From positions 9,689-73,688 of the forward strand of contig CAIYYI010000230.1 in assembly GCA_903930345.1 (NCBI GenBank): 64,000 nt of DNA. Reading direction: 5' to 3'. Source of the DNA: an uncultured Verrucomicrobiota bacterium. GTDB taxonomy: Bacteria; Verrucomicrobiota; Verrucomicrobiia; Limisphaerales; CAIYYI01. Both the position numbers and the translations under genes were made by a program. The notes under the pieces were generated by a model. It saw only the letters and a list, made by a program, of their open reading frames with translations. It was not told where the DNA came from and searched no databases. This document shows, piece by piece, positions 1 to 64,000 of the stretch. Position 1 is the stretch's first letter, and every line of letters starts with the position of its first letter.

Positions 1-756
1 GGTGCCCTGCTGCAGCGCCATGTCCGACTCCTGCCGGTTGTAGCTGTCGAGCATGTAGGATAGGCTGGTGCTGGCGTTGTTCTGGCGTTCATTCTGCATG
101 TCAAAGGCCAGAGTGCTTTCCCGTAGTGTGCTGGGGCGGGTGAAACCGGTGATGTCTTCCTCCAGGCGGGTGTAGTTCACGTGAAAGGGTAGGACCCCCT
201 CCGTGTAGCCGATCTGCCCGCCGTAACGCCGGTTGTCCACCGTCACGCGGTTGAAAAAGTCAAACTGGCGGAAGTTATGGTCCTTTTCCGCAAATATTCT
301 GGTTGCATACGGCTTTTCCTGAAGCAGTTGCAAGGATGTCTGGTATCGTTCCAGAAATCTGATTTTGGACTCCGTGCCAGAAAGGGTCAGGCCTACCGGC
401 TGATTTATGCTTTGCTGCTGCCAGCTCAGGCCATCCTCCAGCCTGACGTTGAACAGGGCCAGGTTGGGATGGTAGATGGAACCCTGCATGCCCAGATTCA
501 GCATGGGGGCCACGTACAAATAGCTGCGCTCCATGGTGCCCGGGCTGTCTTTGCGGCTGCGTATCTCTTTTTCCCCCTCCACTTCCAGTCCCAAACTGGT
601 CTCCGTGAATTGCATCCGCATCCACTGGAACTGATCCTCTTCCTCAGGCGGTTGCGCTGGGGCAATCACCACCGCATTGACCAGGAATGCCAGACACAAG
701 CTGAACCACCTTCGCCGCCACGCATTGGTTGCTGGCCTTTTCATTCTGAAGGTCAT
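1..756 (-). CDS. Putative outer-membrane beta-barrel/porin-like protein (porin-cytochrome complex type); partial, runs off the window edge
   Basis: Not in the ORF track. ATG at 756-754 overlaps the TGA of the NHL gene (ATGA coupling). The frame stays open to position 1: MTFRMKRPATNAWRRRWFSLCLAFLVNAVVIAPAQPPEEE...LNLGMQGSIYHPNLALFNVRLEDGLSW...LQLLQEKPYATRIF...GQIGYTEGVLPFHVNYTRLEE. It has a signal peptide and alternating amphipathic beta-strand-like segments. Confidence 0.75.
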   Translation of the reverse strand, partial: MTFRMKRPATNAWRRRWFSLCLAFLVNAVVIAPAQPPEEEDQFQWMRMQFTETSLGLEVEGEKEIRSRKDSPGTMERSYLYVAPMLNLGMQGSIYHPNLALFNVRLEDGLSWQQQSINQPVGLTLSGTESKIRFLERYQTSLQLLQEKPYATRIFAEKDHNFRQFDFFNRVTVDNRRYGGQIGYTEGVLPFHVNYTRLEEDITGFTRPSTLRESTLAFDMQNERQNNASTSLSYMLDSYNRQESDMALQQGT

Positions 757-1919
757 TGGCTCTGCCCGAAACCATAGACGCTGACTTTCCTGCTCCCGTA
801 CTGGTTGACGGCCAGAACCAGATACTCCAGCTTGAAGTTGGGGGCGGCATATTTCTGGAAGTAAGCCAGATGATCGTAATCGATGATGACCTGGGTGGGC
901 AGATCAAGCGGGACTGCACTCCCGCCGCTTTCGCCGAAGAACATCAGGACCTGCCCCTCCGGATTGAAAATCTGGATCACCTGGGCGGCGGCGTCCACCA
1001 CGTAGAGTCGTCCTTCACGGTCCACCGCCACGCCCTTGGGCCGCGCAAATTCCCCGGGCCGATCCCCTGAGCGTCCATAGGCGCGCAGGAATTTTCCCTC
1101 CGCGTTGTATTTTTTGACGAAAAAACCACCCATGTCAGACACGTACAACTGGTTCTGGGAGTCCAGAGCCAGGTTGGCGGGGGCGAATAATTTGGCCGAT
1201 GCATCCTGTCGGTCGCGTGGGATCTGAAACAGTGGTTGACGGTTGGTCTTGGTGTACACCTGAACGCAGTTGTTGTTCAGATCCGTCACATAGAGGCGAT
1301 CGCTCGAAATCGCCACATCCGTGGGCCAGATGGGCTTGAGTGTTCCTGGCGTTGCCGCAGCATTCGTTTGCCATTTGGCATCCCCTGCCGATTTCTCCCC
1401 GATGGCACCCAACAACGTTTCGTCAGTCGCGAAAATGAGGATTTGATTGTGGCCGCGGTCCGCCACATAACGGGTGCCGTCCTGATCCAGGCGGATGTTG
1501 ATCGGCGTGTGCAGGAACTTGTCGATCGTCGAATCAAGGTAGTAGAGTTTCCTTAGCCCCAGATCCAAAATGGAAATGCCGCGGCGGCCGGTGTCGCTGA
1601 CGAAGATTTTTCCGTCCCACAAGGCCAGTCCATAAGGCTTGAACAGTGACCGTTTGGGCGCTTCCTTTCCCACCAGGAACCGCGCAAATTTGTTCGGGGC
1701 CGCGCCCAAGTCCCCGTCATCGGAAAAGCTGGTCAAATACTGCAGGCGTGGTTCTGCGGGTGCCGGGGGGTAGAATATGGGCGCGGCGACCGGAGTTTTC
1801 TTTTTTGCGCCCGGTTTGGCTTCGGCTGCTGGCAAAGCCTTGGGTTGGATCAGACCAAATGACAAGACCGCGACCACAAGCCATCCGGTCAGCCGCTGGC
1901 TGATTTTGGGTGTTCTCAT
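753..1919 (-). CDS. NHL-repeat beta-propeller protein, exported
   Basis: Signal peptide followed by repeated P-x-(G/N/D)-(L/V/I)-A-(L/V)-D...(L/I)YV-x-D motifs (e.g. FARPKGVAVDREGRLYVVD). ATG at 1919; the track's start at 1922 is TTG. Confidence 0.9.
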   Translation of the reverse strand: MRTPKISQRLTGWLVVAVLSFGLIQPKALPAAEAKPGAKKKTPVAAPIFYPPAPAEPRLQYLTSFSDDGDLGAAPNKFARFLVGKEAPKRSLFKPYGLALWDGKIFVSDTGRRGISILDLGLRKLYYLDSTIDKFLHTPINIRLDQDGTRYVADRGHNQILIFATDETLLGAIGEKSAGDAKWQTNAAATPGTLKPIWPTDVAISSDRLYVTDLNNNCVQVYTKTNRQPLFQIPRDRQDASAKLFAPANLALDSQNQLYVSDMGGFFVKKYNAEGKFLRAYGRSGDRPGEFARPKGVAVDREGRLYVVDAAAQVIQIFNPEGQVLMFFGESGGSAVPLDLPTQVIIDYDHLAYFQKYAAPNFKLEYLVLAVNQYGSRKVSVYGFGQSQ

Positions 1920-2047
1920 CAAGGTTTTAGCAGAGTCGTTAAGATTCTCTGGGGCAGTATCCTAGGAGGGTTACTGCATCCGGGCGCACGAGTTTGCGAT
2001 AGTGTTCTTGAGTGCTTGATCACGTCGTTGCAGTGGCATGTTAAACC

Positions 2048-2086
2048 GGGGGAAGAGGGTGGCCAACTATGCCACCCTCCCCCCCC
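2048..2086 (-). terminator. GC-rich stem-loop downstream of the tetraheme cytochrome gene (partial terminator or mRNA-stabilising hairpin)
   Basis: GAGGGTGGC-caactat-GCCACCCTC, extended by G/C runs. Only a short T run follows on the minus strand. Confidence 0.45.
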
Positions 2087-2135
2087 TCGATCAGAGAGGT
2101 AATTCGCCGAAAACAACCGGTATTGTCAGCCCCGG

Positions 2136-2771
2136 TTACTTGATGTGGCATTTCAGGCACAGCGCGCTGCCAGTGTTTGCCATGCGTAGAAAGGGAGGGA
2201 ATTCATTGTTGTGGACCTGGTGGCAGGAAGCACATTCTACTTTGCCCGCAAACAGCGGAACCTTGCCTAGAGCATCCACCTTGCTGGCCGAGGTTGGTGA
2301 GACCAAGGCTCCATCGTCGCCAGCCAGTTTGGCATCGTAGAGAAAGGAGATGGGGTGGTCATTGGATAAATCGGTTCCCACCACGTTGGTGCCGGTCATG
2401 GGCGGTTGGGTTCCACTTTTTCCGCCAAACGAATCCATGGCGACCGTGCCATCATGGCAGCTCAGGCAGAGTTTGGAGGAACTGCTCGGAGAGCCAACGA
2501 CTGCGTTTAGCGTCGGGCTGACCGTGGCATCATATACCTTGAATGCGACCGTCGATGTCACTTTGTGGTTCCACAAAGGAGCATCCTTGACGGTGGTATC
2601 AGAATTGTGCGGCGTGTGGCAGAAGATGCAGAGTTCATCGGTGCCCCAGCCTTTGACCGAGAGATCGTGCTTGGTGCCAGATATGCCTGCCGCCGCCTGC
2701 AGGGCGGTGGGGGTTGCTGCCAGCAGCGCCAAGGCTGCGGTTAACATCAATAATTGCTTTACGTTTTTCAT
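2136..2771 (-). CDS. Tetraheme c-type cytochrome, OmcE-like (cytochrome nanowire family)
   Basis: Signal peptide and four CxxCH motifs (CIFCH, CLSCH, CASCH, CLKCH). The motif string TKHDLS..CxFCHTPHN..PLWN..CxSCHDG..GTDLSNDHP..PLF..ECxSCHxVHxN..PFLR..GSxLCLxCHxK matches the G. sulfurreducens OmcE sequence as recalled. Confidence 0.85.
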   Translation of the reverse strand: MKNVKQLLMLTAALALLAATPTALQAAAGISGTKHDLSVKGWGTDELCIFCHTPHNSDTTVKDAPLWNHKVTSTVAFKVYDATVSPTLNAVVGSPSSSSKLCLSCHDGTVAMDSFGGKSGTQPPMTGTNVVGTDLSNDHPISFLYDAKLAGDDGALVSPTSASKVDALGKVPLFAGKVECASCHQVHNNEFPPFLRMANTGSALCLKCHIK

Positions 2772-2816
2772 ACTTGGATTGGGTTTTGGTTCGGTTGAAT
2801 CATGCTGATGCTGAGA

Positions 2817-3326
2817 TTACGGTGCTTGTTTGGGGCGGGTTCGCGGTGCGCGTTTGGCTGGCTTCGGTGCGGTTTTTTCCACGGTTTGTGCATGGCAACG
2901 GGCTTCGGTCCGCTTGTCCAGACCGGCAATGCCGTTGGTAATGACTTCCGCCAGAGTGGCGTTCGTCATTGCTTCACGAAGCCGTCCTTTGGTTTCTGTC
3001 CAGAGGTCATGGGTGGGACAGATATGTTGTGAGTTGCACTCCCTCAGGCCCAGCAGGCACCCGCCCAACCATGATTTTCCCTCCACCGCCTCCACGATCT
3101 CTATCAAGGCGATGTCTTCCGCTGGCCGCGCCAGACCAATGCCGCCGCTGTGCCCTCGTTTGGTGGTCACCAAGTTCTTTTTGGTCAACAGGTTGATGAT
3201 TTTGGCGAGGTATGGCTTCTGAATGCCCGTGAGGTCCGCCACCTCCCGGATCAATAGAACCCGGTCGGTGCTCAGACAACTGAGCGCGTGGATGGCATAG
3301 CCGGTGGTTTGTGACAAGCTAAGCAT
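2817..3326 (-). CDS. Rrf2-family transcriptional regulator with IscR-like Fe-S ligands
   Basis: Winged-HTH Rrf2 pattern (YLAKII..L...LV...RG.SGG..LARPAEDI.L.EIVEAVEG) and C-x6-C-x5-C-x2-H (CLLGLRECNSQHICPTH). Confidence 0.9.
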   Translation of the reverse strand: MLSLSQTTGYAIHALSCLSTDRVLLIREVADLTGIQKPYLAKIINLLTKKNLVTTKRGHSGGIGLARPAEDIALIEIVEAVEGKSWLGGCLLGLRECNSQHICPTHDLWTETKGRLREAMTNATLAEVITNGIAGLDKRTEARCHAQTVEKTAPKPAKRAPRTRPKQAP

Positions 3327-3357
3327 GTTGACTCGTGCCTTTAAATACCAAAGAGGA

Positions 3358-3395
3358 CTTGATTATCAAGATTAAAGATGATAAATCCGTCATCT
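3358..3395. promoter_or_regulatory. Candidate operator palindromes in the divergent rrf2/cytochrome promoter region
   Basis: CTTGAT-T-ATCAAG (3358-3370) and AGATGA-N8-TCATCT (3376-3395) in an AT-rich intergenic region, 30-70 bp upstream of the rrf2 start. Confidence 0.45.
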
Positions 3396-3527
3396 AACGA
3401 CACTGTGATCCAAACTTTGCTGAAGCTGGCGGTAAACGCGTGACATCCTATGCTTCCATTGCACCGGTTGAAACGGGCTTAACTGAGCCTCGTCCGGGGA
3501 AACCATTCGCTTAAACATAAGACACAC

Positions 3528-5999
3528 ATGTTGAGGCAGATTTCATTCCATCGTCTCGTTAGCCGACCGTCTTTCCCGTCCCTGTTCTTGTTTCTGACCC
3601 TGGTCATGGTCAGCCTGGTGGTTGCCAGTGACCCTCCTCACGACGAGGATTGTGTAGCGTGTCACCTGACCCACAACTCCCTCGGGGGAGGTTTGGGGAG
3701 CGTGGCGGGCAATGCCAATTTGTGCATCAGTTGCCACAATTCGAAGGGAACGGCTTCCGCCAAGTCCTTTGCGGACAGCCAACAGGCCTTGTCCTGGCCA
3801 GGTCTTCCGGTGGGAACCAACGCCATGGGGACATCTCACCGCTGGGATGTGGGCATGGTCGGTCGCATTCAATTTTTGGGAGGTGCGGCGATACGTTCCA
3901 CCGGAACCATCAAGCCAGCCGGTTCATACACTGGGGTTTATCCAAAAACCTACACCCTCACGATTGCCACCGCCGGGAATGTGAATGGGGCCCGTTTCAA
4001 TTGGTCGGCCACCACCCCCGGGGGGGGGAGTGGAGCTCTGGTTCTGGCCCGAGCCAACGTGACCTTGAACGAGGGGATCTTCGTTTCCTTTAGTAACAGC
4101 GTTGATGCTGTTAACGCGTTTCAGGTGGGCGACACATGGAACATCTACGTGCGATCTGATCTTCGCAATCCGACCAATTCGGCCATGTTGACCCGGTTGG
4201 ATAATGGCCGGGTCACTTGTTCCACCTGCCACGATGCGCACAGTCAGGCCGATGCGCCCTTCGACCCCAAAGCCCCGGCCTATGCCGGGGTGGGCACGGG
4301 GACCGGACGGCATTTCATGCGCATCAGCAACAACGTGGAACAAATGTGCGTGGATTGCCATGCCGTGCGGAATGTGACCAATTCCGTTGCCGGTTCGCAT
4401 CCGGTGGGCATGGTGTACGCCACCAACGCCTTCTACAAATTCACCACCAATCTGCCGTTGGAAAAAGTGACCGGCAAAATCAGGTGTCTCACCTGCCACA
4501 AGATCCATTTTGCCCCCTCCAACGATGGTGATCTGCTGGTGATGACCAATGCCACCGCCATGTGTGCCGAATGCCACACCCTGGCCGACCGAACCTCTCC
4601 GGCAGTCCACCTCAGTGCCACGAATGGAATGACCCTTTGGCCCGGTGGCCAATATGGTGGCACTTTCCCACAGCGCACCAACGCGAGCGATCGGGGCAGT
4701 TGCATGAATTGCCATGATCCCCACGGGTGGCCGGATACGGCGAATCCCACCACCCATTACCCCAAGCTGCTCGTGGATCAGGAGGAAAACCTCTGCTATG
4801 CCTGCCACGATGCCAATGGACCGGCCCTGAAGAATGTGAAGGATGATTTTGCCAAAGCCAGGCGGCATCCGATCGGGGATTCCGATTCCCTTCGCCGGGC
4901 CGGGCGCTCGGTTGAATGCAGTGATTGCCATAACACCCATCGGGCCATGGTTGGATCGCATGTTTATACCAATACCGCCACCGCCACCCGGAACCTCATT
5001 AGCAACCCGCTCAAAGGGGTGTCGGGTGTGTCGGTGAATTACACCGGTTTGGGGAATTTTGTGGCCCCCACAACGAATCTGTACACGGCTATCCCCAAAT
5101 CGGTGGGGGCCACCTACGAGTACCAGATTTGCTTCAAGTGCCATACCGCCTATTCATTCGGGAGCACACCCCCTCCGGGACTTTCCCCTGTTTACAGCAC
5201 CGGGACGGCCTCGTTCACCACCGGATCAACCAACGTCGTCGGTGCCTCCACAACTTGGAGGGCATCCATGGTGGGAATGTGGATCGTGCTGACGAGTGAT
5301 CCAACCAATGCCTATCGCATAACGGTGGTGACCAGCACCACCAGCATGACGGTGACCCCGGCCTTTGCGGGTGCCTCGGTTGCCGGCCAGGCTTACACCA
5401 TCGTGGGCGGAACCGACGTGGCCCAGGAGTTCAGCCCCATGAACCGGTCGGGGCACCCGATCATGACCGGCCTGGACAACTATCCCAATTCCACTGCTGT
5501 TTCAGGCAAAAAAGGGCTTTTGGCTGCGGCCTTGAAGGTGCCGTGGAACAGCAGTATTGGTCAGCAGACGATGATGTGTTCTGATTGCCACAACACCGAT
5601 GGGGCCTCCCCGGCAGCGCAGGGACCGCATGGGTCAGCCGCGCAGTATATGCTGCGGGGGGCCAACGCTGCCAATTGGCCCAATATCACCCTGGCGAATT
5701 TTAACACCAGTTGGTGCGCCAACTGCCACAACAACGCCGCTGGTTCTACCCACACCCGGGGCGACCACACCGGCCGGCAATGTTACCAATGTCACATCGT
5801 GATTCCGCACGGCGGCAAGCTTTCCCGGCTCATGGCGGATCATGACACGATGCCTGGTCGATATGCCTATAACGGCACCACGAACAATCAGTACATGCAA
5901 AGTTTCACCAAAGCGACGACTGGCGGGTATGGGGAAAGCAATTGCAAGGCGCAATGTGCCAGCGAACACAGAAATCGAACGCCATCCGAAAACTGGTGA
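3528..5999 (+). CDS. Large exported multiheme c-type cytochrome (13 CxxCH)
   Basis: Signal peptide; CVACH, CISCH, CSTCH, CVDCH, CLTCH, CAECH, CMNCH, CYACH, CSDCH, CFKCH, CSDCH, CANCH, CYQCH, plus a terminal CKAQCASEH. Confidence 0.93.
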   Translation: MLRQISFHRLVSRPSFPSLFLFLTLVMVSLVVASDPPHDEDCVACHLTHNSLGGGLGSVAGNANLCISCHNSKGTASAKSFADSQQALSWPGLPVGTNAMGTSHRWDVGMVGRIQFLGGAAIRSTGTIKPAGSYTGVYPKTYTLTIATAGNVNGARFNWSATTPGGGSGALVLARANVTLNEGIFVSFSNSVDAVNAFQVGDTWNIYVRSDLRNPTNSAMLTRLDNGRVTCSTCHDAHSQADAPFDPKAPAYAGVGTGTGRHFMRISNNVEQMCVDCHAVRNVTNSVAGSHPVGMVYATNAFYKFTTNLPLEKVTGKIRCLTCHKIHFAPSNDGDLLVMTNATAMCAECHTLADRTSPAVHLSATNGMTLWPGGQYGGTFPQRTNASDRGSCMNCHDPHGWPDTANPTTHYPKLLVDQEENLCYACHDANGPALKNVKDDFAKARRHPIGDSDSLRRAGRSVECSDCHNTHRAMVGSHVYTNTATATRNLISNPLKGVSGVSVNYTGLGNFVAPTTNLYTAIPKSVGATYEYQICFKCHTAYSFGSTPPPGLSPVYSTGTASFTTGSTNVVGASTTWRASMVGMWIVLTSDPTNAYRITVVTSTTSMTVTPAFAGASVAGQAYTIVGGTDVAQEFSPMNRSGHPIMTGLDNYPNSTAVSGKKGLLAAALKVPWNSSIGQQTMMCSDCHNTDGASPAAQGPHGSAAQYMLRGANAANWPNITLANFNTSWCANCHNNAAGSTHTRGDHTGRQCYQCHIVIPHGGKLSRLMADHDTMPGRYAYNGTTNNQYMQSFTKATTGGYGESNCKAQCASEHRNRTPSENW

Positions 6000-6041
6000 C
6001 AAAGTGCGACTAATTCCCATGAGCATCCCGAAAAGCATCCC

Positions 6042-7976
6042 ATGATCGGCACTGCAAAGCGATTCCTGCGTTCGCCCCGCGTCATTGTGGCCGAGTTGGC
6101 CGGTCTGGCGCTGTTGTGCGCGCTGGGTGCCAGTCTGCCGCAGTCCGGTACGGCTACCCCGGCCGAACTCGCCCGTCTGCATGAAAGTGGCCCGTTCGTG
6201 GTGGCGCTGGTTGAAACCTTCGCGCTGGACCACATTTTTCGCAGCCCCCTTTTCATGGCGCTGACGTTGCTGTCCGCCGTCTCACTTCTCGTCATCGTCA
6301 TCGGCCAGGTGAAACGGCTTCGATCACAGTGGTTTCAGCGGCTTGGCCCCGCCCAGTTTCAGTCGGCTCCGTTCCGGGTGCAGTTTGAACGGCCAGCCAG
6401 GTTGCCCTTGGGCCAGGCGACCACCAAGGTGTGGTCGAAAAACCGCCTCGGTTTGGCTGGCTCAGCCATCTTCCATACCGGGCTGCTGCTTGTCATGCTG
6501 GCCGGGGTTTTGCGCGCTCTGTTTGGGGCGGATGCGGTCGTTGATCTGTTTGAAGGGGAGACGCTGCCTCCGACGGCCCGGGCGTGGGCGGCCCAATGGC
6601 CAGGCCTTCTGGCCAGGCCCGTCCAATTTGAGGAATCGTTGACGCTCAACCGGGTCCACGTTTCCCGCTATCCCTCCGGGGATCTGAAGGAGTTGACGGT
6701 CAACCTTGAGGCGCGCCGTCCGGAAGGCGTTGAAAAGGTCGATCTGGCGGTGAATCATGATGCTCACCTTGCGGGCCAGCGTCTTTTTCTCGGCCGCGAG
6801 TTCGGCCCAACGGTTTTTGTTGAGTGGCAGAACCACGGCGGGTCCTCTGCCCGGCAGGCCGTGCTGCTCGCGCCAGGGAACGAGGGCGTCTTTGAGGGTT
6901 GCTCCATCGGCCCGGGCAATTTGCGGGCTTACTTGCGGACCGTGGGCCGGTCGGCCGGCGACCACCCCACCACGGTGGAGGTGCGCGTGATGAAGGACAA
7001 TGCCCTCCTGTTTTCCGGGGATACGCGGGTTCAGGAATCCGTCAGCCTGTTCGGCGGGGACCGGCTGGTGTTGCATGGGGCTGCCTTCTGGGCCCGCCTG
7101 CGCGGCAGTCGTGATGGCGCGCTTTGGCTGGCTTACACCGGTTTTGCCCTGGTTCTGGCGGGCATCACCCTCATTTTTTGTGTGGTCAGGGTGGATGGCT
7201 GCCTGGTTGTCACCCCGGCGGGAGACTGGGAATCGGTTTTTCTTGCCGTGCGACCGCAGCGTTTTTCTGCAGCTTACGGTGATTATTTTCGCAGTCTCGT
7301 GCGCCAACAGGGGGGGGATCCCGGAACGGAGCTGCCACCAGGTGCCGCTCCGGCGCGTTCCCCTGATGCGGCCAAGGTTCCCACACCGATGGATGGTCCG
7401 CCGCAGCGCTCCCCGGTGGAATTAAGCGGGGCAACGCCCCGCCTGGCTGCCTGGATTTTGCTCGGGGTTTGTCTGGCTGCCCTGCCGGGATGTCAGCGGT
7501 CTTCCATGAAGGAGGCCCGGCAGCTGGTGGAGCGCTATAATCAGGTGGTGTCTGAAGCCTATCGGCGCGGGGATGTCCGGCTGATTGATCCGGTCGTTGG
7601 CCCCAATGAGGGACGGAAGCTGACCGGGTTGATCGGGGTTCGCACCGATCTGGGTATCACCTTGGATTCCCGGCTGCTCTCCCTCCTGGTCACCCATGTG
7701 GATGTGGTGGCGGACGAGATGCGGGTGCACACGAAGGAGCGGTGGCATTACCGTGATCTCAGGATCGGCACGGGCCAGCAGGTGGGGGAGGAATCACTCG
7801 ATGCCTATGAGATGCTCTACATTTTCAAACGCATCGACAAGGCGTGGCTGGTGGACGAGATTAAGTTTGCCTCGCCGCCGCAGGTGGGCCGCAAGAAAAC
7901 CCCCTGGGTTGCGGATCGCCAGGACGCGCACGCTTTGGGTGGCCCGTCCCAGGGCGGGGAGGGGAGACAGCCATGA
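6042..7976 (+). CDS. resB: Cytochrome c biogenesis ResB/CcsB-like protein fused to a C-terminal lipoprotein-like domain
   Basis: N-terminal TM helices with GASLPQ, IFRSPLF and IFHTGLL (conserved His), a large soluble domain, then TM DGALWLAYTGF. A Pro-rich linker and a hydrophobic stretch ending in LAALPGC follow. The gene sits directly before ccsA. Confidence 0.75.
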   Translation: MIGTAKRFLRSPRVIVAELAGLALLCALGASLPQSGTATPAELARLHESGPFVVALVETFALDHIFRSPLFMALTLLSAVSLLVIVIGQVKRLRSQWFQRLGPAQFQSAPFRVQFERPARLPLGQATTKVWSKNRLGLAGSAIFHTGLLLVMLAGVLRALFGADAVVDLFEGETLPPTARAWAAQWPGLLARPVQFEESLTLNRVHVSRYPSGDLKELTVNLEARRPEGVEKVDLAVNHDAHLAGQRLFLGREFGPTVFVEWQNHGGSSARQAVLLAPGNEGVFEGCSIGPGNLRAYLRTVGRSAGDHPTTVEVRVMKDNALLFSGDTRVQESVSLFGGDRLVLHGAAFWARLRGSRDGALWLAYTGFALVLAGITLIFCVVRVDGCLVVTPAGDWESVFLAVRPQRFSAAYGDYFRSLVRQQGGDPGTELPPGAAPARSPDAAKVPTPMDGPPQRSPVELSGATPRLAAWILLGVCLAALPGCQRSSMKEARQLVERYNQVVSEAYRRGDVRLIDPVVGPNEGRKLTGLIGVRTDLGITLDSRLLSLLVTHVDVVADEMRVHTKERWHYRDLRIGTGQQVGEESLDAYEMLYIFKRIDKAWLVDEIKFASPPQVGRKKTPWVADRQDAHALGGPSQGGEGRQP

Positions 7977-8800
7977 CCCCATTTACCCGGGAGGTTATCC
8001 TCCACTGGAGCGCCGTGGCTTTGTACATCGCCGGCACCATTGGTTTTGCCTACGCTCTGATCTTTGCCCGGCCCGAAAAGGTGAGGGGGGCTCTGTGCGT
8101 GACGGCGGCCGGCCTGGTGCCGCACACGCTGGCGCTCGTCCTCCGCTATGTTCGGGTTGGCCATGGCCCTTACATGCTCAAGTACGAGGTGCTTTCTTCC
8201 AATGCCTGGATCGCCATCGCCATGCTGCTGCTGTTTGTCTGGCGGCGGCCCGCCTGGGCATCGGTGGCGCTCATCGCGTTGCCGGCCTCCATCCTGATGA
8301 TGGGGTTGGGATTGTTCACCAACCCTGAGGCCCGCAGTCTCCCCCCCTCGTTGCGCTCGCTCTGGCTGGTGTTCCATGTGCTCTTCAACAAGCTTGCAGT
8401 GGGCGCATTCGTGCTCGCGCTCGCCTCGGCGGTGGTGCTGCTCCGGAAGCTCCGGGGTGCCACCGGTCGGTGGTTGGATCGTTTGCCCGGGTCCGAGGTG
8501 GTCGAGGTCTATATGGTCCGTTTCATTGGTTTCGGCTTTGTTTTTTGGACCACTACCATCGGGGCCGGGGCCATCTGGGCCAACCAATCGTGGGGCCGTT
8601 ATTGGGGCTGGGATCCCATTGAAACCTGGTCCCTCGTCACCTGGCTGGCCTACGCCATTTTGCTGCACGCCCGCCTGTTTTTCCGGCTGGGTGGCCGTGC
8701 GACGGCCTGGGGCACCGTGGCCTGCTTTGTTCTGTCCATCCTGACGGTGCTGATTTTCCCCTTTGTATTTCCGTCCATGCATTCCGCCTATTTCCAATGA
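7973..8800 (+). CDS. ccsA: Cytochrome c biogenesis protein CcsA/ResC (system II heme lyase)
   Basis: WWD motif WANQSWGRYWGWDPIETW, conserved His in WLVFHV, LLHAR and SMHS, multiple TM helices, and an ATGA overlap with resB. Confidence 0.93.
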   Translation: MTPFTREVILHWSAVALYIAGTIGFAYALIFARPEKVRGALCVTAAGLVPHTLALVLRYVRVGHGPYMLKYEVLSSNAWIAIAMLLLFVWRRPAWASVALIALPASILMMGLGLFTNPEARSLPPSLRSLWLVFHVLFNKLAVGAFVLALASAVVLLRKLRGATGRWLDRLPGSEVVEVYMVRFIGFGFVFWTTTIGAGAIWANQSWGRYWGWDPIETWSLVTWLAYAILLHARLFFRLGGRATAWGTVACFVLSILTVLIFPFVFPSMHSAYFQ

Positions 8801-10242
8801 TGAAACCGCGCCCCGAAATATTGCTGGTGACCCCCCCGTACCATTCGGGCGTGGTGGAGTCGGCCGGCTCCTGGCTGCCGCTGGGGCTGCTTTACGTGGG
8901 CGGGGCTCTGCAAAAAGCGGGCTTTGGGGTGGCGCTCTACGACGCCATGACCCGGTTCGACACGCTGGATCAGGTCCGGGCCACCTTGCGCCGGGAACGG
9001 CCGGATGCGGTCTTCGTTTCCTGCATAACGGCCACGGTTCTCGATGGCATTGAGGTTTGCCGGGTGGCGAAGGAGGAGGCCCCCGGCACCCTTACGGTCC
9101 TGGGCAACACCCATCCGAGTTTCATGTACGAGGAGATTTTGCGGGAGTATCCCGAGGTGGATGTCATTGTGCGCGCTGAGGGCGAAGAGACGTCGGTGGA
9201 GCTTATGCAGGCCTGGCAGGCGGGGGCTGATCTTTCTCGGGTCAGTGGCATCGCCTTTCGCCGGGATGGCCGGGCTTTTGCCACGCCTCCCCGCTGTTTC
9301 ATTGCCAACCTCGACCCGCTGGAGCCAGCTTGGGATCTGGTGCCATGGAAGGAGTACAGTTACCGGCCCAAACCCGGATCGACTTTGGCCGTGGTCTCCT
9401 CCTCCCGGGGCTGTAAGCAACATTGCTCTTTTTGCTCCCAACGCCTGTTCTGGAAGGAGTCATGGCGCGCGGTTTCCGCCGCTCGTTTTGTGGATCAGCT
9501 CGAGATGCTGCGGTCGCGTTACGGCGTCGATGTGGCCATGATTGCCGATGAGATTCCGTCCGTCGATCCCGTGCGCTGGAGCCGGATCCTGGATTTGTTG
9601 ATTGAGCGCGATATGGGCACTTCCCTGATGCTCGAGACGCGGGTCGAGGACATCATCCGTGATGCCGCTTTGCTTCCCCGGTATCGCCAGGCGGGCATTG
9701 AGCACATTTACGTGGGCGTCGAATCGGTCAACCAGGCCACGCTCGATTTGTTCAAGAAGGACGCCAAGGTTGAACAGGGCAAGCGCGCCATTGAGCTGAT
9801 CAATGAGCACCAGATGATTTCCGAGACCTCCTTCGTCATGGGCATGCCCGATGAGACCATCGAAAACATGCAGCACACCATTGAGCTGGCCAAGTTTTTC
9901 GATCCCGACATGGCCTTTTTCCTCGCCATCACTCCCTGGCCTTACGCGGATCTGTACCAGGATGTGAAGGATCACATCGCCACGCGGGATTATCGCAAAT
10001 ACAATCTGGTTGAGCCGGTCATCAAACCGGTCTCCATGTCGCTTGATGATGTGCGGGAGCAGCTTTTCCGGGGGTTTCGCGAGTTCTACCACAACAAGAT
10101 GAAAGGCATGGCCGCCATGCCGCCCTGGAAACAGCAGTTCATGAAAACCCTGATGAAGCTGCTGATGGAACATTCCTATCTGAAGGATCAGATGGCGGGC
10201 CTGGGTCATCCACTGCCGGAGCACCCTGGCCCTGGAGCTTGA
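8797..10242 (+). CDS. Cobalamin-binding radical SAM enzyme (class B methyltransferase/BchE-like fold)
   Basis: N-terminal B12-binding domain (PLGLLYVGGAL..GNTHPS..DVIVRAEGEET), SRGCKQHCSFC (CxxxCxxC), GVES and GMPDET. ATGA overlap with ccsA. Confidence 0.9.
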   Translation: MMKPRPEILLVTPPYHSGVVESAGSWLPLGLLYVGGALQKAGFGVALYDAMTRFDTLDQVRATLRRERPDAVFVSCITATVLDGIEVCRVAKEEAPGTLTVLGNTHPSFMYEEILREYPEVDVIVRAEGEETSVELMQAWQAGADLSRVSGIAFRRDGRAFATPPRCFIANLDPLEPAWDLVPWKEYSYRPKPGSTLAVVSSSRGCKQHCSFCSQRLFWKESWRAVSAARFVDQLEMLRSRYGVDVAMIADEIPSVDPVRWSRILDLLIERDMGTSLMLETRVEDIIRDAALLPRYRQAGIEHIYVGVESVNQATLDLFKKDAKVEQGKRAIELINEHQMISETSFVMGMPDETIENMQHTIELAKFFDPDMAFFLAITPWPYADLYQDVKDHIATRDYRKYNLVEPVIKPVSMSLDDVREQLFRGFREFYHNKMKGMAAMPPWKQQFMKTLMKLLMEHSYLKDQMAGLGHPLPEHPGPGA

Positions 10243-10248
10243 GGCGCA

Positions 10249-12015
10249 ATGAACAATCGCCATCAATGTGTTATGCATGACCATACTAAAACGGCCAGGC
10301 CGTTCGGGATGACTCCGCCAGCCGGGGCACGGCTTCTCTTTGCAAACCGGGTTTCGGCTTTCAGCCGGCTGCTCCGCGCCGGGTGCTGCCTGGTGGTTTG
10401 GCTCTTCTCGGCAGCCTCAATGCGCGCTGAGACCCCCTTGGTGGCTTCCTTGGGCGCGTATCGCGGGAGCCTCCAGGCCCCTGCCTGCGTCGCTGCGGAT
10501 GCGGCTGGGTACCTTTATGTCACGGACCCTCAGGCCGGCCAGGTGGTGGTATTCGATGGTTTTGGGCGGGTGGCGCAGGTCGTTCCCGGCTTCTCCGGTC
10601 CGCTGGGAATCGCTTTGGATGCCAATGGGCAGATTTATTTGTCGGAAGCGGCAAGCGGCAGTGTGACCGTCTTTGATGCCCAGTGGCATCCCCTGTACAA
10701 GCTCGGTGGCGGCGACCATGAGTTCCTCTTGCCAAACTACCTGGCCTTGGATCCCGCCCCGGGCAGTGCGGCGGTTTATGTTTCGGACAGCAAGGCCAAC
10801 CTGATCAAGGTTTATCGTGCCGGAGCGTTTGATTTCAGTTTTGGCGGCAAGGGCACCAATGATGGGCAGTTCAATTTCCCCACCGGTTTGCACCTCGCCG
10901 CCAATGGTGAGGTTTTTGTGGTGGACCAGAACAATGAACGCGTTCAGGTCTTTGGCCGGAGCGGTGATTTTCGGCGCTCATTCTCCTTGGTGACCCCGCT
11001 TGGTGGAATGGGGTTGGGTTCGGCTGGGGGGCGTTCTCAGGGCATCACCGGTGACCCATTGGGGCGTCTTCTGGTGGCAGATTCCTTTCAAGGTTTTGTG
11101 CGGGTGTTTGATGCGCAGGGCAATTATCAGGGACGCTTTGGTGGACTGGGGGAATTGCCCGGCCAGTTTGGCACCCCGTTGGGGTTGGTCATGGATGGGT
11201 GTGGCCGGCTTTTTACCGCTTCCGCAAACAATGGGCGCGTGGAGGTTCTTGGTCTGGACGGCTTCGCGCAGTTCAGCGCTGTCCCTGCCCAGCAGGTGGT
11301 TTGTGCCGGCACCAACGTTGCGTTTTCGGTGACCGTCACCAACCCCGGTGTCTGCACTTTCCAATGGCGCAAGGGCGCCAGTCCATTGGGGGATGGGGGT
11401 GTTGTTTCCGGAGCCACTGGCCTGGTGCTCAATCTTGTCGGCGTTTCTCCGGCGGATAGTGGGCAGTACTCCGTGCAGGTAACCGGGCCGGGGGTGGATC
11501 TGACCAGCCCGGCGGCAAATCTCACCGTGCTTCTCCCGCCCACCATTCTCAGCTTTTCGTCCAGCCAGACGGTGATCTTTGGCACCAACGTCACTTTCGC
11601 TGTGGGTGTCCTGGGGGAGGCCCTGTCCTACCAGTGGTTCTTCAGGGGGTATCCGATGGATGGGGCCACGGGTTCATCCCTCACGCTGCTCAACGTCCAG
11701 CCCGACCATGCTGGGGCCTATTCTGTGGAGGTGAGGAATTCGGTGGGGGCGGCGGTGAGTCCGGTGGCGCAGCTTGCTGTCCTGGTTCCGCCCGGCCCGC
11801 CGAAAATCGAATCCAGCATCCTCCTCCCGGGTGTGGGTGTGCAGCTCACCATCAATGGTGATATGGGCTACTCCTTCTGGATTGATGGAGCGAACAATCT
11901 TGCGGATTGGGTGGCCTTGACGAACATCGTCAATGAAACCGGGTCCCTGGATGTCGTGCTGCCGTTGTCCACGAATTTTCCGAACCAGTTTTACCGTATG
12001 CGCTGGATGCCGTGA
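10249..12015 (+). CDS. Exported NHL-repeat protein with two Ig-like domains and a C-terminal FYR module
   Basis: NHL repeats (GQFNFPTGL..EVFVVDQNNERVQVF), two Ig domains (FQWRKG..DSGQYSV; YQWFFRG..HAGAYSV) and a C-terminus NQFYRMRWMP. The start codon is uncertain. Confidence 0.85.
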   Translation: MNNRHQCVMHDHTKTARPFGMTPPAGARLLFANRVSAFSRLLRAGCCLVVWLFSAASMRAETPLVASLGAYRGSLQAPACVAADAAGYLYVTDPQAGQVVVFDGFGRVAQVVPGFSGPLGIALDANGQIYLSEAASGSVTVFDAQWHPLYKLGGGDHEFLLPNYLALDPAPGSAAVYVSDSKANLIKVYRAGAFDFSFGGKGTNDGQFNFPTGLHLAANGEVFVVDQNNERVQVFGRSGDFRRSFSLVTPLGGMGLGSAGGRSQGITGDPLGRLLVADSFQGFVRVFDAQGNYQGRFGGLGELPGQFGTPLGLVMDGCGRLFTASANNGRVEVLGLDGFAQFSAVPAQQVVCAGTNVAFSVTVTNPGVCTFQWRKGASPLGDGGVVSGATGLVLNLVGVSPADSGQYSVQVTGPGVDLTSPAANLTVLLPPTILSFSSSQTVIFGTNVTFAVGVLGEALSYQWFFRGYPMDGATGSSLTLLNVQPDHAGAYSVEVRNSVGAAVSPVAQLAVLVPPGPPKIESSILLPGVGVQLTINGDMGYSFWIDGANNLADWVALTNIVNETGSLDVVLPLSTNFPNQFYRMRWMP

Positions 12016-12075
12016 GCAGTGATGATGCAATGTTTTAATATTGACACTCGGTTAACTAATAATAACGCTAAAGCT

Positions 12076-13395
12076 ATGAACCTTGGCAAATCCTCTGTCT
12101 TTGTCACCAAAGACCTTCTGACCAATAAGTTCCCCCTCGCTTCTATTACAATGGTTTTCGCTGCCCTGCTGGGGGTCAGTCTTCCCGCGCTGGGTCAGTC
12201 TGATCAGACCTATGGTTTTGTTGGTTTCGCTGGCTTCGCTGGCTCACCTGGCAGTCTTGATGGCGAGGGCAGTGCCGCACGATTCAACTTTCCCGCCGGG
12301 GTGGCCTTGGATATTTCCAGCAACTTGGTGGTGGCGGATTTTGGCAATCACACCGTTCGGATGGTCTCCTCCGCTGGTGCGGTGACGACTCTGGTGGGCA
12401 CCGCAGGGATTTCCGGCACCAACAATGGGACGGGCGGTGCCGCCCGGTTCAATCATCCCTTCGGCGTGGCTTTGGACCGCAGTGGGAATATTTTTGTGGC
12501 CGATTCGGACAATCATACAATTCGGAAAGTGACTCCCGCCGGGGTGGTCACAACGCTGGCGGGAAGTGCCGGTACTTCCGGCACCAACGATGGGGTCGGC
12601 CTTGCCGCCTTGTTCAGCCATCCTTTCGGTTTGGCGGTGGATGGGGCGAATAATATCTTTGTGGCCGATTCCGACAATCACACTATCCGGAAGATAACCC
12701 CGGCGGGCGTGGTCACGACTTTTGCGGGCAGCCCGGGGATGCCAGGAGCCATTGATGCTGCAGGAGGCGATGCGAGGTTCAATCACCCCTCTGGCGTGGC
12801 TGTGGACAGTCAGGGTAACGTGATGGTGGCGGATAAAGGCAATTTTACGATTCGGCGGGTGACCACGAATGGGGTGGTGACCACTCTGGCCGGATTGGCG
12901 GGTTATTATGGTCGGATGGATGGAACGCGCAGTGTGGCGCGTTTTTATGATCCGTCGGGGGTGTCTGTGGATGCCGCAGGCAACGTGTTTGTGTCGGAAT
13001 TCGGTAACACGATCCGGAAGGTGACCCCGGCCGGGACGGTGTCGAGTTTGACAGACGGCGCCGGCCCGCTTGATGCACCCCAGGCTGTGGCTGTGGATGC
13101 TGCCGGCGTTCTTTTTATCGCCGATTCCTTGAACAATCGCATTGTCAAAGGTCGGCTCGGTGGGTTCGGTGGGATCTCGCCATCGTTGAGGGTGGCTCTC
13201 TCCGGCGGTCGCGCCAACGTGTCTCTATCCTGGCCCCCAAGTCACCTCGGCTGGGAACTGCAAATGACGACCAACTTGTCCGGCGGGGGGCTCACCACCG
13301 CTTGGACTCGCGTGGTCGGCTCCACTGGCGGCACCAACTTTTCCCTGCCCAATAACCCAGCCAATCCCGGCTTTTATCGGCTAAAAAGTCCGTAG
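12076..13395 (+). CDS. Exported long-repeat NHL (teneurin-like) protein with a C-terminal FYR module
   Basis: About five ~55-aa repeats (G.G.AARFNHP.G(V/L)A.D..GNIFVADSDNHTIRKVTPAGVVTT.AG) and a C-terminus GWELQMTTNL..W..GFYRLKSP. ATG 12076 was chosen because it lies downstream of a TTGACA at 12041. Confidence 0.85.
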   Translation: MNLGKSSVFVTKDLLTNKFPLASITMVFAALLGVSLPALGQSDQTYGFVGFAGFAGSPGSLDGEGSAARFNFPAGVALDISSNLVVADFGNHTVRMVSSAGAVTTLVGTAGISGTNNGTGGAARFNHPFGVALDRSGNIFVADSDNHTIRKVTPAGVVTTLAGSAGTSGTNDGVGLAALFSHPFGLAVDGANNIFVADSDNHTIRKITPAGVVTTFAGSPGMPGAIDAAGGDARFNHPSGVAVDSQGNVMVADKGNFTIRRVTTNGVVTTLAGLAGYYGRMDGTRSVARFYDPSGVSVDAAGNVFVSEFGNTIRKVTPAGTVSSLTDGAGPLDAPQAVAVDAAGVLFIADSLNNRIVKGRLGGFGGISPSLRVALSGGRANVSLSWPPSHLGWELQMTTNLSGGGLTTAWTRVVGSTGGTNFSLPNNPANPGFYRLKSP

Positions 13396-13624
13396 TGCTG
13401 CCAGATGTTCTTACTTCGTTCTCTTTTTTGCTTCTGTTGAATCTGGCTGTTTCTTCCAGGTTTGGGAGGCGGTAAGAAATTAAGGTCGCAAGATGGCGCC
13501 GGGATTTTACCGTTGGGCGAGGCGCGACCAAGGAGCATATCCGCAGCGATCTGTGACTGAGGAGCAACGACGCCCAACGCCACAAGAACCAGTCAGGTTG
13601 TCGCCATAATTTCTTACCGCCTCC

Positions 13625-14851
13625 TTAACGGGCCGGACGGGCGGGTGGCGTTGCCGCATCGGTTTGGGCTGCGGCAAGTTCCTTGTTGATGGCGGCGGAG
13701 CGCTGTTTCAGATGTTCGCGGAGCAGTTTTTCACGCGCATCGAATTTGGCGCGTTCAAGGTCAGAGGCTTCGCTCAGGGCCGGGCGGAGCATTTGGGCGA
13801 GTTGATCCACCTGGCGGTTTAGCTTTTCCAGGTTGAAAACCTGGGTGGCCAGCCAGGTGCAACGGTTGGTATAGGCCTCCCGGCCTTGGGGGGTCTCATA
13901 GAGGGCTTTCGACACCAGCGCGCTGAAGCCAGGGTGAAGGATGGAAGGGCGGCATTGTTCAAACATGCGGTCCAGGTCGTTGGGCATGAAGACGAGGGTG
14001 TGCGTTTCGGGATCATGGTAGAGCCGGAAGTTGTGGCCGTACACCGAATAGCCATCGCAATGGCAGGTGATGATTTCCATGGCCATGAAGGAGAGGAAGC
14101 GGCGGATGTCGAGCGTGGTTTGGAGCCGTTCCCAGCGGCGGTCGAGGTCGCGCTCCTGGCAGGCCGCCACCAGGGCGGAGAGGTCGGACAGGGGCTGCGG
14201 CTGCCTCCCCTCATCCAACCGGAAACGCCTCTGAAGATCATTGCCGGAGCCGAGATCGTAGGAGCCTTGGTTGATGTCGTAGAGGTTGCCGTCGGTTTCC
14301 TTGAAGTAAAGGCGGAGAAAATCCTTGCTGAATCCCTCCTTCAGGACGTAGAGGCCGAGTTTGCGGCCGTTGATCTGGACCAGGGCGTGGCCCGTGCGCG
14401 GGGCGGGCACGCCGGCTTCGCGGAAGAGCTGGCCGGCGAGGGCTTCATTCATGTAGGAGGGGTCTTGAACGGAGTTGTTGAGCAGGATCTTCCGCAGACC
14501 GTGGAAATTCTGATCGGGAACGAAATACTGGAAGTTGAGGGTCAATCCCGGTTTGTCATCAAAGTTCCGAAAACTGCCGCTCGCCCCTTTCAGGTGAACG
14601 GCGACATTCTGATAAATCCGGCCGCCCTCTTTGACGGTCGCACGCACCTTGCGGCGGGGATCCTTGCGGAGGCTTGCCGTGTTGGCGGGATCGAGTTCAA
14701 TGGCGATCTCCACTGGTGCGCGGTGGGTGAACAGGTCCGCGCCTGGCTCGGTCCGTCCCGCCGGTTCAGCGGCGGAAACCGCCGGGCGGAGGGCCGGAGA
14801 TCCGATCCCCAGAAGGGCGATCAGGAGCAGGATGCTGGCGAGTGATGGCAT
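13625..14851 (-). CDS. CotH kinase family protein, exported
   Basis: LKGASGSFR..DKPGLTL..FHGLRKILLNNSVQDPSYMNE..GVPAPR..CHCDGY..HNFRLY..PNDLD. Signal peptide starting at MPSLASILL (14851). Confidence 0.88.
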   Translation of the reverse strand: MPSLASILLLIALLGIGSPALRPAVSAAEPAGRTEPGADLFTHRAPVEIAIELDPANTASLRKDPRRKVRATVKEGGRIYQNVAVHLKGASGSFRNFDDKPGLTLNFQYFVPDQNFHGLRKILLNNSVQDPSYMNEALAGQLFREAGVPAPRTGHALVQINGRKLGLYVLKEGFSKDFLRLYFKETDGNLYDINQGSYDLGSGNDLQRRFRLDEGRQPQPLSDLSALVAACQERDLDRRWERLQTTLDIRRFLSFMAMEIITCHCDGYSVYGHNFRLYHDPETHTLVFMPNDLDRMFEQCRPSILHPGFSALVSKALYETPQGREAYTNRCTWLATQVFNLEKLNRQVDQLAQMLRPALSEASDLERAKFDAREKLLREHLKQRSAAINKELAAAQTDAATPPARPAR

Positions 14852-15196
14852 GATGCTGGAAACAGGTTGAACCATTCCTGGTGCCAACCGCCAGCAAAAA
14901 AGCCCCTCTGGATTGATCCAGCGCCATGGTTTTCTCCCAGTGCCCATTGCGGAAACTTGCGAGATGGGTTGCTGCCAATTCGGGTGGTGGGCGCGGTGCG
15001 AGCGAGGCGGCATCCCCGCCGCAGGCTGTGACGAGCGAGCAGCAAGGCCGGCCACCCTAAGGGCCAAGCGCCCGCTCGCACTTTTCAGCCTTACCCCGGT
15101 TTTTATTGCGCCACCCAACCTTGGCTGGTACGTTCCAGCAGCCTTGGATCTAGTATTCCTACTATTTCCATCATAGCTGTGGTATAAAATATATTT

Positions 15197-18100
15197 ATGT
15201 ACAAACGCGACGCGGGCGGTTTTCTTCGGGTGGTTGTCGAGCTGTTTTATCCAAGCGCCGGGTCGCGCATAGATTCCAGCGCGGGGTGGGGATTATGGCT
15301 GGGGTTCCTGATCTTCACCGCGTTCCTCCCCCCGGTCCTTGCACAAACCGGGCCGATGAGTGTGCGTCCGGGATCGGTTCCCGGGCAGGCGGAAGTTTCC
15401 GTTGGGAGTCAAACGGACAAGTTTTATCAATTGGAAGTCTCCCGCGACCTGAAGGACTGGTGGGCTGCGCTCGGAACGAACGGGACCGGGAGCAACCTGA
15501 CTTACACGGTGGATACCACCGGTCAGGACCGGCTCTTCTTCCGGTTTGTGATTGAGCAGAACGGACTGCTGCGCGGGCTCACCAACCTGGTGTTGGCACC
15601 CGAGGCCGGTTTTAGTGAGGTGGGTGAGCGGGCGGCTCTGATACTGGCCTCCAATGGGGTTGCCAGCACGGATGATTTGTTCAACCGCTTCCGTTCTGTC
15701 TCCCGTTTGAACCAGGAGGTGGCCCGCCTCCAACAGTCCGGGGTCCGCATTGATGCGGGCAATGTCATCGGCCTGCTCAAAGAGGCGGAGTTGCGCACCA
15801 ATCTAAAGTCGCTGGAGGAAAAAGGTTTCCGCAAGTCTCTGACCGACGTGCTGGTATCAAGCCGTTTTAACATGACAGAGCTGCACCGGTTCATGCGCCG
15901 GGTGCCGGCGGATGCCGGGGCTTTGCTGGCGCAGGAGGCCTATCTGGAGTTCAAAAACACCTTGCAGGAGGTGGGGAGTTGCCCGTTGAGCCAGGAGGAA
16001 TTCCATCAGTTGCGGGCGCACGTCGCCTCGCTCAACCCGGTGCCCGATCTCCAAGTTACGCAGAGCCACCAGGACGCCCGGTATGGCACGCTGCCCGGGG
16101 CAGCCAAGCGCCTGGCAACCGCGCAAGCCAAGGATGGCACCCTGACCAACCTCGTCGGCGAGGCGGTTTCCTCCTTGGAGGAACAACTCTCCAAGCTACC
16201 TCCGCCCAGTTACGATTACATCCCGGCCTACGTGCAGCAGCACAACCAGGCCCGGTTCCTGCTCGAACCGTACCCCCTCGCCATCCTGGGCTACCGATTG
16301 GTTCGCAGTGGGGCCGCCTCTTTGCCGGTGCCGATTGACGCGCTGCCTCCCTTCACGGTCGAGTCTGAAAACCCCGGCTACCGAAAATTCCTCATCAATG
16401 AGTCGGGGTTGGCCTGGTTCAAAGCCTACGGCCACGCCCAGGGGGCGCACCTTCTCATCCGGAATTCCACCGGACAGACCATTCTGGATGAGCAAATCCC
16501 GGCCAACAGTTCCCGGGGCTTCATCCTTCCCATTTTCCAGGAGGATGTCGGTGCCGGATTTGAGGTGTTGAAGGTCGATGGCCTCACCCTTTCAGCCATG
16601 TCCTTGCAAAAACCCCTGGTCGCGGAGAACGTGGCGGGCGAATTCAGGCTGCAGGATCAGTCCCTGACACCGGTGGTGCCATCCCTGCCGGGGGGGGCGG
16701 CCTGGCTGCGGTTCTCCCTGCTGGACTCCCCCGGGGCAGGCGCGCCCCCGCTCGTCGCCTCACTTCAGGTCCGTAATTCATTCCTGCCGGACGGAACTTA
16801 TCAGACGGTGCTGATTAATCCCTCCCGCGTCCCCGCCACCAATTGCCTCACCCTAAACCACCCCTTGGAATTGCCGTTCCAAGGCCAGAATGGCCTTTGG
16901 AATTTGTTCATCCTGCCTCCCGGGATCGACGGTGCCCCGCTGATCCGGTTAAATCCCGTGACGGGCCAGGTCGATGCTCTCTCCCTCTTTGCCCTCAACG
17001 CGGACACCAGCTCCGGGGAGTCCGCCTTTGACTTTGTGCTGCAACACGCGCCGGTTCAAACCCGGGCCTTTCTCGTCGGCAAAATGAACCAGGTCGCCTA
17101 CAGCCGGGATGGGGAATCCGCCGGATCATTCGGGGAGGTGAAACTCTCCTTCCATGCCAACATTGCCCCCTACTTTGATCAGGCGGCGAGTTTCGGATCC
17201 GTCTTCGGGGAAAGCCGCGCTTTCCAAGCCTGGCGGCTTTGGCTGGATAACGGCCAGAATGCCGCTGCTTTGGCCCTGAACGAACAATTTGTCGCGGGCC
17301 TGGCCGAACTTCGGTTGAACGAGGCTTTCCGGTCCGAATACCTCAGCTCATTTTATGAGTTCTTCCCCTACCAGAATTCCCCTTACAGCTTCTACGATGA
17401 CAATGATCTGCTCACGGTTTACAGCGCCCACGTCAGGAATGAACTGGGCCGGAGCTGGTATCGGAACATCGGTGATGCGGCAGCCCTCTATCAGTCCTGG
17501 GCGGACCGTGTGGTTCAGATCAATGCCTTCAAATACCCGTTCGGACAACAGTACAAGATCGTGGACAATCTGGTCACCGGGTCCCCTCTCAACGGCACGC
17601 TCTCCTACCTGAGCCTGCACCCGGTGATCCCCGTGGACGTGCCGCTCTTTGCGGTGCCCAAGGACCGGATGGCCCGGGAACCTTTGCCCATCTCTTTTGA
17701 CTATGCCACCTGGGAAATGGACGAGCTGGACAAGAGTGATCTTTTCGGCTCTGCCCTCAAGGGCGTAGTCAATGTGGGCCTCGGCATTCTCGGCCAGAAC
17801 TGGGCCCGGGCGGTCTGTTCTGGCGTGGACATGATTGACGAACTGCACCGGACGGTGAAAGCGGCCAAGGATGATCCGATTGGCTCCGCCAATTTCCGGC
17901 TCAGCCGCGCCTCCAGCCGGCACGGGTTTTATGGTTTGGAGGATGATGAGCTGATGTCCTTTCATTTCTCTGGAAAACCGAAGAAGAACAACCTTAATGC
18001 CTTTGAAACCGGCCTCAACTACGCCAAGCTGGCTTGCGATACCATGACCGCCGTCTCCTCCGTCGGGGGAAACCTTAGTGATCTCAAAAAGAACCTCTCG

Positions 18101-21100
18101 TCTGCCTGGAGCATGCTCAGCAGCGGCAACCTGTCCGACCTGGAGGGGCTTAAGAGCATCCTGCTGTTGGCCGCCGGGGAGAACGCCGCCAAGATCCTCC
18201 GCGTGGAGGAGTTTATCAGCCGCCTGAAAGCGGGCCAGCTCACCGACAACTTCGAGGCCACCCTGGAGTTGGCCTCGCTCTCCGAAACCCTCACCGCAGG
18301 CACAGATCTTTACGACACCTTTGCCGGGCTGGCGGAAAATCTCAAGGGCATGAGCGGCATGGGTTCCCTGGGCTTCAATCTGGTGCATAGCGAATGCTAT
18401 TTCCACTTCAACGGTTATACCGACCGGAAAACCACCGCCCAGAGCAGCGTTGGTATCGTTCGTTCCGTGCCCGCCAGATCCATTTCTGTGGTACTCGACA
18501 AAGTCGAGGTTTTCGACCTCAAGGAGGAGCTGCTTTCACTGCCGGCGGAAATCTTCATCAACAGCCGGGTGGGCATCATTGCCGATCAAGCCCCGGTGGC
18601 CTGGACAAACGTTGATTTGCAATTCACCGATGCCCAAAATCAACTGGTGCTCAACAACGGCAGCCAGGGTTTTGCCACCTGCCCGAACGTCCCTTTCGTG
18701 GCCTATGCCAAGCGCAGCTTCCCCAAGGTTGATTTCATGAGGCCGGGCGCATATGCCCCGTGGTCCCGGGTGGACAACACCCTCCTGCAGGCCACCTGGA
18801 GTTCCAACGTCAACACCGCTGCCATTTACCTCGAACTCGGTGTTTATGAAAACGATGGGGATAACATTGATGATGACATGCTCGGCGTGTATTCCCGGAC
18901 CTTCCTTTTGGAGGACATCCTGAAATCTCCCGGCGTGGTCTGGCAGCAGACCGGTGATCGCCGCTGGCGGCTGGAGGTCAAGGACTACCCGGTCTATGAC
19001 GCGTCCAACTTGGAAACCGTCGTTGAACCGCAGGAGGGGGACATGAAAACCCGCCAGCAGACCCACAACATTGAGCGGTTGTCGCATCCCTCCGCTCTCG
19101 TCAATTTTCATATCGACCTCGAGTTGGCAGACCTGGTTCACTGGGCGGACACCAATTCCTACAACCTCCAGCCCGGCAACACCACCCAGTCACTCAGCAA
19201 CATCAACTTGCGGGTGGTCGGGCAGGGTGGGGATGCCGCCCGTCAAATCATGGATGTCCGGGGCGGGCAGGCTCTGGCCCGCCTGGAGCCCGGCGACCGG
19301 AATTTCCTTCTGGGTCTCTTTGATGTGACCCCCACCAATGCCGCCTCTGCCATCCGGTTGCGGGGCCGCCTCCCGGCGGACGATATGAGTCCGGTCGTGA
19401 AAAGCTGGTTCCAGGCGGATCAGTTCCTGTGGGCGCAGCTTGCCGGGGATGGCAGCGTTGTGATCGTGGCCCACACCGGCGGGCTGGCCAGCTTTGATGT
19501 GGGCAACCCAGCCGCCATCCGGGTGGTCAATCATCCGTTCGCGTCTGACGCCTACCCCAGCCGCATGGCGGTGGATGCGGATGGTGAGCGGATCTATGTT
19601 TCCTTCCGAAAAACCGGCTTGGATCTGGCTGTTTTCCGCCATGAAACCAACGGCGCTTTCACTCTGCTGGCAGAAAAAAACGACCTTAACCATACCGTGG
19701 CCGGGCTGGTTCCCCTGCCGGGTGGCGGGGTGATTGTCCATTCCGTGTCCGGCATCCGCAACGACAGCTTTGGCTGTTCGACATATGCCTCGGGCAACGA
19801 GGAAACCTACTTCACCAGCGCGGACGACATCCAGGATGAAGGAGGCGACCGTTTTGGCAATTACAACGGCCTCCTGACCCTCCTCTGGCAGGATGGTCTG
19901 CTGCAGGCCCACAGTTTCATTGACCTGAGCGGAGAACTCTCCGAAACCCAGATGGGCTGGGTTCGCCTGCGCAATCAGTCGTCCATGTTCCATCGTTTCG
20001 ATGGCAGCACCCTGCTTTCCAACGGGCGGAGACCCTTTGCCATCGGGTTGGACAGCTTCCTCTTTTTCACCAATCCGGAATGGTTGAACCGGAAGGAAAC
20101 GGAATTCAACAAATACTGGTGTACGGACCTGCTGGGGATTGATGCGGGCCCCTGCTACGTGAGCAGCACCATCAACGGACGGATCAACAAGACCTTTGTG
20201 CGCGCCTATTGGGAGGATGAGACGGCGCTTTCCCCCTTCAACGCCTGCACCCGGCAGGCCGGGCCGCTGACCTGCCCGGATAACTTTCTGGTCGGCGCAG
20301 AGCTGTTCCCGCTCGCCGCCGCCGGCCCCCAGTACATCCTGGCCCGGGGCCGAACCAACGGGCTCAAGGCCTCCGCTTCCGAGAGCCTGCCGGACGCCGC
20401 CCCTTTGATTCTCATCAACCTCTGCGCGCCTGCGGCCGTCCGGAAACTGGAGCCGGCTTATGCCGGACAGGCTGAGCTTGAACTGGGCCACTGGGTGGAT
20501 GCCTGCACCTTTTTATCCCAGGCCAATCTGGCGGTGATCGGCGGGCATGACACCATGGCCGGCGGAGATGACCTGCACCTGGTGGATTACACCGATTCCG
20601 CCAATCCCCGGACCATCCTCAATTTTGGCGGCGACCTTTACACCGTCAATGACCTGCTTTATGTGGCGTCGCAGAACCTCCTCTTCGTCGCCAACGCCCG
20701 CCTGGGCACAGTGCAGGTTTACAACCTGGCCAGCCCCGCCTCCCCGCAGTTGGTTGCCTCCTTGGATACCAGCGCTTCCACCCTGGCCTGGTCGGAAAAA
20801 CGACGGCAGCTCTATGTCACCGGCATTTACGGAGCCATCACGATCTACACCCTCACCGGCCCCGGTTCGTTTGAGAGTTACCAGGAAACCTTTCCTGGCG
20901 TCGGCTTCTTCAACCGTCTGGTTCTGAATGACGAACTGGATCTGGCCCTGGCCTCGTGCCGGTCCTTTGATTATCTGGGTGTGGGTGCCCATGAGCTGCT
21001 GGTGCTTGACTTTACCCATGCGGGCGACACCAACCGTGCCACCGGCCGCATCGCGCTCACGGGACGCTGGAAGCACCCTCAAACCGGCTTTTATGTCGCC

Positions 21101-21493
21101 CTCACAGATGTGGCCCTGAGCCCCGATGGTCAGACCGGCTATGCCGTGATCCGCAATAACAATCAGTACGCGGACATTTACCGGATCGACCTCGCCAACC
21201 GGACCGCCCCCTCTCCCCGGGATGCGGTTTACAACAGCACGAGCATCACACCCCTGATCGGGGGAATTGGGCTCAGCCGGGATGGACGCTACCTCGCCTG
21301 CACTCGCAACGGGTTGGATGTTTTTGATCTCCAAAATCAGGCTCAACCCTCCCTGGTGGTGTCTGCACGGCTGAGCGATCCCAACGGCTGGCCCCCCTAC
21401 GGTTCGGTGGAATTCTCCGCTGATGGTGCATACGTCCTGACGGGTCGCGTGGGATACTCAAATCATGCCTTGAGGATCCGCCTCTTCAAATGA
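15197..21493 (+). CDS. 2098-aa secreted multidomain hypothetical protein with a C-terminal LVIVD-like beta-propeller
   Basis: Long uninterrupted ORF; signal-like stretch ending VLA-Q; C-terminal repeats LHLVDYTDSANP, VQVYNLASPASP and LDVFDLQNQAQP. Confidence 0.8.
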   Translation: MYKRDAGGFLRVVVELFYPSAGSRIDSSAGWGLWLGFLIFTAFLPPVLAQTGPMSVRPGSVPGQAEVSVGSQTDKFYQLEVSRDLKDWWAALGTNGTGSNLTYTVDTTGQDRLFFRFVIEQNGLLRGLTNLVLAPEAGFSEVGERAALILASNGVASTDDLFNRFRSVSRLNQEVARLQQSGVRIDAGNVIGLLKEAELRTNLKSLEEKGFRKSLTDVLVSSRFNMTELHRFMRRVPADAGALLAQEAYLEFKNTLQEVGSCPLSQEEFHQLRAHVASLNPVPDLQVTQSHQDARYGTLPGAAKRLATAQAKDGTLTNLVGEAVSSLEEQLSKLPPPSYDYIPAYVQQHNQARFLLEPYPLAILGYRLVRSGAASLPVPIDALPPFTVESENPGYRKFLINESGLAWFKAYGHAQGAHLLIRNSTGQTILDEQIPANSSRGFILPIFQEDVGAGFEVLKVDGLTLSAMSLQKPLVAENVAGEFRLQDQSLTPVVPSLPGGAAWLRFSLLDSPGAGAPPLVASLQVRNSFLPDGTYQTVLINPSRVPATNCLTLNHPLELPFQGQNGLWNLFILPPGIDGAPLIRLNPVTGQVDALSLFALNADTSSGESAFDFVLQHAPVQTRAFLVGKMNQVAYSRDGESAGSFGEVKLSFHANIAPYFDQAASFGSVFGESRAFQAWRLWLDNGQNAAALALNEQFVAGLAELRLNEAFRSEYLSSFYEFFPYQNSPYSFYDDNDLLTVYSAHVRNELGRSWYRNIGDAAALYQSWADRVVQINAFKYPFGQQYKIVDNLVTGSPLNGTLSYLSLHPVIPVDVPLFAVPKDRMAREPLPISFDYATWEMDELDKSDLFGSALKGVVNVGLGILGQNWARAVCSGVDMIDELHRTVKAAKDDPIGSANFRLSRASSRHGFYGLEDDELMSFHFSGKPKKNNLNAFETGLNYAKLACDTMTAVSSVGGNLSDLKKNLSSAWSMLSSGNLSDLEGLKSILLLAAGENAAKILRVEEFISRLKAGQLTDNFEATLELASLSETLTAGTDLYDTFAGLAENLKGMSGMGSLGFNLVHSECYFHFNGYTDRKTTAQSSVGIVRSVPARSISVVLDKVEVFDLKEELLSLPAEIFINSRVGIIADQAPVAWTNVDLQFTDAQNQLVLNNGSQGFATCPNVPFVAYAKRSFPKVDFMRPGAYAPWSRVDNTLLQATWSSNVNTAAIYLELGVYENDGDNIDDDMLGVYSRTFLLEDILKSPGVVWQQTGDRRWRLEVKDYPVYDASNLETVVEPQEGDMKTRQQTHNIERLSHPSALVNFHIDLELADLVHWADTNSYNLQPGNTTQSLSNINLRVVGQGGDAARQIMDVRGGQALARLEPGDRNFLLGLFDVTPTNAASAIRLRGRLPADDMSPVVKSWFQADQFLWAQLAGDGSVVIVAHTGGLASFDVGNPAAIRVVNHPFASDAYPSRMAVDADGERIYVSFRKTGLDLAVFRHETNGAFTLLAEKNDLNHTVAGLVPLPGGGVIVHSVSGIRNDSFGCSTYASGNEETYFTSADDIQDEGGDRFGNYNGLLTLLWQDGLLQAHSFIDLSGELSETQMGWVRLRNQSSMFHRFDGSTLLSNGRRPFAIGLDSFLFFTNPEWLNRKETEFNKYWCTDLLGIDAGPCYVSSTINGRINKTFVRAYWEDETALSPFNACTRQAGPLTCPDNFLVGAELFPLAAAGPQYILARGRTNGLKASASESLPDAAPLILINLCAPAAVRKLEPAYAGQAELELGHWVDACTFLSQANLAVIGGHDTMAGGDDLHLVDYTDSANPRTILNFGGDLYTVNDLLYVASQNLLFVANARLGTVQVYNLASPASPQLVASLDTSASTLAWSEKRRQLYVTGIYGAITIYTLTGPGSFESYQETFPGVGFFNRLVLNDELDLALASCRSFDYLGVGAHELLVLDFTHAGDTNRATGRIALTGRWKHPQTGFYVALTDVALSPDGQTGYAVIRNNNQYADIYRIDLANRTAPSPRDAVYNSTSITPLIGGIGLSRDGRYLACTRNGLDVFDLQNQAQPSLVVSARLSDPNGWPPYGSVEFSADGAYVLTGRVGYSNHALRIRLFK

Positions 21494-21649
21494 TCCCCGC
21501 CCAATGTTGGGAACATGCAGGATCATCCTCGGAGCCAACCCCCAGCAAAAATACTGTCGAAAAAGATGAGGTTGCCAGCTCCTCTGGTGGGTGTTAAACC
21601 GGTTAAAGACTGGGTAATTTGATGAAGCTAGAGTCCATTTTTCCGCCCA

Positions 21650-22030
21650 TCACGCGCCGCGCGCGGAGCGCACGATTTTCTCCGCCCGCGCATGGGAGCC
21701 GAGGTTGAAAGCGTTAACATAACCCAGACTGCGTGCCTGGCCCTTGGCGATGCCGCTGCGCCCGCCGCTCAGGCAATGGAGTAGCAGCACCTGGTTCTTG
21801 TCCTTCACGCGGCGCGGCAGGCTTTCGCGCAGCTCCCCCAGCGGGAGGTTGATCGCCTCTGGCACGTGCCCGCTGCGGAATTCCTCCGGCGAGCGCACGT
21901 CGATTACCAGCGCGCCTTCTGCGAGGTGCTTGTGCGCCTCCTGCTCCGGGATGAATGCCATCCGTTTCATGAGGAAGAATGCGGCCATGACGATGCCGAC
22001 GATGATGGGTATGGTCCAATTGGTGAACAT
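21650..22030 (-). CDS. Membrane-anchored rhodanese-like sulfurtransferase
   Basis: N-terminal TM; IDVRSPEEFRSGHVPEAINLP; active-site HCLSGGRS. Confidence 0.9.
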   Translation of the reverse strand: MFTNWTIPIIVGIVMAAFFLMKRMAFIPEQEAHKHLAEGALVIDVRSPEEFRSGHVPEAINLPLGELRESLPRRVKDKNQVLLLHCLSGGRSGIAKGQARSLGYVNAFNLGSHARAEKIVRSARGA

Positions 22031-22036
22031 AAGAAA

Positions 22037-23719
22037 TCAGTTGGGGTGGTGAAGCGTCGTCGCCGTCTTCCACGTGCGGTATGAGCCGGTCAGGTTGCGC
22101 ACGCGGTAGCCGCGCTGGCTTAGGAACCGGCAGGCGAAGTAAGAGCGCTGGCCGCTTTGGCAGCTCACGACGATTTCCTTGCCTATCGGCAGCTCGCCGA
22201 CGCGCACGCGAAGTTGGGGGAGGGGAATGTGTATCGAGCCGGGGATATGTCCGGCCTGGCGTTCGCCGTCGCTGCGCACATCCAGCACCAGCGTGCTGGC
22301 CGGATCAAGTGAGGCCACTTCGTGCCACTGGGCGAGCGCCACGCCTCCGCTGAGCACGTTCTGTGCGGCCATGCCGGCGAGGTTCACCGGGTCTTTGGCG
22401 GAGCCGAAGGGGGGTGCGTAGGCAAGTTCCAGCTCGGCCAGCTCATGCACCGTCATGCCGGCCTTGAGCGCGGTGGCCAGCACGTCAATCCGCTTGTCCA
22501 CACCGTCCTGGCCGACGGCCTGTGCGCCAAGGAGCCTGCCCGTGTCAGGCGCGAACAACACCTTCATCGCGATGGGCGAGGCACCGGGATAGTAGCCAGC
22601 GTGGGACGCGGGATGGAGGTGGATGGCCTGATATGGGATGCCCGCTTTCTTCAAGGTCTTCTCGCTCGCGCCGGTGCAGGCGGCGGTGAGCTTGAACAGG
22701 CGCAGAATCGAGGTTCCCAGCGTGCCGGCATAATGGGAGTGCTGGCCAAGGATGTTGTCGGCGGCGATCCGGCCCTGGCGGTTGGCCGGGCCGGCGAGCG
22801 GAACCAGGCTCCACGCGCCGGTCACGCCGTCGCGGACCTCAATGGCATCACCCACGGCCCAGATGTGCTGGTCGCTGGTCTGCAGATGTTCGTTCACGCG
22901 GATGCCGCCCAGGGTGCCGATCTCCAGACCGGCCTGCCGGGCCAGGCTGGTTTCCGGGCGCACGCCCATGCCGAGCACCACGAGATCGGCGGGCAAACGC
23001 CGCCCGCTCTGCAACACCACGACCGAGGCGCGCGCCTCTTCGCCGGCTTGCGGCGGCTCAAACGCCGCGACGGCATCGTTGAGGTGAAGGTCGACGCCGT
23101 TGGCGTTGAGTTCCTGATGCAGCCAGGCGGCCATTTCGGGGTCCAGCGGCGTCATCACCTGGGCCGGGCGCTGAGCCAGCGCCACGGACAAGCCTCGCCG
23201 CTGCAACTGTTCGGCCATCTCCAGACCGATGTAACCGCCGCCCACCACCACCGCGCGGCGCGCCTGTGTCTCCCTGATCCAGTCCGTCAACTTTTCCACG
23301 TCGGGGACGTTGCGCACTAGAAAGTGGCCGGGGCGGTCGAAGCCGGGCACATCCGGATGCACCGGGACCGCGCCCGTGGCCAGCACCAGCGCGTCATAGG
23401 GCTGGGTGTACTCCCGGCCGGATTGCACCTCGCGAACTCGCACCTGCTGCGCGGCGCGGTCGATGGCGACGACTTCGGTGAGCACCCGCACATCGAGGTT
23501 GAACCGGGCGCGCAAGCTTTGTGGGGTTTGCAGGAGCAATTCGTCGCGGTCGGCAATTTCACCGCCCACAAAATAGGGCAGACCGCAATTGGCAAAAGAG
23601 ACGTGTGGGCCGCGCTCAAAAATGATGATCTCGGCTTCCTCGGAAAGCCGCCGTGCCCGCGCCGCCGCGCTGGCTCCGCCGGCAACTCCGCCCACAATGA
23701 CAATTCGTTTCTGGTTCAT
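22037..23719 (-). CDS. CoA-disulfide reductase with C-terminal rhodanese domain (CoADR-RHD/Npsr-like)
   Basis: GGVAGGA FAD motif, SFANCGLPY redox Cys, GGGYIGLEMAE, YAPPF and rhodanese CQSGQRS. Start MNQKRIVIVG at 23719. Confidence 0.92.
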   Translation of the reverse strand: MNQKRIVIVGGVAGGASAAARARRLSEEAEIIIFERGPHVSFANCGLPYFVGGEIADRDELLLQTPQSLRARFNLDVRVLTEVVAIDRAAQQVRVREVQSGREYTQPYDALVLATGAVPVHPDVPGFDRPGHFLVRNVPDVEKLTDWIRETQARRAVVVGGGYIGLEMAEQLQRRGLSVALAQRPAQVMTPLDPEMAAWLHQELNANGVDLHLNDAVAAFEPPQAGEEARASVVVLQSGRRLPADLVVLGMGVRPETSLARQAGLEIGTLGGIRVNEHLQTSDQHIWAVGDAIEVRDGVTGAWSLVPLAGPANRQGRIAADNILGQHSHYAGTLGTSILRLFKLTAACTGASEKTLKKAGIPYQAIHLHPASHAGYYPGASPIAMKVLFAPDTGRLLGAQAVGQDGVDKRIDVLATALKAGMTVHELAELELAYAPPFGSAKDPVNLAGMAAQNVLSGGVALAQWHEVASLDPASTLVLDVRSDGERQAGHIPGSIHIPLPQLRVRVGELPIGKEIVVSCQSGQRSYFACRFLSQRGYRVRNLTGSYRTWKTATTLHHPN

Positions 23720-24054
23720 ATCGCAATTTGTTCTGACGGCGAACTTGCCTCGCCTGGTGCGCGGCGCACACCCAGCAAGTCGCGCGCGTGCCGCGTCTTC
23801 CTTGAATTGAGCCGTGAGATGGAAAAAGGTTACACGATTTTCCAGGCCTCGCACCTGATTCCCGCATTGATCCCAGACTGGAATGATGGAAGGGATTCAA
23901 ATGGACAGCAGACTATTGTCCAAGTGGACAGCGAGAGGCGTACAACGCCCTGGGGGAACAACTAAATACCAATTTCCCCGCATTCGTCTGCTCTATTCCG
24001 CTACTGGATAAAGCGAGGCTGGCGAACAGGAGGATTGCGGTTTGTAGCGGGATT

Positions 24055-26115
24055 CTACTCATGGCGGGAGCCGCCTTTTGCATCGCGCACCATCAGCGCA
24101 CAGGTCCTCGAGGAGGGAACTGTGGCCTTGGACTGAGCAATCGTTTCCGTGACATGCGGAAAGGTTCCCGGGCGGAAGGCTTTCAGCTGGGCAACCACCA
24201 CATCCTCTGAATTTTCCACGTCCAGCATCGGCTTGTCGCCGAGCTGAAGCACGTTGCCGTAAAGACAGTAGATGCGCACGTCGCGCGAATTTGAAATGCG
24301 GCTGGGGGTGTTGCCGTCGCCGGCGTCGGCGCGCTGGATTGTCCCCGCCTCGACTTTGTAATAGTACACGCGGAGGTGCTCGCAGTTCCTGATCTCCGAT
24401 TGCGGGTTCGATGTCACGCGCTCCACATTCAGCGCATAGAATGCCGTTGGCTGCCGGAGGCCGCTCCACACCAGCGGCCGCCCCATCGCCATCACGCCAT
24501 AGAACCGCCCGCCCGCGTTCCCGGACATTTGGAATCCAGCCCGGTTCATCATCCATAGGCCCCGCCCGGAGCGCCACTGGACGCGCCCTCGCACGGAAAG
24601 AAAGGCTAGCCCGGGAGCAGCTTCCGCGTCGTCCGGGGTTTCGATGGTGAAAGAGTCACTCTCAGGCGAAGGCCCGGGCTCGCCTGTGTTTGCGCGGGCG
24701 GTCCCGGCACCGATGGAAGCGAAGGAGCGGCTGATGCTGAACAGCTGGGTCCTGGGCTTCAGCCGCAGCGTGCCGGATAAACGGTAATCGCCGCCCGGCA
24801 CAAACACCTTGTCGTGCGCCGCGATGGCCTTGGCAAAGGCGGCGGTGTCGTCCGTCGTGCCGTCGCCCTTGGCGCCGAAGTCGCGCACGTTGGCTGCGCC
24901 CGCGTCTTCAAACGAAGGAGTCGGCGTCCAGTGCTGGCGGCGGATGGCGGCATAATCGGGCTCCTCCGCTGGGGCCTGCTGGAGGATGGTGCCCGGGGCG
25001 ACCGTTCCGTTGAGCAGGTTTACGCCTTGATTGTCGTGCGATGAAAATCGTCCGATGCGAGTCCACTGGCTGGGACGCGTCATCTTGGCGCCGCCGGGGG
25101 TGATGGATTCCACTCCCTGCACGAAGGTGTTCTCAAGGTAGACATTCTCAGGTTTCTTCGTTTTTACCACCACGGCGCCAGGCTTCATCGCAATGACGCA
25201 ATCCACCAGGCTGACGCCCGCGTAAGATCGCTCTGTGGACAGATCCACAGCCGCATCGCCAGCCGGTTCAAGTCGGCAAGCCACGAGCAGCGTCGGCACC
25301 TGCGAGCCGCCTTTGGCGTAGCGGATGGCCGCCTTTGTTTGTCCCGTGAACACGCAGGCATTCAGCAGGGGAAACCGGCTGTCCGGGTCCAGCACGATCC
25401 CGTACTGGCCGCCCGTGACCCCGACGTTATGTGTGCCGCCGCCTTGCCCGGGGCAGCAGTTCAGACCGGCGTATGCTCCGTCAGCGTAAACCGTGACGTC
25501 CTGCATCGTTGAACCTTGCGAGCCGGAGTGCCGGATGCCGACCGCCCCGGCATGGCTTCGAATATCAATGTCAATTCCCTTGAAGATGTGATTGAACGAA
25601 ATGTTCGCCTGCTCCTTGCCCCAGATCGGCTCCTCCTTGCCGGGAGCGTCGAACCACGTCTGTGCCCAGATGTGAACCAGGGGTTTCGGGCTAGCCTGAT
25701 TATCAAAACCCTTCGCCTGCGCGGAGAGTTTGAGCACCGGCCGCTTCCCATGGGTTGACCCCAGGAGGACCATGGGCTGGTGAACCGGCCAATAATACTG
25801 GGTTCCACCGTCCACATGCTTGGGCCTGTCCAGCTTGCGGACCTGCTGCTCGCAGGAAATGGTGTCGGAGACGAGATAGGTTCCTCCCGGAAAAAAGCAG
25901 ACCAGCGCGTGGTCCCGGGCATCGTTCGCCGCTCGCTGGATGGCCTTGGTCGCATCAGCCACGCCTGTGGGATCGGCGTGGTAAGGGGCCTTGGTCACGT
26001 CCAGCAGGCCGAGCTGCAGCAGACGGTCTGCGGAGTTTACGCCTGATGGCAGTTCCGCAGCGGCCGCAAAAGCCGCAACCGTGAGGTTCAGAAAATAGCG
26101 CAGGATGTTTTTCAT
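24055..26115 (-). CDS. Pectate-lyase-superfamily/GH55-like beta-helix glycoside hydrolase
   Basis: Two copies of the pectin-lyase-fold N-cap motif (DVTKAPYHADPTGVADATKAIQRA..FFPGGTY; NVRDFGAKGDGTTDDTAAF..FVPGGDY) and a signal peptide. Confidence 0.75.
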   Translation of the reverse strand: MKNILRYFLNLTVAAFAAAAELPSGVNSADRLLQLGLLDVTKAPYHADPTGVADATKAIQRAANDARDHALVCFFPGGTYLVSDTISCEQQVRKLDRPKHVDGGTQYYWPVHQPMVLLGSTHGKRPVLKLSAQAKGFDNQASPKPLVHIWAQTWFDAPGKEEPIWGKEQANISFNHIFKGIDIDIRSHAGAVGIRHSGSQGSTMQDVTVYADGAYAGLNCCPGQGGGTHNVGVTGGQYGIVLDPDSRFPLLNACVFTGQTKAAIRYAKGGSQVPTLLVACRLEPAGDAAVDLSTERSYAGVSLVDCVIAMKPGAVVVKTKKPENVYLENTFVQGVESITPGGAKMTRPSQWTRIGRFSSHDNQGVNLLNGTVAPGTILQQAPAEEPDYAAIRRQHWTPTPSFEDAGAANVRDFGAKGDGTTDDTAAFAKAIAAHDKVFVPGGDYRLSGTLRLKPRTQLFSISRSFASIGAGTARANTGEPGPSPESDSFTIETPDDAEAAPGLAFLSVRGRVQWRSGRGLWMMNRAGFQMSGNAGGRFYGVMAMGRPLVWSGLRQPTAFYALNVERVTSNPQSEIRNCEHLRVYYYKVEAGTIQRADAGDGNTPSRISNSRDVRIYCLYGNVLQLGDKPMLDVENSEDVVVAQLKAFRPGTFPHVTETIAQSKATVPSSRTCALMVRDAKGGSRHE

Positions 26116-26230
26116 AATATTCAAGACAACTCAATAAGCTGTGGCGCGGTCGTCGGTTCAATGGCTATCAGGCGTCCATTCGTCAACCGGGAACCAGTCC
26201 CATCAATTAAGTTCATGGCTGCTTCCAGGG

Positions 26231-27247
26231 TTAGGCGGCAGGCTTGTCCGCCAGCACGAGCGGAAAAGGTCCGGGCACTTCCAGCCGCCTCGGATTGCTG
26301 AAGCCGGCCTCAAGCAGCCACGCGCTCAGCTCCGCATACGTGTAGGTGTCGCCCGCCTCGGTGTTCACGAGCATGTTCACGGCAAATAGCAGCGCCAGGG
26401 GCGGAGCGGTGCGGTCGTCATTCGGCACAAACTCCTGGATCGCCAGCGTGCCGCCGGGTGCCAGCGCAGCCAGGGTTTTCCGGAGCAGGCGCCGGCAGCA
26501 GTCGCGGCCCTCGCTGTGCAGGATATGCCCCAGCACCGCAATCTGGTGCCTCTGGCCAAAATCGGCTTCATGGAAATCGCCCGGCACCACGGTCAGGCGC
26601 TCGGCCACCCCGTGCCTCGCGGCCACGCTCTTCGTTACTTCCAGCACGCGCGGCCAGTCCACGGCCCGGACGGTCACCTGCGCTGATTGCCTGGCCAGCG
26701 CGATTCCCCACACGCCGGAGCCCGCGCCAATGTCCAGTACGCTCACCGGCGCGCTGGCTTTCGCCAGGCCCAGGTGCTCGCCCAGCGCGTGCGCGGCGGC
26801 AAAGCTCACAGGAAACAGCGACTCAACAAACTGGGCGTAATGCCCCGCTCCCTCGTCCTCGTGGTTCGTGCGGGCCACTGGTTTGCCGGTGCGAACCACC
26901 TCCGCCAGATGCATCCACTGGGGCAGCAGCTGCCCGGTGTGATGCTGGAAAAAGAGGCCGCGATAACCCGGCTTGGAGGAGACGAGAAAGGCGGCGCTCT
27001 CAGCGGTGAGCGCATAGCGATCATCCACGCGGGCGAGCAGCTTCAAGCCGACCAGCGCGTTGAGGATGGCCGTGAGGCCACGGGCCGAAGCCCCCGTTTT
27101 CGCGGCCAGTTCCGGGAGGGAGCGCGGCCCCTCGTCCAGCCGGTCAAACACCCCGGTCCGGACGGCAGCCTCAATGATGAGCGTGGGTGCGTAGCCCCAG
27201 GCAAACTGCATAATGCGGTCAGGTGTCAAAGCTTCAATGGTATGCAT
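26231..27247 (-). CDS. SAM-dependent O-methyltransferase (Methyltransf_2 with dimerisation domain)
   Basis: VLDIGAGSG motif I, GDF, HILH and LAPGG. Confidence 0.9.
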   Translation of the reverse strand: MHTIEALTPDRIMQFAWGYAPTLIIEAAVRTGVFDRLDEGPRSLPELAAKTGASARGLTAILNALVGLKLLARVDDRYALTAESAAFLVSSKPGYRGLFFQHHTGQLLPQWMHLAEVVRTGKPVARTNHEDEGAGHYAQFVESLFPVSFAAAHALGEHLGLAKASAPVSVLDIGAGSGVWGIALARQSAQVTVRAVDWPRVLEVTKSVAARHGVAERLTVVPGDFHEADFGQRHQIAVLGHILHSEGRDCCRRLLRKTLAALAPGGTLAIQEFVPNDDRTAPPLALLFAVNMLVNTEAGDTYTYAELSAWLLEAGFSNPRRLEVPGPFPLVLADKPAA

Positions 27248-27285
27248 ATTTAAAGTGATCCCGCAGGCATCGGGATTTTGCGGAT

Positions 27286-28695
27286 TCAGAACTCCCGCGT
27301 CTTCTTGATTCCGGGTTGCGGCGTGGGATAGCAGCCATCCGGGCCGGCGGCCACCGGCGCAGGGGAATCCTTGGTCAGCTTGTCCACGCCCGGCGCGAAT
27401 TCCTCATCGCAGTTCAGCATGTCTTCAAATGTCACTATCTGACCGGTGTGGACCGCCCGGCGGCCCATGAGGACCACCAGGCTGGCCTCGGCACCGCGCT
27501 TCACCTCGTTGTAAGGCTGGTCCCGTCGAATGGCCTCAATCAGATGATCCCACTCCAGCAGGTACGGATTCGGCTCGGGCTGAGGGAAAGCCCAGGTTTG
27601 ATTGGCCCGGGTCATTTCATGGCCCTTGAAGAGGCGGCATTTGGCCGGCGTGTGCGCCACGGTGGAAATCACTGCTGAGCCCCGGGTGCCATGGGCGTAG
27701 CTGGCAAATTCCTCGTGGCAGCCCGGCTCGTAGCGGGAATTGAGGAAGAGCTTGGTGCCGTCGGCAAAGGTGTACTCGATGGCGTAGTGGTCGAAGTTCT
27801 GGTCCACCGCAGCGCCGCGATAGAGCCGCCCGCCCAGGCCTTGCGCGCGCACCGGCCAGGCGCCTTTCATCCAGCAGCACTCGTCGACGTTGTGGGCCAC
27901 GTAGTCGTGGAACACCCCCCCGCTGGCCCAGAAGAAGCCGAGGTAGCGCTGCACCTGGAAGAGCAGTTCGCTTTGATCCGCCGGCTTCGGCCCGGTGAAG
28001 CCGGCTGGGGAGACCAGCCGGTAGGTCCGCAGCATCGTGAGGTCCCCGATCTCGCCCGCTCTGATGCGCTCATGAAGTTCGCGGCGGGCCTGGCAATGGC
28101 GGCACATCAGGCCCACGCCGACCTTGAGGTTCCGCTTCGCCGCCGCTTCGCCCAGCTCGATCATCCGGCGCGTGGAGGGGCCATCGACGGTGATCGGTTT
28201 TTCCATGAAGACGTTGAGCCCCTTCGCAATGGCGTAGGCGAAGTGGACCCAGCGGAAAGCGACCGGCGTGGTCAGGATCACCACGTCCCCAGGCTTGAGG
28301 CAGTCCATCGCCTGCCGGTAGGCGTCAAAGCCCAGGAACTGCCGCTCACGCGGCACGTCCAGCTGCGATGCCTCAAAACCTCCGACCCAGCTATCCGCGG
28401 CGCCAGCCGGTTTGGTGGCGGCGCTCTTCAGGGCCTCGATGCTGCGGTTCAGTCGCGCTTCGAATATATCGGCCATCGCCACCAGCTTGATGGGGCCGCT
28501 GCGGTTGGCCAGGGCGTTGGCCGCCGCGCCGGTGCCCCGCCCGCCGCAGCCGACCAGGGCGACTTGGATGGTGTCGCCCCCCGCCGCGTGGACGTGCGGA
28601 ATGACCGTTCCGGCCAGGGCTGAGACGGCGGCCAGGCGGCCTGTGTGTTGCAGGAATTCGCGCCGCGAGGAGGGTGGAAGGGGGAGGCTATTCAT
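27286..28695 (-). CDS. Tat-exported Gfo/Idh/MocA oxidoreductase
   Basis: SRREFL twin-arginine signal, LVGCGGRGTGAA and FMEKP. Confidence 0.9.
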   Translation of the reverse strand: MNSLPLPPSSRREFLQHTGRLAAVSALAGTVIPHVHAAGGDTIQVALVGCGGRGTGAAANALANRSGPIKLVAMADIFEARLNRSIEALKSAATKPAGAADSWVGGFEASQLDVPRERQFLGFDAYRQAMDCLKPGDVVILTTPVAFRWVHFAYAIAKGLNVFMEKPITVDGPSTRRMIELGEAAAKRNLKVGVGLMCRHCQARRELHERIRAGEIGDLTMLRTYRLVSPAGFTGPKPADQSELLFQVQRYLGFFWASGGVFHDYVAHNVDECCWMKGAWPVRAQGLGGRLYRGAAVDQNFDHYAIEYTFADGTKLFLNSRYEPGCHEEFASYAHGTRGSAVISTVAHTPAKCRLFKGHEMTRANQTWAFPQPEPNPYLLEWDHLIEAIRRDQPYNEVKRGAEASLVVLMGRRAVHTGQIVTFEDMLNCDEEFAPGVDKLTKDSPAPVAAGPDGCYPTPQPGIKKTREF

Positions 28696-28819
28696 ACGCG
28701 CATTGGGTTTCAAGGGACCAAAGGGGTTGCACAGATGCAGTTGCCCCGCCGATTTCGCAGCGGGCAAGCCAGGCTTCGTGTTGAGAAGCATTCGCGCCAG
28801 AGACCACTGCTCCGGCTCT

Positions 28820-29695
28820 TTAACTCGCCGAGGCCAGTTCCAGCCAGCGCTGACGGTACTTCTTTAGGAACGCCACCCCTTCCTCAGCCGGAACGCTCTT
28901 GGCATACTCACACAGGGTAAACCGGTCGTAACCGGACTCGCGGAACAGCTTGAACAACTCCTGGTACGGGTACTGCGAATTCAGATCGTTGATGTGGCAG
29001 GATCGGATCCGGTCCTTCAGCAGGTCGTACGACCATTTCACGGAACCCTCCTTGACATCCCCGCCGTTGGAGTTCCAGCAGGCGCCGACATTCTTGTTCG
29101 GGCAGGCGTCCATGATGGCCCGCGCATTCTTCGGCTCAGCGGTTACGGAACCGTGCACTTCCATCCAGATTTCCACGCCGTGATCCGCCCCGATCTTCCC
29201 ACATTCGTCGAGCGCCGCGCCAATCTGCGCAATCGTCTTTTCGGGTGGCACTTCCTTGGGGAACCCGTTCGGGCGTACTTTGACACCCCGGGCCCCAATG
29301 TCAGCAGCCAGCTTGATAAATTCGGCGCAGGTGGCGATGTTCTTCTTCACGACCGCCTGGTCGGTCGCGTGGAATTCGCACACCGATCCCAGCCCCCAGA
29401 TGGTCACGCCGCCGTCAAGGCAGCGCTTTTTCACCTCGCGCCGCTGGTCGGCAGTCAGTGCGGGCTCGACCAGGTGTTTGTGCGTGGTGCGAAACTCCAC
29501 CCCTTCAATCTGCGCCTGGCGGCAGACATCAATAGTGGTGGCAAGGTCCCAATTGGCGGACACATTGTAGGAGACGATGCCGAGCTTGAATTTGCGCGGA
29601 GCCTCGGCGGCCAACAGAGGGCGTGCGGCGAGTGCGCCCAGTGCGAGCGCACTGGTGCTGTGCAAAAACTGTCGTCGATTCATGGGATGCTTCAT
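28820..29695 (-). CDS. Tat-exported sugar-phosphate isomerase/epimerase (xylose-isomerase-like TIM barrel)
   Basis: NRRQFL Tat signal, GVEFRTTHKH.VEP, EVHG and CHINDL. The track's longer start runs into the repeat mosaic and is rejected. Confidence 0.85.
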   Translation of the reverse strand: MKHPMNRRQFLHSTSALALGALAARPLLAAEAPRKFKLGIVSYNVSANWDLATTIDVCRQAQIEGVEFRTTHKHLVEPALTADQRREVKKRCLDGGVTIWGLGSVCEFHATDQAVVKKNIATCAEFIKLAADIGARGVKVRPNGFPKEVPPEKTIAQIGAALDECGKIGADHGVEIWMEVHGSVTAEPKNARAIMDACPNKNVGACWNSNGGDVKEGSVKWSYDLLKDRIRSCHINDLNSQYPYQELFKLFRESGYDRFTLCEYAKSVPAEEGVAFLKKYRQRWLELASAS

Positions 29696-29834
29696 ACGGA
29701 CGAAAGTACCAGCCTCCACAGCACAGTCAACTGTCAGATCCCGTTCAATTGTAGGCCCGTCAAAGTGGCAGCGGCGTCCCGCCGCTGTTTCATCCCTTCC
29801 CCGTACCGATGGCTCCTGCCCCCCGTCCGGCCCG

Positions 29835-30452
29835 TCCCCGTTTGTAGTCCAGGCTTCAGCCTGTCCGAGTGGCGTACCCAGCACCGCGAGATCCGGAATT
29901 CCCGCAAGCTGGTGCGGCCCAATGCTGGTGGGGCTCCCGCCGAGCCGTCCCCAGAGTGGCAGCGGTTCTGCCGCAATCCACAATCCGCAATCCGCACTCC
30001 GCACTCCGCACTCCGCACTCCGCACTCCGCATTTGCGTGGTCCGTCAAAGTGGCAGCGGCGTGATTCCCATCAAATCCTCAATCCGCAATCCACAATCCG
30101 CACTCCGCATTTGCGTGGGCCGTCATTTTCCCCGCTTGTAGTCCAGGCTTCAGCCTGTCCAAGTGGCGTACCCAGCACCGCGAGATCCGGAATTCCCTCA
30201 AGCTGGTGCGGTCCAATGCTGGTGGGGAGAGGCTCCCGCCGAGCCGCCCCTGTCTTCAAATCCGCACTCCGCATTCGCAGTTTCCCCGCTTGTAGTCCAG
30301 GCTTCAGCCTGCCTGAGTGGCGTACCCAGGCCCGCGAGATCCGGAATTCCCTCAAGCTGGTGCGGTCCAATGCTGGTGGGGCTCCAAATCCGCAATCCAC
30401 AATCCGCACTCCGCATTTGCGTGAGCCGTCAGTTTCCCCGTTTGTAGTCCAG
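29835..30452 (+). repeat. Three ~99-bp direct repeats plus a truncated fourth copy (REP/BIME-like units)
   Basis: TCCCCGyTTGTAGTCCAGGCTTCAGCCTG...GAGATCCGGAATTCCC.CAAGCTGGTGCGG.CCAATGCTGGTGGGG at 29835-29933, 30129-30227 and 30283-30381; partial copy at 30435-30452. Confidence 0.9.
29971..30033 (+). repeat. Heptamer tandem repeat (CCRCAHT)x9, with shorter copies near 30077-30111, 30261-30275, 30390-30417 and 31070-31090
   Basis: ccgcaat ccacaat ccgcaat ccgcact x5 ccgcatt, read directly. Confidence 0.92.
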
Positions 30453-30471
30453 TCATCTTTGACCATGCTGC

Positions 30472-30520
30472 CATCAACCAAGAACCAAGAACGATCAACC
30501 AAGAACCATCAACCATCACC
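30472..30520 (+). repeat. Degenerate heptamer tandem repeat (CAAGAAC/CATCAAC)
   Basis: catcaac caagaac caagaac gatcaac caagaac catcaac catcacc. Confidence 0.8.
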
Positions 30521-30836
30521 GGATCACCGACTCCCCGGGCCGGCTCTTCGGTTCCTATTCGTGTGCTTCGCGTAATTCGTGGTCGATCGCAACTCCGCCT
30601 TCGGGTATTGTATCATACAACTAAAATACTCCCTACCGGCTTGCCAGGCAGAGGGTTTTTTGCAATAGTATCACACGTTATGCATACATCATCAACGCCA
30701 GCCGCCGATTCTCCGGGCGATCTCGCTTCGGCCAACATCCCCCTGTTTCGCATCCCGCGTTCCGAATTCCGCGTTCAGTTGGGCTTTCCCAATTTCTGCT
30801 TTTCCCCTCCGGTTTCCATGCGCCGCCACAAAACAT

Positions 30837-30886
30837 GGTGCCAAAAGGTGCCAAAAAGTGTCAAAAGGTGCCAGAAAGTGCCAAAC
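30837..30886 (+). repeat. Five 10-bp tandem repeats RGTGYCARAM
   Basis: ggtgccaaaa ggtgccaaaa agtgtcaaaa ggtgccagaa agtgccaaac. Confidence 0.85.
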
Positions 30887-31139
30887 TTTCAAAAACATGG
30901 AGCTGGAAATGCAGATTATGAACGAACCGCCCCATGCCAAGGATCTGACGTCCACCGCACCCGTCGCTCCGCCCGGTCCATCTGCCACCTCCAATCTCCC
31001 ATCTGAAATCCCAGGAGACTCTCCCCCGTCAAAGTGGCAGCGGCGGATTCCCATTCCCCATTTTCAAATCCGCAATCCACAATCCGCATTCGCTCGTGGC
31101 TCCTGCCGAGCCGTTCCCGGTTCCATTTTATATTCGAGC

Positions 31140-31167
31140 TGACCTCTGACTTCCGACCTCTGACCTC
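31140..31167 (+). repeat. Heptamer tandem repeat (YGACYTC)x4
   Basis: tgacctc tgacttc cgacctc tgacctc. Confidence 0.8.
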
Positions 31168-31596
31168 AACGATCATTTACCAGTCACTCCATTTCCGTCT
31201 GTACCATTTCACCGAATTAACGGCCCACGGAATGACTGAAACAACGCTGGTTTCTTGAAGAAACTATATGCGGAAAACACAGGTAGCGAACGTGTTACCC
31301 GAGTGATTAAGTATTTATTGCCGAGTCGCCAAAGTTGGCGTAGGAATTACTCTGTCGATCGAACCTGGCGGGGCTGGGCAAGATTGGCCGGCGAAAACAC
31401 TCCGGGGGAGTGCCAGTAACCCCTGGGTTTACCCGGGCCTTTCTCGGTGAGGGAGGGTTCACGTCGGTCGCGTGCAAACGCGTGCCGCCGTTTTACTCAA
31501 TAAACCACGCATTCTGGATGTCTTGAATGCTCCCGGAACAATTGTGTCCCGGGATAATCCGGAACGCTTGACCGCGTTCCGCACCGAAAGGCAATT

Positions 31597-32007
31597 ATGA
31601 AAGATCAGGAAACGCTCGCGCAGTTCATCGCCCTCCGGGTCCAGGGCTGGACCTTCGACCGCATTTCGCAGGCCCTGAAGGTCTCCAAACCCGTCCTCAT
31701 CGACTGGAGCCGTCAGCACCAGTTCCACATCCAGAATCTCCAGGCGGTGGAGCTTGAGGCGCTGGCTGACAAACATTTGTCCTCCCGCCAGCTGCGCTGG
31801 CAGCAGTTGGGCGGCAGCCTCAGCCGGGTTGAGGCCGAGCTGGCCAAGCGCGACCTGGCCGAGGTCCCCACCGCCCGCCTCATCACGCTGGCATCGTCCT
31901 TGCGCGCCGAGGCCACGAGGGAGACGGGCTCGCTCCGGTTCACCGCCGCCCTGAAGGACATTCCGAGGGAGCAATATGTCGAGAACGTCATGGATTGGCA
32001 GGTTTGA
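31597..32007 (+). CDS. Small helix-turn-helix protein with a C-terminal helical region
   Basis: FIALRVQGWTFDRISQALKVSKPVLIDWSR HTH pattern; AAGG RBS upstream; GC3-rich codon usage. Confidence 0.75.
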   Translation: MKDQETLAQFIALRVQGWTFDRISQALKVSKPVLIDWSRQHQFHIQNLQAVELEALADKHLSSRQLRWQQLGGSLSRVEAELAKRDLAEVPTARLITLASSLRAEATRETGSLRFTAALKDIPREQYVENVMDWQV

Positions 32008-32638
32008 CGGAGGCGCTGCCCCAAAAAACTCTGGGCTGGTAAGGAAATAGTAAACTTTTAGTAAACTTTTCCGGGGGCGACCACCTTCCAACCCCGGTTT
32101 CACCCGGTTGCTTATGTTTGCCTTGAGCCGTTGCCGTTCGCCGTCCCGCAACGTCCGGCGGCCCCTCAGCCGCCCGGTCACCCGCCGTGTCTCTCGCCCC
32201 TGCCATCGGCGTGCGTGGCGCGACTGTTGGCGCACCTTGGTGCCCTACCGGGGCCCCTCCTTGATCTCCATAGTCGCGCTGCTCCGCCGCTGTTGCCGGC
32301 TGTCGGAGCGGTACCAGAAACGCTGGTGCAATTCCCGCTTCAAAACCCTGCTCACTCCGGAGCAAGCGAAGCGCCAGATGATGCAGGATCTGGAGCGTGT
32401 GTGCGGCGATAAACCCGCTCCCGGCCCTGGCCCACCGCCCGCCGCCGCCCCGGGTCCGGCCCCGGCCGCCCCTGCCAAAGCACCTCCGGCATGGCCGCCC
32501 CCGGAGGATAAAAGGGATGTCACCCCGGTGCCGATCAGGGGGGCCATCCCGTTGTCTCAATCCAATCGGTCATGAAAATCCTGCTGAAAAACTGTTGCCA
32601 TCAGGCCGGGACTCCTCCAAATTATCCCTCGCTGTTGC

Positions 32639-32728
32639 GGAGAGATGGCAGAGTGGTCTATTGCGCACGCCTGGAAAGCGTGTGTACCTGAAAGGGTACC
32701 GTGAGTTCAAATCTCACTCTCTCCGCCA
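32639..32728 (+). tRNA. tRNA-Ser (anticodon GGA)
   Basis: GGAGAGA acceptor stem pairing with TCTCTCC, discriminator G and CCA end; D-arm TGGCAGAGTGG; anticodon arm CACGC-CTGGAAA-GCGTG; long variable arm GTACC-TGAAAG-GGTAC; T-loop GTTCAAATC. Confidence 0.97.
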
Positions 32729-32841
32729 CTTCCATCGGTGGCTCGGCGGCCGGTTTTCAGTCGGTTTTCCCCATTTCTTTTTTTCGGTTAAACGCTTTCG
32801 GGCGTGACTGTTTTGCCCCCTTTCCCCACAGTTGGGCTCCA

Positions 32842-35800
32842 ATGAACCTGAGCTGCGATCCCCGGGGATGGGCACGCTGGTGGTCGGTGCTGCCAGCCTG
32901 GCTGGCCCTGATTTGCTGCCTTCCGTTGCCGGGGCGGGGGCAGACTCTGGACATTCAGGACGCGGTGAAAACCTATGCCGCGCTGACCAATACCGTGGTG
33001 ACGCTGTCCGGCCGCGCCGAGCTGCGGGTGTCCGGGACGGGGGATCCGATCCCGGGCTGTGTCATTCACCTCAACTCCCCGGATGCCTGGCTGCTGATGC
33101 CGGAGGTGCTGCCGTCCAAGGTTGCCTCCACCCTGCTCAGCCGGGTGCGGGTGAACGGGGCCAATGCGGTCCTGGATGGGAACGTGCGGGTGGCGCAGTA
33201 TGCCCAGGGGGCGGTGGTGATCCCGCAGGCACCGGACTTTGCGCCGCTGGAGGTGTTTTCCGGGCGGTATTTCACCAGCGCCTCCCGGCGGCTGAGCTCG
33301 TACGTTGCCTATAACAACGCCCGGCTGGGGACGATGGCGGCAGGCATCGGCTCCTTTAAGCTGAAGCGCGGCTACATGGCAACGTTGGCGCAGCAGGAAA
33401 ACGGCACGGGGATCAGCCGGGTGTATATCGCGCAGGATGGTGATTTGGAGGTTGGGCGGCTGCCGGTGGAGCTGGAGAATGCGATCCGTTTTGTGCGGGT
33501 CTTCCCGTGGCGCTGGGTGGCGAAAAAGGGGGTGGCGGGCAACATCTATTCGCCCGTCAAGGCGCAGTGGTGGTACAACTGGAATCTGGACCGCACCTCG
33601 CCGCTGGATGTGGAGTATGTCGCTATCCGCCAAACGCGCTGGTGGCCCGGGCTGGGCGAGGATTGGCAGTACCGCGAGGTAAACCACCTGCTCGGCTACA
33701 ACGAGCCGGATAGCACGGCCCAGGCGAACATTGCCCTCAGCGACGCCCTCGCGTCCTGGCCGGATCTGCTGGGGACGGGGCTGCGGGTGGGGTCGCCCGC
33801 GACCACCGACGGAGGGCGGAGCAGTTGGCTGTATCCCTTCATTCAGCAGGCGGATGCCGCCGGGATGCGGGTGGACTTTGTGGCCGTCCACTACTACTGG
33901 TGCTACAATCCCGCCGATCCGGCCGGCGCGGCCAGCCAGATGTACAACTTCCTCAAGGCCACCTATGACCAGGTGAAGCGTCCGCTCTGGGTCACCGAGT
34001 GGAACAACGGGGCCAACTGGACCGGATGCGCCGATCCCACCTACGCGCAGCAGCAGGCGGCGGTGGCGGCCATGATCGAGATGCTCGACAACGCGCCGTT
34101 CGTCGAGCGCTACGCCATCTACAACTGGGTGGAGGATGTGCGGCGCGTGGTGTGGGATGACAACTGGCCCACCGATGCCGGCGTGACCTACCGCGACCAC
34201 ATCTCGCCGCTGTCCTACCGGCAGGAAATGGCGGATGCCGGCGTTGGCTCCTCCGCCCGGTATTCCTTCGACGGTGACACGCACGACGGCTGGGGCAACG
34301 GCCAGGATGCGATGAGCATCGGCGCCCCGGCGTTCACCCCGGGCCGGTTCGGGCAGGCCATCGAGCTCAATGGCGCCACGGACTACCTGCAGCTTTCGCC
34401 GCGCCTGGCGGACAGCACCGACTGGACCTTTGCCGGGTGGGTCTACTGGAACGGCGGCGCCAACTGGCAGCGCATCTTTGATTTCGGCGAGGACACCTCC
34501 CACTACCTGTACCTGTGCCCGAAGACCGGCGCTGGCAACCTGCGCTTCGCCATCAATGACGGCAGCGGAGAGCAGCAGCTGAGCGCGGCCGGGTTCACTG
34601 CCGGGACGTGGACCCACGTGGCCGTCACCATTGCGGGCAGCACCGGCAAGATGTTCGTCAACGGCGTGGCAGTGGCGACGAACACCGCCATGACCCTTAA
34701 CCCGATCGACGTTGGCACCCGGTTCAATTTTCTGGGCAAAAGCCGTTTCAGCGCAGATCCGCTGTTCAGCGGGAAGTTTGACGACTTCCGTTTCATCAGC
34801 TCCTCGTTGACGGATGCGCAGGTGGCGGCCATCGCCGCCATTCCGCCGCCCCAGTTCCGGGCCGCCACGCTGTACAAGCCGGATGCGCAGCTGCTCCAGC
34901 CCTACAGCGCCACGCTGGCCGGGGACGCCACCGGCACCGGCCCGCTGACCTACAGCAGGATGGACGGGCCGGCGTGGCTCACGGTCGCCGCCAGCGGCGC
35001 GCTGGCCGGGACGCCCGGCCAGACCAATGGCGGCGTGAACAGCTTCCTGGTGCGCGTCACCGACACCAACGGATCGCTCCACACGGCGGCCCTCCTCATC
35101 AGCGTGCCAAACCTCACCGCGACCCTGGCCGCGAGCGCCGACGATGCCGAGCAATCCGCCGCCGGGGCCGTCAATCTCACCAGCACTGACCTGGAGCTGG
35201 TCAACGATGACGCCTCGGGCGCAGGCAACCAGCTCATCGGCCTGCGTTTCACCGGGCTGGCGATTCCGCCGGGCGCCATCGTCACCAACGCGACGATCCA
35301 ATTCACAGCGGACGAGGCGCAGAGCGAGGCCACGCAGATCCAAATCCAGGCTGAGGCGGCCGACGATGCCGCAACCTTTGCCGCCGTGACCAACAACCTC
35401 AGCGCGCGGCTGACGGTCCCGCTGCGGGCGGCCTGGACTCCGGCGGCCTGGAGCGTGGGCGAATCCAACGCCACGCAGCGCACCCCGAACCTGGCCGGGC
35501 TGGTGCAGGAGGTGGTGTCGCGCCCCGGCTGGGTGAGCGGCAACGCCGTGGTTTTCCTGCTCTCCGGCACCGGCCACCGCACGGCCGATGCCTTTGACAA
35601 AACCGGCGGATTTCCACCGCGCCTGACCGTGGCTTACGTTTCCCCCACGCCGACCTATGTGGCGAGCGCGACCGTGAGCTCCAGCGCCAACGATGCCGAG
35701 CAGGCCGCCGCCGGGGCGGTGACGCTGAACAGCACCGACCTGGAACTGGTGAATGACGGCGCGCAGGGGGACCAGACCATCGGGCTGCGCTTTGAAAACC

Positions 35801-36567
35801 TGCCGCTGACCGCCGGCTGCCTGATTGAAAGTGCCGACATCCAGTTTGCCGCCGACGAAGCCCAGAGCGAGGCGACGGCCCTCGTGATCCGCGCGCAGGC
35901 GGCGGACCATGCCGCGCTATTCACCACCAACGCAAACAGCCTCACTGCCCGCCCGCTGACCGCTGCAACAGTGGCCTGGGCACCCGTCGCCTGGGCCATG
36001 GTGGGCGAGCGCGAGGCCCTGCAGCGCACGCCGGATCTTTCCGCGCTGGTGCGCGAGGTGGTGTCGCGTCCTGGCTGGTCCGGAGGCAATGCCCTGGCGT
36101 TCCTCATCTCCGGCACGGGACATCGCACGGCGGATGCCGCCGACAAAGCGGGCGGCTCCCCGGCCACGCTCACCGTGCGTTACCGGCCCGAAGCGCCGGT
36201 GGGCAGCTATCTCCGCTGGGCTGCCGCCCACCCCGGCGCTGTTTCGCTGGCCGCCGACCCCGATGGCGATGGCTATAACAACCTGCTTGAATATGCCTTG
36301 GGCCTGGACCCTGCGGTGGCGGATCGCAACGTGCCCCGGCTCAGCCTGGATCCGCTTTATCTCCACTTCACCTACACGCGGCCCACGCTGGCCAATGAGG
36401 TGACCTACCAGGTTGAGTGGGCGGACAATGTTGTGACCGGTCCCTGGCGGACGATTGGTTTTTCCAATCAGATTCTCAGTGATGATGGCACGCTCCGCAC
36501 CATCCGGGCCTCCCTCCTCAAGGGGGCCACTGGTCGCCGCTTCGTGCGTTTGGTGATCACCTACTGA
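32842..36567 (+). CDS. Secreted multidomain glycoside hydrolase: GH128-like (clan GH-A) domain, LamG, Ig, two tandem beta-sandwich repeats and a C-terminal module
   Basis: WWYNW..GYNEPD..AVHYY..WVTEW..ERYA catalytic pattern; LamG (WQRIFDFG..WTHVAVT); duplicated (D/N)DAEQ..STDLELVND domain; D.DGDG..NLLEYALG and RRFVRL C-terminus. Start set to ATG 32842 because the track's start lies inside the tRNA. Confidence 0.85.
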   Translation: MNLSCDPRGWARWWSVLPAWLALICCLPLPGRGQTLDIQDAVKTYAALTNTVVTLSGRAELRVSGTGDPIPGCVIHLNSPDAWLLMPEVLPSKVASTLLSRVRVNGANAVLDGNVRVAQYAQGAVVIPQAPDFAPLEVFSGRYFTSASRRLSSYVAYNNARLGTMAAGIGSFKLKRGYMATLAQQENGTGISRVYIAQDGDLEVGRLPVELENAIRFVRVFPWRWVAKKGVAGNIYSPVKAQWWYNWNLDRTSPLDVEYVAIRQTRWWPGLGEDWQYREVNHLLGYNEPDSTAQANIALSDALASWPDLLGTGLRVGSPATTDGGRSSWLYPFIQQADAAGMRVDFVAVHYYWCYNPADPAGAASQMYNFLKATYDQVKRPLWVTEWNNGANWTGCADPTYAQQQAAVAAMIEMLDNAPFVERYAIYNWVEDVRRVVWDDNWPTDAGVTYRDHISPLSYRQEMADAGVGSSARYSFDGDTHDGWGNGQDAMSIGAPAFTPGRFGQAIELNGATDYLQLSPRLADSTDWTFAGWVYWNGGANWQRIFDFGEDTSHYLYLCPKTGAGNLRFAINDGSGEQQLSAAGFTAGTWTHVAVTIAGSTGKMFVNGVAVATNTAMTLNPIDVGTRFNFLGKSRFSADPLFSGKFDDFRFISSSLTDAQVAAIAAIPPPQFRAATLYKPDAQLLQPYSATLAGDATGTGPLTYSRMDGPAWLTVAASGALAGTPGQTNGGVNSFLVRVTDTNGSLHTAALLISVPNLTATLAASADDAEQSAAGAVNLTSTDLELVNDDASGAGNQLIGLRFTGLAIPPGAIVTNATIQFTADEAQSEATQIQIQAEAADDAATFAAVTNNLSARLTVPLRAAWTPAAWSVGESNATQRTPNLAGLVQEVVSRPGWVSGNAVVFLLSGTGHRTADAFDKTGGFPPRLTVAYVSPTPTYVASATVSSSANDAEQAAAGAVTLNSTDLELVNDGAQGDQTIGLRFENLPLTAGCLIESADIQFAADEAQSEATALVIRAQAADHAALFTTNANSLTARPLTAATVAWAPVAWAMVGEREALQRTPDLSALVREVVSRPGWSGGNALAFLISGTGHRTADAADKAGGSPATLTVRYRPEAPVGSYLRWAAAHPGAVSLAADPDGDGYNNLLEYALGLDPAVADRNVPRLSLDPLYLHFTYTRPTLANEVTYQVEWADNVVTGPWRTIGFSNQILSDDGTLRTIRASLLKGATGRRFVRLVITY

Positions 36568-36585
36568 GGGGCGATGAGGCAGGGC

Positions 36586-37788
36586 TTACTCGCTTAAGGC
36601 GGCGTCCCAATCCTTCCAGACCGGCTCATACCCCAGCCAACGGATTTTCTCGGCCACTTCCTCCGCCGACCGTTCATCGGCAATTTGAAATTGTTCGGTG
36701 GCCTGGGTGGCACCCGCGCTGGCGGGGGCCCACTCGCTGGCACCCGGGGTCAGCTCCATGATCCGTCCGCCCTTGGTGGTGTGGACTTTGTCGTTCCCAG
36801 CGCCGGTGTAACCGCCGGGTTCGGTGTGGCTGCCCGCGCTGATCAGCGTGATGCCCAAGGGTAGCAGGCCGTCGCGCAACTGGGGTTTCTCCCGGGTGGA
36901 GAGCACCAGGCCCACATCCGGGAACATCAGCCGGTAGGCGGCCACCAATTGGACCATTTCCCGGTCGGTCATGTGGGTGAGTGGTTGGAATTCCCCGGCG
37001 CAAGGCCGCAGGCGGGGCAGGGAGATGGTCACCGTCGATTTCCAGCAGTTCCGTTGCAGGTAGGCGGCATGGGCGGCCACGCTCAACGCTTCCCGACGCC
37101 ATTCCGAAAGCCCGTAAAGCGCGCCGATGCCCAGCCGCCGAAATCCGGCTTGGTACGCCCGTTCCGGCGTTTCCATGCGCCAGTCGAAATTCCGTTTGGG
37201 ACCGGAGATGTGCATGTCCGCGTACACCGCCCGATCATAGGTTTCCTGATAGACCACCAGACCTTCCGCCCCGGCTTGCACCAAGGGGCGGTATTCCTCG
37301 GCCTCCATCGGTCCGATTTCCAGCGAGACCGAGGGCATTTCCTCGTGCATCACTCGGATGCAATCCTGCAGGTAGCTGCCGGAAACAAACTTGGGATGTT
37401 CTCCGGCGACCAACAGCAGGTTGCGAAAGCCTTGTGCCTTGATCGCCCGGGCCTCCCGTAGCACCTCATCCAAGCTCAGGGTTACCCGCAGGATGGCATT
37501 ATCCCGGGAGAACCCGCAATACTTGCAGTTGTTGATGCATTCGTTGGAGAGGTAGAGCGGTGCAAACAGCCGGATGACCCGTCCAAAGCGTTGCCGGGTC
37601 AACTGTTGCGATTTCTGGCACAGGGTTTCCAGGCACGCCCCCGCCGCCGGGGAGATCAGCACGGCGAAATCCGCCAAAGTCAGGGAATCTTTGCCCAGAC
37701 AGGCTTGGACGGCGGCCGGGGTGGCCGCCATGCTCTGCCGCACGAGGCTGGCCAGCGGCAGCGCATTGAACTCTGCAACGAAACTCAT
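36586..37788 (-). CDS. thiH: 2-iminoacetate synthase ThiH (radical SAM tyrosine lyase)
   Basis: LFAPLYLSNECINNCKYCGFS, LLVAGEHP, YQETY, ISLPRLRP, LSTRE, SAGSHTEPGGY and QFQIADERS..GYEPVWKDWD. Confidence 0.93.
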   Translation of the reverse strand: MSFVAEFNALPLASLVRQSMAATPAAVQACLGKDSLTLADFAVLISPAAGACLETLCQKSQQLTRQRFGRVIRLFAPLYLSNECINNCKYCGFSRDNAILRVTLSLDEVLREARAIKAQGFRNLLLVAGEHPKFVSGSYLQDCIRVMHEEMPSVSLEIGPMEAEEYRPLVQAGAEGLVVYQETYDRAVYADMHISGPKRNFDWRMETPERAYQAGFRRLGIGALYGLSEWRREALSVAAHAAYLQRNCWKSTVTISLPRLRPCAGEFQPLTHMTDREMVQLVAAYRLMFPDVGLVLSTREKPQLRDGLLPLGITLISAGSHTEPGGYTGAGNDKVHTTKGGRIMELTPGASEWAPASAGATQATEQFQIADERSAEEVAEKIRWLGYEPVWKDWDAALSE

Positions 37789-37842
37789 GCCAACACTTAA
37801 CCACCGGATGCCGGGTAAACCAAGCGGAGAATGGCCCGATTC

Positions 37843-38226
37843 TCAACCGGTTTGCCGACGCAGCCGAGTGAGTTCGACGAAATGCCGGTCATCATGCTCC
37901 AGTTCGAGGTTATAATGCCAGGCGCAGGCAGCCACCAGTAAGTCAGTGACCGGGAAGCGCATTCCCTGTTGCCGCCCCAGATCCGCCAGTGCACAAGCAC
38001 TTTGCCACACCTCATTGGTAATCGGGTAATCGGGGATCTCTTGCTCGAACTCACGCAAGATGCGACGTTCATAGTCGCTGCCGATCCCGGCCCAAAGTTC
38101 CAATCGAATGGGCATGCACCACGCAGCTTGACCGTTTTTGACCAAGTCAAGCAGTCGGGCGCGAATGACCGGATCCCCCTGGCGCCGGAATGCGTGGATC
38201 CAACATCCGGTGTCCACGAGTTTCAT
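37843..38226 (-). CDS. vapC: PIN-domain VapC toxin
   Basis: LVDTGCWI..ELWAG..DLLVAACA..DRHF acidic PIN residues; overlaps the antitoxin stop codon. Confidence 0.9.
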   Translation of the reverse strand: MKLVDTGCWIHAFRRQGDPVIRARLLDLVKNGQAAWCMPIRLELWAGIGSDYERRILREFEQEIPDYPITNEVWQSACALADLGRQQGMRFPVTDLLVAACAWHYNLELEHDDRHFVELTRLRRQTG

Positions 38227-38441
38227 CGGTGGGGAGACTGTTCCTTGTCTTCAAGCGCTTCAACTTCTTCGTTGGTCATAAGCGTATCAAAGGTGCCGAA
38301 ATACCCCACCAGAGAGGCCAGGCGTTGACGGTGGTTATAGTCGGACACGGCGGTGAGGATTGCTTCTCGTTTGGTCTTGGCTTTGGTGTATTTCATCACC
38401 TCCCGCAATTCGTTGTCTGGAATATCCAGGGACGTCTTCAT
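38223..38441 (-). CDS. vapB: VapB-type antitoxin
   Basis: MKTSLDIPDNELREVMKYTKAKTKREAI ribbon-helix-helix-like pattern; ATGA coupling to vapC. Confidence 0.85.
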   Translation of the reverse strand: MKTSLDIPDNELREVMKYTKAKTKREAILTAVSDYNHRQRLASLVGYFGTFDTLMTNEEVEALEDKEQSPHR

Positions 38442-38587
38442 GATTCTAATCAATATCCATTTGTATTCCTTGTCAAGTCGATCTGGAATCCTATTTTCCA
38501 AATACGGTATTCATCGTAATCCGGAATGTTGTGGAAACCGAATTGCATCCCGGCGGCTTCCAGCTATCCTGACTCCCGGTCGCACCG

Positions 38588-39964
38588 ATGCATCCGCAGG
38601 AAGAAACCATTGCCGCCATTGCCACCCCCCTCGGCGAGGGAGGGCTGGCGGTCATTCGGATTTCCGGCGTGGCAGCCCTGGCAGTGGCAGACCGCTGTTT
38701 TCAGCCGCACGGGAAACGTTCACTGGCCCCTTCCCAAGCGCCCAGTCACACGCTCCAATACGGCCACATTCACCAGCAAGGGCGGCTCATTGATGAGGTG
38801 CTGGTGGCGGTCATGCGCGCCCCCCGCACTTACACGTGCGAGGATGTGGTGGAGATTTCCTGCCATGGCGGCCTGCTGCCTGCCCGGATGGTGTTGGAGG
38901 CCGTGTTGCAAGCGGGTGCCCGGCTCGCGCATCCTGGGGAATTCACCCGGCGCGCCTTCCTGCATGGCCGGCTGGACCTGGCCCAGGCCGAAGCCGTGGC
39001 GGATCTGATCCATTCCCGCACGGAGCTATCCCTGGCAGCGGCCCAGGAGCAGTTGGCCGGCCGCTTTTCACAACGCATCAACACCCTGCGCAAGGACCTG
39101 CTGGGCATGCTGGCGCACGTGGAGGCACACATTGATTTTCCCGACGAGGACATCGCGCCCGACACCCGCGACCAATTGTGCCAGCGCCTGACGCGCGGGA
39201 TTGGGTTCATGGATGAGCTGCTGCGCACCGCCCGGGAGGGGCAGTTGCTGCGGCGCGGGGTGCGTGCGGCGATCATCGGCCGCCCCAACGCGGGCAAATC
39301 CAGCCTGCTGAACCTGCTGCTGGGCCATGAGCGGGCCATCGTTTCGCCCATCCCCGGCACCACGCGCGACACAATTGAGGAGACGGCCAACATCCGGGGC
39401 ATTCCGGTCGTTTTCATCGATACCGCCGGCCTGCGCGAGGGGGGGGATGAGATTGAGGTGGAGGGTATCCGGCGCACGCTGGCCAAGGTGGAGCAGGCGG
39501 AGGTATTGCTGCACGTGGTGGATGGAGCAGAGCCGCTTTCCGCGACGGACCGGCAGTACCTGGAAAGCCTGGCCGGGCGGCCCCGGTTGGTGGTTCGCAA
39601 TAAGTCCGATTTGCCCGCTCGGTTCGCGCTGCCGCCGGAGGACCCGGTCCGCTGCGTGCCGGTCTGTTGCACCACGGGCGAGGGGTTGGAGGCGCTGAAG
39701 GACGCGCTCAAGGAAATGGTCTGGGCCGGAGAGATCCGGGCGGAGATGTTGCAGGTGATGGTCAATGCCCGGCATCAGGACGCCCTGCTGCGGGCCCGGG
39801 AGGCCGGGTTGCGCACCCGCGAGGCGCTCTCCGCCGGACTGACGCTCGAACTGGTGGCCATGGACTTGCGCATCGCGGTCAACGCGGTGGGTGAAATCGT
39901 GGGACAGACCAGCACGGAAGACCTGCTGGACACCATCTTCAGCACCTTTTGCATCGGTAAGTGA
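38588..39964 (+). CDS. mnmE: tRNA modification GTPase MnmE
   Basis: TIAAIATP.GEGG, GEFTRRAF, GRPNAGKSSL, GTTRD, DTAGLR, NKSD and C-terminal FCIGK. Confidence 0.97.
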   Translation: MHPQEETIAAIATPLGEGGLAVIRISGVAALAVADRCFQPHGKRSLAPSQAPSHTLQYGHIHQQGRLIDEVLVAVMRAPRTYTCEDVVEISCHGGLLPARMVLEAVLQAGARLAHPGEFTRRAFLHGRLDLAQAEAVADLIHSRTELSLAAAQEQLAGRFSQRINTLRKDLLGMLAHVEAHIDFPDEDIAPDTRDQLCQRLTRGIGFMDELLRTAREGQLLRRGVRAAIIGRPNAGKSSLLNLLLGHERAIVSPIPGTTRDTIEETANIRGIPVVFIDTAGLREGGDEIEVEGIRRTLAKVEQAEVLLHVVDGAEPLSATDRQYLESLAGRPRLVVRNKSDLPARFALPPEDPVRCVPVCCTTGEGLEALKDALKEMVWAGEIRAEMLQVMVNARHQDALLRAREAGLRTREALSAGLTLELVAMDLRIAVNAVGEIVGQTSTEDLLDTIFSTFCIGK

Positions 39965-39973
39965 CGCCGCCGC

Positions 39974-40699
39974 TCACTCGCCCAAGTTGCGTTTCAGCAG
40001 GGCCACCAGTTTGGCGGGGCTCACCACGGTCACAATGCGACCCTTCACGGTCACGAGGTTCTGTTCCCGGAATTTGGCGAGGGTGCGGGAGAACGTCTCG
40101 CTTACCGTGCCGAGTTCGGCCGCCAGGACGCGCTTGGTCATTTTCAGCTCGATCTGGCAGGGCGTGGGACTTTGGGGGTTGGGACAGCGTTTGACCAGCC
40201 AGTTGGCCAGGCGCGTTTCCACATCCTTCAGCGTCAGGTCCTCCAGTTGACCGACCAGCACGCGCAGGTGCATGCTCATGGCTCCCAGCATGCGCAAGGC
40301 CAGCTCCGGTTGGTGCTTGAGCAGGCCCAGAAAGCCGCTCTTCTGCACCAGCAGCACCTGGCTGGGTTCCAGCGCCCGCGCATCGGCCGGATACCCGCTG
40401 GTGGTGGCCAGGGTGGCCTCCGCAAAGGAATCCCCCGTGCGGAACACCTGAATGATCTGTTCCTTGCCGGCCTGGTTCACCCGATGCACATTCACCGAGC
40501 CTTGCTGCACGATGTAAAAGCCGGGCGAAGGTTCCCCTTCCCGAAACAGATACTCGCCCTTCTCCAGCCGGCGCACCACGGTGATGCCCGCCACGTTGTT
40601 GAGATCGGCCTGGGGCAGCCCGGCAAACAACTGGCAGGAGCGCAGGGTGTTGACAAAGGCGGCCTGTTTAAGATCGGCCAGGCTTTTGTTTTCAGTCAT
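39974..40699 (-). CDS. Crp/Fnr-family transcriptional regulator
   Basis: cNMP-binding domain (LFREGE..GDSFAE..YPA) and HTH LAAELGTVSETFSRTL; no FNR-type Cys cluster. Confidence 0.93.
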   Translation of the reverse strand: MTENKSLADLKQAAFVNTLRSCQLFAGLPQADLNNVAGITVVRRLEKGEYLFREGEPSPGFYIVQQGSVNVHRVNQAGKEQIIQVFRTGDSFAEATLATTSGYPADARALEPSQVLLVQKSGFLGLLKHQPELALRMLGAMSMHLRVLVGQLEDLTLKDVETRLANWLVKRCPNPQSPTPCQIELKMTKRVLAAELGTVSETFSRTLAKFREQNLVTVKGRIVTVVSPAKLVALLKRNLGE

Positions 40700-40898
40700 A
40701 GTGTATCGGCCCGATCCGCCGCGTGTTCAACCCGGGGGGCAGGGCGGTTGCCCGCCGCTCGAAGCGATTCTTTTAGGACGGTGCGCCGATGGGACAAACC
40801 TTCACCATTTCCAGGCATTCGTCCAGCCTCCATTCCGCCCATTTCCGGGCAACTGCGATCACGCTTGAATTTCCGGTGCTTTAGGAAACACTCCCGAC

Positions 40899-42740
40899 AT
40901 GGTTGCTGACAAACCGAATCGGAAAGGTGACGTGGTTCCCGGAGTTTTGGGAGTGGAGGGGGGCGGCACCCGCACCTCAGCTTGCTGGCTGCCGCTGGAC
41001 GGTTCGGCCGCGATCACGCGGGAGTTTGGCCCGGCCAACCTGAAGTTGATCAAGGACGCACAATTAGTGCGGTTGTTTCGGTCGCTGGCCCGCGCATTTC
41101 CTGCTCCGCAAGCGGTGGTGGTGGGATTGGCCGGGGCACGCACCCAAGCTGATTGGCAACGCATCGAGAGGACAGCGGGCCGGGTTTGGCCGAAAGTGCC
41201 GGTGCGTGGCACCAATGATTTGGTGACCGCCCTGGCTTCAGCCCAGGCGCAGCATCCGGAGATTTCGCGTCGGATATTGGTGTTAAGTGGCACCGGCTCA
41301 TGTTGTTATGGTCAGGATAAAACGGGCAGAACCTGCCAGGTGGGCGGTTGGGGACATTGGCTGGGGGATCAAGGGAGCGCGTATGCTGTCGGACTGCGAG
41401 CGTTGCGAACGGTTGTGGCCGTGCGCGATTCTTCCGGTCACTGGCCGACCTTGGGTCAGGCACTACTCCGGCAACTCCAATTGAACGAGCCCAACCAGTT
41501 CATCCCGTGGATCCAAACAGCGGAGAAAGCCCAAGTGGCGGCTTTGGCCATGGTGGTGGAAAAACGGGCAGCCAAACGGGATCCTCTGGCGCAAAGCATT
41601 CTGGCGGAGGAGGCTGAGCGGCTAGCCTCCGATGCGGCCGCATGTGCCCTGCGGTTGGGGCCATCCGGGCAACCGGCGGTATTTGTGCTGGCGGGTGGAA
41701 TGATGGTGAAGGGTTCCCGATTTCGGCAGCTTTTTTTGGCCCGGTTACTTCGGAATTGGCCCACGGCTTGCCCGGTGACTCCGGACCAGTCCGGTTCTTA
41801 TGGTGCCGCGTGCCTGGCTCAGGAGTTGTTATCCTCAGCCACCCCCCAACACCAAGGTGAGGTGACACTAGAGGCACCTGCCATCCGGACCTTGGACTTT
41901 TCGTCATCATCCTTATCTTCGCTGCCTCCAACGGAGCAGCGCAACCCACGTTCCAACCGATTGGACCGTATGAGCTTAAATGAAGCGATTGCGTTGATGC
42001 TGACGGAGGAGGATCACGTGGTTGCCGCGCTGCGCGAGCAGGCAACGGTGATTGAAAAAACCATCCAGCGGGTGGTGCGCGCTTTTCGACAGGGAGGGCG
42101 GCTCTTTTACGTGGGAGCCGGCACCAGTGGCCGCTTGGGGATTCTTGATGCCAGCGAATGTCCCCCCACTTTTCGGACCCCTCCGGAGTGGGTTCAGGGG
42201 ATTATCGCCGGGGGGCAACGGGCCATATGGGAGGCCGTGGAGGGCGCGGAGGATGACGTGACCGCCGGGGCGCAGGCGATCATCCACCGGGGAGTGACTG
42301 CGCGGGATGTGGTTGTGGGCATCGCCGCCAGCGGTCGCACGCCGTTCGTGTGGGGCGCCTTGAAACAGGCCGACAAGGTGGGGGCCACCACAGTGCTTTT
42401 GTGTTTTAACCCGCAGCCGCCGCAGCCGAAAGGATGGCGGCCTGATTTGGTGATCGCCGCCAATACGGGTCCAGAAATATTGACCGGATCCACCCGGTTG
42501 AAGGCGGGGACCGCCACCAAGCTGGTGCTGAATATGATCACCACGCTGTCCATGGTGCGGCTGGGCAAAGTGGCGGGCAACTTGATGGTGGATTTGAATC
42601 CTTCCAACACCAAACTGCGGGATCGGGCGGTGCGGATCGTGACGGAACTGACGGGGTGTGCTCCCGCGCCTGCCCGGCAGGCACTGGAGCAGCAGGAGTG
42701 GCGGCTTCAGAGGACGCTGGTGAAATTGGGTTGGAAATAG
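40899..42740 (+). CDS. murQ: BadF/NAGK-type sugar kinase fused to N-acetylmuramic acid 6-phosphate etherase
   Basis: N-half GVEGGGTRT..SGTGS..GGWGHWLGDQGS; C-half TEQRNPRS..GAGTSGRLGILDASECPPTF..GAEDD..GSTRLKAGTATK..NLMVD. Confidence 0.92.
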   Translation: MVADKPNRKGDVVPGVLGVEGGGTRTSACWLPLDGSAAITREFGPANLKLIKDAQLVRLFRSLARAFPAPQAVVVGLAGARTQADWQRIERTAGRVWPKVPVRGTNDLVTALASAQAQHPEISRRILVLSGTGSCCYGQDKTGRTCQVGGWGHWLGDQGSAYAVGLRALRTVVAVRDSSGHWPTLGQALLRQLQLNEPNQFIPWIQTAEKAQVAALAMVVEKRAAKRDPLAQSILAEEAERLASDAAACALRLGPSGQPAVFVLAGGMMVKGSRFRQLFLARLLRNWPTACPVTPDQSGSYGAACLAQELLSSATPQHQGEVTLEAPAIRTLDFSSSSLSSLPPTEQRNPRSNRLDRMSLNEAIALMLTEEDHVVAALREQATVIEKTIQRVVRAFRQGGRLFYVGAGTSGRLGILDASECPPTFRTPPEWVQGIIAGGQRAIWEAVEGAEDDVTAGAQAIIHRGVTARDVVVGIAASGRTPFVWGALKQADKVGATTVLLCFNPQPPQPKGWRPDLVIAANTGPEILTGSTRLKAGTATKLVLNMITTLSMVRLGKVAGNLMVDLNPSNTKLRDRAVRIVTELTGCAPAPARQALEQQEWRLQRTLVKLGWK

Positions 42741-42888
42741 TTTTTCCGCAACATGAGCTTGTATTTTTCGCGGAATTGTAGATATTTACACAAATATCTT
42801 GGCCCTGAGTAACGCTCTGCGACTCAAGTTGAATGCGGGTGTTTACGGTTTTCAGCTCAGGAAATAACGCAGGGCACGCTCGAACATT

Positions 42889-43818
42889 ATGCCATCCAGC
42901 ACAACTCGAAAGGAACCGGTTCGGTTGAAATTTTGGGGCGTCCGTGGTTCCATTCCCACTCCCGGGCCTGAAACCGTGCATTATGGCGGTAATACGGCCT
43001 GCTTGGAGTTTCGCGGGGATGGCGAGTTGATCATTCTGGATGCCGGTTCCGGCATGCGGCCGCTTGGTCTTTCCCTTGCCCGTGAGTTTAAAGGGAAGCC
43101 GATGTCTGTCACCTTGCTGATCACCCATACGCACTGGGATCACATTCAGGGTTTCCCCTTCTTTGTCCCCGCCTACATGCCCCAGAACAGCATTCGCATC
43201 CTCGGCTACGAAGGGGCCAAACATGGCTTGGAGGAAACCTTGTCCGGACAGATGGAGAGCCCGTACTTCCCCATCGGCATGAACCAGATGCCGGGAAACA
43301 TCGTCATTCAGGAGCTGCGGGATTTGCAGTTCAACATCGGGAAAATCAAGATCACGGCCGCCTACATGAATCATCCCGGCATCTGTGTCGGTTACCGCCT
43401 GACCACCAGCGCCGGTTCCATCGTTTACATCCCTGACAACGAGAATTTTGTCCGTTTCAAGGCCCATCCCGGGGCTAACCAGGCGGACACCCAGAGCAAG
43501 GCCGCGATCGAATACGCCCGCAAACAGGAGCAGAAACAAATCGAATTCATTCAGGGGGCAGATATTCTGGTGATTGATTCCCAGTACGATACGCAGGAAT
43601 ACGAATCGCACGTGGGGTGGGGGCACAGTTGTGTGGATGATTCCGTCACCATGGGGATTAAGGGACGGGTGAAGAAGCTGTTTCTTTTTCACCATGACCC
43701 GACGCACAGTGATGAGAAGGTGAGCCAGATGCTCGAACATGCCCGCCAGCTGGTCAAGGCACAGGGTGCCGACCTATGCGTGGATGCTGCGCGTGAATCT
43801 CTGGAAATCGTTTTGTAG
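42889..43818 (+). CDS. Metallo-beta-lactamase-fold hydrolase
   Basis: FWGVRGSIP..YGGNT.C, THTHWDHIQG, NHPG, WGHS and FHHDP. Confidence 0.9.
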   Translation: MPSSTTRKEPVRLKFWGVRGSIPTPGPETVHYGGNTACLEFRGDGELIILDAGSGMRPLGLSLAREFKGKPMSVTLLITHTHWDHIQGFPFFVPAYMPQNSIRILGYEGAKHGLEETLSGQMESPYFPIGMNQMPGNIVIQELRDLQFNIGKIKITAAYMNHPGICVGYRLTTSAGSIVYIPDNENFVRFKAHPGANQADTQSKAAIEYARKQEQKQIEFIQGADILVIDSQYDTQEYESHVGWGHSCVDDSVTMGIKGRVKKLFLFHHDPTHSDEKVSQMLEHARQLVKAQGADLCVDAARESLEIVL

Positions 43819-43922
43819 CCGTAGAGCGCATGCTCAGGCGCACGCCCCAATGGGCGTGTAAGAGGGTGAGGATCGGCAGCCAATGCGCTGTTGGTGCCCA
43901 CGTTCACGGTGTTGCCACCGAC

Positions 43923-45290
43923 ATGAAAACAGTCATCTTGATTGATGAGGATCTGGCCTCCCGCGAGGCCATGGCGGGCTGGCTCACCGACGCCGGTTGG
44001 CGCGTGGTCGTGGCGGAAGACGGCGAGGTGGGTTTGGACCTCATCCAAAGGCACCCGCCAGAACTGGTCGTCTGCGACTTGCTCATGCCCCGCTGCAACG
44101 GCTTTCAACTTTGCCGGACCGTTCGCAAAGATCCCCAGCTCAAGGACAAAACCAAGCTCATTGTCACCACTGCCAGCGGGTATATGACGGACCGGCTCAA
44201 TGCCACCGATGCCGGGGCCAATGAGTGTGTGGTCAAGCCGATCCAGCGGTTGGAGTTTCTGCGGTTGGTGCAGGCGTTAACCACCGGTGAGACCACCCTG
44301 TTGACCCGTAAATCCACGCAGGACAACATCCGTTTTGATCGGCCACCCAATGTTCCGGCACTGCCGCTGGATGATCCTGTGCGGCTCCGTTTCTGGGGCG
44401 TGCGGGGGTCCATTCCCACTCCAGGCCCTGCCACTGTTCGGTACGGTGGTAACACCTCCTGTTTGGAGGTGCGGGCGGATGGCGAAATCATCATTCTGGA
44501 CGCTGGCACCGGCATTGCCCCCTTGGGCGCGCATCTGGCCCAGGAGTTCAAAGGTCGTTCCTTCGATATCTCCATCCTGATTTCGCATACCCATTGGGAT
44601 CACATTCAGGGTTTTCCCTTTTTCGAACCTGCTTATAATCCCGCCAACGGTGTGCGCATCATCGGGTTCAAGGGGGCGCGCGAAGGGCTTGCCTCCACCT
44701 TGTCCAGCCAGATGGAGAGCCCGTTCTTCCCCATCCGCATGCAGCAGATCCCGGCCAATATCTCGGTGGAGGAAATGCGCGATTTGAAGTTCAAGATCGG
44801 GGCTGTGAGTGTGGAGGCCACCTACTTGAACCATCCCGGGCTGTGCATGGGCTACCGTATCAATACCAGTTGCGGCTCCATCGCCTATCTTCCTGACAAT
44901 GAGCCTTATCAGCGCTTCAAGTACCACACCGCTTCCCCTGAAACTGCCAACTCGGTGGAATCCTTGGAATATGCCCGCCGCCAGGATCAACGCATCGTGG
45001 ATTTCATCCAGGGTGCGGACATTCTGGTGATCGATTCCCAGTACGATGCCACGGAGTACCAAACGCGCATCGGGTGGGGGCACGGTTGCGTGGATGATGT
45101 GGTGGCTCTGGCCCTGAGCGCCAAGGTCAAGCGGTTGTTTCTATTCCACCATGATCCCCGGCACAACGACGATTTCATCGACAAAATGGCCGAATGGGGT
45201 TCCAACTTCGTGACCATGCTCGGGGACACCCTGCCGGTGGAGTGCGCCCGTGAGGGCTTGGAGATCATCCTGCCGCGCCCACAGCCGTAA
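43923..45290 (+). CDS. Response-regulator receiver domain fused to an MBL-fold hydrolase
   Basis: REC motifs ILIDED..CDLLMP..KP followed by FWGVRGSIP, SHTHWDHIQG and FHHDP. ATG at 43923. Confidence 0.9.
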   Translation: MKTVILIDEDLASREAMAGWLTDAGWRVVVAEDGEVGLDLIQRHPPELVVCDLLMPRCNGFQLCRTVRKDPQLKDKTKLIVTTASGYMTDRLNATDAGANECVVKPIQRLEFLRLVQALTTGETTLLTRKSTQDNIRFDRPPNVPALPLDDPVRLRFWGVRGSIPTPGPATVRYGGNTSCLEVRADGEIIILDAGTGIAPLGAHLAQEFKGRSFDISILISHTHWDHIQGFPFFEPAYNPANGVRIIGFKGAREGLASTLSSQMESPFFPIRMQQIPANISVEEMRDLKFKIGAVSVEATYLNHPGLCMGYRINTSCGSIAYLPDNEPYQRFKYHTASPETANSVESLEYARRQDQRIVDFIQGADILVIDSQYDATEYQTRIGWGHGCVDDVVALALSAKVKRLFLFHHDPRHNDDFIDKMAEWGSNFVTMLGDTLPVECAREGLEIILPRPQP

Positions 45291-45297
45291 GCACCAT

Positions 45298-46221
45298 TCA
45301 GTTTTCCGCCGTCAGCTTTTCCTGCTTCATCCACTTCAGGGCATTCGTCTGCCAGGAATCCCACATGGGACCCTTGTACCCATTGAGCCCATGGCCACCG
45401 CTGGGCAATTCCAGGTATTGGCTGGGGATGCCTTTTGCCTGCAATGCGGCAAGGAAATTCCGGCTGTTATCGGGTGTCACCACAGTGTCATCCTTCGCGT
45501 GGGTCAGAAAGGCGGGCGGGGTTCTTTGGGTGATTTGCAGTTCGTTGGAGAAGAGTTTTACCAGGGCGGGTGGCGGATTAACTCCCAGCAGGTTGGCGCG
45601 CGATCCCCCATGGGTGTTGGTCCCCATGCTGATCACGGGGTAAACCAGAATCATGAAATCCGGTCGGCAGTTGATCCGTTGAATGGGGTCCGTTGCGGCG
45701 GCGTCTCCGGCGTCAAAGTGAGTGCCGGCGGTGGCCGCGAGGTGGCCTCCGGCGGAAAAACCCATGATGCCGATGCGGTTGGGCTTCAAATTCCATGCTT
45801 TTGACTGGGCGCGGGTGGTGCGGATCGCCCGTTGGGCGTCCAGCAACGGCACCAGATAACGCCCCTTGGGCAGTCGGTACTCCAGCACCACGCCGGTGAT
45901 CCCCTGGCCGTTAAGCCAGCGGGCGATGCCGTGGCCTTCAGCTCCGGTCACCAGTCCGCCGTAGCCTCCGCCCGGGCAAATGACGATGGCGGTGCCATTG
46001 GGGTACTCTGGGTGATGCACGGTGATCCTGGCCGTGTTCGTCTCGGTCTGCCCATTGCCCAAGGGGGCACCCTCCGGCCACAGGGGCAACGGCAGAGGAT
46101 CGGCCGCCTGCCCCACTGCTGAGGCCGCCAGCAGGAGCAGGGCGGCACACAGACCGGTGAGGGTGGCAGTGATTCCGGATGTCTTCAGGGGCGAATTCAG
46201 CATTTCATTCACGGTCTTCAT
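45298..46221 (-). CDS. Alpha/beta hydrolase (carbohydrate-esterase-like)
   Basis: PGGGY oxyanion motif, GFSAGGH nucleophile elbow, DD.V and GGHG. Confidence 0.9.
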   Translation of the reverse strand: MKTVNEMLNSPLKTSGITATLTGLCAALLLLAASAVGQAADPLPLPLWPEGAPLGNGQTETNTARITVHHPEYPNGTAIVICPGGGYGGLVTGAEGHGIARWLNGQGITGVVLEYRLPKGRYLVPLLDAQRAIRTTRAQSKAWNLKPNRIGIMGFSAGGHLAATAGTHFDAGDAAATDPIQRINCRPDFMILVYPVISMGTNTHGGSRANLLGVNPPPALVKLFSNELQITQRTPPAFLTHAKDDTVVTPDNSRNFLAALQAKGIPSQYLELPSGGHGLNGYKGPMWDSWQTNALKWMKQEKLTAEN

Positions 46222-46230
46222 GCGGTGAGA

Positions 46231-47889
46231 TCAATCTTCGGGCAGTGGCTGGCCTTTGGTTTCAGGCGCCCAGATCAAGGCCACGATGCCCACCAGGTAA
46301 ATCAATGACATGGTGACCGCCACCGTGCGGAACGGATAGACCGCACTCAACGCCCCCAACAGGAAGGGAAACGGGGCGGTGATAAAACGAACGGTATTGT
46401 AACAGAAACCCACCCCTGTGCCGCGCAGGCGGGTGGGGAACAATTCCGGGAAGTAAATGGAATACCCGGCAAAGACTGAGAGGGTCACAAACCCAAGCAT
46501 TGGTAGCATCCAGTAAACATCACTCTCGGTTTTCAGGGAGTAAAACACGTAGGCCACCACCACCAAGGCCATGCTGTAGGCCAATAAAAACGCCTTTCGC
46601 CGATTGAAGAAGGCGGCTACAAAAGTGAAGGTAAACATGCCGGTCAGGGATCCCACATCCTGCAGCATCATGCCTTTGGACACGATTTTGGCGATCGACT
46701 TTTGGAGGGAGGCAATCTGTCCCGGGAAGGCTTGTTCCAGCAACTGCCGGTTAAGGAAAAGAATCTCCTCCTTCTCTTTTTTCTTCTGCACCAGGACGAT
46801 CTGGTTTTGAGTGTTTTTTGTGAGGGTGACATTCTTGAACGCCTGTTCGTTGAAGATGCTGGCGCCCAGAATGATCCGGTTAAAGTCCTCCGTCAGGACG
46901 GCGGCTGAAAGGGTGCCTGCCTCGGCCTGCTGGACCACAGCAGGGCTCATGAGTTGCTTGATATGAGCCACCGCGCTGTTGGTGGAAGCCTTGAGGCTGG
47001 CGTTGACTTTGGCAATATCCAGAATTTCCCTTTCATAGAGGGGGCTGCTTTTCAGGGCCTTGTTGACCAATTCGGGCGAGAAGAAACCGATGCCCCACAG
47101 GCCTACCATGCCGGCCACCCCCAGAGAAATGCCAACGAAAGTATTGTGGCGCCAGCGGGGATGCCGGAAAAGGTCGGCCATGGAGCCGACTTTCTTGCCG
47201 GTGCCGGCCTTGGCCTGGGCGCGGGCATTGCGCCACGGTTCTGGTTCCTTGAGCAGGATGAACATGGGCACGCCCAACACGATGGGGAAAATGCTGATGA
47301 AGAATATGACCTGCCAACCGCTATAGCTGCCCCAGACGCTCTCCTGGGCTGGGGTGATGCCCAAGCTCAGAGATGCCCCGATGATATTGCCGACGGCGGA
47401 CAGGGTCTGCATGGAGCCCAAGGCCCACGTCCGGAACTTGGGCGGGACGCTCTCGGCCACCAGCGTGGTGGCGGCTCCGAACATGCCTCCGACCCCCATT
47501 CCGCAGAGCAGGCGGTAAATGAGGAATTCAATGGTGCTGCCGGAAATTCCGGAAAGTGCGGAGAACCCCGTGTAGGCGATCAAAGTGGCGATCATGGCTT
47601 TCACCCGCCCAAAGCGGTCACTCATCATGCCAAACAGCAGGCCGCCGATGCCCCAGCCCACCATGAGGATACAGGTGGCCATGCCGCCCCAGTATTTCAC
47701 ATCCCCATCTGTCGCGCCCGGTCCCAGCAGTTCCTGGATGGCTGGCTGCCGTGCCAGCACAAAAATGCGCTGTCCCATGCAGTCAAACAGCCAGCCGCAG
47801 GAGGCCAAAATGACCACCAACCAGTGGTAAAAGGTCACCCCCTGGAAAATACCTTTGTTTTCGTTTTTGTTTTCAGCAATGGATGCCAT
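46231..47889 (-). CDS. MFS transporter with a soluble insertion
   Basis: GWLFD, SDRFGRVK, LVAE and PELFPTRLRGTG.GFCYN; about 12 TM helices. Confidence 0.9.
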   Translation of the reverse strand: MASIAENKNENKGIFQGVTFYHWLVVILASCGWLFDCMGQRIFVLARQPAIQELLGPGATDGDVKYWGGMATCILMVGWGIGGLLFGMMSDRFGRVKAMIATLIAYTGFSALSGISGSTIEFLIYRLLCGMGVGGMFGAATTLVAESVPPKFRTWALGSMQTLSAVGNIIGASLSLGITPAQESVWGSYSGWQVIFFISIFPIVLGVPMFILLKEPEPWRNARAQAKAGTGKKVGSMADLFRHPRWRHNTFVGISLGVAGMVGLWGIGFFSPELVNKALKSSPLYEREILDIAKVNASLKASTNSAVAHIKQLMSPAVVQQAEAGTLSAAVLTEDFNRIILGASIFNEQAFKNVTLTKNTQNQIVLVQKKKEKEEILFLNRQLLEQAFPGQIASLQKSIAKIVSKGMMLQDVGSLTGMFTFTFVAAFFNRRKAFLLAYSMALVVVAYVFYSLKTESDVYWMLPMLGFVTLSVFAGYSIYFPELFPTRLRGTGVGFCYNTVRFITAPFPFLLGALSAVYPFRTVAVTMSLIYLVGIVALIWAPETKGQPLPED

Positions 47890-48021
47890 TGAATTTGAAA
47901 AGGCTTAATGTTTTAGTGTGTTTCCGGGTTCAAGCTAATGCCGGATTGTCGGGAATTTGCGCCAACCGTGTCAAGTGGACATTCAGTGGGGGGATGATTA
48001 TGTGACGATTAATGCGTCGAG

Positions 48022-48702
48022 TCAGGGTTTTTCTTTCAGGAACGGTCCCACCACCTCCCGCCAAATGGCATAGCCATTGGTGTTCATGTGGAGTTGGTCG
48101 TTTAGATAAATGTCCGGTTTGGGCAAACCGTCCGGGGCCAGCATGTGTGGGAAAACATCAATGAACACCAGGTTTTTGCTTTCCTTGATATAATCCGCGA
48201 TGAGTTTGTTGGCGGTTTTGATGCGGGCGATTTGAGTCCAGCGGGCCGGGTTGGGAGCAATGGAAATATAGGCGATACGGGTTTGCGGCAATCGGTCCCG
48301 CACGGTTTTGACAAAAGCCTGGAAGTCGGCCAGAACCTGTTCCGGGGATTTGCCGCCGTTGAGGTCATTGCCTCCCGCATACATCACGACCAACCGGGGT
48401 TGGTGCGGAATGACAATGCGTTCCGCAAAATACGTGGAATCAACTATCTGCGAGCCGCCAAAGCCGCGATTGATGACCTGATACCCAGGGAAGTCCCTGG
48501 CCAGACTACGCCACATTCGGATGCTGGAACTGCCCACAAACAGCGCCGCATTTTTGGGTGGGGGATTGGTTTGATCCGCGCGTTCAAACGCGGTGATCTC
48601 TTTTTCCCACCGGGTAAACTGATTGGTGGCCCCGGGCAGCCACATGGCGGGCAACAGCAATAAGCTCAACAGTGAACAGAGCAGGGACAAGCGTGGTTTC
48701 AT
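48022..48702 (-). CDS. SGNH/GDSL hydrolase
   Basis: FVGSSSIRMW, NRGFGGS, YAGGND and DQLH; signal peptide from MKPRLSLL. Confidence 0.9.
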   Translation of the reverse strand: MKPRLSLLCSLLSLLLLPAMWLPGATNQFTRWEKEITAFERADQTNPPPKNAALFVGSSSIRMWRSLARDFPGYQVINRGFGGSQIVDSTYFAERIVIPHQPRLVVMYAGGNDLNGGKSPEQVLADFQAFVKTVRDRLPQTRIAYISIAPNPARWTQIARIKTANKLIADYIKESKNLVFIDVFPHMLAPDGLPKPDIYLNDQLHMNTNGYAIWREVVGPFLKEKP

Positions 48703-48786
48703 GGCGGTACTTTGGCCCCAATCCGTGCGGTTCGAAAAGTAAATATTTTCCTTCAAGCGTTTCTTTTCCTGTTTCATGCTGCTGGC

Positions 48787-49659
48787 ATGCGAAGTCTGCC
48801 TCTCCAAATGGTCCGGCAGGCGGTGAAAACCGCCCTGGCGGAGGATGTTGGCACTGGTGACGTCACCACGCTCTCCACCGTGCCCGCCCGGCACCGGGCG
48901 ACGGCGGTGTTGGTGGCGCGCGAGCCTTTGGTGGTGGCAGGTCTGGTTTTTGCCGAAACGGCCTTCCGGCAGGTGTCCTCTCGGGTCTGTGTCAAACACT
49001 TGGTTCGTGACGGCCAGAGTGTGGCCGCCGGCACCGAATTGATGCGGGTGACCGGTCTGGCACGGGCACTCCTGACCGGTGAGCGTGTGGCCCTGAATTT
49101 TGTGCAGCGTCTATCCGGGGTGGCCACCCTGACCCGCAAATTTGCACAAGCCATCAAAGGAAGCCGGGCGGTGATTTTGGACACGCGCAAAACCACCCCC
49201 GGCTGGCGACTGTTTGAAAAGTACGCGGTCAGTTGTGGGGGCGGCACCAACCACCGGACCGGGCTGTATGACATGGTCCTGATCAAGGATAACCATCTGG
49301 CGGCCTTGCGCGATACCCCACCCAACGCCGTTGCGGCAGCGGTAGCGCGTGCCCGGTTCCAGTATCCCCGGCTCAAGGTGGAAGTGGAGGCTGATAATCT
49401 GGAGCAGGTGGGGCAAGCCCTGGCCGCCCGGGCGGATATCATCCTCCTGGACAACATGAGTCTGGCGCAACTGCGGGAGGCGGTGGCCTTGGTGGGCCGA
49501 CGCGCCAAAACCGAGGCCAGCGGAGGGGTCAACCTGAAGACGGTTGCAGCCATTGCCGCCACAGGGGTGAATTTCATCTCCGTGGGCGCGTTGACGCACT
49601 CGGCTCCCGCCGTGGATGTGGCCTTGGATTTTGTGGCGCAGACGGAGCTGGATGCATGA
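48787..49659 (+). CDS. nadC: Quinolinate phosphoribosyltransferase
   Basis: EDVGTGDVT, DTRKTTPG, HRTGLYD..LIKDNH, EVE, LLDNM and EASGGV. Confidence 0.96.
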   Translation: MRSLPLQMVRQAVKTALAEDVGTGDVTTLSTVPARHRATAVLVAREPLVVAGLVFAETAFRQVSSRVCVKHLVRDGQSVAAGTELMRVTGLARALLTGERVALNFVQRLSGVATLTRKFAQAIKGSRAVILDTRKTTPGWRLFEKYAVSCGGGTNHRTGLYDMVLIKDNHLAALRDTPPNAVAAAVARARFQYPRLKVEVEADNLEQVGQALAARADIILLDNMSLAQLREAVALVGRRAKTEASGGVNLKTVAAIAATGVNFISVGALTHSAPAVDVALDFVAQTELDA

Positions 49660-50639
49660 ACACCGACGCTAAAATTCTGCGGGCGCTGCGGGCGGCCGGG
49701 GAAGGAACGGTTTCCGGGGCCGAACTCTCCCAGAAACTGGGGGTGAGCCGCGCGGCCATCTGGGCGCACATTGAGGAGCTGCGCGAATTGGGTTATGACA
49801 TCGAAGCCAGCCCGCACCTCGGCTACCGTTTGCGCGGCGTGCCGGACGTGTTGCACGCCGATGATTTAATGGCCCGGCTCGAGGGCAACCGCATCGTTGG
49901 AAGAGACATCAAAGTCTTTCAGGAAACCACCTCCACCAGCGATGTGGTGGACAAGCTATCGCGGGACGGTGTGCCGGAGGGGATCGTGGTGTTTGCGGAG
50001 GCGCAAACCAAGGGGCGGGGACGCATGGGCCGATCCTGGGTGTCACCTTCCGGTCTGGGGCTTTGGTTTTCCGTGCTCTTGCGACCCCGGATGCGGCCGC
50101 AGTCCGCCATGCAATTGACGGTGGCGGCCGCCACCGCGGTGACCCGCGCGCTGCGTTCGCGGTGCTCGTTACCCATCGGGATCAAATGGCCCAATGACAT
50201 CCTGGTGCAAGGACGCAAGCTGGTGGGCATTCTCACCGAGATGAGCGCCGAACTGGACTCCGTGCGGCATCTTTGCCTGGGCGTGGGCATGAATATCAAC
50301 CAGGAACAGCGCGACTTTCCCAGGGAACTGCACGGATTGGCCACCTCGCTGCGCATGGAAACCGGCGAAATGTGGTCGCGTTCCGACCTGGCCGTGGCAA
50401 TCCTCAAGGAGTTGGATGTGGAGTATGACCGCATCATCTGCGGTCGGTTTTCCGAGGTGGTGGAGGAATGGGCACGGCAAAGTGTCACCCTTGGCCATCC
50501 GGTGACCATCCTCGTTGGCAATCGCAAAATCCACGGGCGGGCGGAATCTCTGGATGTGGATGGCGCCCTGCTGGTGCGGACCCAGCATGGCCACCTGGAA
50601 CGTATTGTGGGTGGAGAAGTTGTTTTGGAGAAAAAATGA
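49656..50639 (+). CDS. birA: Bifunctional biotin ligase/repressor BirA
   Basis: N-terminal HTH (SGAELSQKLGVSRAAIW), QTKGRGRMGRSW, IKWPND and KLVGILTE. Confidence 0.95.
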   Translation: MNTDAKILRALRAAGEGTVSGAELSQKLGVSRAAIWAHIEELRELGYDIEASPHLGYRLRGVPDVLHADDLMARLEGNRIVGRDIKVFQETTSTSDVVDKLSRDGVPEGIVVFAEAQTKGRGRMGRSWVSPSGLGLWFSVLLRPRMRPQSAMQLTVAAATAVTRALRSRCSLPIGIKWPNDILVQGRKLVGILTEMSAELDSVRHLCLGVGMNINQEQRDFPRELHGLATSLRMETGEMWSRSDLAVAILKELDVEYDRIICGRFSEVVEEWARQSVTLGHPVTILVGNRKIHGRAESLDVDGALLVRTQHGHLERIVGGEVVLEKK

Positions 50640-51385
50640 TCCTCCTGCTCGACATCGGCAATACCACCACCCACATCGCCTTGGCTGATGCCCGGAGGGT
50701 GCGGCGGCCATCCGGTTTTCCCACGCTGCTTTGGCAGCAAGGCCAGGCCGGTCGGGAATTAAGTCGGTTGGCGGGCGCCTCGGTACCGTCCCAAGTCGCC
50801 CTTTGTTCCGTGGTTCCCTCCGTTACCCCCTTGGCGGTTGGGTGGGTGCGGGATCATTGGGACAAACCGGTGGCGGTCTTAACCCACCGCAACGCTCCCG
50901 GCTTGCGCTTTCGCTATCCCAAACCCCAAACCATTGGCGCGGATCGCCTGGCCAACCTCGTGGCCTTGAAACATCACTATGGTGCTCCGGCGGTGAGCCT
51001 GGATATCGGAACTGCCACCACTTTGGAAGTCCTGGATGCCGAGGGTTTCTTTATTGGCGGCATCATCACCGCCGGACCGGCGGCGCTCGCGGAGTATCTC
51101 ACTGAGAAAACCGCCCGCCTGCCGCGTGTGATGCCGCAGAGAGTACGCTCTGTTCTGGGCCGCAGCACGCGGGAATCCATGCTGGTGGGAGTGGTTCGCG
51201 GATATCAAGGGCTGGTGCGTGAATTGGTGGGCGGTTTGCAGGCGAAATTTGCCTGCCAGCGACTGTCGGTGGTGGCCACGGGTGGGGGCCTGCGCTGGCT
51301 GCCCCGCAAATTGCCGGGGGTCACAGACATCCGGCCGGATCTCACGCTGGAAGGGCTGCGCCTGTTCGCTTGTGCCAACAAGTAA
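50636..51385 (+). CDS. coaX: Type III pantothenate kinase
   Basis: LLDIGNTT, IGADR, DIGTATT, GGII, ATGG and LTLEGL; ATGA overlap with birA. Confidence 0.93.
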   Translation: MILLLDIGNTTTHIALADARRVRRPSGFPTLLWQQGQAGRELSRLAGASVPSQVALCSVVPSVTPLAVGWVRDHWDKPVAVLTHRNAPGLRFRYPKPQTIGADRLANLVALKHHYGAPAVSLDIGTATTLEVLDAEGFFIGGIITAGPAALAEYLTEKTARLPRVMPQRVRSVLGRSTRESMLVGVVRGYQGLVRELVGGLQAKFACQRLSVVATGGGLRWLPRKLPGVTDIRPDLTLEGLRLFACANK

Positions 51386-51451
51386 AGACGGGATGGGGGG
51401 TGGATTTACGTGCTTGCGTCGCAGGCCGGGCGATTGGAGACTGGCGGCTGC

Positions 51452-52258
51452 ATGAACCGAATTGACGAACGCTTTGGCAAATTGCAGGCCGCCCGCCAGA
51501 AAGGATTGGTGGTGTACATTGGGGCCGGCGATCCGGATCTGGAGGCCACCCGCCAGTTGGCCCTGGCTTTTGACCTTGCCGGGGTGGATGTGCTGGAGTT
51601 GGGGGTGCCTTTCAGCGATCCCCTGGCCGATGGCCTGGTCAACCAGTTGGCCGCCCAACGGGGGCTTGATTCCGGCACGACGCCCATGGGGGTGCTGGAG
51701 ACGGTGTCAGCCATCCGCAAGCAAAGCCAGATCCCCATCGTCCTTTACATCTATTACAATCTGATTCACCGGCAGGGGGTGGAGGTGTTTGTGCGGGCGG
51801 CGGCACAGGCCGGGGTGGATGGTCTGCTGGTGCTGGATCTGCCCCCGGAAGAGGCGGTGAATTACGAAACGATGATGGCGCAGGCCGGCCTGTGCAATAT
51901 CTACCTGGTGGCCCCCACCACTCCGGAGGACCGGATGGAATTCATCGCGCGGCGCGGCAAGGGGTTTCTTTATTACATTTCCCGGGAGGGGGTGACCGGC
52001 ATGCAGACCAGTGTGGCGGGCAATATTTCCCAGATGACCGCCCGCATCCGCCAGCATACCCGCCTGCCCATCGCCGTGGGCTTTGGCATTTCCAATGCGG
52101 AGCAGGCCCGTACGGTGGCGCAAAGCGCGGAGGCCATTGTGGTGGGTAGCGCGGTGGTGAATCTGGTGGCGCGTCACGGCAGATCTCCGGAGCTGGTGCC
52201 CACGGTGGCAGCCTTTGTGCAGAGTCTGGTGCAGGCCATCAGACCCTCAACCCCATAA
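51452..52258 (+). CDS. trpA: Tryptophan synthase alpha chain
   Basis: GDPD, ELGVPFSDPLADG, DLPPEE, APTT, GVTG, GFGIS and VVGSA. Confidence 0.96.
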   Translation: MNRIDERFGKLQAARQKGLVVYIGAGDPDLEATRQLALAFDLAGVDVLELGVPFSDPLADGLVNQLAAQRGLDSGTTPMGVLETVSAIRKQSQIPIVLYIYYNLIHRQGVEVFVRAAAQAGVDGLLVLDLPPEEAVNYETMMAQAGLCNIYLVAPTTPEDRMEFIARRGKGFLYYISREGVTGMQTSVAGNISQMTARIRQHTRLPIAVGFGISNAEQARTVAQSAEAIVVGSAVVNLVARHGRSPELVPTVAAFVQSLVQAIRPSTP

Positions 52259-52287
52259 TGATCGGTTAAACAAAGGAGTTGAATGGC

Positions 52288-53421
52288 ATGAGTACCAAGA
52301 AATCAGCGAAACAGGATCGTTTTGTGGTGGTGATGGCGGGCGGGCGCGGGGAGCGTTTCTGGCCGGTCAGCCGGGAGAAAACGCCCAAGCAACTGATCCG
52401 GTTGCTGGGGGAGGGATCCTTCCTGCAGCAGGCCGTGGCCCGGGTGGGGACGCTGGTGCCGCCCGAGAATATTTTCATCATCACCAACGAGGTGCAGGCG
52501 GCCGAGGTGCGACGGCAGTTGCCACAACTCCCCAGGGGCAACGTGGTGGCCGAACCCTGCGGACGGGATACCTGCGCGGCGGTGGCCCTCGGGGCGGCCA
52601 TTGTGGCCGCCCGTTCCAGCACCGGAGTGATGGCGGTTTTGCCGGCGGATCACGTGATTCCCGACGCCCGCAAATTCCAGCGCGTGCTGGCTGAGAGCTT
52701 TGACCTCGCCCGCCGTGAGCCGACGATTGTGACCATTGGCATCAAGCCCAATGAGCCCGCCACCGGCTACGGTTACATCCGCGTGGGTGTCAGATTGCCC
52801 CCATCCGCAGGCAGCTCGGCGGGCCGGACTGATTTCCACCAAGCGGAGCAGTTCGTGGAAAAACCGCACTTGGAAAAGGCCCGGGAGTATCTGGCCGCAG
52901 GGAACTACCGGTGGAATGCCGGAATGTTCATCTGGTCGGTGCCCACCATCATGGAGGGATTGCGGCAGCATCAGCCGGGGATGCACGCGGCCGCCCTGCG
53001 CTGGCAGGCGGTGGCCTCGCAACCGGCCAGACTGGCCCGTCTCCTGGCCCGCGAATACCCTGACATCCAAAAGATTTCCATCGATTTCGCCCTCATGGAA
53101 AAAGCCCGTAACGTGGTGGTGGCTGACGCCACTTTTGCCTGGGACGATCTCGGCTCCTGGCCCGCTTTGTCCCGCCACCTTAAGGCGGATGCGGCCGGTA
53201 ATTGTGCGGTGGGCGATTTTCTGCACGTGGATGCCGCCCGCAATCTGGTCTTTGACGCCCGCACGAAGCACCGGACCCCCATTGCGGTGGTGGGTTTGCA
53301 GGATTGCATCCTGGTGCATACCGATGATGCGGTGATGGTGGCGAGCAAGCACGACTCCCAGAAGGTCAAGGATCTGGTGAAAATGCTCGCCGGTGATCCG
53401 CGGTTCAAACACCTGGTCTGA
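52288..53421 (+). CDS. manC: Mannose-1-phosphate guanylyltransferase
   Basis: MAGGRGERFWPVSR..PKQL, EPCGRDT, PADH, TGYGYI, FVEKP, WNAGMF, SIDFA and WDDLGSW. Confidence 0.93.
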   Translation: MSTKKSAKQDRFVVVMAGGRGERFWPVSREKTPKQLIRLLGEGSFLQQAVARVGTLVPPENIFIITNEVQAAEVRRQLPQLPRGNVVAEPCGRDTCAAVALGAAIVAARSSTGVMAVLPADHVIPDARKFQRVLAESFDLARREPTIVTIGIKPNEPATGYGYIRVGVRLPPSAGSSAGRTDFHQAEQFVEKPHLEKAREYLAAGNYRWNAGMFIWSVPTIMEGLRQHQPGMHAAALRWQAVASQPARLARLLAREYPDIQKISIDFALMEKARNVVVADATFAWDDLGSWPALSRHLKADAAGNCAVGDFLHVDAARNLVFDARTKHRTPIAVVGLQDCILVHTDDAVMVASKHDSQKVKDLVKMLAGDPRFKHLV

Positions 53422-53474
53422 CTTCATTGCAAGAGATGGTTGCCTGCCCGCCTGATTCGGTTTAGAGTCCGGCC

Positions 53475-54797
53475 ATGATTCACTTTCGATATGGCCAGGC
53501 TTGGGTGCTGGGTGCCTCAGCCGCTCTCTTTATCGTGCATTTGGCCGGTGCGGCGCAGCCGCCCGCCGGATTCCAACCGTTGTTCAATGAGCGCGACCTC
53601 ACCGGATGGTGGGGGGCCACAACCGAGGATCCGCGCAAGTATCTGGCGTTGCCCGCCGAAGAGTTTCAGAAAAAGCGATCAGCCAGTTTGGCGGACATCC
53701 AGAAGCATTGGTCGGTGCAGGGGGATGAGTTGGTCAATGACGGCAACGGTCTCTATCTGACCACGGATAAGAACTACCGCGATTTCGAGTTGCACCTGGA
53801 GTACAAAACCGTGCCCAAGGCCGACAGCGGCATCTACTTGAAGGGTTGCCCGCAGGTGCAGATCTGGGATTTCACGGATCAGGCCAAGTTTAGCATCGGC
53901 GGCAACAAGGGTTCGGGCGGACTCTGGAACAACTCCCCGGGAGCGCCCGGCAAGGATCCCCTGGTTTTGGCGGACAAGCCTCTGGGCGAGTGGAATCATT
54001 TCCGCGTGCTGCAACTGGGCAGCCGCACCACGGTCTGGTTGAATAACCAACTGGTGGTGGCCAACGCCAACATGGAGAATTATTTCGACCGCAAACAACC
54101 GCTCCCGCCTGCCGGACCGATCCAATTGCAAACCCACGGTGGCGAAATCCGCTGGCGCAATCTCTTCCTGCGCGAAATCGCCTCCGATGATGCCAACCGC
54201 ACCCTGCGCGGTGTTGATTCAGACGGTTTTTTATCGGTGTTCAACGGTCGGGACTTCACCGGGTGGGCCGGGCCGGTGGATAATTACGAGGTGCGGGATG
54301 GTTCGATTGTGTGCAAGCGCGGCAAGGGCGGCACGATTTACACCCAGGAGGAATACACCAACTTCGTGGTGCGGTTTGAATTCAAGTTGCCCAAGGGCGG
54401 CAATAACGGGCTGGCCCTGCGCTACCCGGGCAAGGGTGACACTGCCTATGCCGGCATGTGCGAACTGCAAGTGCTGGATGACGATTACGAGCAGGCTACG
54501 GGCCAGAAAATCGATGCCCGCCAGGTCCACGGCTCCGCCTATGGCATGATTGCCGCCAAGCGCGGCTACCAACGACCGATCGGTGCATGGAATTTCCAAG
54601 AGGTGACCGTGCAGGGCTCCAAGCTGAAAGTGGAGCTGAATGGCACCGTGATTCTGGATGGCGATCTGGCCAAGGTCACCGAATTCATGGCCAACTCACC
54701 CCATCCGGGCAAGGACCGGGCTTCAGGCTACTTCGGCTTTGCCGGGCACAATGATGAGGTGATGTTCCGCAACGTGGCCATCAAGCGGTTGCCTTAG
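53475..54797 (+). CDS. Tandem DUF1080 (3-keto-glycoside hydrolase-like) protein
   Basis: Two LFN..D.TGW / (D/N)(S/N)G / GEWN / F(R)N..I domains and a signal peptide. Confidence 0.88.
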   Translation: MIHFRYGQAWVLGASAALFIVHLAGAAQPPAGFQPLFNERDLTGWWGATTEDPRKYLALPAEEFQKKRSASLADIQKHWSVQGDELVNDGNGLYLTTDKNYRDFELHLEYKTVPKADSGIYLKGCPQVQIWDFTDQAKFSIGGNKGSGGLWNNSPGAPGKDPLVLADKPLGEWNHFRVLQLGSRTTVWLNNQLVVANANMENYFDRKQPLPPAGPIQLQTHGGEIRWRNLFLREIASDDANRTLRGVDSDGFLSVFNGRDFTGWAGPVDNYEVRDGSIVCKRGKGGTIYTQEEYTNFVVRFEFKLPKGGNNGLALRYPGKGDTAYAGMCELQVLDDDYEQATGQKIDARQVHGSAYGMIAAKRGYQRPIGAWNFQEVTVQGSKLKVELNGTVILDGDLAKVTEFMANSPHPGKDRASGYFGFAGHNDEVMFRNVAIKRLP

Positions 54798-54911
54798 TTT
54801 CCCCACCCGGAACCATTGGGGACATTCGATTACGGGGGCGGCGGACCGGTACACGAGATTTTCAGCACCGGATCGTCAGCCCCCGTTTGTCTGTCTCAAA
54901 CTGTTCAAGGC

Positions 54912-54940
54912 AAAAAAACGCCCCGTTTTGCAACGGGGCG
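54912..54940 (-). terminator. Rho-independent terminator of aspS
   Basis: Minus strand CGCCCCGTT-GCAA-AACGGGGCG followed by T7, 20 bp after the aspS stop. Confidence 0.9.
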
Positions 54941-54960
54941 CTGATAAAACGGATTGGCTG

Positions 54961-56760
54961 TCAGGGCTTTTTGGCGGCTTTGACCTCGATATGCAGGTCG
55001 CGCAGTTGCTTGGCAGCGACCGGACCGGGGGAGTCGGTCATCAGACAGGTGCCCTTGGCCGTCTTCGGGAAGGCAATCACGTCGCGGATGCTGGTGGTGC
55101 CGCACAGGATGGCGCAGAGGCGATCAAAGCCCAAGGCGATGCCGCCGTGTGGCGGGGTGCCGTACTTGAAGGCTTCCAGCATGTAACCGAAACGCAGATT
55201 GGTTTCATCCGGGGGAATTTGCAGCACTTCCTCGAAAACGGTGCGCTGCACATCGGGTTGGTGGATACGGATCGAGCCGCCCCCCAGTTCCACGCCGTTG
55301 ACCACGATGTCGTAGTGCTGCCCCCGGACCTTCTTCGGGTCGCTGGTGAGCAATGGGATATCCTCCGCCACCGGGGCGGTGAACGGGTGGTGGCTGGAGT
55401 ACCAGCGGTTCTGTTCCTTGTCGAAGCTGAGCAGCGGGAAGTCCACCACCCACAGGAAGTCAAAGCGATCCGTCGGTAGGGTGAGCTTGCCCTGCGCTTT
55501 GAGCACCTCCGCGCAATAGAGGCGGATTTTGCCGAGAATTTCGCAGGCATTCAGCCACTGATCAGCGGCGAACAGGATCAAATCCCCCTCCTGAATGGCC
55601 AGCTTCGCTTGCAGTGCGGCTTTCTCGGTCTCGGTGAAGAACTTGACGATGGGGGATTTCCATTCGCCATTCTCCACTTTAATGAAAGCCAGGCCCTTGG
55701 CTCCGAAGCTCTTGGCGTATTCGGTCATGGTCTCAAGCTGCCCCTGCGTGGCACCGGCCATGCCCTTGGCGTTCAAGGCTTTGACCACGCCACCGGCGGC
55801 CACAGTGCCGCCGAAGACTTTGAACGTGCTGGTGCGGAACTCCTCGGTAAAGTCAACCAATTCCATCTCGAAGCGGGTATCCGGCTTGTCGATGCCGTAC
55901 CGGTTGAGGGCCTCAAAGAACGACAAGCGCTTGAACGGCGTGGGAATGTCCTGGTTCAGGGCGGTTTTCCACACACGTTTCAGCAGACCTTCGATCAGCG
56001 CGTAGATATCCTCGCGCTCGATAAACGACATTTCGAGGTCCACCTGGGTGAACTCGGGCTGGCGGTCGGCGCGCAAGTCCTCATCGCGGTAGCAGCGGGC
56101 GAGTTGGAAATAACGTTCCACCCCGGAGACCATGAGGATCTGCTTGAACTGCTGGGGGCTCTGGGGCAGGGCGTAGAATTGTCCCGGACTCAGGCGGCAG
56201 GGGACGATAAATTCGCGGGCGCCTTCGGGTGTGGATTTGAACAGCGTGGGGGTTTCGACCTCCAGGAATCCCTGCTCATCCAAAAAATTGCGGGTGGCCG
56301 TGGCGACCTTGCTGCGCAGGCGCAGGTTGCGGATCATCTCCGGGCGGCGCAGGTCCAAATAACGGTACTGCAAACGCAACTCCTCGTTCACCCGGGCGGT
56401 GACTTCGGGATCATCGACTGGAAAAGGCAGCACCTCGGCGCGGTTCAGGACGTTGATGCCGGTGGCATGCACCTCAATCTCCCCGGTGGAGATTTTGCTG
56501 TTGGAGGATCCGACCGGGCGCAAGCTGACCTTGCCCAAGACCTCCACCACGCACTCGCTGCGCAGCCCTTCGGCGGTTTTGAACACCTCGGGGGAGAGGT
56601 CGGAGGGATCGAACACGGTTTGAGTGCGCCCTTCGCGGTCGCGGATATCCAGGAAGATCACGCCTCCCAAGTCGCGCCGGGAGTGTACCCAGCCGGTTAA
56701 CGTCACAGTTTGCCCGATGTGCTCCGGGCGAAGCTCGTTACAATGATGCGTCCGTTTCAT
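54961..56760 (-). CDS. aspS: Aspartate--tRNA ligase
   Basis: MKRTHHC, RRDLGG, RYLDLRR, STPEGAR, LPQSPQQFKQ, RDEDLRADRQPEFTQ, GGGSIRIH and PPHGGIALGFDR. Confidence 0.98.
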   Translation of the reverse strand: MKRTHHCNELRPEHIGQTVTLTGWVHSRRDLGGVIFLDIRDREGRTQTVFDPSDLSPEVFKTAEGLRSECVVEVLGKVSLRPVGSSNSKISTGEIEVHATGINVLNRAEVLPFPVDDPEVTARVNEELRLQYRYLDLRRPEMIRNLRLRSKVATATRNFLDEQGFLEVETPTLFKSTPEGAREFIVPCRLSPGQFYALPQSPQQFKQILMVSGVERYFQLARCYRDEDLRADRQPEFTQVDLEMSFIEREDIYALIEGLLKRVWKTALNQDIPTPFKRLSFFEALNRYGIDKPDTRFEMELVDFTEEFRTSTFKVFGGTVAAGGVVKALNAKGMAGATQGQLETMTEYAKSFGAKGLAFIKVENGEWKSPIVKFFTETEKAALQAKLAIQEGDLILFAADQWLNACEILGKIRLYCAEVLKAQGKLTLPTDRFDFLWVVDFPLLSFDKEQNRWYSSHHPFTAPVAEDIPLLTSDPKKVRGQHYDIVVNGVELGGGSIRIHQPDVQRTVFEEVLQIPPDETNLRFGYMLEAFKYGTPPHGGIALGFDRLCAILCGTTSIRDVIAFPKTAKGTCLMTDSPGPVAAKQLRDLHIEVKAAKKP

Positions 56761-57009
56761 AATTTCCAAGTGCGGCGCCGCCCGGTGAAGGAATCCAGAC
56801 TGCGATGCGGGCGGATGTTGGCGTGTTATCGGGCGGAATTCAACCCGATAAATCCTGAATCTAAACTGGCGTTACGACCGGGTTTGCGGCAGGCTCAAGA
56901 AAACCCTGCAATGTGGTTGGGAACGAGTTATAGTCCCATAGAATGCGGCGAAAGTCTGGACCCCGCAGGTTCAGTGGCCATTGGATAGCCCGCCACCGCC
57001 GCACCTGGC

Positions 57010-59781
57010 ATGACGCCAATCCGAAAAATGCCGATCCAGCAGAAGCTGATGTTCATCAGCATGCTGACGACCTGCGCAGCCTTGTTGCTGGCCTGCGCGG
57101 CTTTTGTGAGCTTTGAGCAGGCTCACAACCGGGAGGAGTTGCGCAATTACTACGTTTCCCATGCCCGGTTCATCGGAAAAACCAGCATCACCGCGCTCAT
57201 TGCCCAGAACCCCAAAGTCATTGAGGATCTGATGGGTTCACTGGATGCCGACCCCAAAATCATCGCCGCCTGCATTTATGATGTCCGGGGTTCGGTGTTT
57301 GCCACCTACGTGCAGCGGGGGGAAGCGGGTTTTCAATTTCCAGCGGTCCCCTTGGAAGGTCAATGGATTGAGGGGGGGCGGGTGGAGGTGTTCCGGAAAA
57401 TCGTGTTCAGCAATGAGATCATTGGAACCGTCTATCTGGTTGCCCAGGCGGATGATTTGGGCGTGCGGCTGTGGCGTTACGCCGGGATCACCCTGATCGT
57501 GTTGCTGGCGGCTGCCGGGCTGGCGTTCATCATTTCCACGCGGCTGCATCCCATGATTTCGCGCCCCATTCTGAACCTGGCCAAGACCGCGAACGAAGTG
57601 GCGGCGAACAGCAACTATTCGGTCCGGGCGGTCAAGGAGACGGAGGATGAGCTGGGCCACCTGGTTGGCAGCTTTAACTGGATGCTGACCCAGATCCAGG
57701 CCCGGGACGAGGAATTACAGAAGGCGCGCGACGGGTTGGAGCAGCGCGTGGCCGAGCGCATGATGGCGCTCTCCCAAGCCAACGAAATGTTGCGGCGAGA
57801 AAACCAGGAGCGGCAAAAGGCGGAGGAGGCGCTGCGCAACTCCCAGCAAAAGCTGCTGCTGCACATCCGGCAGACCCCCCTGGGGGCCATTGACTGGAAT
57901 TTGCAGTTTGAGGCAATCAACTGGAACCCGGCGGCGGAAAAAATCTTTGGTTTAAGCGAGGCGGAAGCGATCGGATGCCATGCGTGTGACACGATTGTGC
58001 CGGAGAATGTCCATGGGCAGGTGGGGGCGGTTTGGCGCGATTTGATCGAGGGGCGGGGAGGCCGCCACAGCATCAACCAGAACCGCACCAAAGACGGGCG
58101 CATCATCATCTGCGAGTGGTTCAACACGCCGTTGATCAACCGGGATGACCGGGTGGTGGGGGTCGCCTCGCTGGTGCAGGACATCACCCTGCGCGTGGAA
58201 GCGGAGACCGCGCTGCGCCAATCCGAGGAGCGTTTTTCCAAGGCCTTCCGGGCCAGTCCGATGGCTTTGGGCATCACCACCATGGAGATCGGGCGGTTCG
58301 TGGATGTGAACGAGAGTTTTCTGGCGCTGTTTGGGTATCGGGCGGAGGAAATGATCGGGCACACGGCGACCGAGCTGGGATTATGGGGGAACACGCAGGA
58401 TCTGCCCCAGTTGTTGAAACGGTTGAAGGACAACAGCCGGGTGAAGGATGTCAGTTGCCGGTTCCGGAGGAAAGGCGGGGAGGTGCGCAGCACCCTGACC
58501 TCGGTGGAGAGGATTGATCTGGGCAACGAGCCCTGTCTGCTCTACATCGTGCATGACATCACCGAGCGGCTGAGCCTGGAGGAACAGCTCCGGCAGGCGC
58601 AGAAGATGGAGGCGGTGGGACAATTGGCGGCGGGGGTGGCGCATGACTTCAACAACATTCTGACCATTGTGCAGGGACACACCGCACTCCTGCTGGCCAA
58701 GCCCATCACGCAGCCGGGCTTGCGGGAGGCATTGCAACAGGTGGAAGGGGCCTCAGAACGGGCCGCCAATCTGGTGCGTCAGCTCCTGGCCTTCAGCCGA
58801 CGTCAGATCATGCAGCCCCGGGCGCTCGACCTGAACGAACTGGTGCAGAACCTCAGCCGGATGCTGACGCGAATACTGGGGGAGGATATCACGCTGCACT
58901 TGGAGTGTGACGCCGAGGCTCCGGCCATCTCCGCTGATCCGGGCATGGTGGAGCAGGTGATCCTGAACCTGGCGGTGAACGCCCGCGACGCCATGGTCAA
59001 CGGGGGGCAGTTGACCATCAACACCCGCATGGTCACCACCACCGAGGTTGATCGGCAGCACAACCCGGATGCACAATTGGGTGAGTTTGTGTGCCTGACG
59101 GTGACAGATACCGGGTCCGGCATGGATCCGGCCATCATGAAGCGGATTTTTGAGCCTTTTTTCACCACCAAACCGGTGGGCAAGGGGACTGGCCTGGGGT
59201 TGTCCATGGTCTATGGGATTGTGAAGCAGCACGAGGGTTGGGTTGAGGTGGAGAGCCAGGTGGGCGTGGGCACCAGCTTTCGCATCCACCTGCCGTGTGC
59301 CCCCCGTGCATCCTTGGAGGTCAATCACCATGTGCCGCCGCCCGTCGCCGTGGCCACGTTGACTGGCCATGAGACCATCCTGGTGGTGGAGGATGAAGGG
59401 GCACTGCGGGAATTGGTGCGTAACATCCTCCAATATTACGGCTATCGGGTGGTCGAGGCAGGCACCGGCCAGGCCGCCCTGAACTTGTGGGAAAAGGAGG
59501 GGGGAGGGATAGACCTCCTGTTGACCGATATGGTGATGCCGCAGGGCATGACCGGGCGGGATCTGGCCGAGCGCCTGCTCGCGCTAAAACCGGATCTCAA
59601 AGTGATTTACTCCAGCGGTTATAGTCTTGAGCTGGTGGCCCGCAATTTCTCCCTGCGTGAAGGGGTCAACTTCCTGGCGAAACCCTACCACCCGGCGACC
59701 CTTATCCAAGCCGTGCGGGACACCCTCGATGGACGCATCCGTCCGCTGGTGCTCAACGTGGACGACATCAAACCGGTCTGA
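57010..59781 (+). CDS. Hybrid sensor histidine kinase (periplasmic sensor, HAMP, two PAS, HisKA, HATPase, REC)
   Basis: Two TM helices, DELGHL..FN HAMP, PAS domains, AHDFNN, NARDAM, FFTTK..GTGLGL and REC TDMVMP. Confidence 0.95.
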   Translation: MTPIRKMPIQQKLMFISMLTTCAALLLACAAFVSFEQAHNREELRNYYVSHARFIGKTSITALIAQNPKVIEDLMGSLDADPKIIAACIYDVRGSVFATYVQRGEAGFQFPAVPLEGQWIEGGRVEVFRKIVFSNEIIGTVYLVAQADDLGVRLWRYAGITLIVLLAAAGLAFIISTRLHPMISRPILNLAKTANEVAANSNYSVRAVKETEDELGHLVGSFNWMLTQIQARDEELQKARDGLEQRVAERMMALSQANEMLRRENQERQKAEEALRNSQQKLLLHIRQTPLGAIDWNLQFEAINWNPAAEKIFGLSEAEAIGCHACDTIVPENVHGQVGAVWRDLIEGRGGRHSINQNRTKDGRIIICEWFNTPLINRDDRVVGVASLVQDITLRVEAETALRQSEERFSKAFRASPMALGITTMEIGRFVDVNESFLALFGYRAEEMIGHTATELGLWGNTQDLPQLLKRLKDNSRVKDVSCRFRRKGGEVRSTLTSVERIDLGNEPCLLYIVHDITERLSLEEQLRQAQKMEAVGQLAAGVAHDFNNILTIVQGHTALLLAKPITQPGLREALQQVEGASERAANLVRQLLAFSRRQIMQPRALDLNELVQNLSRMLTRILGEDITLHLECDAEAPAISADPGMVEQVILNLAVNARDAMVNGGQLTINTRMVTTTEVDRQHNPDAQLGEFVCLTVTDTGSGMDPAIMKRIFEPFFTTKPVGKGTGLGLSMVYGIVKQHEGWVEVESQVGVGTSFRIHLPCAPRASLEVNHHVPPPVAVATLTGHETILVVEDEGALRELVRNILQYYGYRVVEAGTGQAALNLWEKEGGGIDLLLTDMVMPQGMTGRDLAERLLALKPDLKVIYSSGYSLELVARNFSLREGVNFLAKPYHPATLIQAVRDTLDGRIRPLVLNVDDIKPV

Positions 59782-59867
59782 GCCGGGTGGTGGGGTGTCG
59801 GGCAGGAGGACGTCTGGCTGAAAAAATGGTTCGCAGAAGGCTGCCGATTTGCGCATAGTCTGCCCCC

Positions 59868-60749
59868 ATGAAGTCAATGACAGGCTATGGGCGGGGTGAG
59901 TGCTCCCGTGATGGTTTCAAGCTCACGGTGGAAATCAGTGCTGTGAACCGCAAGCAAAGCGAAATCGGCGTCAACCTGCCGCGGGAGCTGGAGGTGCTGG
60001 AGGCGCAGATTCGTGATCTGATCAACACGCGCATTTCGCGGGGTAAAATCACCACGCGGGTGACGCTGCATGCCGGTGAGGGATTCCGTCCGGTGCGCGT
60101 GCGCCTGAACCGCAACCTGGCGGAGGCCTATGTGAAAGAACTGCGCCTGCTGGGTCGGGAGCTGAAGCTCAACGGCGAACTTTCCCTGGATCTGATGGCG
60201 CGCCTGCCCGGGGTGCTGGAGGCGGACGGGGAGATCAGCGATGCTGAAGATTTCTGGCCGGCGACGGAAAAAGCGACCCAGGCGGCACTGGCGGCGCTGC
60301 TGAAAATGCGGACCCGGGAGGGGGCGCATCTGGCCCGAGACCTGGCCGGGCGGATGAATGTGATGCGCAAGGCGGCTGAAAAGGTGCGCAAACAGGCCCC
60401 GCAGGTGTCGCGCCGCTATCGTGAACAACTCTTGGAGCGCATCAAGACCGCCGGGCTGGATACTCCGGCACCTGACGACGAGCGCCTCCTCAAGGAGGTG
60501 GTTTATTTTGCCGACCGCTCGGATATCACCGAGGAGTTGACCCGTCTGCAAAGCCATTTCCAGCAGTTCGACGACTGCGTGAAGGCGAATGAACCGGTGG
60601 GGCGGACCCTTGATTTCCTCGCGCAGGAAATGAACCGGGAAATCAACACCATCGGCTCCAAGGCCAATGACGCGACCATCTCACAGGCGGTGGTGGTGCT
60701 GAAAACGGAACTGGAGAAGTTTCGGGAGCAGGCCATGAATGTGGAGTAA
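59868..60749 (+). CDS. yicC: YicC/YloC family endoribonuclease
   Basis: MKSMTGYGR, DITEELTRLQSH, GRTLDFLAQEMNREINTIGSK and REQ..NVE. Confidence 0.93.
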   Translation: MKSMTGYGRGECSRDGFKLTVEISAVNRKQSEIGVNLPRELEVLEAQIRDLINTRISRGKITTRVTLHAGEGFRPVRVRLNRNLAEAYVKELRLLGRELKLNGELSLDLMARLPGVLEADGEISDAEDFWPATEKATQAALAALLKMRTREGAHLARDLAGRMNVMRKAAEKVRKQAPQVSRRYREQLLERIKTAGLDTPAPDDERLLKEVVYFADRSDITEELTRLQSHFQQFDDCVKANEPVGRTLDFLAQEMNREINTIGSKANDATISQAVVVLKTELEKFREQAMNVE

Positions 60750-60762
60750 CCGGGGAACCGCC

Positions 60763-61380
60763 ATGCCTGCCCATTCGCCATTGCTGATTGTCATTTCCGC
60801 GCCCTCCGGTGCGGGCAAAACCACCCTGTGTCGCAATCTGCTGGAAGCCGACCCCAGGGTGACGCGCGCCATCACCTGCACCACGCGCCCGCCCCGCCCC
60901 GGCGAACAGCCCGGATTGGACTATCACTTTCTCACGGAGGAGGATTTTCAGGCGCGGGTGGCGGATGGAAAGTTTCTGGAGCACGCCACCGTGTATGGGA
61001 ATTGTTACGGAACGCTGAAGGGCGAGGTGAAAGGACGGCTGGAACGGGGGGGGGATGTGTTGCTGAACATCGATGTGCAGGGTGCGGCCAGCGTGCGTCG
61101 CGAGGCGGCGTCCGATCCGGTGCTGCGCGGGGCTGTCTGCTCGGTGTTTCTCACCCCGGCCACCGTCCAGGAGCTGGAGGGGCGGCTGCGGGGCCGGGGG
61201 CAGGACGCGCCGGAGGTGATCCAGCGCCGTCTGGCGGTGGCCCGCCAGGAACTGGCGCGATGGGAGGAGTTTGATTACCTGCTGATCAGCGACACGCCGG
61301 CGGGGGACTTGCGTCGGTTGCAGGTGATTGTGGAGGCGGAAAAAATGCGCCGCCACCGGTCGGAACTCCCCCAGTACTGA
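60763..61380 (+). CDS. gmk: Guanylate kinase
   Basis: SAPSGAGKTT, TTRPPRPGE..GLDYHF, YGT and IDVQGA. Confidence 0.95.
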   Translation: MPAHSPLLIVISAPSGAGKTTLCRNLLEADPRVTRAITCTTRPPRPGEQPGLDYHFLTEEDFQARVADGKFLEHATVYGNCYGTLKGEVKGRLERGGDVLLNIDVQGAASVRREAASDPVLRGAVCSVFLTPATVQELEGRLRGRGQDAPEVIQRRLAVARQELARWEEFDYLLISDTPAGDLRRLQVIVEAEKMRRHRSELPQY

Positions 61381-61415
61381 GACCTGGGGTACACTGAGGA
61401 CTGGAAAGATTCAAT

Positions 61416-61967
61416 ATGAGCGCTGGAAAAAACATTGTGATGGGAGTGACCGGGTCGATTGCCGCCCACCGGGCGGTGGACCTGGCCAGTCTGCTGGTGA
61501 AAGGGGGTGCCCTGGTGCGGGTGATCCTTACGGCAGACGCCCAGAGGTTTGTCACCGCTGTGCCGTTCAAAACCCTTTCCCGCAACCCGGTGGTGACCGA
61601 TTTGTACGATGAGGATGAGGGGTGGAAACCGGCGCATATCAAGCTGGCGGACGAGGCGGATTTGTTTTTGGTGGCTCCGGCCACCGCCAACACCCTGGCC
61701 AAGCTCGCCCTGGGGCTGGCGGATGACGCACTGACCTGCACGGCCCTGGCGTTGAATCCCGCCGCCAAAATGCTGCTGGCCCCGGCCATGAACGGCAAAA
61801 TGTGGCTGCACCCGGCCACCCAACAAAATGTCCTGACACTGCGGAAGCGCGGGGCGGAGTTCATCGGGCCGGAGGAGGGGATGCTGTCGTGCGGATATGA
61901 GGGGATTGGCCGGATGTGGCCAGTGGAGCAAATCGCTGCGCGGGCTTTGAGCCTGCTGGGTGGCTGA
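61416..61967 (+). CDS. coaC: Phosphopantothenoylcysteine decarboxylase (stand-alone CoaC flavoprotein)
   Basis: GVTGSIAA, HI.LA, APATANTLAK, APAMN..MW and LSCGYEG.GRM; ends without a CoaB domain. Confidence 0.88.
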   Translation: MSAGKNIVMGVTGSIAAHRAVDLASLLVKGGALVRVILTADAQRFVTAVPFKTLSRNPVVTDLYDEDEGWKPAHIKLADEADLFLVAPATANTLAKLALGLADDALTCTALALNPAAKMLLAPAMNGKMWLHPATQQNVLTLRKRGAEFIGPEEGMLSCGYEGIGRMWPVEQIAARALSLLGG

Positions 61968-61997
61968 ACCGGCGGAGCCATCCGACGGGGTTGAACC

Positions 61998-63404
61998 ATG
62001 CGAACCAAACTACTGCGGTGGGAGACCGTGCGAAGGCTGCTCGAGGTGCTTGAGCCGCCGGTGCTGCCCCAGGCCCTGCAGTTGCAGCGGATCCGCTTTG
62101 TGGAACGGGACATCATGATCCCGGTCAAGACGATGTTCGTGGGGGTGCTGGCGTACTACCTGTTCGTCTCGACCTGGATGACGTCGGTGTCCAGCACCCG
62201 TGAGGTGGCCTTGGAGGCCTTGCAGCGGTACTTTTACGTCTATCTCCTCATGAACGTGGGGGTGGTGGCGATGCTGCTCAATCTGACGCGTCTGCCCTTG
62301 CGCACGATGCAGGTGGTCCTGTTCGGGTGCGGCCTGCTGGACAGTGTGATGCTGGCGGGGTTGACGCTGATCACGGGCGGGTTTGAGAGCATCATCTATT
62401 GGATGTTTCCCGCCCTGATTGTGCGCAACGCCATGGCCCTGCCGCTGGCGTTGCCGCAGTTGACGCTGAACTTCCTGGTGATTGGTTTCTACCTGGTGGC
62501 CGGTTTGCTGGATGTGGCGGTGGAGGATTTGGAGCTGGCCGCGCTCGACGAAGCCTCAAGGCGTGCCCTGGGGCTGGCCGCGCCAGAAAACCCGGCCGAG
62601 CCATTCCTATTGCGGTTGATGGTGCTGTTGTTTGTGACCATTTGCTGCTATGGCTTGCAGATGTTGTTTGAGCGGAATCGGCGGGCCAAGGAGGAAGGTC
62701 AGGAGTTTGCTCTGCGCCAGGAGCAGGTCCGGGCGGCCGGGCGGGTGGCGGCCGAGGTGGCCCACCAGATCAAGAATCCGCTTGGCATCATCAACAACGC
62801 GGCCTTTATGTTGCAGCGCACGATGGCCGACGCTCCGGAACTGGTGCGGCAGCAGGTCCAGATAATCCGGGAGGAAGTGGAGCGATCCGACCGGATCGTG
62901 ACCGAGCTGATGGGATACGCGCAGTTGGCCGAGGGACAAGTGGAGCGTTTGGACATGGTCGAGGAACTGGAACGGGCACTGGGGCAGGTGTTTCCAACGG
63001 GAGCGGGCTACAAGGTGGAGATCCAGCGGGAATTTGAGCGCAACCTGCCGCCCGTCCTGATGCAGCGGGGGCATTTGTCCGGGGTGATCGTCAATTTGTT
63101 CACGAACGCCCGGGAGGCGATGGAAGGCCGGGGGCGGCTGGGGGTGGTAGCCAAGGCCATGCCGGACCTGGCGGTGGAACTGGTGGTGACAGACAGCGGG
63201 CCGGGAATCGCGCCGCATCACTTGGAGAAAATTTTCGACGCGCATTACACCACCAAGCCCCGTGGAACCGGTCTGGGGCTGGCCATTGTGCGTCATAACG
63301 TTGAAATATACGGCGGGACGGTGCGCGTAGAATCAGAACTTGGAAAAGGCGCGCGCTTCATTCTAAGATTCCCGTCGAGAACATTGTCGAAACTGGAAAA
63401 CTAA
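61998..63404 (+). CDS. Membrane-bound sensor histidine kinase
   Basis: Multi-TM N-terminus, AHQIKNPL, NAREAM, DSGPG and TTK..GTGLGL. Confidence 0.93.
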   Translation: MRTKLLRWETVRRLLEVLEPPVLPQALQLQRIRFVERDIMIPVKTMFVGVLAYYLFVSTWMTSVSSTREVALEALQRYFYVYLLMNVGVVAMLLNLTRLPLRTMQVVLFGCGLLDSVMLAGLTLITGGFESIIYWMFPALIVRNAMALPLALPQLTLNFLVIGFYLVAGLLDVAVEDLELAALDEASRRALGLAAPENPAEPFLLRLMVLLFVTICCYGLQMLFERNRRAKEEGQEFALRQEQVRAAGRVAAEVAHQIKNPLGIINNAAFMLQRTMADAPELVRQQVQIIREEVERSDRIVTELMGYAQLAEGQVERLDMVEELERALGQVFPTGAGYKVEIQREFERNLPPVLMQRGHLSGVIVNLFTNAREAMEGRGRLGVVAKAMPDLAVELVVTDSGPGIAPHHLEKIFDAHYTTKPRGTGLGLAIVRHNVEIYGGTVRVESELGKGARFILRFPSRTLSKLEN

Positions 63405-64000
63405 TGAGTGTACCTTTACCACCAGTGCTCGTGGTTGATGACGAGCGGAACATGCGGGTCTCCTTGCAATCGGTGTTGGTGAGCGAGGGATACCGGGTCG
63501 AGGCTGTGGAGTCGGCCGAAGACGCGCTCAAGCAGTTGGAGCGCGAAGATTACTTCATGGTGATCACCGATGCCCGCTTGGGTGGAATGAGCGGGTATGA
63601 CTTCATCCGGCAGGCGCATCAGCGGTGGCCGCAAGTGCCGCTCCTGATGATCACAGCCTATGCCACCCCGAAGCTGGCGGTGGAGGCGATCAACGCCGGG
63701 GCGCTTGATTATCTTGCTAAACCGTTTGCACCAGAGGAGCTTCTGCATGCAGTTGCGCGTTGTGCTGAACGGCACCGGTTGGTGCAGGAAAACGCTGTTC
63801 TGAGGGCCAAAGCCAGCGAGACCTTCACTTTGGAACAGATTATTGGCGAATCACCGCGCATGATGGAATTGCGGCAATTGATCCAAACGGTGGCCCCCAC
63901 GAATGCCACAGTCCTGATTCTGGGGGAGAGCGGCACCGGCAAAGAACTGGTGGCTGGGGCGTTGCACAGCCTCAGTTCCCGCAAGCGCAATCATTACGTG
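63404..64000 (+). CDS. Sigma-54-dependent (NtrC-family) response regulator, partial
   Basis: Not in the track because it lacks a stop in the window. ATG overlaps the kinase TAA: MSVPLPPVLVVDDERNMR..ITDARLGGMSG..AKPF..IIGESPRM..ILGESGTGKELVA. Confidence 0.93.
   Translation, partial: MSVPLPPVLVVDDERNMRVSLQSVLVSEGYRVEAVESAEDALKQLEREDYFMVITDARLGGMSGYDFIRQAHQRWPQVPLLMITAYATPKLAVEAINAGALDYLAKPFAPEELLHAVARCAERHRLVQENAVLRAKASETFTLEQIIGESPRMMELRQLIQTVAPTNATVLILGESGTGKELVAGALHSLSSRKRNHYV

Follow-up and report, generated by a model that had tools for sequence, protein, structure and literature searches.

A putative OmcE-type nanowire island with its own predicted cytochrome maturation genes in a lake-water Verrucomicrobiota genome

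Results

Gene content and extent of the island

The DNA analyzed here (the window) is a 64,000-nucleotide stretch of a 75-kb contig, C230, from G000, a lake-water Verrucomicrobiota metagenome-assembled genome (MAG) that is 89.9% complete and 5.9% contaminated. Positions 1-13395 of the window hold ten ORFs in two divergent strings. On the minus strand, reading away from the spacer, lie the genes for an Rrf2-family regulator (2817..3326; Pfam Rrf2, E 9.4e-28), a secreted tetrahaem cytochrome homologous to OmcE (2136..2771), an NHL beta-propeller with a signal peptide, NHL_b (753..1922; Pfam NHL, E 2.4e-22), and a 675-aa outer-membrane beta-barrel, likewise with a signal peptide, whose first 252 codons occupy 1..756 and which continues upstream to L001:8417. 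On the plus strand, a cytochrome with 13 CXXCH motifs, c13 (3528..5999), is followed by a 644-aa ResB-like system II protein (6042..7976), a CcsB/CcsA-type haem-handling subunit (7973..8800), a BchE-like B12-binding radical SAM enzyme (8797..10242), an NHL propeller with two Ig-like domains (10249..12015; Pfam NHL, Ig_3 and I-set) and a third NHL propeller (12019..13395; Pfam NHL, E 1.8e-34). A control region of 201 bp and 45% G+C (3327..3527) separates the strings, and ATGA overlaps join three gene pairs: propeller/barrel, ResB/CcsB and CcsB/radical SAM. This layout, including a promoter region of about 200 bp and the overlaps, is as the original prediction, made from the sequence alone, had described it. 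The island had also been thought self-contained within 1-13395, which does not hold: the leftward operon has four further genes beyond the start of the window. Retrieval of about 8 kb of upstream flank, suggested at the time as a way to look for more multihaem genes, recovered the remainder of the barrel, a second NHL propeller (NHL_a), an 11-haem cytochrome (c11) and a 23-haem membrane protein (cbc23), all in the leftward operon. As now delimited, the island spans C230:1606-23083, about 21.5 kb.

The tetrahaem protein is an OmcE homologue

The 211-aa tetrahaem protein has a signal peptide and four CXXCH motifs, at residues 48, 102, 180 and 205. It matches solved OmcE structures end to end, both that of Geobacter sulfurreducens (PDB 7tfs_A; E 1.3e-30 over residues 9-211) and that of the Desulfuromonas soudanensis OmcE bundle (9yuq_N; E 2.2e-26), sharing with them a tetrahaem subunit of about 200 aa and its eight haem ligands. 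The latter comprise the four CXXCH motifs and four distal histidines, H35, H55, H139 and H187, which are invariant in alignments of 13 and 35 rows and align with histidines in 7tfs; in an OmcE-type filament, one of the four serves the haem of the neighboring subunit. We regard the protein as a putative OmcE-type filament subunit, with polymerization, export and expression not shown. A filament had been part of the original prediction, and an OmcE homologue is indeed encoded; what had been missed is that the tetrahaem protein is the candidate subunit. Directly 3' of the omcE stop codon, on the same strand, RNA folding predicts a hairpin (2040..2135; -46.8 kcal/mol, z -3.95) that only 1 of 200 shuffles equalled in stability. 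It is possibly a partial terminator setting a high ratio of subunit to accessory proteins, a function that is inferred only.

Barrel, propellers and upstream cytochromes

No Pfam or NCBIfam family matched the 675-aa barrel protein. An AF2 model of its full length, built from a 32-row alignment, is an all-beta barrel with 35 strand elements (pLDDT 88.4, pTM 0.77), which upholds its earlier description as barrel-like. The best fold match in the PDB is MtrB (6r2q_B; E 4.9e-9, TMq 0.40), and a TM-score of 0.40 supports no more than a common fold class. We propose that the barrel serves as an export pore or anchor. The island shares with the MtrCAB and OmaB-OmbB-OmcB conduits a large outer-membrane barrel and multihaem cytochromes, but differs from them in its NHL propellers, its OmcE subunit and its roughly 35 strand elements. 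Assignment as an MtrAB-type conduit was rejected, with TIGR03508 scores of 63.5 and 51 bits against a cut-off of 192.2 and no membership of the barrel in the MtrB sequence family. Of the two propellers, NHL_a carries a Cys behind the signal peptide and NHL_b has no lipobox Cys, so lipidation of both is unsupported.

The upstream cytochrome c11 contains 11 CXXCH motifs and one CX3CH motif, the latter C-terminal and invariant. Its N-terminal ~200 residues form an OmcE-like module, the head being 51% identical to the OmcE of the window and the profile matching 7tfs at E 1.9e-48 over profile positions 5-210. The c11 of a Geobacter MAG is likewise OmcE-headed (36% identity, E 3e-29). The AF2 model of the head is poor, with residues 36-162 below pLDDT 50 and a fold match to 7tfs of only E 5.6e-3. 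The other upstream cytochrome, cbc23, is a 1325-aa inner-membrane protein in which a cytoplasmic BrxC-like AAA+ ATPase is followed by a cytochrome b with five TM segments and then by 23 periplasmic haems in repeated triplets. Against PADLOC BrxC, the ATPase portion gives E 1.2e-151 over profile positions 1-466 of 1231. We rejected cbc23 as a full four-domain BrxC/DUF6079 protein since only profile positions 1-472 of 1238 match, the rest of the protein being cytochrome b and haem domain. Five further full-length homologues keep the fusion along with the Walker A and Walker B motifs; the cytochrome b domain scores below the curated equivalog cut-off. A literature search returned no paper linking a BrxC/DUF6079-type AAA+ ATPase domain to cytochromes.

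The rightward string and its regulator

c13 is interrupted by two non-haem inserts and carries at its C-terminus a conserved Cys..Cys..His...E-x-W tail, and comparison with the PDB found no solved relative; its orthologues, 45-62% identical, occur only in PVC-type extended clusters. The ResB-like protein matches Pfam ResB in its N-terminal half only (residues 16-250; 75.3 bits against a cut-off of 24.6) and carries a conserved extra C-terminal domain after the fifth TM segment. That tail has no Pfam match, and the orthologues are 43-50% identical over residues 6-637, with the C-terminal 160 aa 56% identical in G442. CcsB clears the cut-off of Pfam Cytochrom_C_asm (E 2.2e-32; 112.9 bits against 29.9), falls below that of TIGR03144 (144.2 against 187.6) and is 73-77% identical in G366, G441, G442 and G449. 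Elsewhere in G000, a ResB and a CcsB are found on C240 and a third Cytochrom_C_asm protein on C62, so the maturation machinery predicted for the island takes the form of a private second ResB/CcsB pair.

The radical SAM enzyme scores 413.6 bits against TIGR02026 (BchE), below the cut-off of 481.35. Its identity as BchE, the anaerobic Mg-protoporphyrin IX monomethyl ester cyclase, was rejected on that score, on its cytochrome neighbors and on the lack, in a genome 90% complete, of any BchM/ChlM reaching the cut-off of 158.9 bits (best score 39.4). A modification-type B12 radical SAM enzyme, as had been predicted, is present, and its substrate is unknown. The enzyme is 76-78% identical in four other genomes, where its gene also adjoins ccsB, and metagenome loci of at least 5 kb with a relative carried a multihaem ORF or ccsB in 12 of 12 cases at 74% identity or more and in 7 of 7 cases at 50-57%. 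This repeated association with system II and multihaem genes, in the PVC clade and in the 50-57% group alike, suggests that cytochrome c maturation includes a step not yet described. Orthologues of the NHL-Ig protein (43-48% identical) follow the radical SAM gene in G366, G441 and G449 and represent the last conserved gene of the module. No orthologue of the third NHL propeller was found at the same position in these three genomes, and its membership of the island is uncertain.

The Rrf2 protein scores above the TIGR00738 cut-off (97.2 bits against 73.3), and C90, C97, C103 and H106, read from the translation, correspond to IscR-like ligands of an Fe-S cluster in a CX6CX5CX2H motif. A regulated island, as originally proposed, is supported to this extent, with expression not shown. 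The divergent region contains a 13-bp palindrome, CTTGAT-T-ATCAAG, whose role as an operator is inferred only; a sigma-70 consensus search of the 201 bp found none. An rrf2 gene sits beside omcE in just one (L016) of 80 other loci.

Synteny with omcE clusters

We compared the island with the 80 best loci containing OmcE relatives, counting matches to complete ORFs only. On these strict counts, omcE was found in 70 loci, NHL_b in 59 (downstream of omcE and 34-53% identical), c11 in 49, NHL_a in 42, the barrel in 29 and all five in 16; by tblastn, barrel orthologues were present in 49 of the 80. The sub-orders omcE-NHL_b-barrel and NHL_a-c11 were always retained in this sample. Loci carrying the labels of about ten phyla repeat the core order omcE–propeller–barrel / propeller–11-haem, among them one of a Geobacter MAG (L077) with the same arrangement. 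Because of this recurrence, the island belongs to a known kind of omcE cluster and is not unique, and the lineage is less exceptional than first implied. G000 lacks one small gene, for a 5-7-haem protein, that lies ahead of the barrel in G366, G263, L038 and the Geobacter MAG.

What looks new, judged from gene order and homology, is a PVC-specific extension, 13-haem–ResB–CcsB–BchE-like B12 radical SAM–NHL/Ig. Four other Verrucomicrobiota/Kiritimatiellia genomes have this extension, collinear with the core. Across those four, CcsB and the radical SAM enzyme are 73–78% identical and the barrel 27–36%. In G366, the genes of both strings form a single run on one strand, and the arrangement is similar in G441, G449 and G442, from which we infer that the two divergent strings of G000 belong together.

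Petersen et al. (2026; PMC13712944) describe a minimal omcE cluster in which OmcE and a large barrel are accompanied by two propeller lipoproteins and two multihaem cytochromes, and name five host phyla, Verrucomicrobiota not among them. G000 has the large barrel and two NHL propellers, one of them with a Cys following the signal peptide, and exceeds the two extra cytochromes with c11, cbc23 and c13. It shares with the published clusters the propeller, large barrel, second propeller and 11-haem cytochrome, with resB/ccsB nearby, and this common order supports the conduit that had been predicted. In contrast to them, G000 lacks the small 5-haem gene before the barrel and the glycosylation gene block, and adds the module of 13-haem cytochrome, private ResB/CcsB, BchE-like enzyme and NHL-Ig protein, the ATPase-cytochrome b-23-haem gene and the Rrf2 regulator.

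Discussion

Cytochrome nanowires have been solved from few organisms, and it is not settled how such wires are initiated, anchored and supplied with electrons. Verrucomicrobiota, for their part, are viewed mostly as polysaccharide degraders. We infer from sequence comparison that G000 encodes all the components of an OmcE-type haem nanowire and of the electron path feeding it, with neither expression nor filaments shown, and consider it probable that this one ~21.5-kb island encodes filament, conduit and private maturation, functions that remain inferred. Every element of the overall inference drawn at the outset (a regulated conduit, a filament, maturation and modification) has support from homology or synteny. 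The presence of an OmcE cluster in Verrucomicrobiota may mean that these bacteria exchange electrons with particles, humics or partner cells as part of their lake ecology.

In the pathway we envisage, electrons from quinol would enter the cytochrome b/23-haem protein and travel along periplasmic haems to c11, the OmcE-headed cytochrome stationed at the barrel. c11 would then serve as the base or tip of the OmcE polymer, joined to it through the inter-subunit His-haem contact that OmcE itself uses. The private ResB/CcsB pair would load the 51-52 haems, the radical SAM enzyme may modify a haem or a cytochrome, and Rrf2 would couple expression to iron or redox state. Two parts of this scheme are tentative, and we would not be surprised to see either fail: that the radical SAM enzyme and the private synthase yield an altered haem c or a side-chain-modified cytochrome, for which the C-terminal CX3CH of c11 and the conserved tail of c13 are candidate targets, and, separately, that c11 is the tip or anchor subunit of the nanowire. 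According to the 2026 structure paper (PMC13712944), OmcE operons offer no tip-like candidate. With an OmcE module at its N-terminus and a place in omcE operons across phyla, Geobacter included, c11 is a concrete one.

NrfI and CcsA1 of Wolinella are dedicated system II synthases for special haem sites. The island resembles them in having an extra CcsB/ResB pair beside presumed client cytochromes, but none of its cytochromes examined has a CXXCK or CX15CH site, the candidates for a special site being the CX3CH of c11 and the Cys..Cys..His tail of c13, and its synthase is paired with a B12 radical SAM enzyme. Among inner-membrane quinol oxidoreductases, those of the CbcL type in Geobacter join an FdnI/HydC-like cytochrome b to a multihaem c domain. 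cbc23 shares this combination with the CbcL-type enzymes (named in PMC12977616) but reverses the domain order, arranges its 23 haems in triplets and begins with the BrxC/DUF6079-type ATPase; this fusion of a BREX-type AAA+ ATPase with a cytochrome b/23-haem protein is an architecture so far unexplained. From the same phylum and also from lakes, He et al. (2017; PMC5615132) reported putative clusters of porin genes with adjacent multihaem genes, in which a porin of 20 strands or more is paired with a periplasmic eight-haem cytochrome, and proposed electron transfer to humics. They record no homologues of Geobacter outer-surface cytochromes in their MAGs, whereas the present island is OmcE-based.

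The sequence does not reveal whether electrons flow outward, for reduction, or inward, for uptake. The same machinery might take up electrons from Fe(II), reduced humics or a partner cell, or link cells in aggregates, instead of respiring insoluble acceptors. We think this unlikely but a serious contender, since close relatives of the cluster occur in MAGs labelled as sulfur or iron oxidizers (Thiodiazotropha, Woeseiaceae, Thiobacillaceae, Thioalkalispiraceae), the PVC clade of c11 has a gammaproteobacterial sister group, and cell-cell exchange through OmcE bundles is argued in PMC13712944. Physiological data on OmcE, as reviewed in PMC12307469, concern only Fe(III) oxide reduction and DIET in Geobacter, and the quinol-oxidase-like cytochrome b/multihaem module is equally compatible with outward flow. 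It is less likely again that no filament is made at all, the tetrahaem protein carrying electrons in the periplasm, either soluble or associated with a membrane, and the barrel and cytochromes making up an ordinary porin-cytochrome conduit. OmcE-like proteins are very common (7171 at E <= 1e-10 among 8000 scored), they need not all form wires according to PMC13712944, and an Mtr porin is the best fold match of the barrel. Yet all eight ligands of the solved subunit are retained, the tetrahaem gene has the barrel and propeller neighbors that the same paper uses as its criterion for wire-forming homologues, and no MtrA/DmsE-type decahaem exceeds its cut-off (TIGR03508, 63.5 bits at best). Nearer to the layout first imagined, c13 could make the filament with the tetrahaem protein as an accessory; c13 is a large protein with non-haem inserts, heads the rightward operon and is conserved alongside the private maturation genes. 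We give this little credence, because the solved wires are OmcE homologues and c13 has no solved relative, because its middle varies, or is split, from one orthologue to another, and because it is missing from most omcE clusters, being full-length in 1 of 80 loci (L069) and reaching 59% coverage in L031.

A further alternative is that the contig is a binning contaminant, or that it was recently acquired from Desulfobacterota, in which clusters of this kind are routine. The contamination estimate of the MAG and the patchiness of the cluster, with the barrel in 3 of 401 genomes of the phylum sample and OmcE in 5 of 41 of the order sample (G000 included in each), leave room for this, but we consider it very improbable. 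The same contig encodes an AspS for which 7 of the 11 rows carrying an organism name, at 84-86% identity, name Verrucomicrobiae, Pedosphaera or Verrucomicrobiota, and by this marker the contig is Verrucomicrobiota; the host is that originally predicted, and the deltaproteobacterial one that would have refuted the prediction is not indicated. The best 80 loci include 10 labelled Verrucomicrobia and 2 labelled Kiritimatiell*, whose c11 proteins in the tree form one clade. The clade containing the query has 11 rows (7 labelled Verrucomicrobiota, 2 labelled Kiritimatiellota, the query and G366; SH-aLRT 96) and stands apart from Geobacter and Desulfocapsa (SH-aLRT 96 and 99). Over the whole c11 tree, phylum labels change 12 times, against a mean of 30.3 when shuffled.

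The island is an omcE-type gene cluster, probably for a nanowire, that reaches beyond the window

The island belongs to the known omcE kind of nanowire gene cluster; its function, the direction of electron flow and the formation of a filament are inferred only. The genes originally listed for positions 1-13395 agree with the open reading frame map obtained here with Pfam and NCBIfam annotation, and the claimed ATGA overlaps are present, joining three gene pairs. On the minus strand lie the start of a signal-peptide protein without a family (1-756), an NHL propeller (NHL_b, 753-1922), a cytochrome with four CXXCH motifs (2136-2771) and rrf2 (2817-3326). The plus strand carries a cytochrome with 13 CXXCH motifs (c13, 3528-5999) and genes for a 644-aa ResB-like protein (6042-7976), a CcsB-like protein (7973-8800), a B12-binding radical SAM enzyme (rSAM, 8797-10242), a protein with an NHL and two Ig domains (NHL-Ig, 10249-12015) and a further NHL protein (12019-13395). 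Contrary to what had been supposed, the island is not self-contained within the window, which spans positions 9689-73688 of contig C230 in the query genome (G000); the 9.7 kb preceding it carry further island genes. A search of this flank for multihaem genes, which the original prediction had envisaged, found two. In the coordinates of the query locus with its flank (L001), the minus strand bears the remainder of the first gene, which encodes the barrel (8417-10444, 675 aa in total), a second NHL propeller whose signal peptide is followed by a Cys (NHL_a, 7330-8415), an 11-CXXCH cytochrome of 579 aa with an additional invariant CX3CH (c11, 5594-7333) and a 1325-aa protein with 23 CXXCH motifs (cbc23, 1606-5583). 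Beyond cbc23 the coding strand switches at a peptidase M14 gene.

The closest relatives of the tetrahaem protein (211 aa) place it with known nanowire subunits. Among all PDB sequences it matches the Geobacter sulfurreducens OmcE nanowire subunit 7tfs (E 1.3e-30) and, over nearly its whole length, the 218-aa multihaem cytochrome of the 16-chain entry 9yuq (E 2.2e-26). Judging by its title and chain count, the latter entry is presumably the OmcE bundle of Desulfuromonas soudanensis described in PMC13712944, for which the accessible part of that paper gives an EMDB code. All four CXXCH motifs are invariant in alignments of 13 and 35 rows, as are H35, H55, H139 and H187, which align with histidines in 7tfs. 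The OmcE-like family is very large, with 7171 proteins at E <= 1e-10 among 8000 scored. For the barrel, an AlphaFold2 model built on a 32-row alignment is all-beta (pLDDT 88.4, pTM 0.77, 35 strand elements) and indicates a large outer-membrane barrel. Kinship with the Mtr porin MtrB is not shown, because MtrB, the top PDB fold match (E 4.9e-9), reaches a TMq of 0.40 and is followed by TonB-dependent receptors, LptD and fimbrial ushers.

Distribution of omcE clusters

As described in the part of PMC13712944 available to us, a minimal omcE cluster comprises OmcE, a large barrel, two beta-propeller lipoproteins and two multihaem cytochromes, and in Desulfuromonadia resB and ccsB adjoin it. Homologous clusters are listed there in five phyla, Verrucomicrobiota not among them. 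The host phylum is not named for omcE clusters in the literature searchable here: a search for cytochrome nanowires in Verrucomicrobiota found no paper, and the matches listed for OmcE with Verrucomicrobia described no OmcE cluster of this phylum.

Representative genomes yielded at least 600 pattern stretches; a relationship was confirmed for 582 of them, and the 80 best loci were retained, many of which end at contig ends. By title, ten of the best 80 are Verrucomicrobia and two Kiritimatiell*, the others including Calditrichota, Ignavibacteria/Melioribacteraceae, Bacteroidota, Gemmatimonadota, Acidobacteriota, Planctomycetota, Omnitrophota, Bdellovibrio, Deferribacteres, several Gammaproteobacteria, Desulfobulbaceae/Desulfocapsa and Geobacter. 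We counted neighbours in these 80 of at least 582 loci both by tblastn and by a strict requirement for a complete reading frame as best match. The respective counts were 80 and 70 for omcE, 75 and 59 for NHL_b, 75 and 42 for NHL_a, 49 and 29 for the barrel, and 80 (some being cross-hits to OmcE) and 49 for c11. All five core genes occur together in 16/80, and the sub-orders omcE-NHL_b-barrel and NHL_a-c11 are invariably retained. In the order sample, OmcE matches were found in 5/41 genomes, counting the query and one weak case (G005, E 3.7e-4), and the barrel was found in 3/401 genomes of the phylum sample. The closest OmcE relative among the best 80 (63% identity) lies in a Verrucomicrobia-labelled MAG (locus L016) and is encoded by one of two tandem omcE copies.

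An 11-haem cytochrome with an OmcE-like head

Residues ~25-225 of c11 are 51% identical to the OmcE homologue of the window, and all eight haem ligands are retained in this head. A profile of the c11 family (38 members) matches 7tfs (E 1.9e-48) and 9yuq (E 1.5e-39) at profile positions 5-210. 7tfs is the sole credible PDB fold match of the AlphaFold2 model (E 5.6e-3), whose head is of low quality (pLDDT < 50 at residues 36-162) and whose confident tail is without a solved structural match. The OmcE-like head is a general feature of the 11-haem proteins of omcE operons: the one encoded in a Geobacter MAG locus (L077:16473-18146) is, over its first 208 residues, 36% identical to the OmcE of that locus (E 3e-29). 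In its accessible part, PMC13712944 takes up the question of a missing OmcE-like subunit that would act as anchor or tip, and we propose, as an inference, that c11 is a candidate for it. A complex prediction for OmcE residues 28-211 with c11 head residues 40-235, made with alignments, without haems and without controls, gave scores of 0.29, 0.33 and 0.01 (median 0.29 against a mark of 0.32) and counts neither for nor against binding. No CXXCK, CX4CH or CX5-20CH site was found in any island cytochrome, and the single CX3CH, at the C-terminus of c11, could bind a twelfth haem. An earlier description of the OmcE-like head, or of PVC homologues, in other nanowire papers or their supplements is not excluded.

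A 23-haem fusion protein

In the first 483 residues of cbc23, which lack a haem motif, DUF6079 is recognised over profile positions 1-472 of 1238 (E 3.9e-142); the PADLOC BrxC model is matched as well (E 1.2e-151), and Walker A and B motifs are present. By these profile matches, the N-terminus is an AAA+ ATPase domain of the BrxC/DUF6079 type, for which no explanation or role is evident. Residues ~490-655 give only weak, below-cut-off matches to cytochrome b561/FdnI models. The 23 CXXCH motifs fall in repeating triplets at residues 762-1317, in a C-terminal part that would be outside, given about five hydrophobic segments. We interpret the cytochrome b and multihaem c parts together as a quinol oxidoreductase of the CbcL kind. 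The whole architecture is kept in five further full-length homologues (L098, L038, L118, L120 and L124), and tblastn found cbc23 in 7/80 of the best omcE loci. The matches listed for DUF6079 are all on BREX; the one that was text-searched, a BREX survey, treats DUF6079 as canonical BrxC, with no mention of cytochromes in the part accessible to us. We found no earlier description of a fusion of ATPase, cytochrome b and multihaem parts.

A conserved PVC-type extension

The rightward genes c13, a private system II, the BchE-like rSAM and NHL-Ig form a conserved PVC-type extension of the cluster, of which no earlier description was found. In G366, which belongs to the same phylum, the genes all lie on one strand in the order omcE, a CARDB protein gene, a second omcE, NHL_b, a 7-haem gene, the barrel, cbc23, NHL_a, c11, c13, resB, ccsB, rSAM and NHL-Ig. 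The same module occurs in G441, G449 and the Kiritimatiellia genome G442 (loci L031, L021 and L069, respectively), and its place beside the core is thus not a chance of position. An rSAM orthologue (E <= 1e-60, 76-78% identity) is present in 4/15 OmcE-cluster genomes searched; in the best 80 loci, tblastn found ccsB in nine and resB and rSAM in none. Across the extended clusters, CcsB (73-77%) and rSAM (76-78%) are more alike than the barrel (27-36%) or OmcE (42-56%).

The top NCBIfam model for rSAM is BchE (413.6 bits, under the 481.35 cut-off); no BchM scored above cut-off in the genome, making a role in chlorophyll synthesis unlikely. Literature searches found no paper linking a BchE-like protein to cytochrome c, and none relevant for BchE with CcsB, radical SAM and multihaem. 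Among metagenome contigs, 141 pattern stretches gave 55 confirmed rSAM loci, which we grouped by identity. The 18 loci at >=74% include 14 with ccsB and 11 with a multihaem reading frame, one or the other being present in 12/12 loci of at least 5 kb; the corresponding figures are 5, 5 and 7/7 for the 13 loci at 50-57%, and 6, 1 and 7/18 for the 24 loci at <=49%. The middle group represents other lineages, as its G+C of 0.34-0.56 indicates. Four low-G+C contigs (L128, L142, L125 and L130) encode a 50-55% identical BchE-like rSAM beside 13-, 16- and 25-haem reading frames and ResB/CcsB, with CARDB, PMT_2 and ParA-like genes nearby.

The same genome encodes a further ResB/CcsB pair on contig C240, and its contig C62 carries a third Cytochrom_C_asm gene, so the island pair is an extra and presumably dedicated copy. 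The ResB-like C-terminus (7446-7973) adds a transmembrane segment with a lipobox-like LPGC and a ~160-aa tail. This tail is better conserved among orthologues than any other part of the protein (56% identity in G442). Neither it nor two inserts of c13 gave anything credible in Pfam at E <= 1. Orthologues of c13 are conserved in two blocks (residues ~20-555 and 629-823) flanking a variable or split middle, and in 12/12 aligned the C-terminus (5900-5999) has an invariant Cys..Cys..His...E-x-W of variable spacing (CX2-3C X2-4 H), for which a non-canonical haem site, a metal site and a radical SAM target are all conceivable. A protein-atlas search with c13 gave top scores of 0.83 and 0.81, to generic multihaem clusters and below the 0.9 lead level. 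The 13-haem proteins of L128 (beside a 51%-identical rSAM) and of the Geobacter locus were rejected as c13 orthologues, their similarity (E 7e-5 and 1e-7 in single comparisons) being at the level of haem motifs.

Host and regulation

A deltaproteobacterial host, in which such clusters would be routine, had been named among the conditions that would refute the original prediction; two lines of evidence point to the Verrucomicrobiota side. AspS, the aspartyl-tRNA synthetase encoded on the same contig (54961-56769), has many matches at 84-86% identity, and 7/11 of those with an organism name are labelled Verrucomicrobiae, Pedosphaera, Verrucomicrobiota or Verrucomicrobia, the other four bearing assorted MAG labels. 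A tree of 51 c11 rows places the query in an 11-row clade (SH-aLRT 96) with G366, seven Verrucomicrobiota-labelled and two Kiritimatiellota-labelled rows; the sister of this clade is a gammaproteobacterial group, and it stands apart from Geobacter/Desulfocapsa. Phylum labels change 12 times on this tree versus 30.3 times when shuffled. The tree comes from a quick search, has some long branches and relies on submitters' own labels. Together, AspS and the tree argue against a contaminant and against a recent origin from Deltaproteobacteria. Four DNA runs from lake water, all belonging to one study, contain about half of the words sampled from window 1-10000, and one other run contains a fraction of 0.15; these runs may be the assembly source and hence not independent. 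No RNA run was among the matches listed for this stretch.

The predicted divergent promoter spacer of ~200 bp was found (201 bp, 45% G+C) and contains a 13-bp palindrome, and a sigma-70 promoter scan of 1800-3700 gave no hits. The translated Rrf2 protein has C90, C97, C103 and H106, a spacing like that of the cluster ligands of IscR. A strong hairpin directly follows omcE and, by analogy with fimbrial operons, would suit a high ratio of subunit to accessory proteins; regulatory roles for the Cys/His set, the palindrome and the hairpin are inferences. By tblastn rrf2 was found in 1/80 of the best loci, and L016 is the sole one with rrf2 beside omcE (54% identical). Just past the island lie genes for a CotH kinase-family protein (13625-15118, minus strand; Pfam E 4.7e-43) and a 2098-aa protein without a Pfam family (15197-21493, plus strand), with no evidence that either is a member. 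The last two NHL proteins end in similar motifs, ..FYRMRWMP (11990-12015) and ..GFYRLKSP (13370-13395), possibly a sorting signal.

What the first reader, a model, noticed from the sequence alone, without database searches (positions are those of the whole stretch)
2136..2771. OmcE-like tetraheme cytochrome, a candidate conductive nanowire subunit outside Geobacter
Seen: 211 aa, a signal peptide, four CxxCH motifs and four extra His in KHDLS, TPH, NDHP and QVH, enough for all-bis-His ligation. The final heme motif lies two residues from the C-terminus. Established: G. sulfurreducens OmcE is a tetraheme cytochrome that polymerises into filaments, and its recalled motif order (TKHDLS, CxFCHTPHN, PLWN, SCHDG, GTDLSNDHP, PFLR..GS.LCL.CH.K) is reproduced here. 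Inference: this protein polymerises.
Basis: partly seen in the sequence, partly recalled or inferred. Interest (0 to 1): 0.82.

Follow-up and report, generated by a model that had tools for sequence, protein, structure and literature searches.

The report
OmcE-type cytochrome nanowire gene cluster
A small four-haem protein in a Verrucomicrobial genome is a clear relative of the building block of known bacterial "nanowires" and sits beside matching outer-membrane genes, so it probably builds a conductive filament of a kind already described in other bacteria.

Summary
Window 2136-2771, on the minus strand, encodes a 211-aa secreted protein with four CxxCH motifs. It matches both solved OmcE filaments over its full length: 7TFS at E=1.3e-30 and 9YUQ at 2.2e-26. 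All eight haem-ligating His are kept, so the one that reaches into the next subunit is kept too. A ninth His (H69) sits where solved OmcEs have Arg and is probably not a ligand.

The gene lies in one operon: Rrf2 regulator, OmcE-like subunit, NHL propeller, 675-aa beta-barrel (AF2 pLDDT 86.8), NHL propeller, then an 11-haem cytochrome. ResB/CcsA and a 13-haem cytochrome lie alongside. The contig is Verrucomicrobiota.

Polymerisation is inferred, not shown. The monomer fold was poor. This cluster's barrel is not detectably related to that of a canonical Geobacteraceae omcE cluster.

OmcE nanowires outside Geobacter, and OmcE-like cytochromes in Verrucomicrobiota, are already in print. This scan also noted the same kind of cluster on other DNA (e1-2834212). 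Verdict: new member of a known kind.

Most interesting by-product: the 11-haem cytochrome begins with a complete OmcE-like module. All 16 haem-binding Cys and His are invariant in 49 of 49 such proteins. It is a candidate base or cap of the wire.

The parts
2136..2771 (-). OmcE-family tetrahaem cytochrome c, 211 aa (P0001): candidate major subunit of a cytochrome filament
   Evidence: ORF and translation. PDB matches: 7TFS E=1.3e-30, 9YUQ E=2.2e-26, both full length. In alignment A1, 8 Cys and 8 His are invariant in 27 of 27 sequences. They are near-invariant in 94 small homologues.
2048..2086 (-). 16-bp G+C-rich stem-loop about 50 nt after the stop codon: possible attenuator or mRNA stabiliser that raises subunit output relative to downstream genes
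   Evidence: Arms 2048-2063 and 2071-2086. The 75-nt fold is -39.7 kcal/mol, z=-4.5, with 0 of 200 shuffles as stable. Only a weak U tract follows, and the consensus terminator scan did not list it. Hairpins of -25 kcal/mol or stronger follow 32 of 89 small-subunit genes, against 11 of 195 other cluster genes.
2817..3326 (-). Rrf2-family transcription regulator, 169 aa, directly upstream in the same orientation
   Evidence: Pfam Rrf2 9.4e-28. NCBIfam rrf2_super is above its cut-off; IscR, RirA and NsrR models score below theirs. The sequence carries C-x6-C-x5-C-x2-H, which resembles the IscR-type Fe-S ligand pattern; that pattern is recalled, not tested. The closest relative locus L004 has the same Rrf2-then-subunit order.
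753..1922 (-). NHL-repeat beta-propeller protein 1, 389 aa, signal peptide without a lipobox Cys
   Evidence: Pfam NHL 2.4e-22. tblastn finds a homologue beside the small subunit in 72 of 80 related loci.
1..756 (-). N-terminal 252 codons of a 675-aa outer-membrane beta-barrel. The gene runs off the window start to contig position C230:8417
   Evidence: Length. No Pfam or NCBIfam hit. AF2 with 24 homologues: pLDDT 86.8, pTM 0.73, signal helix then about 30 long beta-strands. Foldseek hits are all large outer-membrane barrels; the best TM-score is MtrB 6R2Q_B at 0.43/0.44. The protein ends in Phe, as do 30 of 37 homologues; 3 more end in Trp.
3528..5999 (+). Divergently transcribed 823-aa multihaem cytochrome with 13 CxxCH motifs
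   Evidence: Motif count. Pfam Paired_CXXCH_1, Cytochrome_C7 and MtrC/MtrF II-IV domain. Near full-length relatives appear only in L054 (45%) and L016 (56%, partial).
6042..7976 (+). ResB-like cytochrome c biogenesis protein (System II)
   Evidence: Pfam ResB 5.6e-21. resB/ccsB also flank canonical omcE clusters.
7973..8800 (+). CcsA/CcsB-type cytochrome c assembly protein
   Evidence: Pfam Cytochrom_C_asm 2.2e-32.

Best explanation
The gene encodes the major subunit of an OmcE-type extracellular cytochrome filament in a Verrucomicrobiota bacterium (subdivision 3, Pedosphaera-like).

Proposed mechanism, with shown and inferred steps marked:
1. The Sec signal takes the apoprotein to the periplasm (inferred from the sequence).
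2. The adjacent System II ResB/CcsA attaches four c-type haems (gene presence shown; role inferred).
3. Each haem is bis-His ligated. One distal His reaches into the neighbouring subunit, so subunits join head to tail into a continuous haem chain. This is shown for OmcE in the literature. Here only the conservation of every ligand is shown.
4. The 675-aa beta-barrel and the two NHL propellers export or anchor the wire (fold and synteny shown; role inferred).
5. The 11-haem cytochrome has an OmcE-like module as its first ~210 residues. It, the 13-haem cytochrome and a 1325-aa cytochrome b/23-haem membrane protein carry electrons from the quinol pool to the wire (inferred).
6. An Fe-S-type Rrf2 regulator and a strong hairpin after the subunit gene set expression and stoichiometry (inferred).
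For: Homology to solved filaments. P0001 matches 7TFS (confirmed as OmcE) at E=1.3e-30 and 9YUQ at E=2.2e-26. I take 9YUQ, a 16-chain entry, to be the D. soudanensis bundle; no call confirms this. P0001 scores 96 bits against 9YUQ. A bona fide Geobacteraceae OmcE orthologue scores 99 bits against it. So P0001 is about as far from one solved filament-former as an OmcE orthologue is.

Ligands. All 8 Cys and 8 His are invariant in 27 of 27 close homologues. In 94 small homologues each is kept in 85-94. 90 of 94 end exactly two residues after the last CxxCH, which points to a constrained C-terminus.

Gene context. The cluster holds Rrf2, the subunit, NHL, a barrel, NHL, an 11-haem cytochrome, a 13-haem cytochrome and ResB/CcsA. 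These are the gene kinds listed for OmcE clusters.

Conserved synteny. 31 of 79 related loci of at most 20 kb hold small subunit, NHL, barrel and 11-haem cytochrome together, in order sNBNG or NGsNB, across at least 8 phyla. The 's-NHL-barrel' core order also occurs in a canonical Geobacteraceae cluster.

Expression signal. Strong hairpins follow small-subunit genes far more often than other cluster genes: 32 of 89 against 11 of 195.
Against: No experiment, and no successful computation, shows polymerisation for this protein. The AF2 monomer was unusable (pLDDT 42.7).

Both solved OmcE filaments come, per the paper's description, from clusters between resB/ccsB and ffh with the order MHC-MHC-NHL-OmcE-NHL-barrel. 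The cluster here has a different order. Its barrel family shows no detectable profile similarity to the 761-aa putative barrel of such a cluster (hhalign probability 0.3). That was one profile against one sequence, so it is a weak test. Its large cytochromes are only 23-24% identical to the canonical ones.

Identity to a Geobacteraceae OmcE orthologue is only 34%, with 17% gaps. The paper itself warns that OmcE-like tetrahaem sequences are widespread and that not all need form wires. NHL1 has no lipobox Cys, whereas the paper speaks of propeller lipoproteins.
Confidence: 0.6

Rival explanations
1. The tetrahaem protein is the non-polymerising (or only short-oligomer) outer-surface component of a porin-cytochrome conduit. 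The 11-haem cytochrome threads the 675-aa barrel as MtrA threads MtrB. The small cytochrome docks on its OmcE-like module at the cell surface, as MtrC does, and passes electrons to humics, Fe(III) or shuttles without forming a long wire.
For: The best structural match of the barrel model by TM-score is MtrB of the Mtr complex (6R2Q_B, 0.43/0.44). The large cytochromes give partial hits, below cut-off, to DmsE/MtrA-family decahaem models (51 and 63.5 bits against a cut-off of 192). The barrel is not detectably related to the canonical omcE-cluster barrel. Verrucomicrobial porin-MHC clusters have been read as Mtr-like conduits in print. An OmcE-like module is fused to a larger cytochrome in 49 proteins. 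So this fold can work as a fixed single copy.
Against: TM-scores of 0.44 or less show only the general class of large barrels. A monomer would leave one haem with an open axial position and one distal His spare, yet all eight His are conserved. The strictly fixed C-terminal length (90 of 94) and the enrichment of hairpins behind the small gene fit an abundant, repeating subunit better than a 1:1 partner. Both homologues examined experimentally form filaments.
Confidence: 0.28
2. It is a soluble periplasmic tetrahaem electron carrier (cytochrome c3/STC-like) that merely shares haem-binding motifs with OmcE.
For: Pfam and NCBIfam name only generic families: Paired_CXXCH_1, cytochrome c3 and c7. 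Public annotations call its relatives 'cytochrome c3 family protein'. A Sec signal alone gives periplasmic delivery.
Against: The similarity to OmcE runs the full length, including the non-haem segments TKHDLS, PLWN, GTDLSNDHP and PFLR, at E=1.3e-30. No c3 or STC structure reaches E<0.5. The tight, phylum-spanning linkage to a barrel and propellers is not expected for a soluble shuttle.
Confidence: 0.08
3. It is not a real gene: a chance ORF, or a mis-binned contig from a Geobacter-like organism.
For: The genome is a draft of 709 contigs with 5.9% estimated contamination. The overlapping plus-strand ORFs 2177-2521 and 2350-2808 exist.
Against: Thousands of homologues exist: 7274 of the 8000 candidates scored have E<=1e-5. 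AspRS on the same contig has its named best hits in Verrucomicrobiae and Pedosphaera, 7 of 11 organism-named hits. The closest relative of the subunit (63%) and of its neighbours lies in a Verrucomicrobia MAG.
Confidence: 0.01

Closest known systems
OmcE of Geobacter sulfurreducens (PDB 7TFS), tetrahaem nanowire subunit
   Same: Full-length sequence homology (E=1.3e-30). Four CxxCH motifs and four distal His in the same order. The chain ends two residues after the last haem motif. A signal peptide is present. Neighbouring NHL propellers, a large barrel, multihaem cytochromes and resB/ccsB are all present.
   Different: About one third identity: 34% to a Geobacteraceae OmcE orthologue. It is about 20 residues shorter, through loop deletions. 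It has His instead of Arg in PLWN[R/H]. The gene order differs, the barrel is not detectably homologous, and the host is a different phylum. No glycosylation gene block was seen in the Pfam calls on the window; that was not searched systematically.
OmcE of Desulfuromonas soudanensis WTL (mBio 2026, PMC13712944; probably PDB 9YUQ)
   Same: E=2.2e-26 over the full length. Tetrahaem, with the same conserved His. It belongs to the set of OmcE homologues that have a porin and propeller nearby.
   Different: The bundle-forming loops are not conserved even among OmcE homologues, so bundling cannot be inferred here. Linking 9YUQ to this paper is my inference from the 16-chain entry and its molecule name, not a call result.
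OmcS of G. sulfurreducens (PDB 6EF8), hexahaem nanowire
   Same: Same assembly principle according to the literature: one haem is ligated by a His of the adjacent subunit, and the haem chain is insulated, with parallel and T-shaped pairs.
   Different: No sequence similarity: OmcS did not appear in the PDB search even at E<=10. Six haems rather than four.
MtrCAB / porin-cytochrome conduits
   Same: A large outer-membrane barrel is encoded next to multihaem cytochromes. The barrel model's best TM-score is to MtrB.
   Different: TM-score is only 0.43-0.44, with 9% identity. The cytochromes fall far below the MtrA/DmsE family cut-offs. Mtr clusters hold no NHL propellers and no OmcE-like subunit.
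Verrucomicrobiota EET3/EET4 porin-multihaem clusters (bioRxiv 10.64898/2026.05.27.727921) and the 'novel porin-MHC' of He et al. 2017 (PMC5615132)
   Same: Same phylum, including the order Limisphaerales. These are porin plus multihaem cytochrome clusters, and a figure legend mentions 'OmcE-like' predicted structures with 8-13 haems.
   Different: I saw passages only. Figures and supplements were not visible, so I cannot tell whether their clusters are this one. Neither text mentions a tetrahaem polymerising subunit. He et al. wrote that OmcE/OmcS homologues were not present in their MAGs.

Membership tests
OmcE-family nanowire cytochrome (7TFS, 9YUQ) | Significant full-length sequence similarity to a solved OmcE filament subunit | tested here: met
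   7TFS: E=1.3e-30, query residues 9-211 against chain 10-232. 9YUQ: E=2.2e-26, query 5-211 against chain 2-218.
OmcE-family nanowire cytochrome (7TFS, 9YUQ) | Four CxxCH haem-binding motifs in one chain of about 200-230 aa | tested here: met
   4 CxxCH motifs, no CxxxCH or CxxxxCH.
OmcE-family nanowire cytochrome (7TFS, 9YUQ) | Four conserved distal His, one of which ligates a haem of the adjacent subunit | tested here: met
   H35, H55, H139 and H187 align with His of 7TFS and 9YUQ. They are invariant in 27 of 27 sequences. WHICH of them crosses the interface could not be determined: the OmcE paper was not held and no coordinates were available.
OmcE-family nanowire cytochrome (7TFS, 9YUQ) | Assembly into a filament with a continuous, insulated haem chain | not testable with these tools
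   This needs cryo-EM or a haem-complete multimer model. The AF2 monomer without haem was unusable.
OmcE-family nanowire cytochrome (7TFS, 9YUQ) | Secretion signal | tested here: met
   By reading the sequence only: n-, h- and c-regions with ALQA-AA. The model has a helix at residues 2-17. No dedicated predictor was run.
OmcE gene cluster as described in PMC13712944 | Large outer-membrane beta-barrel encoded nearby | tested here: met
   675-aa protein. AF2 pLDDT 86.8, all-beta. Foldseek hits are large outer-membrane barrels only. However, no detectable homology to the 761-aa protein at the same place in a Geobacteraceae omcE cluster.
OmcE gene cluster as described in PMC13712944 | Two beta-propeller lipoproteins | tested here: inconclusive
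   Two NHL propellers are present, 27-33% identical to those of Geobacteraceae clusters. A lipobox-like LGGGC occurs only in the second one (L003:7330-8415). The first has no Cys after its signal. Both points are by eye.
OmcE gene cluster as described in PMC13712944 | Two multihaem cytochromes in the cluster | tested here: met
   A 579-aa protein with 11 CxxCH plus 1 CxxxCH, and an 823-aa protein with 13 CxxCH. The C-terminal part of the first is distantly similar to the 371-aa cytochrome of a canonical cluster (23%, E=2e-8, same C-terminal end).
OmcE gene cluster as described in PMC13712944 | Adjacency to resB/ccsB haem maturation genes | tested here: met
   ResB at 6042-7976 and CcsA at 7973-8800. 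The other flank genes named in the paper (purHDE, ffh) were not looked for.
MtrCAB-type porin-cytochrome conduit | MtrA/DmsE-family decahaem cytochrome and an MtrB-family barrel | tested here: not met
   TIGR03508 scores 51 and 63.5 bits against a cut-off of 192.2. The barrel has no Pfam or NCBIfam family. TM-score to MtrB is 0.43-0.44.

The most novel reading that the evidence does not exclude
The conserved 11-haem cytochrome of this cluster (579 aa, L003:5594-7333, just upstream of the window) may be the missing base or cap of OmcE-type wires.

Evidence:
- Its first ~210 residues are a complete OmcE-like module. It matches 7TFS at E=1.8e-28. All 8 Cys and 8 His are invariant in 49 of 49 such proteins.
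- These modules form one old clade, 49 plus 1 rows, support 99.
- Free subunits end two residues after haem motif 4 (90 of 94). This protein instead continues covalently into a seven-haem domain.
- It could therefore join the polymer through the usual His-haem contact at one face only. That would fix the wire's polarity and wire it to the barrel or periplasm.
- In six Geobacteraceae genomes, picked because one search showed separate matches to the two halves there, the two halves are separate adjacent genes. In canonical omcE clusters only a distant relative of the seven-haem half is present. This is a Rosetta-stone hint that the half contacts OmcE itself.

The 2026 mBio paper asks what anchors or caps the wire, and states that no OmcE-like candidate with extra haems is encoded in OmcE operons.
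Probability: 0.3. Interest if true: 0.7.

Novelty: new member of a known kind. Interest (0 to 1): 0.42.

Why it matters
[quoted passage not shown] This is a common soil and freshwater phylum not known for electroactivity. It is outside the five phyla listed for cluster-associated OmcE homologues. DNA near-identical to this stretch was found in lake-water metagenome runs of one study.

The cluster type seen here (small subunit-NHL-barrel plus NHL-11-haem cytochrome) recurs in Bacteroidota, Calditrichota, Ignavibacteriota, Kiritimatiellota, Acidobacteriota and others. Cytochrome wires may therefore be much more widely spread than the cultured Desulfuromonadia suggest.

Within the sampled phylum the cluster is rare, 3 of 401 genomes including this one. 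That points to patchy, probably horizontal, spread.

The fused OmcE-like module gives a concrete, testable candidate for how such wires are anchored or terminated.

Tried and rejected
1. AF2 of the subunit with a 27-row alignment gave mean pLDDT 42.7 and pTM 0.36. This is unusable, as expected for a mostly coil protein held together by haems, so it was not sent to a fold search.

2. Complex prediction with two copies (residues 27-211) plus four haems returned 'no answer': score 0.19 against a mark of 0.42, and controls were not run. It counts neither for nor against binding. Only 4 of the 8 haems could be supplied.

3. I could not identify WHICH His crosses the subunit interface. The OmcE paper (PMC9357133) and Baquero et al. 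(PMC10330847) are not held. Passages of five other papers state the principle without residue numbers, or say nothing.

4. H69 as a ninth haem ligand or 'anchor' signature, an idea prompted by the mBio remark that an anchor would have nine His and four haems: rejected. The position is His in 81 of 94 small subunits, including a Geobacter sp. MAG. It is Arg in both solved OmcEs. In the fused modules it is R 32, H 9, K 6, Q 2. It is a basic position, probably facing a propionate (inference).

6. The sigma-70 promoter scan of 1700-3700 found 0 sites. The terminator scan found 3 against 2.2 expected, none of them the hairpin.

7. Pfam, NCBIfam and the protein atlas gave no name for the barrel. The atlas gave only hypothetical-protein clusters and a weak Porin_4 lead at 0.89.

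8. Earlier-findings look-up by place returned nothing for this genome.

9. Supplements and figures of the cited papers could not be seen. Fig. 3D and 4D of the mBio paper and Fig. 3C and 4 of the peat preprint may already show this cluster type or the fused cytochrome.

10. I found no statement of the fused OmcE-like module in searches for 'OmcE-like', for OmcE+propeller+nanowire, for GSU0616/GSU0618 and for OmcP+OmcO. Those searches cover only the held library.
Full report
OBSERVATION. The ORF at window 2136-2771 is real but lies on the minus strand: ATG start, 211 aa. The plus-strand reading of the same span is broken by stops. The protein (P0001) has a signal-like N-terminus, by my reading of the sequence. 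It has four CxxCH motifs, at C48, C102, C180 and C205, and the last His lies two residues before the stop. It has nine His in all. Five lie outside the motifs: H35, H55, H69, H139 and H187.

WHAT IT IS. Pfam and NCBIfam name only generic haem domains: Paired_CXXCH_1 at 48.7 bits, plus cytochrome c3 and c7. A search of all PDB sequences is decisive. The two best hits are 7TFS (E=1.3e-30, residues 9-211 against 10-232) and 9YUQ (E=2.2e-26, a 16-chain entry). The next hit is at E=0.57. A 2026 review confirms that 7TFS is the G. sulfurreducens OmcE filament. I take 9YUQ to be the Desulfuromonas soudanensis OmcE bundle of the 2026 mBio paper. That link is my inference.

All eight axial His of OmcE align with His here. 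The literature says that one haem of OmcE is completed by a His of the adjacent subunit (passages only). I could not find which residue that is, because the OmcE paper is not held.

As a yardstick, consider a genuine Geobacteraceae OmcE orthologue: L097, 231 aa, E=7.9e-42 to 7TFS, in a ResB-CcsA-MHC-MHC-NHL-OmcE-NHL-761aa cluster. It scores 99 bits against 9YUQ, and P0001 scores 96. P0001 is 34% identical to that orthologue.

THE NINTH HIS. The mBio discussion suggests that a filament 'anchor' might have nine His and four haems, so I checked H69. In 94 small homologues from this genome and 80 related loci the position is His in 81 and Arg in 3. In 49 fused modules it is R 32, H 9, K 6, Q 2. 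Both solved OmcEs have Arg there. It is a basic position, not a conserved ligand, so I reject the anchor reading for P0001.

SURROUNDINGS. The window starts inside the cluster, so I fetched the contig upstream. The minus-strand order is:
- Rrf2 regulator (2817-3326)
- the subunit
- a 16-bp GC hairpin (2048-2086; -39.7 kcal/mol, z=-4.5)
- NHL propeller 1 (753-1922)
- a 675-aa protein running off the window start
- NHL propeller 2 (361 aa, LGGGC lipobox-like)
- a 579-aa cytochrome with 11 CxxCH and one CxxxCH
- a 1325-aa protein

Divergently, on the plus strand, lie an 823-aa cytochrome with 13 CxxCH, ResB, CcsA, a B12-radical SAM protein and two more NHL proteins.

The 675-aa protein has no family in Pfam or NCBIfam. 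With 24 homologues AF2 gives pLDDT 86.8 and pTM 0.73: a signal helix followed by about 30 long beta-strands. Foldseek returns only large outer-membrane barrels: TonB-dependent receptors, LptD, the FimD usher and MtrB. TM-scores are at most 0.44. It ends in Phe, as do 30 of 37 homologues; 3 more end in Trp.

So the gene kinds that the mBio paper uses to single out nanowire-competent OmcE homologues are all here. Those kinds are a large barrel, beta-propellers, two multihaem cytochromes and resB/ccsB.

WHOSE GENOME. AspRS on the same contig has 7 of 11 organism-named best hits in Verrucomicrobiota (Verrucomicrobiae, Pedosphaera) at 84-85% identity. The RpoB fragment on another contig gives 4 of 5. 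The closest subunit relative (63%), with the same Rrf2-subunit-NHL order, is in a Verrucomicrobia MAG. In a sample of 401 genomes of the phylum, only 3 including this one match the family profile at E<=1e-15. The own genome holds a single cluster.

HOW WIDESPREAD.
- The family is very large. 7274 of 8000 scored candidates have E<=1e-5.
- In the best 80 loci, tblastn finds an NHL propeller in 72 and the barrel in 46. Many contigs are short.
- 79 loci passed my blastp thresholds. Of these, 31 hold small subunit, NHL, barrel and the 11-haem cytochrome together, in order sNBNG (as here) or NGsNB.
- Their phyla are Bacteroidota 8, Calditrichota 5, Verrucomicrobiota 5, Ignavibacteriota 3, Thermodesulfobacteriota 3, Pseudomonadota 2, Kiritimatiellota 1, Acidobacteriota 1 and unknown 3.

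The mBio paper names five phyla: Thermodesulfobacteriota, Pseudomonadota, Aquificota, Campylobacterota and Nitrospirota. A 2026 peat preprint describes porin-multihaem clusters in Verrucomicrobiota and mentions OmcE-like predicted structures (passages only, figures unseen). He et al. 2017 wrote that OmcE/OmcS homologues were not present in their Verrucomicrobia MAGs. This scan had already noted an OmcE-family cluster on other DNA (e1-2834212).

DIFFERENCES FROM THE CANONICAL CLUSTER. The family that holds the Geobacter sp. MAG of L060 shows three arrangements.
- Type A is ResB-CcsA-MHC371-MHC329-NHL-OmcE-NHL-761aa. It fits the paper's description.
- Type B is NHL, a 298-aa OmcE-like protein, then a 387-aa cytochrome.
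- Type C is the arrangement found here. At least 14 of 81 genomes have a full-length 11-haem protein.

I looked at six genomes chosen because they showed split matches. All six have both type A and type B.

The type A 761-aa protein shows no profile similarity to the barrel family here (hhalign probability 0.3). That was one profile against one sequence, so it is a weak test. The type A MHC371 aligns with residues 193-579 of the 11-haem protein at 23% identity (E=2e-8) and shares its C-terminal end. The core order small-NHL-barrel is common to types A and C. The system here is thus a variant arrangement of the same component kinds. It is not the arrangement from which both solved filaments come. 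This is the main reason my confidence in polymerisation is 0.6 and not higher.

THE FUSED MODULE.
- The first ~210 residues of the 579-aa cytochrome match 7TFS at E=1.8e-28. They are 51% identical to P0001 in the genome search; tblastn gave 43-44% over a gapped alignment.
- Across the loci, 49 proteins of about 540-700 aa carry a full OmcE-like module at the N-terminus. 47 have 11 CxxCH and 2 have 10. All 16 Cys/His positions are invariant in 49 of 49.
- These modules form one starred clade, 49 plus one small protein, support 99.
- The L060 Geobacter version matches 7TFS at 6.6e-29, better than that locus's free small subunit does (9.6e-16).
- 90 of 94 free subunits end exactly two residues after the last CxxCH. 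In the fused protein the chain continues there into a seven-haem domain.
- In type B the two halves are separate neighbours.

Together this suggests that the seven-haem domain touches an OmcE-like unit, and that the fused protein can join a polymer at one face only. That would make it a base or cap. The mBio discussion poses exactly this open question and says no such candidate is encoded in OmcE operons. I found no mention of the fusion in the held library, but I could not see figures or supplements.

STOICHIOMETRY HINT. I scored the most stable 50-nt window within 150 nt downstream of each stop codon. It reaches -25 kcal/mol or lower behind 32 of 89 small-subunit genes. The figures for other genes are 2 of 48 11-haem genes, 8 of 109 NHL genes and 1 of 38 barrel genes. 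Medians are -20.2 against about -15. The one-sided Mann-Whitney p is 1.6e-9, overstated because the loci are related. A hairpin behind the major subunit gene is what one expects if it must be made in large excess. That is an inference by analogy with pilus operons, which I recall rather than tested.

WHAT FAILED. AF2 of the haem-less subunit was unusable. The two-copy complex job returned no verdict. No RNA run holds the stretch.

VERDICT. The protein is a genuine OmcE-family member in a complete, conserved barrel/propeller/cytochrome cluster of a Verrucomicrobiota genome. Polymerisation is likely (0.6) but unproven. The kind of system is known, so this is a new member of a known kind with moderate interest. 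The fused OmcE-like module of the 11-haem neighbour is the part most worth following up.

Noticed in passing
L003:5594-7333 (-), i.e. contig C230 just upstream of window position 1: A 579-aa cytochrome with 11 CxxCH motifs. Its first ~210 residues are a complete OmcE-like module (7TFS E=1.8e-28). It is conserved as a fusion in 49 proteins across many phyla, and split into two adjacent genes in six Geobacteraceae genomes.
   Followed up: yes
L003:1606-5583 (-): A 1325-aa ORF that joins three parts: a DUF6079 P-loop N-terminal region (residues 1-483, only the first 472 of 1238 profile positions), a cytochrome b561/FdhC-like membrane domain (484-677) and 23 CxxCH motifs. The whole architecture recurs at 46% identity over residues 1-1254 in an Opitutae MAG, next to its OmcE-like gene (L023:5909-9658). 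It is possibly the quinol-side entry to the pathway. The role of the ATPase-like domain is unexplained.
   Followed up: partly
window 8797-13395 (+): Downstream of ResB/CcsA lie a B12-binding radical SAM protein (481 aa), an NHL+Ig-domain protein (588 aa) and a third/fourth NHL propeller (458 aa). This may be an extension of the cluster, perhaps for cofactor or protein modification.
   Followed up: no
window 15197-21493 (+): A 2098-aa ORF with no Pfam family at E<=1e-5. Next to it is a CotH-kinase-like gene (13625-15118, minus strand).
   Followed up: no
related loci, e.g. L008:15834-16592, L017:16518-17180, L050:10679-11464, L066:999-1670: 15 of 94 small OmcE-like proteins carry five CxxCH motifs. 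This is the five-haem variant that the mBio paper flags as a possible new nanowire family. None is present in this genome.
   Followed up: partly
L096:8254-10247 and the equivalent places in L098, L101, L102, L104, L106: In Geobacteraceae, a second OmcE-like locus holds an NHL gene, a 298-aa OmcE-like protein with a ~17-residue C-terminal tail, and a 387-aa cytochrome homologous to the C-terminal half of the fused protein. From memory this may be the omcP-omcO pair of G. sulfurreducens. That was not verified.
   Followed up: partly
window 2817-3326 (-): The Rrf2 regulator ahead of the subunit gene carries C-x6-C-x5-C-x2-H, close to the IscR-type Fe-S ligand spacing (recalled). This hints at iron- or redox-responsive control of the wire genes.
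   Followed up: no
phylum-wide: Only 3 of 401 sampled genomes of the phylum, this one included, carry the family at E<=1e-15, and neither of the 2 sampled genomes of the same order does. Yet nine Verrucomicrobiota MAGs are among the best 80 loci. The distribution is patchy and suggests horizontal spread.
   Followed up: partly

Follow-up and report, generated by a model that had tools for sequence, protein, structure and literature searches.

Introduction

The routes of cytochrome c maturation (systems I to III) are considered well charted, and dedicated paralogues of system II are known for unusual haem-binding motifs. Examples come from Wolinella succinogenes, in which the dedicated synthases NrfI and CcsA1 serve CXXCK and the CX15CH motif of MccA, respectively. 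To our knowledge, neither of these Wolinella systems has a radical SAM partner. Passages of PMC10663686 discuss the CXXCK and CX15CH motifs together with their cognate CcsBA proteins.

A second described arrangement comes from Geobacter. Supplementary Table S5 of a 2009 study (PMC2700814) gives the cluster GSU2893-GSU2887 / Gmet_0592-0598 as an acyl-protein synthetase, a ResB-like protein, a ResC/HemX-like protein, a conserved hypothetical protein, a "radical SAM iron-sulfur oxidoreductase" and a 27- or 23-haem cytochrome. Each ResB/ResC pair was proposed in that study to be dedicated to nearby cytochromes, and its relevant passages give the radical SAM protein no role and do not mention a relationship to BchE. 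The gene order has been known since that table, with no function proposed for it (PMC2700814). In the listed main texts of the literature on GSU2887-GSU2891, no mention of GSU2888 was found, and a literature search found no functional study or functional description of a link between radical SAM or BchE-type proteins and cytochrome c maturation.

BchE itself has been described, in the parts of PMC13598231 that concern it, as an oxidative cyclase and not a methylase. In this work, a locus from an uncultured Verrucomicrobiota bacterium was analysed in which an enzyme related to BchE is encoded directly beside an extra ResB/CcsA pair and a multihaem cytochrome. Judged from its sequence and its genomic company, the enzyme is best read as accessory to a dedicated system II, with haem as its most plausible substrate.

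Operon structure and translational coupling

The window, that is, the whole stretch of 64,000 nucleotides that was analysed, is partly covered by 6 DNA sequencing runs and by no listed RNA run, and 4 of the 6 are lake-water metagenomes from one study. Its plus strand carries a six-gene operon (3528-13395). The first gene (3528..5999) encodes a secreted multihaem cytochrome of 823 aa, and the 13 canonical CXXCH motifs counted in its product bear out the first-pass annotation, which had spoken of a 13-haem protein. It is followed by genes for a ResB (CcsB)-like protein of 644 aa with a C-terminal extension (6042..7976; Pfam ResB, 75.3 bits), a CcsA (ResC)-type haem exporter/lyase subunit of 275 aa (7973..8800; Pfam Cytochrom_C_asm, 112.9 bits) and a class B radical SAM enzyme of 481 aa (8797..10242). 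An NHL-repeat and Ig-domain protein of 588 aa (10249..12015; Pfam NHL, Ig_3 and I-set), which begins 6 nt past the radical SAM gene, and 3 nt further on an NHL-repeat beta-propeller protein of 458 aa (12019..13395; Pfam NHL, 116.4 bits) complete the operon.

On the minus strand, an Rrf2-family regulator (2817..3326; Pfam Rrf2, 97.4 bits) is divergent from the operon and lies next to a small cytochrome with 4 CXXCH motifs by count (2136..2771; Pfam Paired_CXXCH_1). Homologues of this small cytochrome were found by tblastn upstream of the module in four other loci (L006, L014, L017 and L047), and a homologue of the NHL/Ig protein is encoded downstream of the radical SAM gene in seven (L006, L008, L009, L013, L014, L016 and L017). 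The gene after the operon is a cotH gene on the opposite strand (13625-15118). A promoter and terminator scan of 2700-15300 gave counts not above those of shuffled sequence (4 versus 3.8 and 13 versus 15.7).

The ORF coordinates and the bases at both junctions agree with the earlier claim that resB, ccsA and the radical SAM gene are coupled by ATGA overlaps. The resB stop codon TGA is shared with the ccsA ATG at 7973-7976, and the ccsA stop codon TGA with the radical SAM ATG at 8797-8800; an additional in-frame ATG of the radical SAM gene follows at 8800. Four-base ATGA overlaps are common in compact bacterial operons and are weak proof by themselves, a point that would suit the explanation that the adjacency is due to chance or to a recent local rearrangement and has no functional meaning. 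It is the conserved spacing, rather than the overlaps themselves, that exceeds chance: the distance from the end of ccsA to the start of the radical SAM gene is 0-10 nt in 12/12 loci of the closest group (clade A, drawn from five named phyla, with radical SAM proteins 74-84% identical).

Linkage across bacteria and archaea

Within 7 kb of the radical SAM gene, ResB/CcsA genes of the same subfamily were found in 37/61 loci of the family. By group, the counts were 12/12 in clade-A bacteria, 19/26 in ANME/Methanoperedens archaea, 4/10 in Nitrospirota/Lentisphaerota and 2/13 in loci of Geobacteraceae type; in further Geobacteraceae neighbourhoods, the subfamily ResB/CcsA genes were present in 4/4. 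The linked loci belong to Verrucomicrobiota, Kiritimatiellia, Lentisphaerota, Hydrogenedentes, Acidobacteriota, Nitrospirota, Geobacteraceae, ANME-2 and Methanoperedens, and the radical SAM proteins of the archaea are about 50% identical to those of clade A. Close and distant homologues alike thus lie mostly near ccs genes and multihaem cytochromes, whereas the first-pass annotation had named mostly unlinked homologues as the outcome that would speak against its reading.

At least 8 different arrangements of the radical SAM gene with ResB/CcsA were counted. These differences in gene order among lineages suggest selection for proximity and not one inherited operon. A meaningless adjacency is contradicted by this recurrence in many bacterial and archaeal lineages, by the linkage counts and by the CcsA tree described below, and it can be regarded as extremely improbable.

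No subfamily ccs genes were found in the flanks of the other 24/61 loci, some of which are on short contigs. Three of the loci without them (L024, L032 and L033) have a flank of about 7 kb on the relevant side, and 11/13 paralogue loci of Geobacteraceae type also have no such genes. These loci would be expected if the enzyme acted on another surface-related molecule (a different tetrapyrrole, a lipid or a compound resembling quinones or polyketides, for example) and shared only its regulation with the ccs genes. Several fusions and neighbours would suit the same explanation. An SRPBCC (Polyketide_cyc2) ligand-binding domain is fused to the enzyme in P0124, L043 and L044, and a LuxE-type carboxylate-activating enzyme is fused to it in P0127 and encoded beside it in L094 and L095; both kinds of fusion fit a lipid or hydrophobic substrate. 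GT2 glycosyltransferases are encoded near the enzyme in L029, L056 and L062, and the models that score second best on it are those of the hopanoid enzymes HpnR and HpnJ. However, the hopanoid models score far under the BchE model, ccsA is the tightest and most conserved neighbour, and a specific CcsA subfamily travels with the radical SAM family across two domains of life. A substrate unrelated to haem attachment is therefore considered unlikely.

The LuxE-type enzyme and a small His-bearing membrane protein recur as partners in other lineages, which counts in favour of the accessory role. One more fusion candidate, P0125, was considered as a possible "Rosetta stone" and set aside, as its C-terminal part of 600 aa matches no ResB, CcsA or small membrane protein and no ORF of the collected loci and is more readily seen as a run-on into a secreted protein.

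A sister family of BchE

The radical SAM enzyme carries a B12-binding domain at residues 19-136 (PF02310, 88 bits), where its structural model is confident, and a Radical_SAM domain (PF04055, 67.1 bits). Its CX3CX2C cluster motif (9412..9435, plus strand), identified by alignment and checked in translation, consists of C206, C210 and C213, which are invariant across 37 aligned sequences. The AlphaFold2 model has a pLDDT of 91.1, and its best Foldseek matches are AprD4, TsrM, MgmA, CysS, TokK and OxsB (E values from 2.5e-24 to 4.4e-19), with TM-scores of 0.64-0.72 on the query and a sequence identity of just 15-20%. Domain content and predicted fold together mark the protein as a class B (cobalamin-type) radical SAM enzyme. 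The listed matches by sequence and by Foldseek include no structure from the BchE clade.

The BchE model (TIGR02026) gives the enzyme 413.6 bits, with residues 8-451 aligned to model positions 2-446 of 497, and is first by a wide margin over the next-best model, HpnR (158.4 bits). The score is below the curated cut-off of 481.35, as are those of all nine family representatives (364-439 bits). A search of 1.8 billion representatives returned first the family (P0121-P0129, 41-51% identity) and then two true BchE proteins (P0131 and P0132), which are 39% identical to the enzyme and exceed the cut-off (761 and 770 bits). In a tree that was searched quickly, carries SH-aLRT values as its sole support and has long branches, the family (46 rows, support 88) is sister to BchE and BchE-like proteins (11 rows, 91); both groups fall within one clade of support 100, and the family is not nested in true BchE. 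Matches from Thermodiscus and Acidilobaceae (32% identity; L067 and L068) lie outside the family in this tree and were excluded from the linkage counts. The cluster names of the BchE-like representatives are merely generic or a JGI "BchE" and yield no BchQ/BchR assignment.

Its score below the cut-off and its position outside the BchE clade set the enzyme apart from true BchE. No protein of the window's genome scores above the BchE cut-off, and no bch-type gene is among the annotated ORFs of the 64-kb window. These comparisons place the enzyme in what appears to be an uncharacterised sister family of BchE. The first-pass annotation, which had called it a cobalamin-dependent class B enzyme and mentioned BchE, was close to the mark, as model scores and tree make BchE the nearest characterised relative. 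This kinship leaves the substrate unfixed, with BchE as the sole characterised member of the clade among those checked.

A weak match to NCBIfam TIGR00539, the model of HemW, a haem chaperone from the radical SAM family, raises a different explanation, in which the protein would be a haem escort that binds haem and passes it unchanged to the dedicated CcsBA. Translational coupling with ccsA, which suggests matched amounts of the two proteins, would agree with such a role. However, many residues are invariant in the family and the BchE-like rows and common to true BchE (C206, C210, C213, E130, R204, D251, R288, D289 and others), a pattern that fits retained catalysis, and the full B12-binding domain is retained as well. 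The escort role is accordingly judged quite improbable.

A distinct ResB/CcsA pair

Pfam ResB (PF05140) covers only residues 16-250 of the ResB protein of the window, equivalent to model positions 5-262 of 486. In L045, a protein of 173 aa encoded on its own is similar to part of the C-terminal region of this ResB (7536-7862; E value 2.5e-6). The CcsA protein passes PF01578 and has the WWD domain WGWDPIETW (8603..8629, plus strand); it scores 144.2 bits on the housekeeping CcsB equivalog model TIGR03144, below the cut-off of 187.6. The alignment of the radical SAM-linked CcsA subfamily shows three invariant histidines (H135, H232 and H270) and a nearly invariant one (H64). All 17 of 17 radical SAM-adjacent CcsA proteins fall outside a 15-row clade (support 97) of the other paralogues from the same genomes. 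CcsA-family genes are few in the checked genomes, with 2-7 per genome of about 2.6-4.5 Mb, and the genome of the window has 3 CcsA-type loci. These results agree with the proposal that the CcsBA is a dedicated one, since the adjacent ResB/CcsA is an extra and distinct paralogue.

The linked subfamily is also altered in the WWD loop. One position of this loop is I, V, T or L in 23, 5, 6 and 1 of 35 proteins, respectively (Ile216 in the window), whereas other CcsA proteins have Lys there in 11/12 cases with a recognisable motif, as do both solved CcsA/CcsBA proteins. The equivalent residue of Helicobacter hepaticus, K842, is described in a passage of PMC11322641 as part of a predicted C1 pocket for the CXXCH cysteine. 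Because the altered residue lies in a predicted pocket for an apocytochrome cysteine, a dedicated CcsA could be explained without a modified haem. A complex prediction of the radical SAM enzyme with CcsA, both supplied as alignments, scored 0.00 and is uninformative in either direction.

Non-canonical motifs in the linked cytochromes

Orthologues of the 13-haem cytochrome (45-61% identity) are encoded upstream of resB in 11/12 of the close loci, and in the remaining one (L007) the contig is too short to tell. A motif scan found no CX3CH, CX4CH, CXXCK, CXCH or CX5-20CH in the window's cytochrome. Its sole odd feature is a C-terminal tail (5943..5999, plus strand; translation checked) that reads C806-KAQ-C810-ASE-H814 and ends in E-N-W823 before the stop codon. 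This Cys-X3-Cys-X3-His tail is a candidate haem site in which the histidine is separated from the second cysteine, unlike the haem c motifs known to us, in which the histidine adjoins that cysteine. A tail with two cysteines and a histidine is present in 11/12 clade-A cytochromes, the window included, and follows the pattern C-X2-6-C-X1-5-H ... E-x-W with variable spacing; L009 has a single cysteine.

Cytochromes linked to the module elsewhere have odd motifs of their own, including C-X7-C-GD-H (L045), C-X5-C-Q-H (L047), C-X13-C-A-H (L092) and a CX11CH in 10 Methanoperedens cytochromes of about 300 aa encoded immediately upstream of the radical SAM gene. Linked cytochromes thus usually carry one non-canonical Cys...Cys...His motif. 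The 27-haem cytochrome beside the module in L094 has no obvious extra Cys...CH motif. Taken together, the conserved tail and the altered CcsA pocket, neither of which the first-pass annotation had noted, suggest that the CcsBA may be dedicated to a special attachment site, much as in Wolinella, which would call for no change to the haem.

The recurrence of one odd motif in most linked cytochromes would also be expected if the radical SAM enzyme modified the apocytochrome in the cytoplasm, in its Cys...Cys...His stretch or elsewhere, prior to or in the course of export by Sec, with ResB/CcsA then handling the site. Peptide-modifying class B enzymes are indeed among the weaker matches (ApyD, the TIGR03975 RiPP methylases and the MCR glutamine methylase 9ccb). 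Against a peptide substrate, the enzyme shows strong conservation but the motif differs in sequence and spacing by lineage, a tetrapyrrole enzyme provides both the best model and the sister clade, and L094 pairs the enzyme with a cytochrome that has no such motif. It would also be unusual for an enzyme of the cytoplasm to act on so large a substrate of Sec. Modification of the apocytochrome is for these reasons thought unlikely, to about the same degree as the surface-molecule explanation. Within clade A, the contrast between radical SAM proteins that are 74-84% identical and cytochromes that are 45-61% identical with variable tail spacing favours a small-molecule substrate over a peptide.

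Proposed function

The proposed mechanism is that the enzyme would work in the cytoplasm, without oxygen, on haem (like the substrate of BchE, a tetrapyrrole) that ResB/CcsA exports and attaches. As in Wolinella with CcsA1 and NrfI, the ResB/CcsA pair would serve a special attachment site on the adjoining cytochrome, and the chemistry could be a side-chain oxidation of the BchE kind or a C-methylation of the class B kind. The parts of this proposal deserve different degrees of confidence. That the enzyme is a functional partner of the dedicated maturation system is quite likely. Haem, or a different tetrapyrrole, is named as its substrate tentatively, at slightly under an even chance, and the reading as a whole, a BchE-sister enzyme as a system II accessory with haem as its substrate, is held just as tentatively.

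A bolder form of the proposal is that the enzyme makes a new haem by changing one of the side chains of haem b, anaerobically and in the cytoplasm. ResB/CcsA would then export the modified haem and fix it at the Cys...Cys...His site. One option would be an oxidation or ring closure at a propionate in the style of BchE, aided in some lineages by the LuxE-type activator; the other would be a B12-dependent C-methylation of haem b. This form is rather doubtful.

The first-pass annotation had suggested a cytoplasmic modification of haem or apocytochrome before export, detectable as a shift of +14 Da and possibly tuning redox potential. Its class B and BchE kinship, dedicated ResB/CcsA and genomic linkage have stood, but a methylation of +14 Da becomes just one option, because BchE is an oxidative cyclase and not a methylase. 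Redox tuning by the modification is pure conjecture.

Implications

No description was found in which a dedicated system II regularly has a radical SAM/B12 enzyme as its partner, or in which a relative of BchE is linked to the export of haem and not to the synthesis of pigments. Carriers of the module (Geobacteraceae, Geothrix, Methanoperedens, ANME-2, Thermodesulfovibrionia and lake Verrucomicrobiota) are organisms in which extracellular electron transfer is investigated, a process in which the properties of individual haems matter. Its recurrence in metal-respiring bacteria and methane-oxidising archaea, seen at the level of gene content, hints at an extra step in the making of multihaem cytochromes. 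If the enzyme alters haem or the special attachment site, these cytochromes would have an additional biogenesis step, which could account for failed expression of such cytochromes in other hosts. If it makes a new haem, one chemically distinct haem c would be present in the extracellular-electron-transfer cytochromes of Geobacter, Methanoperedens, ANME-2 and several uncultured phyla.

Comparison with known systems

Compared to BchE, the enzyme has the same architecture of an N-terminal B12-binding domain and a radical SAM domain with CX3CX2C. It differs in several respects. First, about 50 C-terminal model positions are missing. Second, it is encoded among haem-export and attachment genes, with no sign of phototrophy in the window. 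Third, the BchE substrate contains Mg and a methyl-esterified propionate, and neither a methyltransferase nor a LuxE gene was found in the window's genome.

Compared to solved class B enzymes, the model shares its overall fold with TsrM (6wte), MgmA (9ccb), CysS (9n1b), TokK (7kdx) and OxsB (5ul4), and the radical SAM diol dehydratase AprD4 (6fd2) has the same fold as the cobalamin-dependent enzymes. Their substrates are different, and the identity is only 15-20%.

The Geobacter cluster is the closest described arrangement. Two Geobacteraceae loci (L094 and L095) have LuxE, ResB, CcsA, the small membrane protein, a radical SAM protein 54% identical to that of the window and a 27-haem cytochrome, which is the order of Table S5 (PMC2700814). 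Complete Geobacteraceae genomes bear the same module, with radical SAM proteins 52-54% identical to the window's. The similar linkage near Geobacter omc clusters that the first-pass annotation had mentioned is real. The module of the window is minimal in comparison, as searches of the window and of its genome, which is about 90% complete, detected neither LuxE (PF04443) nor the small membrane protein.

Compared to the Wolinella synthases NrfI and CcsA1, the window likewise has an extra CcsBA-type paralogue encoded beside its presumed substrate cytochrome, and the linked cytochromes often have one long-spaced or otherwise non-canonical Cys motif. Its CcsA is altered in the predicted pocket for the substrate cysteine. 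Unlike in Wolinella, the histidine of the tail does not adjoin the second cysteine, and the CcsA subfamily spans both bacteria and archaea.

Organization of the operon

The cobalamin-type radical SAM gene (rSAM, 8797–10242) lies within six plus-strand genes that are tightly packed head to tail at 3528–13395. These encode a cytochrome of 823 aa (3528–5999), ResB (6042–7976, 644 aa), CcsA (7973–8800), rSAM, an NHL/Ig protein (10249–12015) and an NHL propeller protein (12019–13395). The junction bases are ATGA both between resB and ccsA (7973–7976) and between ccsA and rSAM (8797–8800), and gaps of 6 nt and 3 nt precede the two NHL genes, respectively. This layout confirms the first-pass annotation, which had described the three genes as joined by ATGA overlaps, and the neighboring cytochrome, described there as a 13-haem protein, contains exactly 13 CXXCH motifs. 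Genes for a regulator of the Rrf2 family and for a small cytochrome with four CXXCH motifs lie upstream in divergent orientation. The remainder of the window holds no other CXXCH-rich ORF and carries ordinary carbohydrate, tRNA and signaling functions.

Sequence comparison suggests that the C-terminal region of ResB (7536–7862) is a fused accessory domain; it resembles (E 2.5e-6) a protein of 173 aa that a Thermodesulfovibrionia locus encodes separately, between its ccsA and rSAM genes (L045:5411–5932). The next gene after the operon encodes a CotH kinase-family protein (13625–15118, minus strand, 148 bits), odd company for a cytochrome cluster. It sits between the operon and a 2098-aa ORF (15197–21493, plus strand) that comes right after the cytochrome module, carries a hydrophobic stretch at its N-terminus, lacks CXXCH and matches no model in Pfam or NCBIfam. 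After this ORF, 21650–23854 (minus strand) encodes a rhodanese and a pyridine-nucleotide-disulphide oxidoreductase fused to rhodanese; in the Geobacter locus L056, a rhodanese likewise follows rSAM.

Distribution and linkage of rSAM homologues

Among the best 120 clusters, close homologues of rSAM (75–88% identity) come from metagenomes. Sampling one genome per species yielded 63 rSAM loci. They comprise Verrucomicrobiota, Kiritimatiellia, Lentisphaerota, Hydrogenedentes and Geothrix (74–84% identical to the window's protein); ANME-2 and Methanoperedens (49–53%); Nitrospirota/Thermodesulfovibrionia with one Lentisphaerota genome (44–48%); and Geobacteraceae, Syntrophobacteraceae and one Acidobacteriota genome (38–43%). 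The tree placed two Thermoproteota loci (32%) outside the family, and they were excluded, leaving 61. The distribution of the gene is patchy. No homologue at E ≤ 1e-80 turned up in a sample of 250 further genomes of the window's phylum or in 40 genomes of its order; at E ≤ 1e-60, 46 of 87 Geobacteraceae genomes had one, many with a 50–55% identical copy. That identity is so high between phyla, although the surrounding genomes are otherwise unrelated, suggests that the module spread horizontally as a whole.

HMMs trained on the CcsA and ResB sequences of these loci were used to scan all ORFs for linkage. The coupling of rSAM to cytochrome maturation genes, first seen in the window, proved to be mostly kept rather than mostly absent in homologue neighborhoods (37 of 61 loci). 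First, in the 12 bacterial loci with the closest rSAM (clade A), ccsA ends 0–10 nt before rSAM with resB upstream in every case, and a multihaem cytochrome lies upstream in 11, the contig of L007 being too short to judge. Second, resB and/or ccsA fall inside the flank in 19 of 26 archaeal loci. ANME-2 loci have the order resB-ccsA-rSAM. In Methanoperedens, rSAM is followed by resB-ccsA about 0.5 kb downstream, and in L029, the sole such locus scanned with Pfam, this gap holds a thioredoxin-like gene of opposite orientation. In four of the seven archaeal loci without linkage, the downstream flank is shorter than 1.5 kb; the other three (L024, L032 and L033) have long flanks. Third, strong matches to the rSAM-linked CcsA subfamily occur in four of ten Nitrospirota/Lentisphaerota loci (L043, L044, L045 and L047); in two others, the only CcsA is of a different type and lies several kb off, and four have none or weak matches. 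Among 13 loci with Geobacteraceae-type paralogues, only L056 and L059 show linkage, and nine carry two tandem paralogues. Four further Geobacteraceae loci (L094–L097), whose rSAM copy is 52–54% identical, all encode ResB, subfamily CcsA and rSAM within a few kb. At least eight gene arrangements are found among the lineages, among them a convergent order in L047 and, in L044, a fusion of rSAM to SRPBCC that adjoins ccsA. Because gene order varies in this way, the persisting proximity argues for selection on it.

The first-pass annotation had also mentioned a similar linkage near Geobacter omc clusters, and a Geobacter linkage is borne out by Table S5 of the 2009 G. metallireducens genome paper (PMC2700814). 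Its "cytochrome c biogenesis gene cluster" lists an acyl-protein synthetase (GSU2893/Gmet_0595), ResB-like GSU2891, ResC/HemX-like GSU2890, the conserved hypothetical GSU2889 (a 113–130-aa membrane protein family), a "radical SAM iron-sulfur oxidoreductase" (GSU2888/Gmet_0597) and a 27- or 23-haem cytochrome. The order is the same as in L094 and L095; the neighborhood of the module was thus already in print. The sections of that paper considered here propose that each Geobacter ResB/ResC pair may be dedicated to nearby cytochromes, and they give no role for the radical SAM protein. Among the publications listed as naming any of GSU2887–GSU2891, none has GSU2888 in its main text, and no functional account of the linkage was found in the literature searched for it. 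In the portion considered of a 2026 ISME J paper, "bchE" appears among viral auxiliary genes in ANME enrichments as a KEGG label only (PMC13452462).

Relationship of rSAM to BchE

The rSAM protein combines B12-binding (88 bits) and radical SAM (67.1 bits) domains with the cluster motif C206-X3-C210-X2-C213. Its AlphaFold2 model is confident (pLDDT 91.1, pTM 0.90) and matches the solved class B-type folds of AprD4, TsrM, MgmA, CysS, TokK and OxsB (E 2.5e-24 to 4.4e-19). The best NCBIfam model is BchE at 413.6 bits, below the cut-off of 481.35, followed by HpnR at 158.4; no protein of the window's genome exceeds the BchE cut-off. An exhaustive search covered 1.84 billion representatives, and 77 of the 150 listed were scanned. 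Family representatives (P0121–P0129; 41–51% identity, 400–558 bits) were followed directly by the true BchE proteins P0131 and P0132 (39% identical to the query; 761 and 770 bits on the curated model) and then, among the representatives listed, by a wide plateau of generic class B enzymes. In an IQ-TREE phylogeny of 69 rows (quick search, SH-aLRT support only), a clade with support 100 has two branches, one with the 46 rows of the window's family (support 88) and the other with 11 rows of BchE and BchE-like proteins (support 91). By this split, rSAM is therefore placed in a sister family of BchE and is not itself a BchE.

The partner CcsA and the linked cytochromes

To put the linkage in scale, each of the five genomes searched contains two to seven CcsA-family genes; three CcsA-type loci are present in the window's genome. 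A tree of 37 CcsA-type proteins places all 17 rSAM-adjacent ones outside a 15-row clade (support 97) of other paralogues from the same genomes, and 15 archaeal and bacterial rows form one clade (support 98). By phylogeny, the rSAM-adjacent CcsA is thus a subfamily of its own. L075 and L085 encode subfamily CcsA beside ResB and multihaem cytochromes, with rSAM elsewhere in those genomes. The subfamily retains the WWD domain and the conserved histidines. The lysine of W-D-P-K-E-T-W is replaced in its 35 distinct sequences (Ile 23, Val 5, Thr 6, Leu 1; Ile216 in the window) and kept in 11 of 12 other paralogues with a recognizable motif, a contrast to be read with the caveat that the two classes were separated by an HMM from subfamily seeds, albeit in agreement with the tree. 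This lysine is also present in the two CcsA/CcsBA sequences with solved structures. The published passages considered list it in H. hepaticus (K842) in a predicted "C1" pocket for a CXXCH cysteine (PMC11322641), and a Cys variant of its neighbor E843 crosslinks a haem vinyl (PMC11322641; PMC10663686).

The linked cytochromes carry unusual cysteine motifs. The window's cytochrome ends in N-C806-KAQ-C810-ASE-H814-RNRTPS-E-N-W823, and clade A orthologues upstream of resB share a tail of C-X2-6-C-X1-5-H, 6–10 residues and E-x-W, with variable spacing; two cysteines and the histidine occur in 11 of 12 including the window, and L009 has one cysteine. Comparable tails are C-X7-C-GD-H...ESW (15-CXXCH cytochrome of L045), C-X5-C-Q-H (L047, upstream of resB) and C-X13-C-A-H (13-CXXCH cytochrome upstream of ResB-CcsA in L092). 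In ten Methanoperedens loci, a cytochrome of ~300 aa encoded immediately upstream of rSAM has a conserved CX11CH in addition to six CXXCH motifs; the large cytochrome downstream of ccsA has CX11CH in five loci and CX6CH in two. The 27-haem cytochrome adjoining the L094 module is an exception, with no such motif seen. CXXCK and CX15CH motifs are discussed in the part considered of PMC10663686. Separately, 11-CXXCH cytochromes upstream of the module (L006:276–1934, L014:268–2061, L017:596–2401 and L047:4165–5907) have a conserved CX3CH near the C-terminus, in the context GSC-x-L-x-CHGK/T-D/T-H; the window's small homologue (2136–2771, 4 CXXCH) lacks it.

Accessory genes and proposed role

Eleven of the first 63 loci, as well as L094, L096 and L097, encode a membrane protein of 113–130 aa whose HD, RT and KH motifs are invariant and whose sole Pfam match is a weak one to CopD. 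It lies beside the module in Methanoperedens, Nitrospirota, Lentisphaerota, Acidobacteriota and Geobacteraceae (L029:11331–11681, L045:6009–6350, L047:6616–6999, L051:2095–2487, L059:9803–10183 (–) and L094:10419–10772 (–); further copies exist). A LuxE-type acyl-protein synthetase is fused to rSAM in P0127 and encoded nearby in L094 and L095. As neither was found in the window's genome (~90% complete), the minimal module is cytochrome, ResB, CcsA and rSAM plus the NHL proteins. In Nitrospiraceae (L043:6995–8941, L044:6995–8941 and also P0124), the rSAM C-terminus is fused to an SRPBCC (Polyketide_cyc2) ligand-binding domain, and in L044 the next genes encode NikR and CbiMNQ cobalt transport. 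Between ccsA and the LuxE gene, the Geobacteraceae loci L095 (4829–6166) and L096 (3930–5267) encode a further, distantly related class B radical SAM protein (445 aa, ~39 bits to the window's), so these modules hold two different B12-type radical SAM enzymes.

Collectively, the feature is judged real and conserved, and it is read as a dedicated system II to which a BchE-like B12 radical SAM enzyme has been added as a partner. Because its model lacks a signal peptide and membrane segment, rSAM is probably cytoplasmic and would then have to act before export. Haem is the favored substrate: the only characterized near relative acts on porphyrin; rSAM is far better conserved (74–84%) than the cytochrome (45–61%) or its variable tail; and a propionate side chain would be a fitting target for the carboxylate-activating partner seen in some lineages. 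The changed residue of the WWD motif lends this case no support, since it is in keeping with altered recognition of the peptide. One alternative is modification of the peptide. Alternatively, rSAM might be a HemW-like escort, or its substrate might be hydrophobic and unrelated, a reading suggested by the fusions to SRPBCC and LuxE and by GT2 neighbors. The +14 Da shift put forward in the first-pass annotation is only one of several possible outcomes, as BchE is described in the part considered of PMC13598231 as an oxidative cyclase and not a methylase.

The extra ResB/CcsA would be dedicated to the adjoining cytochrome, probably to its non-canonical site. In Wolinella, system II paralogues serve CXXCK and CX15CH motifs, and the ResB/CcsA described here would likewise be dedicated to a special cytochrome site.
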